From positions 14,314-38,313 of the forward strand of contig JAQVCW010000009.1 in assembly GCA_028689585.1 (NCBI GenBank): a DNA stretch of 24,000 bases, read 5' to 3'. The notes beneath the pieces were generated by a model that made no database searches, was not told the DNA's origin, and worked only from the letters and a program-made list of their open reading frames with translations. The position numbers were made by a program, and so were the translations under genes. Source of the DNA: Lachnospiraceae bacterium (GTDB taxonomy: Bacteria > Bacillota > Clostridia > Lachnospirales > Lachnospiraceae). Within the stretch, counting starts at the first letter, position 1. Each line of letters opens with the position of its first letter. Of the stretch, positions 1 through 24,000 are shown one piece after another.

Positions 1-1080
1 CAGCGTCAGGAGCACATCGGCAGGATTGCCGTTTCCTTTTCCGGCGGCTGCCTTATCCAGTTCGTTGATAATAAAGACCAGATTCGATTCTCCTGCCATG
101 GAAAAGGCTTCCATGATAATTCCGGGCTTTGCATTGGAATAGATGCGGGAGCTTCCGGTGAGCTGTTCCGGATCATTGATGGAACTCATATCCAGAGTAG
201 TCCAGGGCAGCTTCAGGATCCTGGCTACAGCGTAGGCAATCTGGGATTTTCCGGTTCCCGCAGGACCGGCCAGCAAAAGGCCATAGGCCGGGAGGGTGTG
301 GGTGCGGTTGATCTGGATGATGGTTTCGATGATCCTCTGCTTCACCCGTTCCATTCCATAGAGCTCCTCATCCAGAATGCGGCGTGCTTCCACGGGATCA
401 ATGGATTCAAAATAATTGGTTTTCCACTGGATGTTCATCATGATGGACAATGCACGCTGGGCATGACGGCGTTCTTCCGGCGTCACTTCATGAGAGCGGG
501 CAACCGCCAGATTCCGGCGTGCCCAGAGCCGGATATTATCCGGCATAGTTCTTCCGGCGCAGGTCATAAAGTCGGTAATACTCTGTATACTGGTCAGCTT
601 CATGCTGTCTCCGGTCTCATCGGCATCTTCTTCCTCGATTTCCTCAGAAGGGGCACTGCTGGCAAAAAGGCGGTCAATCATGAACTGGAGAAATCCATCC
701 TCTGCAGAGAGCTTGGCACCTCCGCCAAACGCAATCTCCCGAATTTTATAAACGGCATAGCCGTCTTCCCGATTGGCACCGGACAGACGCACATTGATAT
801 GATTTTCCCCCAGCCAGCGAAGCAGGCTGACAAAACGGGAATCTATTTTCAAAATATCTGCACTGACGATGCCGTCCTCCTCCTTGAACTCAAACGAGGT
901 CCGTTTGATGGGATTGGTAAAAATACCGCAGGAATGATGCTTCCACTCCCGTTCCCGGTTATCAAGAAGCAAAAGCGGCTGGTTGGCAGATGCAAAAGAC
1001 TGATTGGATTGAAATGTAGTATAGGTGCACTCAGACGGATTCGCCTTATTCGGAGTGTCCTTAAAATCAAATACTGGCAT
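1..1080 (-). CDS. Lon-type AAA+ ATPase, N-terminal 360 codons (gene runs off the window start)
   Basis: Absent from the ORF track because it is open at position 1. My own reverse-strand translation from ATG (1080..1078, AAGGAG 9 nt upstream) stays open to position 1. It contains LYGMERVKQRIIETI, Walker A GPAGTGKS (244-267), DPEQLTGSSRIYSNAKPG and VFIINELDKA. These parallel the Lon blocks HYGLE.VK.RI, GPPGVGKTS, EIRGHRRTYIG.MPG and FLLDEIDK. The first ~230 aa do not resemble a Lon N-domain that I recognise. Confidence 0.8.
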   Translation of the reverse strand, partial: MPVFDFKDTPNKANPSECTYTTFQSNQSFASANQPLLLLDNREREWKHHSCGIFTNPIKRTSFEFKEEDGIVSADILKIDSRFVSLLRWLGENHINVRLSGANREDGYAVYKIREIAFGGGAKLSAEDGFLQFMIDRLFASSAPSEEIEEEDADETGDSMKLTSIQSITDFMTCAGRTMPDNIRLWARRNLAVARSHEVTPEERRHAQRALSIMMNIQWKTNYFESIDPVEARRILDEELYGMERVKQRIIETIIQINRTHTLPAYGLLLAGPAGTGKSQIAYAVARILKLPWTTLDMSSINDPEQLTGSSRIYSNAKPGIIMEAFSMAGESNLVFIINELDKAAAGKGNGNPADVLLTL

Positions 1081-1110
1081 AATCGATTACTCCTTCTAAA
1101 TTTGCTTATT

Positions 1111-1249
1111 ACGCCCGCTTCGCAGGCTAGGCATATTACCTCATGCACTTTGTGCATTCGTGCCATACGCTCGCTTCGCGAGCTAGGCATATTACCTCAT
1201 GCACTTTGTGCATTCGTGCCGTACGCCCGCTTCGCAGGCTAGGCATATT
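1111..1249. repeat. 56-bp tandem repeat, 2.5 copies (1111-1166, 1167-1222, 1223-1249)
   Basis: Direct reading shows the unit acgcYcgcttcgcRRgctaggcatattacctcatgcactttgtgcattcgtgccRt. Each unit holds a GCYCGC-TTC-GCRRGC hairpin and a perfect ATGCAC-TTT-GTGCAT hairpin, bracketed by GGCA...TGCC. Confidence 0.9.
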
Positions 1250-1276
1250 GTATCATACTTTTTTTGGTGTTGTGAA
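1247..1276 (-). promoter_or_regulatory. putative sigma-A promoter for the AAA+ ATPase gene
   Basis: On the reverse strand: TTCACA (1276..1271), 18-nt spacer, extended -10 TGaTACAAT (1255..1247). This would make the tandem repeats a ~160-nt 5' UTR. Motif match only. Confidence 0.4.
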
Positions 1277-1496
1277 TGTTTTTATAAAAATCATCGCAGA
1301 TTTATGGCTTTTTAAGAGCCCTTCCGAAAACCGCTGCCGATGGCCCGCTGGAACGCTACATGCGTCTGCATGAAATATTCCAACTCACGAATCGTATTTC
1401 AGAGGATCCGCTCAATCCTGTGCTGATAACCGGCATTGATTTTTTCTGCTTTTTTGGACAATATTATTGTTAAATAATTAATTAATGTGAAACCTA

Positions 1497-1525
1497 TTGT
1501 TCAAAATTACAAAATAATATATAAT
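1497..1525 (+). promoter_or_regulatory. putative sigma-A promoter of the hydrogenase operon
   Basis: TTGTTC (1497-1502), 17-nt spacer, TATAAT (1520-1525), in an AT-rich tract ~60 nt upstream of hydC. Motif match only. Confidence 0.4.
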
Positions 1526-1586
1526 TAACTTTACATAATTGTACGGAAAATACAAATGTAAAATAACATGCAAAGGAGAATGCAGA

Positions 1587-2066
1587 ATGCTAGATCAGTC
1601 TTATTATCAAATGACAGATGAGATTATTGGGCGGTACGGGAAAGCCCCGGCTTCCCTGATTCCAATTCTGCAGGATATCCAGGAAGAATACCGTTATCTT
1701 CCGGGAGAACTGCTGACTTATGTTGCAGGCGAAATCGGCGTGAAGGAGGCGAAGGCTTACAGCGTTGCCACTTTTTATGAGAATTTTTCGTTTGAACAGA
1801 AGGGGAAATACGTGATCAAAGTCTGTGATGGAACGGCATGCCATGTGAGAAAATCGGCGCCGGTTCTGGAGGCACTGTTAAAGGAACTGGGCCTGAGCAA
1901 GAAGAAACACACTACGGATGATATGCTGTTCACAGTAGAGACGGTTTCCTGTCTGGGCGCCTGCGGACTGGCTCCGACTCTGATGGTGAATGAAGAAGTA
2001 CATCCCACCATGACACCGGAGAAGGCGATTGAATTGATACAGGAATTGCGAGGTGAGAGCAGATGA
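1587..2066 (+). CDS. hydC: NuoE-like thioredoxin-fold [2Fe-2S] subunit of an [FeFe]-hydrogenase (HydC type)
   Basis: ORF 1539..2066. I prefer ATG 1587 (MLDQSYYQ...), which follows AAGGAGA (1572-1578). Cys pattern VCDGTAC...SCLGACG is typical of NuoE/HydC. The stop overlaps the hydB start (ATGA). Confidence 0.88.
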   Translation: MLDQSYYQMTDEIIGRYGKAPASLIPILQDIQEEYRYLPGELLTYVAGEIGVKEAKAYSVATFYENFSFEQKGKYVIKVCDGTACHVRKSAPVLEALLKELGLSKKKHTTDDMLFTVETVSCLGACGLAPTLMVNEEVHPTMTPEKAIELIQELRGESR

Positions 2067-3958
2067 TGATGGACAGCAAAGAAAAAATATTGGCAGTGCG
2101 GGAAGAAGAGATTCAGAAGCTGAATGCCAGTGACTGCAGGATACTGGTCTGTTCAGGAACCGGCTGTATTGCCACAGGTTCCCATAAAATCTATGAAAAA
2201 TTCATGGAACTGGTTCAGGATACTCCTGGTATTGAGATCGAATTTGCTCCTCATGATTCTCATGATGAGAAGGAGGAGAAGGTCAGTGTAAAGAAAACCG
2301 GATGCCAGGGCGTATGTGAACTGGGGCCTCTGGTACGGATTCAGAAAAAAGATAAGGTGATTCAATACACGAAGGTTCAGATAGAAGACTGTCAGGAGAT
2401 TCTGGAACGCAGCGTTCTGGAGGACGAAGTGGTAGAACGTCTTCTTTATAAAAAGAAAGGCAAGGCTTATCTTGGCCCGGATGATATTCCTTTTATTGCA
2501 AAGCAGACCAGGATTGCATTGAAAAACTGCGGTAAATTTGACGCAGAATCCATGGGAGAATATTTGGCCAGCGGCGGCTTTGGCGCTATTATAAAGGCTC
2601 TTTATGAAATGACGCCGGAGGAAGTGGTGGATGCTGTAGACAAATCCGGTATACGCGGACGTGGAGGCGGCGGATTCCCGGCAGGCAGAAAATGGAAACA
2701 GGTAGCCAGACAGCCTGAGAAGATCCGTTACGTGGTATGCAATGGAGATGAGGGAGATCCGGGAGCATTTATGGATGGATCTGTTATGGAAGGAGATCCC
2801 TTCCGCCTGATTGAAGGAATGATGCTGGCCGCTTATGCAGTCAGTGCACAGAATGGCTATATCTATGTGCGTGCGGAATATCCCATGTCGGTAGCCAGAC
2901 TGAAACATGCGATTGCCTGCATGGAAGAGGCTGGGCTGTTGGGAGATCATATTCTGGGAACTGACTTCAGTTTTCAGTTACATATTAACCGGGGAGCAGG
3001 AGCGTTTGTCTGCGGCGAAGGCAGCGCGCTGACCGCATCTATTGAGGGCAACCGGGGAATGCCCCGTGTGAAGCCGCCCAGAACGGTGGAAAAGGGATTA
3101 TGGGAAAAGCCTACCGTATTGAACAATGTAGAGACCTTTGCCAATATTCCTGAGATTATTCTAAATGGCCCTGACTGGTACCGCGGTATCGGTACGGAGA
3201 GTTCGCCGGGCACCAAGACATTTTCTCTGACCGGTGCGATCGAAAATACCGGCCTGATCGAAGTTCCGATGGGAACCACACTTCGGGAGATTATTTTTGA
3301 TATCGGCGGCGGAGTAAAAGAAGGAGGAACCTTCAAAGCCGTGCAGATCGGCGGTCCGTCCGGCGGATGTCTGACGGAAAAGCATCTGGATGTGCCTCTG
3401 GACTTTGATTCCGTGAAAAAATACGGAGCGATTGTGGGCTCCGGCGGACTGGTGGTTATGGATGAGCATACCTGTATGGTAGAGGTGGCCCGTTTCTTTA
3501 TGAGTTTTACCCAGAGAGAATCCTGCGGAAAATGTGTGCCCTGCCGGGAGGGAACAAAGCGTATGCTGGAGATTTTGGAGAAAATCGTGGCAGGCGAGGG
3601 CGAGATAGAAGACATCGACCGGTTAAAAGAGCTGGGTGAGATGGTAAAGAGCATGGCTCTGTGCGGTCTTGGAAAGAGCGCTCCTCTGCCGGTGCTCAGT
3701 ACGCTGCGGGAGTTCATGGATGAGTATGTGGAACATATTCAGGATAAGAAATGCCGTGCAAAGGTCTGTCAGTCTCTGCGCCGGTTCATGATCAATCCGG
3801 AATTCTGCAAAGGCTGCGGAAAGTGCGCGAAGAACTGTCCGGTTGGCGCGATTACCGGTGTGAGAAAAGAATTTTACCATATTGATACCAGTATCTGTAT
3901 TAAGTGCAATGCATGTAAGGATAACTGCGCATTTGATGCAATTTATATTGAGGCATAG
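2063..3958 (+). CDS. hydB: NuoF-like NAD(P)H/FMN-binding Fe-S subunit of an [FeFe]-hydrogenase (HydB type)
   Basis: 631 aa. N-terminal 2Fe-2S-like domain (CSGTGC...CQGVCELGP). FMN/NADH core (GRGGGGFPAGRKW, DEGDPGAF). NuoF 4Fe-4S motif ESCGKCVPCREG. C-terminal 2x[4Fe-4S] ferredoxin motifs (CKGCGKCAKNCP, CIKCNACKDNC). Confidence 0.92.
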   Translation: MMMDSKEKILAVREEEIQKLNASDCRILVCSGTGCIATGSHKIYEKFMELVQDTPGIEIEFAPHDSHDEKEEKVSVKKTGCQGVCELGPLVRIQKKDKVIQYTKVQIEDCQEILERSVLEDEVVERLLYKKKGKAYLGPDDIPFIAKQTRIALKNCGKFDAESMGEYLASGGFGAIIKALYEMTPEEVVDAVDKSGIRGRGGGGFPAGRKWKQVARQPEKIRYVVCNGDEGDPGAFMDGSVMEGDPFRLIEGMMLAAYAVSAQNGYIYVRAEYPMSVARLKHAIACMEEAGLLGDHILGTDFSFQLHINRGAGAFVCGEGSALTASIEGNRGMPRVKPPRTVEKGLWEKPTVLNNVETFANIPEIILNGPDWYRGIGTESSPGTKTFSLTGAIENTGLIEVPMGTTLREIIFDIGGGVKEGGTFKAVQIGGPSGGCLTEKHLDVPLDFDSVKKYGAIVGSGGLVVMDEHTCMVEVARFFMSFTQRESCGKCVPCREGTKRMLEILEKIVAGEGEIEDIDRLKELGEMVKSMALCGLGKSAPLPVLSTLREFMDEYVEHIQDKKCRAKVCQSLRRFMINPEFCKGCGKCAKNCPVGAITGVRKEFYHIDTSICIKCNACKDNCAFDAIYIEA

Positions 3959-3972
3959 GAGGAGGGAAGAAC

Positions 3973-5661
3973 ATGGGTATTATGAAAATAGACGGTAGAA
4001 AAGTGGAATTTACCGATGAAAAAAATGTCCTCTCCGTAATCCGAAATGCCGGAATTAATATTCCGACGCTGTGCTATCACTCTGAGGTATCCACTTTTGG
4101 AGCCTGCAGATTATGTACGGTGGAAGATGACAAAGGAAGAACATTTGCATCCTGTTCCGAGGAACCGAGGGACGGAATGGTGATCTACACGAATTCAGGA
4201 AAGGTAAAGAAATACCGGAAGCTGATCGTAGAACTTTTGCTGGCAGCGCACTGCAGAGACTGTACCACCTGTGTACGAAGCGGGGAATGTACTTTGCAGG
4301 AGCTGGCCCGCAGACTTGGGGTTACCGATGTAAGATTTAAAAACACCAGAGAAGAACGTCCTATCGATGACAGCTCTCCTTCCATCATAAGAGATCCAAA
4401 CAAATGCATCCTGTGCGGTGACTGCGTCCGGGCCTGTGAAGAATTGCAGGGTATCGGAGCGCTGGGCTTTACCTTCCGCGGTACGGATGCGGTGGTCATG
4501 CCTGCATTTAACAAAAGGATTGCAGATACTTTCTGTGTGAACTGCGGTCAGTGCCGTGTGTTCTGTCCTACCGGCGCCATCAGTATCCGGAGCAATATCG
4601 ATGAGGTATGGGATGCTCTGGCAGACCCGGATGTTCGGGTAGTGGCTCAGGTGGCTCCTGCCGTGCGTGTGGCAGTGGGAGAAGCGTTCGGAGTAGAAAA
4701 GGGCCGGAGTGTTATGGGCAAGATCGTCAACGGCCTGCACCGGATGGGCTTTGATGAAGTATACGATACCACATTTGCAGCGGATATGACGGTTATGGAA
4801 GAGTCTGCGGAATTTCTGGAGCGGATTGAAAAGGGCGGCCCGCTGCCGCTGCTGACCTCCTGCTGTCCGGCCTGGGTAAAATACGTGACCGATCAGCGCA
4901 AAGAATTTATTCCAAATGTGTCCACCTGCCGTTCCCCGCAGGGAATGATGTCAGCCGCGGTGAAGGAATACTACCGTGACCCGCAGAAGGCAGCAGGTAA
5001 GAAGACGATTATGGTTTCCATTATGCCATGTACCGCAAAGAAGATGGAGGCGAAGCGTTCAAACAGCTTTACCAAAGGGGAACAGGATACGGATATTGTC
5101 ATTACGACCACAGAACTGATTCGCATGATCAAGAATTTCGGTCTGGATTTCTCGGCACTGATGCCGGAGTCCAGTGATATTCCGTTTGGCTTTGGCTCCG
5201 GCGGCGGTGTTTTATTCGGAGTGACCGGCGGTGTGACGGAGGCAGTGCTTCGGCGTCTGATTCCGGAACACGACAAGACAGCGCTGGATGAAATCGCTGA
5301 GAGCGGTGTCAGAGGTGACGATGCAGTGAAAGAACTGACAATCCCATATAAGGGAATGGATGTAAAAATCTGCGTGGTAAATGGTCTTGCAAATGCTGCC
5401 AGGATCATGGACAAGGTGAAAGCAGGAGAGGCAGAGTATCATCTGATCGAAGTGATGGCCTGCCGCCGTGGCTGCATCATGGGAGGCGGACAGCCTACTC
5501 ATGCGGGCCCAAGAACCAAGGCTGCCAGAGCGCATGGCATCTACAATGCGGATAATGTGGCTATCATCAAGAAACCGGATGAGAATCCGCTGCTGAATTC
5601 ACTGTATGAAACCCTGATGAAAGGGAAAGAGCACGAACTGCTCCATAATGAATTTTATTAA
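3973..5661 (+). CDS. hydA: [FeFe]-hydrogenase catalytic subunit
   Basis: 562 aa with RBS AGGAGGAGGG upstream. All three H-cluster signatures are present: TSCCPAWV, MPCTAKKMEA and EVMACRRGCIMGGGQP. The N-terminal part has a 2Fe-2S motif, a His-ligated cluster (HCRDCTTC...C) and two 4Fe-4S motifs (CILCGDCVRAC, CVNCGQCRVFCP). Confidence 0.95.
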   Translation: MGIMKIDGRKVEFTDEKNVLSVIRNAGINIPTLCYHSEVSTFGACRLCTVEDDKGRTFASCSEEPRDGMVIYTNSGKVKKYRKLIVELLLAAHCRDCTTCVRSGECTLQELARRLGVTDVRFKNTREERPIDDSSPSIIRDPNKCILCGDCVRACEELQGIGALGFTFRGTDAVVMPAFNKRIADTFCVNCGQCRVFCPTGAISIRSNIDEVWDALADPDVRVVAQVAPAVRVAVGEAFGVEKGRSVMGKIVNGLHRMGFDEVYDTTFAADMTVMEESAEFLERIEKGGPLPLLTSCCPAWVKYVTDQRKEFIPNVSTCRSPQGMMSAAVKEYYRDPQKAAGKKTIMVSIMPCTAKKMEAKRSNSFTKGEQDTDIVITTTELIRMIKNFGLDFSALMPESSDIPFGFGSGGGVLFGVTGGVTEAVLRRLIPEHDKTALDEIAESGVRGDDAVKELTIPYKGMDVKICVVNGLANAARIMDKVKAGEAEYHLIEVMACRRGCIMGGGQPTHAGPRTKAARAHGIYNADNVAIIKKPDENPLLNSLYETLMKGKEHELLHNEFY

Positions 5662-5668
5662 AAAAGCT

Positions 5669-5697
5669 TTGACATTTCATGAAATACTGGGTATATT
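5669..5697 (+). promoter_or_regulatory. putative sigma-A promoter directly after the hydA stop
   Basis: TTGACA (5669-5674), 17-nt spacer, TATATT (5692-5697). Confidence 0.5.
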
Positions 5698-5703
5698 GAA
5701 AAC

Positions 5704-5784
5704 AGATAAAAGGGAGTAACTGACGCTCAGGCGTTTGCGATATCGTCAATACGGTAAATATACCCGGTATCGTGAAGAAATAGT
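5704..5784 (+). promoter_or_regulatory. structured untranslated leader or small RNA of unknown class
   Basis: Lies between the promoter at 5669-5697 and the terminator at 5785-5829. It has no ORF with an RBS. Local hairpins include ACGC-tcag-GCGT and ATACGG-taaatata-CC(C)GGTAT. I could not match it to any riboswitch class I know. Confidence 0.35.
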
Positions 5785-5829
5785 GAGACTTTTATTGCGT
5801 ATACTATGCAATAAAGGTCTCATTTTTTG
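5785..5829 (+). terminator. intrinsic terminator (possible attenuator upstream of the transporter gene)
   Basis: 14-bp stem GAGACTTTTATTGC (5785-5798) / GCAATAAAGGTCTC (5808-5821) with one T:G pair, a 9-nt loop, then ATTTTTTG. Confidence 0.8.
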
Positions 5830-5915
5830 ATATCAACGGGAAATGTAATGCGCAGCATGACGGGCTTTGCAGCAAGAACGCAGGGGCGTTCTTGAATCTG
5901 ATTCGGAGGAAAAAT

Positions 5916-7172
5916 ATGGATTTAGGAAAGCAGACAATAAAGAACATACGGGGATTGATTGTATTTACAATTTTGATTTTTGTGAGCTTCTGGAATCTGG
6001 ATATTGTCCTGGAGGTACTGGGGTTTATCTGGAGCATTCTCTTTCCGTTCGCAGTAGGAGGAGCCATTGCATTTATCATTAATGTGCCCATGTCCTTTAT
6101 GGAAAAGAGATTATTTCGGCTGACGGAGAAGGAAAATAAAAAAGCAGAAACAAAAGATGCAGAAACAAAAAGGGCGGAAAAGAAGAAAAAAATACTGCAG
6201 AAATCCGCAAGGCCGGTGAGCCTGCTGCTTACCATTGTGCTGGTAATGGGCGTGATTATATTGGTTATCTTTTTTGTAGTGCCTCAGTTGGGACGAACCT
6301 TTGGAACCCTGGGAGATAACATTGCGGCTTTTATTCCTAAAATGCAGGAGTGGATCAGAGAGTTCAGCAATAACAATCAGGAGATTATGCAGTATGTAAA
6401 TCAGTTGGAGTTTAATCCGGACGAGTCACTGCACTGGATGATGTCTTTTCTGGAAAGTGGTGCGGGAAGTGTGATGAACACCACATTTGCTGCCGCAAAG
6501 GGTCTTCTAAGCGGGACAGCCACATTTATAATTGCCTTTGTATTTGGGTGCTATATTCTGCTCCAGAAGGAAAAGATGCATATTCAGGCCCGAAAAGTAC
6601 TGTATGCATTTCTTCCTAAGAGCAGAGCCGAGGCTGTGCTGAAGGTGTGCGCCCTGACTTATAAGACTTTTTCCAACTTTCTGACCGGACAATGCCTGGA
6701 AGCAGTTCTGTTAGGATGCATGTTCCTGTTTGCAATGACAATTTTCAAGATGCCTTATGCATTGCTGATCGGTGTGCTGATTGCGTTCTCCGCATTGATC
6801 CCTATATTCGGAGCATTTCTGGGCTGTGGAGTGGGAACCTTTCTTATCTTCATGGTAAATCCCCGGCAGGCCATCTGGTTTGTTGTACTCTTTCTCATAA
6901 TTCAGCAGATAGAAGGCAATTTTGTTTATCCTCATGTGGTCGGAAGCTCAGTGGGACTGCCCTCGGTCTGGGTGCTGGCAGCGGTCAGCGTTGGCGGAAG
7001 ACTTATGGGAGTAGTGGGAATGCTGATTTTTATTCCCATCGTATCCGTGTGCTATACTCTGTTCTGGAAGACGGTACATTTGAAACTAAAAGAGAAAAAA
7101 ATCAAAGAGGTGACAGCGCAGATGATTGAGGAAGAGGAGGACGGGGAAGAGAAGAAAAGACAATGCGAATGA
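5916..7172 (+). CDS. AI-2E / PerM (UPF0118) family membrane transporter
   Basis: ORF 5892..7172. I prefer ATG 5916, which follows GGAGGA (5905-5910). Multiple hydrophobic segments and the family-typical block IIQQIEGNFVYPHVVGSSVGLP. A Lys/Glu-rich loop (KENKKAETKDAETKRAEKKKK) is inserted after the first TM pair. Confidence 0.85.
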   Translation: MDLGKQTIKNIRGLIVFTILIFVSFWNLDIVLEVLGFIWSILFPFAVGGAIAFIINVPMSFMEKRLFRLTEKENKKAETKDAETKRAEKKKKILQKSARPVSLLLTIVLVMGVIILVIFFVVPQLGRTFGTLGDNIAAFIPKMQEWIREFSNNNQEIMQYVNQLEFNPDESLHWMMSFLESGAGSVMNTTFAAAKGLLSGTATFIIAFVFGCYILLQKEKMHIQARKVLYAFLPKSRAEAVLKVCALTYKTFSNFLTGQCLEAVLLGCMFLFAMTIFKMPYALLIGVLIAFSALIPIFGAFLGCGVGTFLIFMVNPRQAIWFVVLFLIIQQIEGNFVYPHVVGSSVGLPSVWVLAAVSVGGRLMGVVGMLIFIPIVSVCYTLFWKTVHLKLKEKKIKEVTAQMIEEEEDGEEKKRQCE

Positions 7173-7193
7173 AGCTGTATTTACAAGAAAAAT

Positions 7194-7218
7194 GGGCTGC
7201 TGTGTCAGCTCTTTTTTT
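7194..7218 (+). terminator. intrinsic terminator after the transporter gene
   Basis: GGGCTG-ctgtgt-CAGCTC stem-loop followed by TTTTTTT. Confidence 0.6.
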
Positions 7219-7298
7219 ACGCACTTTATTTATGAAAGAAAAAAATGTATGTGCATAATAAACAAAAAAAATATAATATTATTGTATTATATTGCAAA

Positions 7299-7326
7299 TT
7301 GACTAATTCCAAATAAATGATATAAT
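7299..7326 (+). promoter_or_regulatory. putative sigma-A promoter of the ROK/ABC cassette
   Basis: TTGACT (7299-7304), 16-nt spacer, extended -10 TGaTATAAT (7318-7326). Confidence 0.5.
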
Positions 7327-7332
7327 ATATAT

Positions 7333-7359
7333 TAATTAATAAAGTTTATTTATTAATTA
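7333..7359. promoter_or_regulatory. perfect 11-bp inverted repeat just downstream of the -10 (candidate operator)
   Basis: TAATTAATAAA (7333-7343), 5-nt spacer, TTTATTAATTA (7349-7359). The AT-rich background lowers its significance. Confidence 0.3.
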
Positions 7360-7420
7360 GAAAGATTACGATGTTGGGTAAGAAAATTATTAAACAAATA
7401 AAAGTCGAAGGTAAAGAAAA

Positions 7421-8491
7421 ATGGAACAGGCAGGACAACCAAAAGTATTAAAAGTACATAACAGAGTATTAATTAAAAGACTGATTAAAGAAAAGGGGGC
7501 AATTACAAAACCGGAAATAGCAAAATTCACAAAATTAAGTCTTCCAACGGTAAACAAGATTATGGATGAACTGGTGGAGGAGGGGTATGCAATCGAGGCT
7601 TCACTGCAGGAGCGATCCAAAGCAGGCAGAAAAGCAAGGACATATATATTGAATGATAAATTTGGCACCTTTTTATCTATCTACTATATGGATGAAAAAT
7701 GGATTGGAAGTATTGTTGATATAGCTGGAAATGTATTATCAGAAATCGAAAGTCAGGCCCTGGCCGGCGGCAAAGAGCTAGAAACTATTTTAAGTATACT
7801 GGATGAACTGGAACAATTGGCAGAGCGTGTTATGGCGATAGGAATAGGAGTGCCGGGTATCGTATTGAAGGATGGAACGATAGATGGAATACCATTGCTG
7901 CCGAGGTTGGAAGGCGTTAGGTTGGCAGAGGTAATTAATCAGAAATATAAACAGCCAGTATATATTGAAAATGATGTAAAACTAATGACGCTTGGGTATT
8001 ATAATCTTCGCCTGAATAGTTTGGATAACATAGTATTTCTCTATATTGGAAGCGGAATTGGTGCCGGAATTTTGATAAATGGACAGCTATATAAAGGAAA
8101 CTGCAGTTTTGCAGGAGAATTTGGATACATGGTTGCAGCAGCCGAAAAAAAGGACGTCAATGACAGCGAAGAGAATGTTGAAAAGAGGTTGATTTCCCTG
8201 AGAAAAAAAATTCAGAAAAAAGATTGTGCAGAACAGTATAAGCTTCAGTTTTGCCGTGAAATTGGCCGGATATTGATTAATTGTTCCGCTGTCATCAATC
8301 CAGAAGCAATTGTTTTATATTGTGATGAGCTGGATGCAGGAAATCTTATGCAGATCGAAACCGAGATAAAACGATATCTGCCGAAAATATGTGTGCCAAA
8401 GCTTTGCAGAACGTCAGATAAAAGAGTTGGAATTAATGGACTCATTGCTCTGTGCCAGGAAGGAATCGCACAAAAGAGTGTTTTGTCATAA
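7421..8491 (+). CDS. ROK-family transcriptional regulator (N-terminal winged HTH plus sugar-kinase-like sensor domain)
   Basis: 356 aa. The N-terminus (NRVLIKRLIKEKGAITKPEIAKFTKLSLPTVNKIMDELVEEGY) is typical of NagC/XylR-type ROK repressors. The ROK core includes IGVPG, ENDVKL and GSGIGAGILINGQLYKG..FAGEFGY. Confidence 0.85.
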   Translation: MEQAGQPKVLKVHNRVLIKRLIKEKGAITKPEIAKFTKLSLPTVNKIMDELVEEGYAIEASLQERSKAGRKARTYILNDKFGTFLSIYYMDEKWIGSIVDIAGNVLSEIESQALAGGKELETILSILDELEQLAERVMAIGIGVPGIVLKDGTIDGIPLLPRLEGVRLAEVINQKYKQPVYIENDVKLMTLGYYNLRLNSLDNIVFLYIGSGIGAGILINGQLYKGNCSFAGEFGYMVAAAEKKDVNDSEENVEKRLISLRKKIQKKDCAEQYKLQFCREIGRILINCSAVINPEAIVLYCDELDAGNLMQIETEIKRYLPKICVPKLCRTSDKRVGINGLIALCQEGIAQKSVLS

Positions 8492-8519
8492 TGAAGGGGG
8501 GCGAATAAAATTGGAAGCC

Positions 8520-9434
8520 ATGAAATTATGGGTTTCTGTGGATGGTGGTGGTACAAAGACAACTATATGCGCCTGTGATGAACATTATAAAAAAGTATTT
8601 GATGAATCCTTTGGATGTTCGAATTATAAGGCAGCAGGTTTGAAAACAGTATCAGAAATATTGGTAAATGCTTTCGAACACATGATGAATACATTAAAAT
8701 GCACGAAAGAAAATATTGCCGGAGTTGTAATGGCGATTGCTGGATGCGATACGCAAAAAGATGTATTAGTTTATAAAAATATCATGAAGTCCACGAAAAT
8801 TGAAGAAGAAAAATTATTTGTATGCAATGACACAGAAGCTATTTTTCGATCTCTTTCCGATAAGGATGGAATATGTGTAGTGGCGGGAACCGGCTCTATT
8901 GTGTGCGCTTATGATAAAAACGGATTGAGAACACGAGTGGGTGGCTGGGGATCCCCTTTATCAGATGAGGGATCCGGATATTGGATAGGGGCAGAATTAC
9001 TGAAAAAAGTTATACGCTGGTACGATGGAGTAAACGAAGAAAGCCGCCCCGTATATAAAGAAATTGAAAAACAATATTCGAGATCGGGTACAGAATTGGC
9101 CTGGGTATTGACATCTTTATCAGTAAAAGAGGTGGCGGCTGTTTCTTCTTTCGTATTTCAATATGCTAAACAGGGAGATGAACTTTGCAAAGAAATTATT
9201 CAGAGGGCCACAGATTCGTTGATTCAACAGATCTCAGTCATATGCAAAAAGATGAGTTATAAAAAATCATTTTCAATTTTAATGGTTGGTGGTCTGTTTA
9301 ATGATGGTGATTTTTTACAGAGAGTGAAAATGGGAATTACAGAGCAGTTTCAGTTACAGAAAATTGAATTCTTACGTCCGGAAAATTCACCAGCAGAGGA
9401 TGGATTGAATTTTGCGAAGAAATTGTTTTTATAA
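8520..9434 (+). CDS. BadF/BadG/BcrA/BcrD-type ATPase, N-acetylglucosamine-kinase-like sugar kinase
   Basis: ORF 8391..9434, whose 5' part overlaps the ROK gene. Plausible starts are ATG 8520 (MKLWVSVDGGGTKT) or TTG 8511, 9 nt after GAAGGGGGG. Motifs: DGGGTKT, VAGTGS, GGWGSPLSDEGSGYWIG. Confidence 0.8.
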   Translation: MKLWVSVDGGGTKTTICACDEHYKKVFDESFGCSNYKAAGLKTVSEILVNAFEHMMNTLKCTKENIAGVVMAIAGCDTQKDVLVYKNIMKSTKIEEEKLFVCNDTEAIFRSLSDKDGICVVAGTGSIVCAYDKNGLRTRVGGWGSPLSDEGSGYWIGAELLKKVIRWYDGVNEESRPVYKEIEKQYSRSGTELAWVLTSLSVKEVAAVSSFVFQYAKQGDELCKEIIQRATDSLIQQISVICKKMSYKKSFSILMVGGLFNDGDFLQRVKMGITEQFQLQKIEFLRPENSPAEDGLNFAKKLFL

Positions 9435-9488
9435 TCAGGTGCGTAAGTGGTAAACACTTAAAATAATTTATTCCAAGGAGGAACAGAC

Positions 9489-10613
9489 ATGAAAAAAACT
9501 TTAAATGCAGCAGTAGCAATGATGATGGCAATTACAGCGATTGGTATGCCAATGAGTGTATCAGCAGAAGAAAACAGTGAATTTTTAACAATGATTCCAA
9601 ATTATGATAATGCAGTTGGAACGTATGCACAGGGACCAAACGGGGAAGAGGCGGTTGCGGCTGATGATGTTAATCTTACTGAGGAGCAGTATGCAGTAGT
9701 TAAGGATATGCATCTTTCCCTTGCGATGTTATGGGCTGGTGCAGGAGAGTGGTACAATGGCATGACAGACGGAGCAAAGAGTGAATGTGAAAAAATGGGA
9801 ATAGAGATTGCTACAACTGCAGATGCTGAATTTGATCCGGCTCAGCAGGCAACTCAGATTGAGACAGCCCTTTCACTTAGTCCAGACATTATTTTGACAC
9901 TTCCGGTGGACCCTGCCAGTGGGACAGCAGCATATCAGCCAGCAGTAGATCAGGGTGTCAAAATTGTATTTGCTGATAATTCTGTCAATGGATATATTGG
10001 CGGAGAACAGTATGTATCAGTTTGTACGGGTGATCAATATGGTATGGGAAGAACTTGCGCTCAGTTAATTTCGGATGCTATTGGTGGTTCAGGTAAAATA
10101 GGCATTATTTATTATGAAGCTGACTACACGGTAACAAATAATCGTGATAATCAGTTTGTACGTTCTATTTTGGAGGATTATCCTGATATTGAAATTGCAA
10201 GTATGATGGGATTTGCTGAGGAAACTGCTACCGGTGAAGTGGCATCTGCAATGCTGACACAAAATCCGGATCTGGATGCTGTTTATGTTTCGTGGGATGT
10301 TGCGGCAGAACCTGTCGTGGCAGAAATACGTTCTTCCGGATATGATACGAAACTGGTGACGATAGACCTGGGCGGTAATAATGATCTTGAAATGGCAAAT
10401 GGCGGTATTGTATATGGGAAATCTGCAGATATGCCTTACCAGATTGGTGCAACTATGGTGAAAACAGCAGCACTGAGTTTGTTAGGAGAAGAGGCACCTA
10501 CCTACATTGTAAGTGACAGTATTTGCATGACAAAGGATAATATTGAAGAAAGCTGGATTTCAGCTATGAATTGCCAACCAAGTGACGATGTATTGAAAGC
10601 TTTAGGAAAATAG
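9489..10613 (+). CDS. sugar ABC transporter substrate-binding protein (periplasmic-binding-protein type I, RbsB-like)
   Basis: 374 aa with RBS AAGGAGGA upstream. Signal peptide MKKTLNAAVAMMMAITAIGMPMSVSA|EEN. Alternating alpha/beta pattern typical of CUT2-type binding proteins. Sits directly upstream of its permease. Confidence 0.85.
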   Translation: MKKTLNAAVAMMMAITAIGMPMSVSAEENSEFLTMIPNYDNAVGTYAQGPNGEEAVAADDVNLTEEQYAVVKDMHLSLAMLWAGAGEWYNGMTDGAKSECEKMGIEIATTADAEFDPAQQATQIETALSLSPDIILTLPVDPASGTAAYQPAVDQGVKIVFADNSVNGYIGGEQYVSVCTGDQYGMGRTCAQLISDAIGGSGKIGIIYYEADYTVTNNRDNQFVRSILEDYPDIEIASMMGFAEETATGEVASAMLTQNPDLDAVYVSWDVAAEPVVAEIRSSGYDTKLVTIDLGGNNDLEMANGGIVYGKSADMPYQIGATMVKTAALSLLGEEAPTYIVSDSICMTKDNIEESWISAMNCQPSDDVLKALGK

Positions 10614-10663
10614 TAGCCTGTTTATTAGCAGGTCAGAGACTGCTGCAGGCTGGAAGGAGTCAG

Positions 10664-11614
10664 ATGATGCAAAGACAAAGCTTTAAGGATATAAATCTTA
10701 GTAAGTTTATAGTCTATATAAGTTTTTTTATAGTTTTAATTGGATTTTCAATCTTGCTACCGGGGAAATTTTTGACAGTAAATAATATATTGAATATTTT
10801 GCGTCAAACTGCAATGATTTCAGTGGCAGCAGTCGGCATGACATTTGCTATTACTGCAGGTCAGATTGACTTGTCTACAGGAGGCGTAACTGCTATTACA
10901 GCTTTGGTAACAGCGTTAATGCTGCAGAGATTTCCGACGGTCATTGCTGTACTTATAGGTGTGGGAGTAGGTTTTATCTGTGGGGCATTAAACGGGATAT
11001 TGCTGACTAAATGCAGAATTCCTGCTTTTATTGTTACTTTGGGAACCAGCAGCGTATATGTGGGATTTGCAAGGTCATTAACAAATTTAGAGGCTGTTAC
11101 AATTACAAATGAAACTTTTAATCACTATTTTGGATCTGGCAATATTGGATTTATTCCCACACTGTTTCTTTGGACGGTAGTGATTACGGTTATAGGCCAG
11201 TATGTATATAAGAAAACACCTTTTGGACGTGCGGTGCTGGCAGTTGGCGGAAGTGAATCAGCAGCTCGTTATTCTGGTATAAATACAGATAAAATTAAAT
11301 TTTGGGCAATGACTATTTGTGGTATTACGGCTGCATTTTCAGGTATTTTATATTCGGCTCGAATGCATGGCGCAAGATATACCTATGGTGAAAATGACAG
11401 TATGAATATTATTGCAGCAGTAGTAATAGGCGGGACAAGTTTTAGCGGAGGTAAAGGAACAGTATTTGGCACTTTGCTGGGTTCTCTGGTAATAGGCATG
11501 CTGAACAATGGATTGCTTCTGCTGGGATTGAGCGTGAATGCGCAAATGATTGCCAGAGGTATCGTGATTGTATTGGCAGTATCACTTAGTCTGAGAGAAA
11601 AACTGAGTAATTAA
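10664..11614 (+). CDS. sugar ABC transporter permease (RbsC/AraH-like, BPD_transp_2 type)
   Basis: 316 aa, highly hydrophobic, RBS GGAAGGAG upstream. Family-typical blocks: TAGQIDLSTGG, IPAFIVTLGT and GGTSFSGGKGTVFGTLLG. Confidence 0.9.
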   Translation: MMQRQSFKDINLSKFIVYISFFIVLIGFSILLPGKFLTVNNILNILRQTAMISVAAVGMTFAITAGQIDLSTGGVTAITALVTALMLQRFPTVIAVLIGVGVGFICGALNGILLTKCRIPAFIVTLGTSSVYVGFARSLTNLEAVTITNETFNHYFGSGNIGFIPTLFLWTVVITVIGQYVYKKTPFGRAVLAVGGSESAARYSGINTDKIKFWAMTICGITAAFSGILYSARMHGARYTYGENDSMNIIAAVVIGGTSFSGGKGTVFGTLLGSLVIGMLNNGLLLLGLSVNAQMIARGIVIVLAVSLSLREKLSN

Positions 11615-11627
11615 GGGGGGAAGATGG

Positions 11628-12818
11628 ATGTTTTTAAAGAAGATAATGGAACGGAACGAAAGACTGATTGATGCCTCTGTTCAACTTCATCAGAAGTTGA
11701 AAATACCAGCAAATTCTTATGTATTGGATGTAGATACAATTGCGCAGAATGTGAAAATGATGGCAGACATTTGTCACGAAAATGGGATGAAGTTGTATCC
11801 CATGACGAAGCAGATTGGACGAAACCCAGTGGTTATAAAAGCAATTAAATCAGTCGGGGCGGATGGATGTGTATGTGTAGACATGGCGGATGCAAGGAGA
11901 GTTCATGAAGCGGGGATGCCTATTGGTCATTTGGGGCATCTGGTACAGGTACCGAAAGCAGAGACCATGGCAGCGGCAGCGATGGAGCCGGAATACTGGA
12001 CAGTTTATAGCCTGGAGAAAGCAAAGGCTATATCCGATGCAGTACCGGAAGGCAGAATTCAAAAAATTATGCTTCGTATTTATACGGATGGGGATACCTA
12101 CTATACCGGACATGAGGGCGGATTTGAAGCAAAGGATATCGTAGAAGCCGCAAAAAAAATAAATCAGATGCCAGGACTGGAGTTTGCCGGATTAACTACA
12201 TTTCCGACACAACTGTTTGATGATAAAAGTATAACAATAAAGCATACACACAATTATCAGACGATTCTGGAAGCAAAAGAGAGATTAGAAAAAGCCGGAT
12301 TTTCTTCTGTTGAAATTAATGCGCCAGGAACTACTTCATCCCATCTTTTTTCGGAAATGGCGGCCAGCGGTGTGACACAGGTTGAGCCTGGGCATGGAAT
12401 GACAGGTACAACACCAATTCATGCATTTTGTGATATGATTGAAAAACCAGCGATGGTTTATGTGTCAGAGGTGTGTCATTTTTATAAGGGAAGAGGTTAT
12501 TGCTATGGTGGGGGAATGTATATTGATCCTGTTTTTCCGCCTTATGCGGTGCGGGCCTGCGTAGGAAGTACACCGGAAGAAGCTAAGAAAAATCTGATTG
12601 TCTGTGATATTCCTAATCCGGCGGCAATCGATTATTATGGTATCTTTGAACCAAATGATAAAATACGCCAGGGAGATACCGTTGTATTTGGTTTTAGAGC
12701 TCAGGCATTTGTAACACGTGCATTTATTGTGCCGGTTGTAGGTATCTCAACAGGGAATCCAGTCGCAGCAGGAGTGTTTGACAGTGATGGTAAGATAACG
12801 GGGTGGCCGAATTGCTGA
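11628..12818 (+). CDS. YhfX-like fold-type III (alanine-racemase-fold) PLP-dependent enzyme, substrate unknown
   Basis: 396 aa with a GGGGGG RBS 7 nt upstream. Blocks recalled from E. coli YhfX: YPMTKQIGRNP (candidate PLP lysine), GHLGHLVQVP, GRIQKIMLRIY, MPGLEFAGLTTFP, NAPGTTS, EPGHGMTGTTP, YCYGGGMY and VFGFRAQAFVTR. Confidence 0.75.
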   Translation: MFLKKIMERNERLIDASVQLHQKLKIPANSYVLDVDTIAQNVKMMADICHENGMKLYPMTKQIGRNPVVIKAIKSVGADGCVCVDMADARRVHEAGMPIGHLGHLVQVPKAETMAAAAMEPEYWTVYSLEKAKAISDAVPEGRIQKIMLRIYTDGDTYYTGHEGGFEAKDIVEAAKKINQMPGLEFAGLTTFPTQLFDDKSITIKHTHNYQTILEAKERLEKAGFSSVEINAPGTTSSHLFSEMAASGVTQVEPGHGMTGTTPIHAFCDMIEKPAMVYVSEVCHFYKGRGYCYGGGMYIDPVFPPYAVRACVGSTPEEAKKNLIVCDIPNPAAIDYYGIFEPNDKIRQGDTVVFGFRAQAFVTRAFIVPVVGISTGNPVAAGVFDSDGKITGWPNC

Positions 12819-14323
12819 AAGATGAATACGCGTTAGAGTTAAAAGATATTTATAAATCTTTTTATCAAAATCAAGTATTAAAGGGTGTATCCCTGAATGT
12901 AGAAAAAGGTATGATTATGGGGTTGCTCGGCGGTAATGGAGCAGGTAAATCAACATTGATGAAAATTGTAAATGGTATCTATGCAAAAGATTCCGGAGCA
13001 ATCTTTATTGGCGGAAAAGAAATAGAACTTCATAATGCACAAGATGCGAAAAGGCAGGGAATTGCAATGGTGTATCAGGAATTATCTCTTGTGCCTACAT
13101 TAACTGTAGTACAGAATTTATTTCTGAATGCAGAGCCTTGCAATGGTTTAAGCATTGATGAAAAAATGTGTTTGAAGCAGGCCAAAGAAGCATTTGAAGA
13201 TTTTGGGATAAACGACATTGATCCTAATGCGGTTGCAGGGGATCTTCCAATAGGAAAAAAACAATTGATAGAGATTATTAAAGCAATGTTAAAAAATCCC
13301 CAGGTATTGATATTAGATGAACCAACTGCATCTTTAACACAATATGAAATTGGACTGCTGTTTGAATTTATCCGCAAATTAAAAGAAAGAGGAATTGCCA
13401 TTATCCTTATTTCTCACCATATGAAAGAAATTGTGGAAATCTGCGATCGTGCAGTGATTTTATTTAATGGAACAGTTGCTTTAAATGCAGAGGTAAAAAG
13501 TCTGACGATACCGGATATGGTAGAGGCAATGGTGGGCCGAGAGGTGCAGGAAGACTATGTAAAGCGGGAGAAAAAGGCAGATTATAATGCGGAACCATTG
13601 CTTTGCGTAAAAGATTTGGAGAACAGTGATGGAAAGCTAAATGGTGCATGCTTTACTATCTATCCGGGCGAAGTAGTTGGAATTGCAGGACTGATGGGAA
13701 GTGGCCGTACAGAATTGATAAAATGCATCTATGGATTGATGAAACCTAAGAAAGGATCTGTGACGCTGCGTGGCAAAAAAATTACAGGGCAGAAGCCTTG
13801 GGTATCTGTAGACACGGGAGTATTTATGATTCCGGAAGATAGAAGAAAATCCGGTATTATAGATATCCATTCAGTAAAAATGAATCTGTTTCTTTCTGCT
13901 TGGAAACATTTTACCAAAGGCGGGTGGATTCAGGATAAGAAAGCAGATGAAGAAGCCAAAAAACTGATTGAAAAACTGGATATTAAAACCACAGGGATAG
14001 GGCAGGAAGTGAAAAATTTATCTGGAGGAAATCAGCAGAAAGTGGTATTTGGTAAGAGTGTATTTTTGCATCCGGATATACTTATGCTGGATGATCCAAC
14101 AGTAGGTGTGGATGTGGAAGCAAAGGATGGAATTTGCAGAATAATATCAGCGATTGCAGATACTGGAAGTGGAGTTCTGTTGGTTTCATCTGAATTTGAT
14201 CATTTGGCCCGTGTGTGTGATCGTGTTTTGATTATGAAACAGGGACGAATGGTTGGAGAATTGAAGCGTGGAAAAGATAAATTATCAGAGAGTTCGTTGT
14301 TGGTAGCGGTGCAGGGAGCTTAA
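12803..14323 (+). CDS. sugar ABC transporter ATP-binding protein with two fused ATPase domains (RbsA-like)
   Basis: 506 aa. Start is GTG 12803 (or in-frame TTG 12812), overlapping the end of the PLP-enzyme gene. Domain 1 has Walker A GGNGAGKST, a degenerate signature-motif position and Walker B LILDEPT. Domain 2 has GLMGSGRTEL, LSGGNQQK and LMLDDPT. Confidence 0.9.
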   Translation: MAELLKDEYALELKDIYKSFYQNQVLKGVSLNVEKGMIMGLLGGNGAGKSTLMKIVNGIYAKDSGAIFIGGKEIELHNAQDAKRQGIAMVYQELSLVPTLTVVQNLFLNAEPCNGLSIDEKMCLKQAKEAFEDFGINDIDPNAVAGDLPIGKKQLIEIIKAMLKNPQVLILDEPTASLTQYEIGLLFEFIRKLKERGIAIILISHHMKEIVEICDRAVILFNGTVALNAEVKSLTIPDMVEAMVGREVQEDYVKREKKADYNAEPLLCVKDLENSDGKLNGACFTIYPGEVVGIAGLMGSGRTELIKCIYGLMKPKKGSVTLRGKKITGQKPWVSVDTGVFMIPEDRRKSGIIDIHSVKMNLFLSAWKHFTKGGWIQDKKADEEAKKLIEKLDIKTTGIGQEVKNLSGGNQQKVVFGKSVFLHPDILMLDDPTVGVDVEAKDGICRIISAIADTGSGVLLVSSEFDHLARVCDRVLIMKQGRMVGELKRGKDKLSESSLLVAVQGA

Positions 14324-14385
14324 TCCGGGATTATGTTTTTCGATGAACTATGGTTTTGAGAATAAAGATGAGCACTCTTAAATAC

Positions 14386-14430
14386 AAAAGCGGGACGCTG
14401 TGTATTGTCTGACACAGCGCCCGCTTTTTG
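14386..14430. terminator. bidirectional intrinsic terminator between convergent genes
   Basis: AAAA-GCGGGACGCTGTGT (14390-14403), 8-nt loop, ACACAGCGCCCGC (14412-14424), then TTTTT. The A-tract on one side and T-tract on the other let it serve both strands. Confidence 0.8.
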
Positions 14431-14445
14431 TATGGCAGTATTTAT

Positions 14446-15627
14446 TTAGTGATGGAACAGCCGGATTCCCGTAAATGCCATTGCTATATTGTATTTATTA
14501 CAGGTTTCGATAACCTGGTCATCACGGATGGACCCGCCTGGCTGTGCAATGTATTCTACACCGCTCTTGTGAGCACGCTCGATGTTATCACCGAAGGGGA
14601 AGAATGCATCAGAGCCAAGAGATACACCGGACATGGTGGAAAGCCATGCTTTCTTTTCTTCTTTTGTGAATTCAGCCGGTTTTGTTTTGAAAACGTGTTC
14701 CCAGTTACCGTCACTGAGGAGATCTTCCACGCTGTTTTCACCGATATAGACATCAATCGCATTGTCACGGTCAGCACGGCGGATATCGTCAGCGAAAGGA
14801 AGGTTCAGAACCTGAGGTGCCTGACGCAGATACCAGTTGTCCGCTTTGCTTCCCGCCAGTCTGGTACAGTGAACTCTGGACTGCTGTCCGGCACCGATGC
14901 CGATGGCCTGTCCGTCTTTTACATAGCAGACAGAATTGGACTGGGTATACTTTAAGGTGATCAGGGAGATCATCAAATCTTCTTTGCTGCTATCCGGGAT
15001 ATCGGTATTGGCGGTCACTACTTTTGACAGCAGATCCTTGTTGATATCCAGTTCGTTCCGGCCCTGTTCAAAGGTGATGCCATAGACCTGCTTGTGCTCC
15101 AGGGCAGCGGGGCGGTAGGAAGGATCGATCTGAATGACATTGTAGTTTCCATTCTTTTTCTGATGAAGTATTTCCAGGGCCTCCGGTTCATATCCGGGTG
15201 CAATGACACCGTCGGAAACTTCGCGTTTGATAAGTCTGGCAGTGGCGGCATCGCAGGTGTCAGACAGGGAGATAAAATCACCAAAGGAAGACATACGGTC
15301 AGCGCCTCTTGCACGGGCATAGGCACAGGCCAGAGGAGATAAATCGCCTTCATCCTCCACCCAGTAGATTTTTTTCAGAATGTCACTTAAAGGTCTGCCT
15401 ACAGCAGCACCGGCAGGAGACACGTGTTTAAATGAAGCGGCAGCGGGAAGTCCGGTTGCCTTTTTCAGTTCACTGACCAACTGCCAGCCGTTAAACGCAT
15501 CCAGAAAGTTGATGTATCCGGGTTTTCCGGACACAACCCTGATGGGAAGCTCTGAGCCGTCGGCCATAAAGATTCTGGAAGGCTTCTGATTAGGGTTGCA
15601 TCCATATTTCAATTCCAGTTCATTCAT
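14446..15627 (-). CDS. purH: AICAR formyltransferase (PurH transformylase domain only; no MGS-like IMP cyclohydrolase domain)
   Basis: 393 aa. Begins LKYGCNPNQKPSRIF... and continues with SFKHVSPAGAAVG and GSIRDDQVIETCNKYNIAMAFTGIRLFHH, which match the C-terminal AICARFT half of bifunctional PurH. Confidence 0.9.
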   Translation of the reverse strand: MNELELKYGCNPNQKPSRIFMADGSELPIRVVSGKPGYINFLDAFNGWQLVSELKKATGLPAAASFKHVSPAGAAVGRPLSDILKKIYWVEDEGDLSPLACAYARARGADRMSSFGDFISLSDTCDAATARLIKREVSDGVIAPGYEPEALEILHQKKNGNYNVIQIDPSYRPAALEHKQVYGITFEQGRNELDINKDLLSKVVTANTDIPDSSKEDLMISLITLKYTQSNSVCYVKDGQAIGIGAGQQSRVHCTRLAGSKADNWYLRQAPQVLNLPFADDIRRADRDNAIDVYIGENSVEDLLSDGNWEHVFKTKPAEFTKEEKKAWLSTMSGVSLGSDAFFPFGDNIERAHKSGVEYIAQPGGSIRDDQVIETCNKYNIAMAFTGIRLFHH

Positions 15628-15652
15628 AATTTAAATCCTCCTTTTGGGCTTG

Positions 15653-16366
15653 TTATACGTTCTTGTTAACGATTCTGGTTTCATAGGTGCCGGACGCGTA
15701 ATCCAGAAAACGGACGAAGAGGGAGACTTTATTTTCTTCGTCCAGGCTGGTCCAGACTTTATCCGTAAAGGTATCTATGTCACCTGTGATCTCTACCAGT
15801 GTGGGTTCGCCTTCGTAGCTTGGAAGAGGATTGCCGTCACCCATATAGGTGTGGATAAAATGTCCTTCTCCTGCTTTTGGATTGCTGTAGGCATAGGTAA
15901 AGCGGAGGCATTCGTCCGGATCGCCGTTATTGCTTTTCAGGATAGACAGGGCATAATGAAACCCTTCTGTTTCACTGCGGACAATGCCGGAGATACGAGG
16001 TGTATAATTCGGGGCATCCGGCTCGAAGGTGCGGGTGCGCAATGCCTGCTCAAAGGTAAGCTGTGTATCCATTTTTTCGTAAATAGTGTCGGTCTGGTCA
16101 CCGTTTGTTACGATGGTCTTGTTGCCAAGGACTCTCACCGGAGCGTAGATAATGAGAGAGGGATCCTCCAGTTTGCCCGGATCAAATGCCTGTGTGCGGA
16201 TACCTTCTCCATCTTCTGTAAATACACGGTTTCTGGAATTGGCGCTTCTGCCCATGATGAAATAGGCCATGACGGCCTTGCTTCCGTCTTCACTTCTTCC
16301 AAGCACAATTCCTCTGCCGGGGTATGCGTTGTTTTTGAGATCTTCATACAGGGATACTTTTTTCAT
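15653..16366 (-). CDS. purO: archaeal-type IMP cyclohydrolase (PurO family)
   Basis: 237 aa with RBS AAAGGAGAA upstream. The pattern YPGRGIVLGRSEDGSKAVMAYFIMGRSANSRNR...VTNGDQTDTI resembles PurO (Y.GR....GR..G....AY....RS...R ... NG..TDTI). Adjacent to and co-directional with the AICARFT-only purH. Confidence 0.82.
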   Translation of the reverse strand: MKKVSLYEDLKNNAYPGRGIVLGRSEDGSKAVMAYFIMGRSANSRNRVFTEDGEGIRTQAFDPGKLEDPSLIIYAPVRVLGNKTIVTNGDQTDTIYEKMDTQLTFEQALRTRTFEPDAPNYTPRISGIVRSETEGFHYALSILKSNNGDPDECLRFTYAYSNPKAGEGHFIHTYMGDGNPLPSYEGEPTLVEITGDIDTFTDKVWTSLDEENKVSLFVRFLDYASGTYETRIVNKNV

Positions 16367-16473
16367 ACGGATTCTCCTTTTCTTTGAAAAACGAAAATGT
16401 TCAGACCGAAGCTATGGAGAAAAAACAATAACAGTTCTCATAGCTGCTGCGGCCAGGTGTCTGCTGATCGCAC

Positions 16474-16578
16474 AAAAAACGCCTGAACACAGTTCATAAG
16501 GAATAAACGGTGCCCAGGCGGTCGGCTCATATACTAACGTGCTCCCTGTGGTTCATCCACTTCCGCCGGTCACACGTA
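16474..16578 (-). promoter_or_regulatory. ZTP (pfl-motif) riboswitch with terminator expression platform
   Basis: The reverse strand reads GUGACCGGCGGAAGUGGAUGAACCACAGGGAGC ... GAGCCGACCGCCUGGGCACCG. This matches the two conserved ZTP subdomains, including the CCGCCUGGGCA pseudoknot element. The CGCCUGGGCAC segment can instead pair with the downstream GUGUUCAGGCG, which is followed by UUUUUU (16479..16474). It sits in front of purO-purH, a classic ZTP regulon. Confidence 0.85.
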
Positions 16579-16585
16579 TATTTTT

Positions 16586-16614
16586 ATAATAGATTAAAAT
16601 ATTGGTTTTGGCAA
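16586..16614 (-). promoter_or_regulatory. putative sigma-A promoter driving the ZTP riboswitch and purO-purH
   Basis: On the reverse strand: TTGCCA (16614..16609), 17-nt spacer, TATTAT (16591..16586). Confidence 0.5.
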
Positions 16615-16685
16615 GAGGAAACTTTAATTAAAATGAAAAAGGCGAAAAAATAAATAAATTCCTGTGGCAGCTTTGGCAGTCTTAA

Positions 16686-16714
16686 TTGATTTTGCATCAG
16701 CCCTAGTATATAAT
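16686..16714 (+). promoter_or_regulatory. putative sigma-A promoter of the DUF1846 gene
   Basis: TTGATT (16686-16691), 17-nt spacer, TATAAT (16709-16714). Confidence 0.5.
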
Positions 16715-16750
16715 AGCTGTAAAAAGCGTCCGCATCCCGGAGGCAGAGGT

Positions 16751-16795
16751 AAAAGAAAAACAGAAAAGAAAAACAGAAAAGAAAAACGAAAGAAT
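16751..16795. repeat. purine-only 13-nt tandem repeat in the DUF1846 leader
   Basis: AAAAGAAAAA CAGAAAAGAAAAA CAGAAAAGAAAAA CGAAAGAA: about 3.5 head-to-tail copies ending at the RBS GAGGA. Confidence 0.85.
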
Positions 16796-16813
16796 TGAGG
16801 AATGAAAGAAAAG

Positions 16814-18292
16814 ATGAAAACAGGATTTGATAATGAAAAGTATCTGAAAATACAGTCGGAACACATCAAGGAGCGGATTGCCCAGTTTGGCGACAAGCTG
16901 TATCTTGAATTCGGCGGGAAGCTGTTTGATGATTTTCATGCAGCCCGGGTACTGCCCGGATTTGCTCCGGACAGCAAATTGCAAATGCTGCTGCAGTTGT
17001 CGGATATGGCGGAAATTGTGATCGTAATCAGTGCAGTGGATATTGAAAAAAATAAAGTCCGCGGAGATCTGGGTATTACCTATGATATTGATGTGCTGCG
17101 TCTGATCGGTGAATTTGAAAAAAAGGGACTTTATGTAGGCAGCGTGGTGATCACTCATTTCGCCGGTCAGAGCGGAGCCAGTCAGTTTAAGGCCCGGCTG
17201 GAGAAAAAGAATATCAAGGTATATCTTCATTATATCATAGAAGGGTATCCGTCCAATATCCCGCTGATCGTCAGTGAGGAAGGGTTTGGCAAAAATGATT
17301 ATATAGAAACTGACCGTCCGCTGGTGGTGGTCACAGCTCCGGGACCTGGCAGCGGAAAAATGGCTACCTGTCTTTCTCAACTGTACCATGAGAACATGCG
17401 GGGAGTAAAAGCGGGCTACGCCAAGTTTGAGACATTCCCGATCTGGAATATATCGCTGAAGCATCCTGTGAATCTGGCCTATGAGGCGGCTACTGCAGAT
17501 CTGAACGATATCAATATGATTGATCCATTTCATCTGGAGGCCTATGGAAAGACAGCGGTCAATTACAACCGCGATATCGAGATTTTTCCGGTGCTGAATG
17601 CGATTTTTGAAGGTATTTATGGAGAAAACACTTACTATAAATCACCGACGGATATGGGCGTCAATATGGTTGGCAACTGTATTTTCGATGATGAAGCCTG
17701 CTGTGAAGCATCCAAGATGGAGATTATCCGGAGATATTATACGGTGCTGAATAAAGTAGTTAAAGAAGAGGCATCCGAAAATGAAGTGTATAAAATTGAA
17801 CTGCTGATGAAGCAGGCGAAGATTACCACAGACAGACGTCAGGTAACCGTAGCGGCCAAAAAGAGGGCGGAAGAATCCGGTGTGCCCACAGCAGCGATTG
17901 AACTGGCAGACGGCCGGATCATCACATCAAAGACAAGTGAACTTTTAGGCGCCTCCGCGGCACTGCTTTTGAATGCTCTGAAATATCTGGCAGGAGTGGA
18001 TCATGAGAAAAAACTGATCCGTCCGGAAGCGATCGTGCCGATCCAAAATCTGAAGGTGTCTTACCTGGGAGGAAGAAATCCCAGACTTCACACCGATGAA
18101 GTTCTGATTGCCCTGGCCCTGGCTACCTGTGTGGATGAAAATGCGCAGAAAGCGATGGAGCAGCTTCCGGCTCTTCGCGGATGCCAGGTACATACTTCAG
18201 TTATGCTCTCCGAAGCGGACATTAAGATTTTCAAGAGACTGGGAGTGGATCTGACCAGTGAGCCGGTACGGAATGGACTGAGGCTGTACTGA
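16814..18292 (+). CDS. DUF1846 / UPF0371 family protein (function unknown)
   Basis: ORF 16802..18292. ATG 16814 is better spaced from GAGGA (16796-16800) than ATG 16802. Near-colinear with streptococcal UPF0371 proteins as I recall them: LYLEFGGKLFDDFHAARVLPGF, VVTAPGPGSGK, GYAKFETFPIWN, HPVNLAYEAATADL and RDIEIFPVL. Confidence 0.85.
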   Translation: MKTGFDNEKYLKIQSEHIKERIAQFGDKLYLEFGGKLFDDFHAARVLPGFAPDSKLQMLLQLSDMAEIVIVISAVDIEKNKVRGDLGITYDIDVLRLIGEFEKKGLYVGSVVITHFAGQSGASQFKARLEKKNIKVYLHYIIEGYPSNIPLIVSEEGFGKNDYIETDRPLVVVTAPGPGSGKMATCLSQLYHENMRGVKAGYAKFETFPIWNISLKHPVNLAYEAATADLNDINMIDPFHLEAYGKTAVNYNRDIEIFPVLNAIFEGIYGENTYYKSPTDMGVNMVGNCIFDDEACCEASKMEIIRRYYTVLNKVVKEEASENEVYKIELLMKQAKITTDRRQVTVAAKKRAEESGVPTAAIELADGRIITSKTSELLGASAALLLNALKYLAGVDHEKKLIRPEAIVPIQNLKVSYLGGRNPRLHTDEVLIALALATCVDENAQKAMEQLPALRGCQVHTSVMLSEADIKIFKRLGVDLTSEPVRNGLRLY

Positions 18293-18332
18293 TTTTTCAT
18301 GTTTGTCAGCAGTATCACAAATTTTATCGTGA

Positions 18333-18633
18333 GTTATGATTCACAGCAGACGCGGCATGCCTGCCAGGGCATCTGACCGTCTGGCACAGGAAAAGACCGC
18401 GCAGCACTGTTTCGGAGTCCAAGAGCATCTATGCTCTCTGAAATGCAGCTCAGACAGGAATAAGAGAGCCTGACTCGCCACAGGCTCAGACAAAGGCTCT
18501 CTTATTCCATCGCCGCATTCCAGAGAGCAAGATGCTTAGAACTCCTGCAAATGTGCGGCTGCGGTCTTTCACGTGCCAGACGGTCAGATGCTCTGGCAGG
18601 CATGTCGCTGTTAATTGGCCGTGAATGGTAATC
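18333..18633. repeat. ~300-bp imperfect palindrome (arms ~130-140 nt), MITE-like, flanked by the 8-bp direct repeat TATCGTGA
   Basis: Arms pair around a centre at ~18480. For example, 18356-18387 is the reverse complement of 18573-18604 with 1 mismatch in 32, and GGAATAAGAGAGCC pairs with GGCTCTCTTATTCC at the apex. The termini GTTATGATTCAC and GTGAATGGTAATC are inverted. TATCGTGA occurs at 18325-18332 and 18634-18641. Confidence 0.7.
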
Positions 18634-18662
18634 TATCGTGAACTTTTCAGGAGAAAAAGTGG

Positions 18663-18690
18663 TTGACAATAAAAAAAAGTATGCTATAAT
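18663..18690 (+). promoter_or_regulatory. putative sigma-A promoter of the metal-resistance operon
   Basis: TTGACA (18663-18668), 16-nt spacer, TATAAT (18685-18690). Confidence 0.6.
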
Positions 18691-18703
18691 TCAATTATAA
18701 AAC

Positions 18704-18723
18704 ATATGAACAATTATTCATAT
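18704..18723. promoter_or_regulatory. ArsR/SmtB-type operator (12-2-12-like inverted repeat)
   Basis: ATATGAACAATTATTCATAT, with arms ATATGAA / TTCATAT. It contains the TGAACA..TATTCA core described for SmtB/CzrA/CadC-type operators and lies 14 nt downstream of the -10. Confidence 0.6.
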
Positions 18724-18747
18724 AAAATAAGAGAGGATGAGACAAAT

Positions 18748-18966
18748 ATGAAAAAAACATACAAAATTGAAGTTGACTGTGCAAACTGTGCGAATAAGAT
18801 GGAAGAGGCTGCAAAGAAAACAGAAGGTGTAAAGGATGCTGCTGTGAATTTCATGATGCTAAAGATGGCGGTGGAATTCGAAGAAGGACAGAATCCTGAG
18901 ACAGTAATGAAAGATGTTCTGAAAAACTGTAAAAAAGTAGAAGATGACTGCGAAATTTATTTATAG
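18748..18966 (+). CDS. small heavy-metal-associated (HMA) domain protein
   Basis: ORF 18706..18966. I prefer ATG 18748 (MKKTYKIEVDCANCANKMEE...), which follows GAGAGGA. Ferredoxin-like HMA fold pattern with a DCANCA metal motif in place of GMxCxxC. 72 aa. Confidence 0.8.
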   Translation: MKKTYKIEVDCANCANKMEEAAKKTEGVKDAAVNFMMLKMAVEFEEGQNPETVMKDVLKNCKKVEDDCEIYL

Positions 18967-19007
18967 GAACATTAAAAATTAGGTAAACGAAACACAGACA
19001 GTTGAAA

Positions 19008-19083
19008 GTCATGCAATGAAAATCATGCAATAAAAGTCATGCAATAAAAGTTATGCAATAAGAATTATGCGGTTGAAAATCAC
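19008..19083. repeat. 14-bp tandem repeat, 5 full copies plus a partial one
   Basis: gtcatgcaatgaaa / atcatgcaataaaa / gtcatgcaataaaa / gttatgcaataaga / attatgcggttgaa / aatcac. Located between the HMA stop and the ATPase RBS. Confidence 0.9.
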
Positions 19084-19114
19084 AAAAAAATAAGCTGAAA
19101 AAGCAGGTGACAAA

Positions 19115-20983
19115 TTGAACAAGAAACAGAAAAAGGTTTTATTTCGAATTATTTTAGCGGCTGTACTTATTGCTGTACTCAGCTTCCTTCCATTGAAAGG
19201 ATATTTGAAATTCGGGCTGTTTATGGTGCCTTATCTGGTCATTGGATACGATATTCTGATAAAAGCAGGAAAAGGTATTTTGAACCGGCAGGTATTTGAT
19301 GAAAATTTCCTGATGGCGGTAGCTACGGTGGGAGCGATCATTCTGGGAGATTATAAAGAAGGCGTAGCGGTTATGCTGTTCTACCAGATAGGGGAGCTGT
19401 TCCAAAGCTATGCGGTGGGCAGAAGCAGAAGAAATATCAGTGAGCTGATGGACATCCGCCCGGACTATGCAAATGTGGAACAGAACGGAACGCTGGAAAA
19501 GGTGGATCCGGATGAAGTGAAAACAGGTTCGATTATCGTAGTTCAGCCGGGGGAAAAGGTTCCTATTGACGGAATTATCACAGAAGGTACCTCATCCTTA
19601 AATACAAGCGCACTGACTGGTGAGAGCCTGCCAAGAGAAGCCGGAGTGGGAGATGAGATCATCAGCGGCTGCATTAATATGACCGGTGTGCTGAAGATCC
19701 GCACTACAAAAGAGTTTGGCGAATCAACGGTTTCCAAAATCCTGGATATGGTAGAGAATGCCAGCTCGAAAAAATCCAGATCTGAGAATTTTATTTCCAG
19801 ATTTGCCCGGATTTATACGCCGGCCGTCTGCTATGGAGCAGTGGCGCTGGCCGTTCTTCCGCCGCTGGTTCGTATGCTGGCTATGGGGCTGACACCGGAG
19901 TGGGGAGACTGGATTTACCGTGCACTTACTTTTCTGGTTATTAGCTGCCCCTGCGCACTGGTTATCAGCATTCCTCTCAGCTTTTTTGCAGGAATTGGCG
20001 GTGCCAGCAGGGAAGGTGTGCTGGTAAAGGGTTCCAACTATCTGGAAATTTTATCTCAGGTGAAGTATGTGGTATTTGATAAGACTGGAACTATGACCCA
20101 GGGCGTATTTGAGGTCAATGGCATTCATCACAACGAACTGGATAAAGAAACACTGCTGGAGTATGCTGCATTGGCGGAAAGCGCTTCTTCCCATCCTATC
20201 AGCGTCAGTCTGAAAAAGGCCTATGGAAAAGCAATTGACCGGACCAGAGTAGAGGATATCAAAGAAATCAGCGGAAATGGAGTCACTGCAAACGTGGATG
20301 GAAAGTCCGTTGCGGTGGGCAATACAAAACTGATGGAGTCACTTGGAGTTGCGTATAAAGATTGTCACCAGGTGGGGACGATCGTTCATATTGCGATAGA
20401 TGGAGCCTATGCGGGCCATATTCTGATCTCCGATACGATAAAGGCGCATGCGAAAGAAGCTATTTTGGCACTGCATAAGGCGGGAATTGCCAATACAATC
20501 ATGCTGACCGGTGACCGGAAAAATGTGGCGGATTATGTGGCAGAGGAACTGGGGATCCAAACCGTCTACAGCGAGCTGCTTCCGGCAGATAAGGTGACAA
20601 AGGTGGAAGAACTTCTGGAACGCAAAGAAGGAAAAGAAAAGCTGGCCTTTGTGGGAGACGGCATCAATGATGCGCCGGTATTGTCCAGAGCGGATATTGG
20701 AATAGCGATGGGAGCGCTTGGCTCCGATGCGGCAATTGAAGCGGCGGATGTGGTACTGATGGACGATGATCCGTTAAAAATCTCCAAAGCAATCCGGATT
20801 TCCAAAAAGTGTGTCCGGATCGTTTATGAAAACATCTATTTTGCAATCGGGATCAAGATCATCTGCCTGATTTTGGGGGCTCTTGGGATAGCAAATATGT
20901 GGCTGGCGATTTTTGCGGATGTAGGCGTCATGGTAATCGCAGTTCTGAATGCGATACGGGCATTATTTGTAAAAAAACTGTAG
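19115..20983 (+). CDS. cadA: P1B-2-type heavy-metal (Cd/Zn/Pb-type) translocating P-type ATPase without a fused HMA domain
   Basis: 622 aa with a TTG start after AGGTGA (19105-19110). Motifs: SCPCALVISIP (CPCx4SxP), FDKTGTMT, SSHP, MLTGD, GDGINDAP and a C-terminal TM segment ADVGV (DxG). These are the signatures described for Zn/Cd/Pb pumps. Confidence 0.9.
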   Translation: MNKKQKKVLFRIILAAVLIAVLSFLPLKGYLKFGLFMVPYLVIGYDILIKAGKGILNRQVFDENFLMAVATVGAIILGDYKEGVAVMLFYQIGELFQSYAVGRSRRNISELMDIRPDYANVEQNGTLEKVDPDEVKTGSIIVVQPGEKVPIDGIITEGTSSLNTSALTGESLPREAGVGDEIISGCINMTGVLKIRTTKEFGESTVSKILDMVENASSKKSRSENFISRFARIYTPAVCYGAVALAVLPPLVRMLAMGLTPEWGDWIYRALTFLVISCPCALVISIPLSFFAGIGGASREGVLVKGSNYLEILSQVKYVVFDKTGTMTQGVFEVNGIHHNELDKETLLEYAALAESASSHPISVSLKKAYGKAIDRTRVEDIKEISGNGVTANVDGKSVAVGNTKLMESLGVAYKDCHQVGTIVHIAIDGAYAGHILISDTIKAHAKEAILALHKAGIANTIMLTGDRKNVADYVAEELGIQTVYSELLPADKVTKVEELLERKEGKEKLAFVGDGINDAPVLSRADIGIAMGALGSDAAIEAADVVLMDDDPLKISKAIRISKKCVRIVYENIYFAIGIKIICLILGALGIANMWLAIFADVGVMVIAVLNAIRALFVKKL

Positions 20984-20997
20984 AGAGCCTTGAGTTA

Positions 20998-21022
20998 CAA
21001 GAGTGTGCAGAGCACACTCTTG
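20998..21022 (+). terminator. perfect 11-bp hairpin right after the ATPase stop (weak or partial terminator)
   Basis: CAAGAGTGTGC-aga-GCACACTCTTG followed by TTCTTGT. The T-tract is poor, so read-through into the repressor gene is likely. Confidence 0.4.
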
Positions 21023-21322
21023 TTCTTGTATAGGTAAGTACGCCTATACAAGAACAGCCTTCGGCATATGGATGCGCAGCTACGCGCGCGGAACGAAAGC
21101 TGTGCTGCCGGAAAAACTGGCTTGCGGGATGCGCGAAGCACACTTTCGTTCTCGTATAGGAAAATGCCCTATACGAGAACAGCCTTCGGCATATGGATGC
21201 GCAGCTACGCGCGCGGAACGAAAGCTGTGCTGCCGGAAAAACTGGCTTGCGGGATGCGTGAAGCACACTTTCGTTCTTGTATAGGTAAATGCGCCTATAC
21301 GAGAACAGCCTTCGGCATGTGG
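21012..21322 (+). repeat. ~125-bp tandem repeat, 2.5 copies (starts at 21012, 21138 and 21263), hairpin-rich
   Basis: Direct reading shows units 126 and 125 bp long and nearly identical. Each carries a 13-bp stem GTTCTYGTATAGG-(7-8 nt)-CCTATACRAGAAC, a GCC-TTC-GGC hairpin, a GCCGG-AAAAA-CTGGC hairpin and a long-range stem CGAAAGcTGTGC / GCACACTTTCG. Confidence 0.9.
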
Positions 21323-21352
21323 AAAAATAATCAAGAAAGAAAAGGTGAAAAA

Positions 21353-21709
21353 ATGACAGAAGAACTGGAAAAATGCAGCAGTATAGAAATTCATGAGGAT
21401 TTGCTGAAAATTGTAAATGAGACGATGCCGGAGGAAACGGAGCTCTATGATCTGGCTGAATTATTTAAAGTATTTGGTGATTCTACCAGAATACGGATTC
21501 TGTTTGTCCTGTTTGAAGCGGAGGTATGTGTGTGCGATCTGGCGGCAGCGCTGAATATGACTCAGTCTGCTATCTCGCATCAATTGAAGATTCTTAAGCA
21601 GAGTAAACTGGTGAAGAACAGAAGAGAAGGAAAGTCCGTTTTTTATTCTCTGGCAGATGACCATGTCAGAACGATCATCGACCAGGGACGGGAGCATATC
21701 GAGGAATAA
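21353..21709 (+). CDS. ArsR/SmtB-family metal-sensing repressor (CadC/CzrA-like)
   Basis: 118 aa from ATG 21353, after AAAGGTGA. Contains ELFKVFGDSTRIRILFVL, the CVCDL alpha3 metal-site motif and the HTH LNMTQSAISHQLKILK. The ORF-track version (21068..) extends into the repeat array and is not credible. Confidence 0.88.
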   Translation: MTEELEKCSSIEIHEDLLKIVNETMPEETELYDLAELFKVFGDSTRIRILFVLFEAEVCVCDLAAALNMTQSAISHQLKILKQSKLVKNRREGKSVFYSLADDHVRTIIDQGREHIEE

Positions 21710-21835
21710 ATGTGAGGAAAATGTGAGGAATAATGCATAAATAACTGGAAAATAAAACGGGATAGCAGTATACTATAGAATAGTAATTGACAGTAGAGAG
21801 AACCGGTGCTTTACGAAAGAAAGGGACTTCATCTT

Positions 21836-24000
21836 ATGAAATCGTACCATTCATTTTCCGTTATTTTGATTCTGTTCATCCTGTTATCCGTTGGAGTTCA
21901 AGCTCCAATGTCTGCTTTGGCCCAGGAGGAGAATCAAGGATCAGTCATCCGGGTCGGATGTGTGGATATTGATAATTTTCTGAAGCTTTCCAATGGAACT
22001 GCCACAGGCTATGGCGCTGATTATCTTCAGAAAATCAGCAGCTATACAGGCTGGTCTTATGATTATGTCTCAGGTACCTGGAGTCAGTGCCTGCAATGGC
22101 TGCGTGAGGGGAAAATCGATCTGCTCCTTCCTGCGGAATACAGTGAAGAGCGCTCAGAAGATTTCCTGTTCAGTACATTGGAGTGCAGTATTGATTATGT
22201 TGCCCTGATGACAAATAATGACAACACAACCCTGTATTATGAGGACTATTCCAACTATGGTGATATGGTTGTGGGCATGATAAAGGACAACTACCTGAAT
22301 GACTGCTTTACTGAATATGCGGAAAAAAGCAATTTTTCCTTTCAGACACGCTATTTTGAGACAGGGGCGGATCTGATGGCCGCGCTAAAAGACCGTTTAG
22401 TTGACGCAATTGTCACCGGCAATCTGGAAATAGGCAATGACACAAAAATTCTGGCAAAATTTGACTATATGCCGGCTTATTTTATCACGTCCAAATCCAA
22501 TCCCGGCCTGATGGAGCAGTTGAATGATGCGCTCTATCGTATTAATCTGGAAAATCCCTATTTTACTGCGCAGCTTTATGAACAGTATTATGCGCCTTAT
22601 TCTTCTCAGGCGAAGGTGTTTACCAGGGAGGAGGCTGACTGTATCGCTCAGATCCAGTCTCTGCGTGTGGTGTGTGACAATGACAATTTTCCTTTTGAGT
22701 GGTTTGACGAAACAACGGACTCTTATCGGGGAATCGATGTTGATATTCTAAACCGGATTGCTAAAAACAGCGGTCTGAAGCTGGAATTTATCCATACAAA
22801 TTCACTGAGGGAATCCTGGCAGACCATCCGTGATGGAAATGCGGACATTCTTGCAGGTGTCTACCTGAATGAAGCATTGTCCCGGGAGTATCATGTGGAT
22901 GGGACGCTCAGCTATATGGATGAGATTGGCAATGCAATAGGAAAACGGGGGAGTTCGCTGTCAGTTACCGATATTCACACCGTGGCCATCCGGGATGCTT
23001 CTATTGGTACAGCGGAGTATCTGCGGATCCATTATCCGGACTGTCAGATAGTCACTTGTGATGATACAGCCGCCTGTCTGAATGCGGTGGAACGGGGAGA
23101 GGCGGACATTACCTTTGTGGGGACTTATACGCTTCAGACAAAACCGGTCCTGGAGGACTATCCGGATCTGGCTATTTTATCCGGTATTACCCTGACAGTG
23201 CCCATGGGACTGGGAGTCTCAAAGAATGCTCCGGCTCATCTGCTGCCTGTGCTGAATAAGTCCATTCTGGCAATTGCGCAGTCAGAGATACAGCAGATTA
23301 TCATGAATAACACACTTGCACGGACAACAGAATTTTCACTGAAAAATATGCTGAAGGAACATCCGGCAACGATCCTTGTATCTGCGATTCTCTGTGTACT
23401 CATCTGTTTTTTCATTCTGTTTCTTGTCAGCCGGTCCAGAATGCAGAAAAAGTATACGGTTTCACTGCAGGATAAAAATGAACAGCTTGTTCGTGCGAAT
23501 CATGTTACAAGCACTTTTTTCTCACAGTTAAGCCATGATATGAGGACGCCGATGAATGCGGTGCTCAGCTTCTCCCGTTTTGGACTGGAAAGCAGCAGCC
23601 TGAGTGAAGCGAGGGAATGCCTTGACAGAATCCAGACTTCCGGGCAGTATCTTTTGAATCTGATCAATGATACTCTGGAAATCAGCAAGCTGGATACCGG
23701 AAAACTGATCCTGCAGCCGGAACCCTATGAAATGTCCGATTTCAAAGCCGCTCTGCAGAATATCCTGCAGGTTAAGGCAGATGAAAAAGGGGTAACTCTT
23801 GAAATTACATTGACAAATGCAGAACATCATACGGCACTCTTTGATAAACTGCATCTTCAGCAGATTTTTGTGAATCTGCTGAATAATGCGATCAAATTCA
23901 CTCCGGCAGGGGGACACATCCGCCTGCTGATTGACAATCCTCCATCGGATGATCAACATGCCCTGATCCGCTTTCTTGTTTCTGATACCGGTATCGGTAT
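21836..24000 (+). CDS. sensor histidine kinase with two extracytoplasmic SBP_bac_3-like (Venus-flytrap) domains; 3' end outside the window
   Basis: Absent from the ORF track because it is open at the window end. My own translation from ATG 21836 shows no stop through 24000. Order: signal/TM segment (ILILFILLSVGVQA), two amino-acid-binding-protein-like modules, a TM segment (ILVSAILCVLICFFILFLV), the H-box FFSQLSHDMRTPMNAV (His codon 23534-23536), then the start of HATPase_c (QIFVNLLNNAIKFTP...DTGIG). Confidence 0.85.
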   Translation, partial: MKSYHSFSVILILFILLSVGVQAPMSALAQEENQGSVIRVGCVDIDNFLKLSNGTATGYGADYLQKISSYTGWSYDYVSGTWSQCLQWLREGKIDLLLPAEYSEERSEDFLFSTLECSIDYVALMTNNDNTTLYYEDYSNYGDMVVGMIKDNYLNDCFTEYAEKSNFSFQTRYFETGADLMAALKDRLVDAIVTGNLEIGNDTKILAKFDYMPAYFITSKSNPGLMEQLNDALYRINLENPYFTAQLYEQYYAPYSSQAKVFTREEADCIAQIQSLRVVCDNDNFPFEWFDETTDSYRGIDVDILNRIAKNSGLKLEFIHTNSLRESWQTIRDGNADILAGVYLNEALSREYHVDGTLSYMDEIGNAIGKRGSSLSVTDIHTVAIRDASIGTAEYLRIHYPDCQIVTCDDTAACLNAVERGEADITFVGTYTLQTKPVLEDYPDLAILSGITLTVPMGLGVSKNAPAHLLPVLNKSILAIAQSEIQQIIMNNTLARTTEFSLKNMLKEHPATILVSAILCVLICFFILFLVSRSRMQKKYTVSLQDKNEQLVRANHVTSTFFSQLSHDMRTPMNAVLSFSRFGLESSSLSEARECLDRIQTSGQYLLNLINDTLEISKLDTGKLILQPEPYEMSDFKAALQNILQVKADEKGVTLEITLTNAEHHTALFDKLHLQQIFVNLLNNAIKFTPAGGHIRLLIDNPPSDDQHALIRFLVSDTGIG

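Follow-up and report, generated by a model that had tools for sequence, protein, structure and literature searches.

Within the 24,000-nt stretch of Lachnospiraceae DNA analysed here (the window), six co-directional ORFs (7421-14323) lie between two terminators and raise the question of which compound they serve. Their order is ROK regulator, kinase, substrate-binding protein, permease, YhfX-like enzyme and ATPase. The families named in the initial annotation were borne out by ORF calls and by profile matches, which gave, in gene order, HTH_24 plus ROK, BcrAD_BadFG, Peripla_BP_4, BPD_transp_2, Ala_racemase_N plus YhfX-like_C, and two copies of ABC_tran (Table 1). No pathway could at first be assigned to this gene set, and our searches likewise found no characterised one. 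In our judgement the cassette is a variant, not yet characterised, of the operons for amino-sugar breakdown; the fuller reading developed below – that it is horizontally mobile, regulates itself and catabolises a cationic amino sugar (a 2-amino-2-deoxy-hexose or close derivative) – we hold to have about an even chance of being right.

Table 1. Features of the cassette and its borders (positions in the window).
Feature	Position	Strand	Remarks
Terminator-like hairpin (intrinsic terminator of AI-2E/PerM-type gene)	7194..7218	+	stem 7194-7211, then T-run
Sigma-70-type promoter TTGACT-16-TATAAT	7299..7326	+	TG before -10 box; 11/12 positions match
27-bp palindromic operator ATTAATTAATAAAGTTTATTTATTAAT (predicted; presumed ROK repressor site)	7331..7357	.	
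ROK-family transcriptional regulator, 356 aa	7421..8491	+	winged HTH + ROK domain
BadF/BcrAD/NAGK-type sugar kinase, 307 aa	8511..9434	+	ASKHA motif DGGGTKT
Type I (Peripla_BP_4) substrate-binding protein, 374 aa	9489..10613	+	signal peptide without lipobox Cys
RbsC-like permease (BPD_transp_2), 316 aa	10664..11614	+	
YhfX-family fold-type III PLP enzyme, 396 aa	11628..12818	+	PLP lysine K61
Fused double ABC ATPase (RbsA/XylG-like), 503-506 aa	12803..14323	+	
Bidirectional terminator, common to cassette and convergent purH	14393..14422	.	hairpin on both strands

The origin of the block is indicated firstly by its composition. In 500-nt windows G+C drops from ~0.47-0.55 to 0.30-0.44 between 7001 and 14500, and in 300-nt windows the mean is 0.391 inside the cassette versus 0.468 outside (Mann-Whitney p = 6e-7). 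GC3 is 0.296-0.353 in the six cassette genes against 0.481-0.545 in all ten flanking genes, and the tetranucleotide L1 distance between cassette and flanks (0.30-0.34) exceeds that between the flanks themselves (0.17). The lower G+C noted earlier between the two terminators is thus confirmed. G+C falls 3′ of the left terminator, the bidirectional terminator forms the right border, and a step in GC3 of ~0.2 coincides exactly with both. The neighbours were rightly described at the outset as perM-like and purH: the former encodes an AI-2E/PerM-type transporter and the latter is an AICARFT-only purH.

Further evidence came from the distribution of the cassette in other genomes. The same six genes occur in the same order across Clostridia in unrelated neighbourhoods: the order is invariant wherever a locus is long enough to show it and its YhfX protein reaches 57% identity or more (in Lachnospiraceae, Oscillospiraceae, Hydrogenoanaerobacterium and Thermoanaerobacterales), the flanking genes change from locus to locus, and kinase-containing cassettes form a single clade in a neighbour-joining tree. 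Since even the closest relatives (76-80% identity) carry an identical block amid unrelated genes, the block moves as a unit. Composition and neighbourhoods together support the view, in line with the lateral insertion first proposed, that the operon was laterally acquired and is horizontally mobile. An alternative is that this is an old resident operon whose low G+C reflects weak expression or selection. It would fit with the failure to find an integrase, tRNA or flanking direct repeats at the cassette borders, with the non-recovery of an empty perM-purH site (no sufficiently close genome being among those compared), and with the cassette being AT-richer than its flanks in several other hosts too, such that its composition could be intrinsic. 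Against it stand the placement of the GC3 step exactly at the two terminators and the recurrence of the identical block in unrelated surroundings. This alternative, or its companion – that the PLP gene encodes an unrelated amino-acid racemase lodged in a neutral-sugar operon – is in our view very unlikely. The companion proposal is countered by gene order: of 71 loci, from more than one phylum, 51 have the YhfX gene flanked by those for permease and ATPase, with overlapping frames, which excludes a chance neighbour. The overlap with the ATPase gene is nearly constant at 16 nt (7-16 nt in the present cassette). Upstream, the kinase was called from a TTG at 8511, 8 nt past a GGGGGG run at 8497-8502. 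The longest ORF begins at a GTG at 8391, which gives a 100-nt overlap with the ROK gene; this start is unlikely to be the one used.

That the cassette may regulate itself is suggested by the DNA in front of the ROK gene, where the initial annotation had placed a strong promoter and an 11-bp palindrome. Both exist: the promoter is the best-scoring site of the region and perfect 11-nt arms run from 7333-7343 and 7349-7359. The register that is conserved, however, is a 13+1+13 palindrome, which begins 5 nt after the -10 box. The cassette's copy differs at one position from the 27-bp consensus ATTAATTAATAAAGTTTATTAATTAAT, which three lineages (9 loci) carry unaltered. The other upstream regions of the cassette clade that were compared contain a match with at most five mismatches, save for one lineage (L109/L110) that has only a weaker half-site pair instead. 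In related cassettes the operator sits just after the -10 box, with the promoter at the same position relative to it; across 1.27 Mb of DNA searched, matches are almost confined to this location, and 100 shuffles indicate that none is expected by chance.

The most telling clues to the substrate are genes that relatives append to the module. In three non-sister lineages (L005, L010 and L021) nagB stands directly 3′ of the ATPase gene, its products exceeding the TIGR00502 nagB cut-off (270.6 and 291.8 bits versus 236.9). A SIS protein, non-homologous to NagB, is encoded after the ATPase gene in Rhizobium pMK-3 and in metagenomic locus L091, and in metagenomic locus L061 a SIS gene directly follows the YhfX gene; the best model for the SIS protein is NagB-II (274.9 and 251.9 bits, below the equivalog cut-off of 430). 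The module is therefore associated with two non-homologous types of glucosamine-6-phosphate deaminase. Neither nagB nor nagA is present in the cassette at this locus, a point against the amino-sugar reading; the earlier statement that the module contains nothing else is accordingly true of this copy and not of its relatives, which carry a deaminase. The binding protein points in the same direction. Its pocket, read from a remote, sequence-only alignment to E. coli RbsB, retains the equivalents of D89, R141, F164, D215 and the stacking aromatics; all 26 family members examined show N in place of R90, D in place of Q235, and Glu or Asp at P14. This suggests two more acidic residues and one arginine fewer than in ribose-binding protein. 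The deaminase genes and the acid-enriched pocket together strengthen the original idea of an amino sugar and argue for one whose catabolism ends at glucosamine-6-phosphate.

As for the kinase, its nearest solved structures, at E ~1e-25, are the hexokinase of S. tokodaii (2E2N) and MurK of C. acetobutylicum (8ZO3), and its sole NCBIfam match, NagK_SO3507, scores 89.6 bits, far below the equivalog cut-off of 370. Elsewhere its role is taken by BadF, PfkB or ROK kinases, depending on lineage, and in Alphaproteobacteria an M20 deacylase occupies its slot. Amidases, PTE-family hydrolases and glycosidases are found with YhfX in yet other lineages; five metagenomic loci have, alongside CUT2-linked YhfX genes, a PTE/Php-type gene in common with the yhfZYXW-php-yhfUTS cluster of E. 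coli. The M20 protein in the kinase slot and the variety of hydrolases imply that substrates may differ between lineages.

Central to any reading is the PLP enzyme, which, as initially proposed, is a YhfX-like protein of fold-type III: it matches E. coli YhfX (4KBX) over its full length (E = 5e-79), with 38% identity in structural alignment and a TM of 0.91. Both proteins comprise the same two domains, and neither has a known function; our literature search found no work assigning one to YhfX. The PLP lysine, invariant in the family, is at the position it holds in alanine racemase and the fold-III enzymes of D-beta-hydroxy amino acids, which share the TIM-barrel plus beta-domain fold (TM 0.6-0.7); identity to these is nevertheless only 12-17%, and the C-terminal domain constitutes a separate Pfam family. 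Arg129, His159 and Arg209 of alanine racemase (E. coli numbering) align with Glu, Phe and Glu (the last being E253), and its catalytic Tyr with a non-conserved F/Y position, which suggests, from a profile alignment of low statistical support (E = 0.09), a non-racemase environment. Among characterised enzymes, those closest in structure have beta-hydroxy amines of D configuration as substrates, and C2 of glucosamine is so configured. The reaction could be C2 epimerisation or elimination.

Elimination raises the possibility that the enzyme is a lyase. Its substrate, fed to it by transporter and kinase, would be a 2-amino sugar or 2-amino sugar acid with an oxygen substituent at C3, and the reaction a PLP-dependent beta-elimination or a retro-aldol cleavage. 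Of the candidates, D-glucosaminate or its 6-phosphate would yield a 2-keto-3-deoxy acid; non-acetylated muramic acid or its 6-phosphate would lose D-lactate. By profile and fold the enzyme is indeed nearest to D-threonine aldolases, D-3-hydroxyaspartate aldolase, D-threo-3-hydroxyaspartate dehydratase and D-serine dehydratase. Moreover, E253, within VEPG, aligns with the partner of the pyridine nitrogen, as in fold-III decarboxylases (Glu274 in ODC) and unlike racemases (Arg219 in Alr); MurK is as close to the kinase as any solved kinase; and the proteins found with YhfX elsewhere include amide- or lactam-type hydrolases (M20, amidase, PTE and hydantoinase B). Yet the C-terminal His/Asp or His/Cys metal site of D-threonine aldolase and D-serine dehydratase cannot be aligned, the profile matches ending near residue 240, and in the loci examined neither a KDPG-type aldolase nor MurQ is linked to the cassette. 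The appended NagB or NagB-II-like protein would, in addition, be redundant if the lyase deaminated its substrate, unless elimination were followed by rehydration to glucosamine. We regard a lyase as possible, if rather doubtful.

A different proposal is that the module serves a glycated amino acid or glyco-amino acid, namely an Amadori or Heyns product or else a glycosyl-serine/threonine. The kinase would then act on the sugar end, and the PLP enzyme on the free alpha-amino-acid end. E. coli yhfX adjoins the fructoselysine operon frlABCDR, with which the cassette shares the logic of transporter, sugar kinase and amine removal; PfkB kinases, SIS proteins and M20 peptidase-like genes occur with YhfX in soil loci and Alphaproteobacteria, and the fold-III relatives use amino acids. 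The cassette, however, has another class of transporter and lacks an FrlB-type deglycase, a PfkB kinase and an FrlC epimerase, and the best-scoring models for the SIS proteins are NagB-II and GlmS rather than deglycases of the FrlB type. NagB works on a primary amine, CUT2 systems take ligands of monosaccharide size, and most RbsB-type sugar contacts are retained; the alpha-carboxylate Arg of alanine racemase aligns, with low support, with His-Glu in the YhfX-like family. This proposal seems to us distinctly improbable.

Returning to the cationic amino sugar, we infer which sugar it is, in what order kinase and PLP enzyme act, and the type of reaction as follows. Without the sugar, the ROK repressor would occupy the palindrome downstream of the -10 box and block transcription; the sugar or its phosphate would allow expression. 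The monosaccharide would be imported by the CUT2 system and phosphorylated by the BadF/NAGK-type kinase, probably at O6. The YhfX-family enzyme would form an aldimine with the primary amine, and carbanion chemistry at the amine-bearing carbon would convert the compound or its phosphate to glucosamine(-6-phosphate), C2 inversion from a mannosamine-type to a glucosamine-type sugar being the most parsimonious reaction. NagB, whose gene some relatives have within the operon and this genome presumably has at another place, would deaminate the product to fructose-6-phosphate. Two points count against this scheme. Glucosamine itself could be dealt with by a kinase and NagB alone, which makes the PLP step depend on a further, hypothetical substrate; and to our knowledge free mannosamine is not an abundant natural nutrient.

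Several described systems resemble the cassette in part. With nag-type catabolism (the BadF-type NagK and NagB-II of Shewanella, the NagB of many bacteria) it shares a BadF-family hexosamine-type kinase, a sugar-responsive repressor and, in relatives, the deaminase; it differs in lacking a NagA deacetylase, in using a CUT2 ABC importer in place of PTS or NagP, and in having an obligatory PLP enzyme that features in no described nag pathway. The ribose and allose importers RbsABC and AlsABC have the same type I binding protein, single permease and fused double ATPase, but no enzyme gene inserted between permease and ATPase genes, and all equivalog scores of the cassette importer are far below cut-offs. 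The neighbours of E. coli yhfX are, as had been remarked, quite different: there, and in B. thuringiensis and Cetobacterium, YhfX occurs with a PRD protein, the membrane proteins YhfT/YhfU, Php, and class V aminotransferase-like and phosphopentomutase-like proteins, and, unlike the cassette, without an ABC importer, BadF kinase or ROK regulator. To a family without known function even in E. coli, the operon thus gives a testable context.

The six-gene cassette behaves as a conserved, mobile unit. In sliding windows, G+C falls from about 0.47–0.55 outside to 0.30–0.44 between roughly 7000 and 14500; the mean of 300-nt windows is 0.391 inside the cassette and 0.468 outside (Mann-Whitney p = 6e-7), and GC3 drops from 0.481–0.545 in ten flanking genes to 0.296–0.353 in the six cassette genes. 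The tetranucleotide L1 distance between cassette and flanks (0.30–0.34) is about double that between flank and flank (0.17). The compositional break has the sharp borders of a genomic island, with terminator-like hairpins at both (see table), and the low-G+C block between terminators described in the initial annotation is thus borne out by each of these measures.

A further mark of a genomic island is the occurrence of the same block in differing contexts of related organisms. The YhfX-like protein of the window has 3090 database relatives at E <= 0.001. Neighbourhoods were obtained by exact-protein look-up, by a scan of genome contigs and by a scan of metagenomes with a 27-sequence alignment; the contig scan, run with a single protein, gave three loci, and the alignment-based metagenome scan yielded far more. 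With the ORFs of the fetched loci labelled by comparison with the window's six proteins, the order ROK, BadF kinase, binding protein, permease, YhfX, ATPase was found in every sufficiently long locus with a YhfX at least 57% identical, in Lachnospiraceae, Oscillospiraceae, Hydrogenoanaerobacterium, Thermoanaerobacterales and metagenomes from digesters and rumen. These loci fall into one clade of the neighbour-joining tree (the cassette clade), and their flanking genes differ in each lineage. Flanks are unrelated among the window and the relatives' loci L001, L003, L108, L109, L005, L008, L010, L013 and L015. Even where identity is high the surroundings change: the locus P0002 (80%) lies between spoIVB/AhpC/MerR and MFS/MarR, P0009 (76%) between UDP-glucose dehydrogenase plus epimerase and CpsB, and L001 (78%) among genes different from either. 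In several hosts the cassette is AT-richer than its flanks which, together with the GC3 step, supports lateral acquisition. The early suggestion of a lateral insertion therefore gains both from composition and from flanks that differ in the closest lineages.

Neither a tRNA target nor flanking direct repeats were found at the cassette, and a domain scan for integrases and transposases, which covered ten flanking ORFs but not the short ones at 21700-24000, gave none. The nearest homologues of the adjoining PerM protein, sought as a guide to an empty perM-purH site, are 64–66% identical and, in the two neighbourhoods fetched, non-syntenic with the window. That the cassette genes are mere chance neighbours that never transferred is very improbable: this reading is contradicted by the conservation of the permease-YhfX-ATPase arrangement and by the variety of genomic contexts.

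All six co-directional genes and the domains initially predicted for them were recovered by ORF calling and domain search. The operon is of the repressor-controlled sugar-utilisation type, with an uncharacterised but obligatory PLP step.

Table. Features of the window, with coordinates, strand and domains or remarks
Feature	Coordinates	Strand	Domains or remarks
HydABC-type hydrogenase genes	1539-5661	+	2Fe-2S thioredoxin-like protein, Nuo51-like protein, Fe-only hydrogenase large subunit
AI-2E/PerM transporter			
Terminator-like hairpin	7194-7211		followed by T-run
Promoter match	7299-7326		
Predicted operator	7331-7357		register 13+1+13
ROK repressor gene		+	HTH_24 (residues 20-56), ROK (residues 121-241)
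BadF/NAGK-type kinase gene	8511 (start)	+	BcrAD_BadFG; TTG start most likely
Binding protein gene	9489-9580 (N-terminus)	+	Peripla_BP_4
Permease gene		+	BPD_transp_2
YhfX-like PLP enzyme gene	11628-12818	+	Ala_racemase_N, YhfX-like_C
ATPase gene	12803-14323	+	two ABC_tran
Terminator-like hairpin	14393-14422	both	
PurH	14446-15627	-	AICARFT domain only; convergent purine operon
Archaeal-type IMP cyclohydrolase	15653-16366	-	convergent purine operon
ZMP/ZTP riboswitch RF01750	16505-16583	-	upstream of convergent purine operon
DUF1846 protein	16802-18292	+	full-length
P-type ATPase			
ArsR			
Region of about 1.8 kb	21710-23500		45% G+C

Three of the genes make up a CUT2 importer: one encodes a binding protein of type I, one the only permease, of the BPD_transp_2 family, and one an ATPase in which two ABC domains are fused. 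The best ATPase score, 448 bits, comes from XylG-type models; the permease matches RbsC at 215.7 bits, and no equivalog cut-off is reached. The binding protein of the window carries a signal peptide, MKKTLNAAVAMMMAITAIGMPMSVSA/EE, without a lipobox cysteine, whereas its orthologues in the relatives' loci L003, L023 and L029 have the LxxC lipobox; it may be secreted or held by an uncleaved signal, which would be unusual for a Gram-positive ABC binding protein. For the kinase, the TTG start, 8 nt past a GGGGGG run (8497-8502), is favoured over an overlapping GTG at 8391. The protein matches PF01869 at 113 bits and has the ASKHA phosphate-1 motif DxGGT in the form DGGGTKT. Its neighbours in a structure-database search of the PDB are 2E2N, a hexokinase of broad hexose/hexosamine range, and the MurK structure 8ZO3; its sole NCBIfam match is the BadF-type NagK_SO3507 (89.6 bits against a cut-off of 370).

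The YhfX gene is built into the transporter genes. Of the 71 loci in which both sides are visible, 51 have it flanked by the permease gene and the ATPase gene, and the length that it shares with the start of the latter hardly departs from 16 nt. This placement and overlap point to translational coupling of the YhfX gene with the transporter subunit genes, and the enzyme itself may physically associate with the importer.

Control of the cassette can be predicted in some detail. The first protein has the architecture of ROK-family repressors of the NagC/Mlc/XylR type, and its best NCBIfam models are Mlc and NagC, both far under their equivalog cut-offs. The best promoter match of the region (TTGACT-16-TATAAT, 11 of 12 positions, with TG before the -10 box) sits 95 nt before the start codon of the ROK gene, and a 27-bp palindrome, ATTAATTAATAAAGTTTATTTATTAAT, begins 5 nt downstream of the -10 box. 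A perfect 11-bp palindrome before the regulator had been recorded at the outset; the palindrome stands, and its 11+5+11 register gives way to the conserved one of 13+1+13. The window sequence is one base off the consensus ATTAATTAATAAAGTTTATTAATTAAT, which has A at position 21 and is exact in three lineages (9 loci). A 4-nt central insertion in the window operator was considered and rejected, as the mismatch-tolerant search resolved the difference to a single substitution. The other upstream regions available from the cassette clade have at most 5 mismatches, and the lineage of loci L109/L110 has only a weaker pair of half-sites. In nearly all cassette-clade loci the predicted operator lies upstream of the ROK gene, always downstream of the -10 box. 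Operator-like matches in 1.27 Mb of fetched DNA occur almost exclusively at this promoter position, and none was found in shuffled window sequence. The conserved palindrome is a phylogenetic footprint of a putative operator which, as is usual for ROK repressors, would overlap the repressor's own promoter. We infer that the ROK protein likely represses its own operon through the palindrome, and that a sugar or sugar phosphate would lift the repression. In one relative, L019 (73% YhfX identity), the ROK gene at 5825-6866 is split into two ORFs of 217 and 150 aa; this may be a frameshifted repressor, in which case the cassette there would be constitutive.

A central issue is the nature of the PLP enzyme. 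The 396-aa protein belongs to the YhfX family, scoring over the cut-offs of both PF01168 (83.4 bits) and PF21279 (84.7 bits). It matches the E. coli YhfX structure 4KBX with E = 5e-79 over residues 1-390, and its AF2 model (pLDDT 94) superimposes on that structure with a TM of 0.91; the full-length match upholds the original designation as a YhfX-like fold-III PLP enzyme. K61 (MTKQ), where the first barrel strand ends, does not vary among 27 homologues. Its alignment with the PLP-binding lysine of D-threonine aldolase and with K34 of E. coli Alr identifies it as the Schiff-base lysine. The nearest characterised proteins outside the family, at 12–17% identity, are D-threonine aldolases, D-3-hydroxyaspartate aldolase and dehydratase, and D-serine dehydratase, together with alanine racemases and D-Orn/D-Lys decarboxylase; profile matches to the D-threonine aldolases end before the C-terminal domain.

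In public records the protein is named alanine racemase, an identity that we reject: no alanine-racemase NCBIfam model matched it, and the Arg/His/Tyr network and the pyridine-nitrogen arginine appear not to be kept. In a profile alignment to E. coli Alr/DadX, whose E of 0.09 makes the residue mapping tentative even though the motifs are consistent, Alr R129, H159 and R209 correspond to E163, F192 and E253. In the same tentative alignment the catalytic Y255 falls on a position that varies between F and Y and adjoins Tyr291, which is invariant, and Cys292, which is nearly so. Quinonoid chemistry is favoured where a carboxylate contacts the pyridine nitrogen, ornithine decarboxylase being an example, and the public name is for this reason probably wrong. 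Loss of the carboxylate-binding arginine would also fit a substrate that has no alpha-carboxylate.

As to that substrate, four independent lines of evidence all point to a sugar that bears an amine and is predicted to end at glucosamine-6-phosphate. In three non-sister lineages (loci L005-7/L022, L010/11/25 and L021) the next gene after that of the ATPase is nagB, and the NagB proteins of the two loci tested, L005 and L010, both exceed the TIGR00502 cut-off. In distant relatives a SIS protein non-homologous to NagB has NagB-II as its best model (251.9 and 274.9 bits, under the 430-bit equivalog cut-off and about twice the GlmS score); its gene follows the ATPase gene in locus L091 and on the Rhizobium plasmid pMK-3, and comes right after the YhfX gene in locus L061. 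The kinase role is filled by non-homologous BadF, PfkB or ROK kinases, depending on lineage. Finally, 26 binding proteins of the cassette family were aligned to E. coli RbsB, with the ligand contacts of the 2DRI structure as reference. D89, R141, F164, D215 and the aromatic platform are kept, but in all 26 R90 is replaced by N, Q235 by D, and the P14 position is Glu or Asp, so that the putative pocket differs from the ribose pocket by two extra negative charges and one positive charge fewer.

The window departs from a nag-type operon in that neither NagB nor NagB-II was found among its ORF calls and domain matches, and a NagA/amidohydrolase gene is absent from its cassette and from the called genes of the inspected cassette-clade loci. 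A frl-type fructosamine operon is rejected, the cassette having no equivalents of FrlB and FrlD (SIS deglycase and PfkB kinase); the SIS proteins of the distant loci match NagB-II and GlmS rather than FrlB.

A kinase and NagB would suffice for glucosamine itself; the ever-present PLP enzyme would therefore have to convert another primary-amine sugar into the glucosamine series, on the main reading by inverting C2 of a hexosamine or its 6-phosphate. We regard the case for such an amino-sugar module as evenly balanced, and hold any specific reaction with less confidence. The main rival, rather unlikely if favoured by the fold neighbours of the enzyme, is a beta-elimination or retro-aldol cleavage; its substrate would carry a 3-O substituent or be an acid form, muramic acid and glucosaminate being examples. 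The appended deaminases tell against it, unless rehydration follows elimination. An eliminase might, for example, remove D-lactate from non-acetylated muramic acid of spore-cortex or de-N-acetylated peptidoglycan. The handling of a glycated amino acid is more doubtful still, being weakened both by the NagB and NagB-II associations and by the CUT2 pocket. Returning to the amino-sugar module, we put forward tentatively, as a proposal that may well prove wrong, that YhfX proteins are a new PLP class acting on amino-sugar C2, either as hexosamine(-6-phosphate) 2-epimerases or as 3-O eliminases. The route into glucosamine-6-phosphate would then be one not yet described, with the enzyme gene translationally coupled to the subunit genes of a dedicated CUT2 importer, and E. 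coli YhfX would thereby be assigned.

Beyond the cassette clade YhfX keeps varied company. M20 deacylases of ArgE/DapE type fill the kinase slot in Ruegeria, Aminobacter and Rhizobium; other contexts include amidase-signature, PTE/Php-type and hydantoinase B proteins, glycosidases of GH2/3/4/39 and, in one locus, GatZ/KbaZ with a class II aldolase. Such contexts are compatible with related compounds that, in these other lineages, are N-acylated or held in glycosidic linkage. The alphaproteobacterial module (L100, the Ruegeria sp. TM1040 megaplasmid; L101, Aminobacter; L105, Rhizobium pMK-3) comprises ROK, M20 deacylase, one or two binding proteins, permease, YhfX and a half-size ATPase (~250 aa), has no kinase, and gains the NagB-II-like SIS gene in Rhizobium; its carriers are cultured and tractable. 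In the relatives' loci L010/L011 a second CUT2-type operon (13930-21188) lies directly downstream of the nagB-containing cassette, with two M20 peptidase genes between its ATPase and permease genes, and repeats the theme of an enzyme gene embedded in a sugar ABC operon. In one digester lineage (L030-L036) the ATPase gene is followed by a conserved protein of 341-343 aa (L030 12808-13839, for example), which carries a signal peptide and matches neither Pfam nor NCBIfam models.

The flanks of the window hold features of their own. The genes at its left have the domains of an electron-bifurcating HydABC-type [FeFe]-hydrogenase. On the right the riboswitch scores 64.1 bits against a gathering score of 39, and the pairing of an archaeal-type IMP cyclohydrolase with an AICARFT-only PurH places the two activities of PurH on separate genes. 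The DUF1846 protein (601 bits for the N-terminal and 207 bits for the C-terminal domain) adjoins these riboswitch-controlled purine genes. Further on, the ORFs in the region of about 1.8 kb do not exceed 75 aa on either strand, and searches for Rfam families and tRNAs gave nothing there; the region may represent a gene in decay or non-coding DNA of an uncharacterised kind.

YhfX is a widespread family with a solved structure. The E. coli protein, encoded in the yhfZYXW-php-yhfUTS cluster beside frlABCDR, is annotated merely as a putative PLP-binding protein, and a full-text literature search returned no assigned reaction and no functional study of YhfX, its cluster or the present gene set. The cassette and its relatives put this family in a compact and repeatedly transferred context, one in which a sugar-type importer is joined by a hexosamine-type kinase and, in several lineages, by a glucosamine-6-phosphate deaminase. 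That context narrows the question of YhfX to a short list of substrates, and a long-standing 'conserved unknown' is now open to a short and concrete set of experiments; the conserved palindrome, for its part, offers genome annotation a new ROK regulon motif. Were amino sugars to prove its substrates, the enzyme would bring a PLP-dependent step into their catabolism, and Clostridia of gut, rumen and digesters would be seen to occupy a nutrient niche of this kind. Should YhfX proteins prove to be a new PLP class, the orphan YhfX of E. coli, and with it its cluster, would gain a function.

Follow-up and report, generated by a model that had tools for sequence, protein, structure and literature searches.

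Between the gene for a P-type ATPase metal pump and that of an ArsR/SmtB-family repressor, the window, i.e. the whole stretch of 24,000 nt of Lachnospiraceae DNA that was analysed, carries a tandem array of hairpin-forming units. The question raised by this locus is whether the array constitutes a regulator of the metal operon, as a sequence-only reading had suggested in proposing that it tunes the dosage of the repressor, or a local instance of a BOX/REP-like family of modular intergenic repeats, which the same reading had offered as an alternative. The features concerned are the following.

18663..18690, + strand: sigma-70-like promoter upstream of the HMA gene (TTGACA, 16 nt, TATAAT plus TG extension; 12 of 12 hexamer matches)
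19115..20983, + strand: gene for a P-type (E1-E2) ATPase metal pump (PF00122, 4.9e-47; PF00702, 1.8e-25)
20997..21024, + strand: remnant of unit 0, a terminator-like 12-bp hairpin ending TCTTGTT, recognised by its likeness to the 3' hairpin of the family, GAGAGTGTGC-GAA-GCACACTTTTGTT
21025..21150, + strand: unit 1, 126 nt, with boundaries set by analogy with the clean insertion described below
21151..21275, + strand: unit 2, 125 nt; C:G at the variable pair of hairpin A, whose loop has 7 nt
21276..21323, + strand: unit 3, truncated, hairpin A (T:G) and small hairpin only (HMM positions 1-54)
21353..21709, + strand: gene for an ArsR/SmtB-family repressor, HTH_5 (PF01022, 7.5e-17)

The tandem array is confirmed as real and far beyond chance. 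The spacer between the ATPase and ArsR genes measures 369 nt and is filled by 2.5 copies of a 125/126-nt unit, as had been read from the letters, and Tandem Repeats Finder agrees in reporting 21011-21323 with a period of 125, 2.5 copies, 93% matches and a score of 556. An inverted-repeat search placed 13-nt stems at 21022-21034/21043-21055, 21148-21160/21168-21180 and 21273-21285/21294-21306. On direct reading, copies 1, 2 and 3 carry T:A, C:G and T:G, respectively, at the variable position of this stem, which bears out the paired change described at the outset, and the loops of hairpin A are likewise free to differ between copies (TAAGTACG, AAAATGC and TAAATGCG). A second stem, ACAAGAGTGTGC / GCACACTCTTGT, spans 20997-21023 and recurs in the later units as GAACGAAAG / CTTTCGTTC; its presence and recurrence had been noted correctly, while the form in front of copy 1, formerly taken for a variant first arm, is the remnant of a further unit, because the sequence at 20997-21024 corresponds to the hairpin at the 3' end of the family consensus. 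Unit 1 consists of hairpin A, a small GCC-TTC-GGC hairpin, the conserved core GGATGCGCAGCTACGCGCGCGG and the long hairpin C. The whole 369-nt spacer folds with -160.5 kcal/mol, corresponding to a z-score of -10.3 versus 100 shuffles.

A consensus scan found just one strong sigma-70-like promoter in the metal operon, at 18663-18690, and no promoter-like site between 20983 and 21353, in or after the array. Expression of arsR therefore presumably depends on read-through of the array, in keeping with the proposal that transcripts from the pump gene must cross it to reach the repressor. The open reading frame at 21068-21709 (213 aa) is the ArsR frame extended upstream through the repeats and not the gene, whose true start is located at 21353 (118 aa); orthologues align from residues 1-5. 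Automatic annotation could thus over-extend the ArsR gene through the repeats, and the stable hairpins of the array could pass for a riboswitch-like leader.

The unit is by no means restricted to this spacer. In the genome of the window (4.14 Mb, 65 contigs), a BLAST-type search gave 70 matches to one unit, and an iterated nhmmer search yielded 59 hits and subsequently, with a full-length model, 66 hits that correspond to 61 loci on both strands. According to crude gene calls, the copies are nearly all intergenic. Truncation is frequent, as only 21 of the 66 hits reach the 3' end, and further tandem arrays are present at C40:27845-28103 and C25:18856-19112. The unit comprises about 126 nt, from CTCGTATAGG to CACACTTTTGTT, and these ends are not inverted repeats of each other, i.e. 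terminal inverted repeats are absent. The consensus of 133 positions contains, in this order, a T-run, hairpin A, which has about 13-16 bp and carries ATAGG...CCTAT in its top part, a small GCC-TTC-GGC hairpin that is optional, the conserved core with the consensus GGATGCGCAGCTNCGCGCGCGG, and the long hairpin C (GAACAAAAGCTGTGCT ... AGCACACTTTTGTTC), which is Y-shaped with a branched interior. The small hairpin is swapped in some copies for other sequences that still fold, including one with a C(UUCG)G-type loop, and the long C stem faces competition from a local 3' hairpin, GAGAGTGTGC-GAA-GCACACTTTT with UUUUGUUC after it. Coding potential of the core was rejected by eye, since the period is not divisible by 3 and the variable interior contains indels. 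The core GGATGCGCAGCTNCGCGCGCGGAACAAAAGCTGTGC is nearly invariant across genera, though its conservation in foreign copies is partly built in because part of the core served as the pattern used to find them. A diverged subfamily was encountered in a related genome (G002 L026:1420-1852), where a three-unit array with a 142-nt period carries an extra hairpin (GCAGCTCGCAGAGAAGAAGCCTGCTCGCGC) inserted in the core.

The distribution of the family is patchy. It is present in 6 of 18 sister species of the genus and absent from all 22 other genera of a first sample, while the B-C core was detected in 5 of 200 genera (one genome per genus, sampled from the same family) and not found in the remaining 195. 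A scan of 185,579 species genomes revealed at least 112 loci with the exact pattern, and all but one of the matches listed belong to Lachnospiraceae or unclassified Bacillota, their hosts including Kineothrix alysoides, Schaedlerella arabinosiphila, Lachnospiraceae bacterium M18-1 as well as metagenome-assembled genomes (MAGs) of Roseburia, Dorea and Eubacterium. Among the matches listed, foreign copies are mostly full length (105 of 130 hits at the 3' end). The search of the genome and its relatives that had been recommended thus returned 61 own loci, a third of the sister species and a few other Lachnospiraceae genera, and the alternative of a BOX/REP-like family is well founded. Rfam contains no family matching the region at gathering thresholds, and at E<=10 only a chance miRNA match (E 4.6) appeared; plasmid and phage collections gave no match to the element, and the searchable literature gave nothing relevant by keyword or sequence string. 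The earlier statement that no described element with such a sequence was known to the reader holds in these sources as well. Hence, the family appears to be undescribed and confined to some Lachnospiraceae, while its kind (REP/BOX/MITE/PATE-like) is well known.

Pairing within the unit was evaluated on a MAFFT alignment of 75 full-length copies, all distinct and most of them foreign; the structure for the pair counts was given by hand because RNAalifold missed hairpin C on this alignment. With the hand-specified structure, 87.5% of cells in the 75-copy alignment are paired, and the covariation score amounts to 0.189 versus 0.090 in shuffles, a value reached by 0 of 500 shuffles, while controls with slid register remain at or below 0.087. 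Cells changed on both sides number 200 in this alignment versus 70 expected, and in the outer stem of hairpin C one pair alternates between U:A (43) and C:G (19). The covariation seen in three copies therefore persists strongly on a larger set, and the stems of the family are clearly under selection.

The T:G pair of copy 3 had been read as a wobble indicative of selection on the sense transcript, and this argument does not carry over to the family as a whole. In the own genome, hairpin A cells are Watson-Crick in 678 cases, G:U-type in 36, A:C-type in 43 and other in 64. Isolated mismatches of hairpin A, as scored by a per-copy hairpin finder in 142 copies, are G:T-type in 16, A:C-type in 25 and other in 23 instances. 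The four hypervariable pairs of hairpin A (columns 8/68, 10/66, 11/65 and 12/64) display 124 double changes and only 4 wobble cells in the 75-copy alignment. An excess of G:U over A:C at paired positions, and with it a sense-RNA asymmetry, is consequently absent from the own genome, the 142 copies and the 75-copy alignment. Consensus folds of the sense and antisense strands are equally stable (-60.7 versus -61.1 kcal/mol). Moreover, the T:G and T:A stem variants also occur in copies on other contigs, so that the single T:G of copy 3 is one intermediate of this kind; G:T is, besides, the mismatch best tolerated in a DNA hairpin.

How the units reach their sites is illustrated by G015 and G018, two sister genomes that are close enough for intergenic alignment. 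A clean filled/empty site (L173 in G015 versus L197 in G018) has flanks that are 100% and 97% identical and 126 extra nt in G015. This insert, CTCGTATAGG...CACACTTTTGTT, lies directly after a host hairpin plus TTATTTT and directly before ATGTGAG, and the junction is devoid of target duplication, showing just a 2-nt TT ambiguity. By means of this filled/empty pair, the only clean one, the unit boundaries are fixed and the T-run is identified as host sequence; at two further sites, one of these genomes carries the element and the other lacks it, with more diverged junctions. A 132-nt indel between these genomes (L182 versus L179) and a 127-nt one near L175 proved unrelated to the element.

The same context recurs throughout the family. 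A strict hairpin located at most 7 nt from the 5' end was found for 21 of 46 own solo copies, compared with 4 of 46 in the mirrored 3' control, and among the matches listed for 48 of 77 foreign solo copies, compared with 7 of 77 in the control. The 45 nt of the left flank fold with a mean of -15.1 kcal/mol versus -5.7 and -6.4 for the right flank. The hairpin preceding the 5' end is GC-rich and unrelated in sequence to the element, whereas the unit itself ends in a hairpin followed by TTTTGTT. Since a resident 3' end and the intact upstream host site both re-present the preferred context, head-to-tail arrays joined at ...TTTYGTT/CTYGTATAGG... are predicted. Precisely this junction is present in the window at 21150/21151 and 21275/21276 and also in other arrays; tandem copies share the TTTTGTTC junction in the window array, in both further arrays of the genome and in other genomes.

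The array is thus quite probably made up of a dispersed repeat that is non-coding, modular and rich in palindromes, resembles a non-autonomous mobile element, settles after terminator-like hairpins and piles up in arrays. According to the proposed mechanism, the unit would insert directly 3' of a GC-rich hairpin plus T-run without target-site duplication; once it is in place, the A-run on the 3' side of hairpin A would pair with the T-run of the host. By virtue of its own 3' hairpin and TTTTGTT, a resident copy would recreate the preferred target, while the original hairpin and T-run of the host would be preserved in front of the first copy. Successive insertions at the same site, perhaps assisted by unequal recombination, would then give rise to head-to-tail arrays that share the GTT/GTTC junction. 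In the lineage of the window, the element would have landed in the short spacer of the pump-repressor operon and later been trimmed at both ends. The stems would be selected as a DNA palindrome, or on both strands alike, most likely because a putative enzyme acting on single-stranded DNA recognises them.

Array formation does not necessarily require re-insertion, as slippage or unequal crossing-over alone could account for the arrays. In its static form, this explanation holds that one inserted copy became three units by replication slippage or unequal recombination between hairpins. It draws on the identity of 93-97% between units 1 and 2, which are closer to each other than to most other genomic copies, and on the mosaic-like unit 3, whose 5' arm and loop start correspond to unit 1 and whose 3' arm corresponds to unit 2. 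On the other hand, adjacent units in the arrays of other genomes often possess different, internally complementary stems, which is better accommodated by independent insertions, and the junction of the array is the one predicted from the clean insertion. Static duplication is hence a possible but less than likely source of the window array.

The dispersed, mobile-element-like repeat favoured here has counterparts in several known systems. With REP/BIME it shares short non-coding extragenic palindromes in tens of copies, mostly at gene 3' ends, the occurrence of module clusters and mosaics, and stems kept by compensatory change. The REP of Proteobacteria, by contrast, is a single palindrome of 20-40 nt with a GTAG or CGTC head, whereas the element comprises 126 nt with three or four hairpins; in addition, REP is paired with RAYT (TnpA-REP), whereas here the RAYT-like gene is devoid of a flanking element and the host belongs to Lachnospiraceae (Bacillota). 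BOX of Streptococcus pneumoniae (boxA-boxB-boxC) is similar as a Firmicute family of modular intergenic repeats with variable modules, stable predicted folds, an internal module repeated in tandem and no known dedicated transposase. The element differs from it by the lack of sequence similarity (no Rfam hit), by the head-to-tail repetition of the whole unit, and by its placement after a hairpin plus T-run with an insertion junction that was resolved cleanly. Like bcr1 of the Bacillus cereus group, RUP, Correia and ERIC, the element is non-autonomous, about 100-160 nt long, intergenic, stably folded and patchy in distribution. Classical MITEs carry the terminal inverted repeats of a parent IS and generate target duplications, neither of which was found for the element. 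PATEs, which derive from IS200/IS605, likewise have no terminal inverted repeats, cause no target duplication, insert at a short specific sequence, rely structurally on hairpins and show an orientation bias relative to the replication strand. PATE-type traits of the element are its insertion without duplication next to a T-run and a strand bias of 84-93%; in contrast to PATEs, however, no Y1 was detected in 4 of the 6 genomes that carry the element, some of them incomplete MAGs, and Y1 is present in most element-free ones.

As regards a mobilising enzyme, no known transposase co-occurs with the family in 19 genomes of the genus, which is weak evidence because many of these are incomplete MAGs. 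In the own genome, the RAYT-like ORF and the Y1 and Y2 transposases have no copy of the element at their flanks and no sequence in common with it. A RAYT origin was rejected: the RAYT-like ORF scores 74 bits (cut-off 80), is not flanked by element copies and does not co-occur with the family in the genus, being found in G003, G006, G010, G013 and G016 and not in the element-rich G002, G011, G012, G015 and G018. An IS200/IS605 origin was discarded as well. Y1 (PF01797) is present in 14 of the 19 genomes, which include incomplete MAGs, and was not found in G002, G011, G012 and G015, i.e. it does not co-occur with the family, and the ends of the resident IS605 are unrelated to the element. The left ends of resident IS605 share a 9-10-nt GAACAAAAG word with the element, a single non-significant observation. 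An IS91 relationship, to which the GTTC junction had drawn attention, failed on the same grounds: Y2 is without co-occurrence, PF04986 being found only in G000, G009 and G017, and the G000 copy has no sequence in common with the element. Two pairs spanning about 810 nt, considered as candidates for a longer parent element, proved to be copies truncated at the 5' end beside ordinary genes, and a search of the own genome for 5'/3' motif pairs at most 6 kb apart found no parent IS with shared ends. Independently of the family, an IS605-type element, in which tnpA (Y1) precedes a tnpB-like gene, resides at G000 C33:19912-20271 and downstream (L145), and copies or fragments of it are also found on C38, C46 and C6.

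These comparisons allow a bolder formulation, namely that the family represents a new kind of non-autonomous mobile DNA, which homes to a terminator-like hairpin plus T-run through A-run/T-run pairing, on one replication strand and with the aid of an enzyme other than Y1, Y2 or RAYT, and thereby forms arrays. This full formulation is rather unlikely to be correct in all its parts. Homing of this sort has a precedent in class C group II introns, which home just downstream of the stem-loops of intrinsic terminators, recognised as a DNA structure, and thus avoid gene damage; the element differs from them in its size of 126 nt and in the lack of ribozyme domains or of an Rfam intron match at E<=10. 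If confirmed, homing to terminator-like hairpins would constitute another independent case of such a safe haven. If true, it would also mean that the arrays of a terminator-homing element within operons could become read-through attenuators usable by selection.

The orientation of the copies bears on both the mobility of the family and a possible benefit to the host. With home-made gene calls, the upstream gene lies on the strand of the element for 45 of 59 own copies, and in an earlier count 28 contexts were co-directional sense versus 9 antisense, with 11 convergent versus 3 divergent. The GC skew of the genome is strong. Of the own copies, 51 of 61 have their sense strand on the G-rich strand, as do 77 of 83 foreign copies among the matches listed, or 84-93% overall. 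Where skew and neighbouring gene are in conflict, the orientation tracks the skew by 6:2 and 13:2. This hints at a replication-strand-specific DNA mechanism, and the orientation evidence as a whole is suggestive only, because the gene calls behind these statistics are crude home-made ORF scores and gene strand and skew are confounded.

Part of this material would be equally expected if the element were a host-beneficial RNA module of 3' ends, whose hairpins, on read-through transcripts that contain it, shield the 3' ends of mRNAs or serve as a backup for termination, as proposed for REP/BIME and BOX; placement after terminators would then reflect function instead of insertion preference. Such a role would account for the strong placement after a hairpin plus T-run, for the prevalence of same-strand upstream genes, for the substitutes of the small hairpin that still fold, including the C(UUCG)G-type loop, and for the local 3' hairpin with its UUUUGUUC tail in competition with the long C stem. 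Yet most transcripts should end at the upstream terminator, before the element is reached, and the 5' hairpin is equally common with an upstream gene on the other strand (7 of 13) or on the same strand (30 of 50). Furthermore, conflicts between gene strand and GC skew resolve toward the skew, G:U is not enriched over A:C, and the family is patchy (6 of 18 sister species, 5 of 200 genera). A 3'-end module is therefore an improbable description of the family.

The history of the spacer itself is informative as to a dedicated function at this locus. An ArsR orthologue is encoded in 13 of 18 sister species, and in 10 of these 13 an ATPase gene lies directly upstream. The orthologous spacers of these 10 species range from 19 to about 195 nt, some measuring just 19-57 nt, and the pair is almost certainly co-transcribed in some species. 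In none of the 10 species did nhmmer detect the element in the ATPase-ArsR spacer, which includes G002, G011, G015 and G018, where the family is present elsewhere in the genome. Because 10 species keep the gene pair without the element, the array is a lineage-specific addition to a conserved two-gene arrangement. The pump-repressor spacers of G015 and G018 (L152:1343-1501 and L157:1374-1492) contain other small GC hairpins, CCGCCTGTCGGCGG and GCCCCTTCGGGGC, and a longer GCTTCGGAAACAC... stem, which may belong to a different repeat family in the same spacer.

A dedicated cis-regulatory RNA, in which tandem hairpins selected on the sense transcript set the read-through from pump to repressor by termination, processing or stabilisation, is very unlikely in the light of these findings. 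Its appeal lies in the position of the array between two genes with no promoter-like site in or after it, such that arsR needs read-through, as well as in the extreme stability of the spacer RNA, the terminator-like score of the first hairpin and the compensatory pair that distinguishes copies 1 and 2. The unit, however, occurs also at about 60 unrelated loci, the orthologous spacer lacks the array in all 10 sister species, and the T:A and T:G variants recur in copies elsewhere in the genome. No sense-strand wobble excess was found, and the array is trimmed at both ends, as decaying insertions would be. Tuning of the repressor dosage by the array as a selected regulator, as formerly proposed, is thus not upheld, given a unit that is neither specific to nor conserved at the locus and shows no signature of sense RNA. 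An effect of the array on arsR read-through and repressor dosage is nevertheless plausible as a predicted side-effect of the inserted repeat: RNA polymerase would have to cross about 330 nt of highly stable structure to reach arsR, whose expression may be lowered or altered. For the metal-resistance operon, the array is probably of minor importance.

The core GGATGCGCAGCTNCGCGCGCGGAACAAAAGCTGTGC is more conserved across genera than would be strictly required of a selfish element, which could point to a host function, either RNA or protein binding. That core and palindromes are primarily sites for a host nucleoid-associated protein, topoisomerase or recombinase, as reported for BIMEs and with a polarity tied to replication, is scarcely to be expected, since the near-invariance of the core across genera, the location of the sense strand on the G-rich strand and the apparent selection on the DNA duplex or both strands are offset by the absence of hits in 195 of 200 sampled genera and 12 of 18 sister species, by many truncated copies, by insertion polymorphism between close relatives and by a core conservation in foreign copies that is partly due to the search pattern.

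For the dispersed repeat as such, a family of gut Lachnospiraceae is now defined by its consensus, the limits of its unit, the context of its targets and one cleanly resolved junction of insertion. It is useful for strain markers, in the diagnosis of assembly gaps and as a starting point for finding the mover in Clostridia.

Other repeats and structured elements were observed in the window. A long palindromic element of about 300 bp at 18325-18641, between a DUF1846 gene and the promoter of the metal operon, constitutes a separate dispersed family with at least 10 near-full copies of 84-96% identity on contigs C7, C38, C31, C1, C45, C36 and others. The 14-bp repeats at 19005-19070 (4.7 copies), between the HMA and pump genes, have no further copy in the genome. 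At 1110-1249, a 56-bp tandem double-hairpin unit is present in 2.5 copies and recurs at C37:79478-79761 and on C26, C11, C40 and C39; because of these copies elsewhere in the genome, it is another small dispersed repeat and not a locus-specific leader. A ZMP/ZTP riboswitch of known class (RF01750, 64.1 bits) is located on the - strand at 16505-16583, upstream of IMP cyclohydrolase-like and AICARFT genes.
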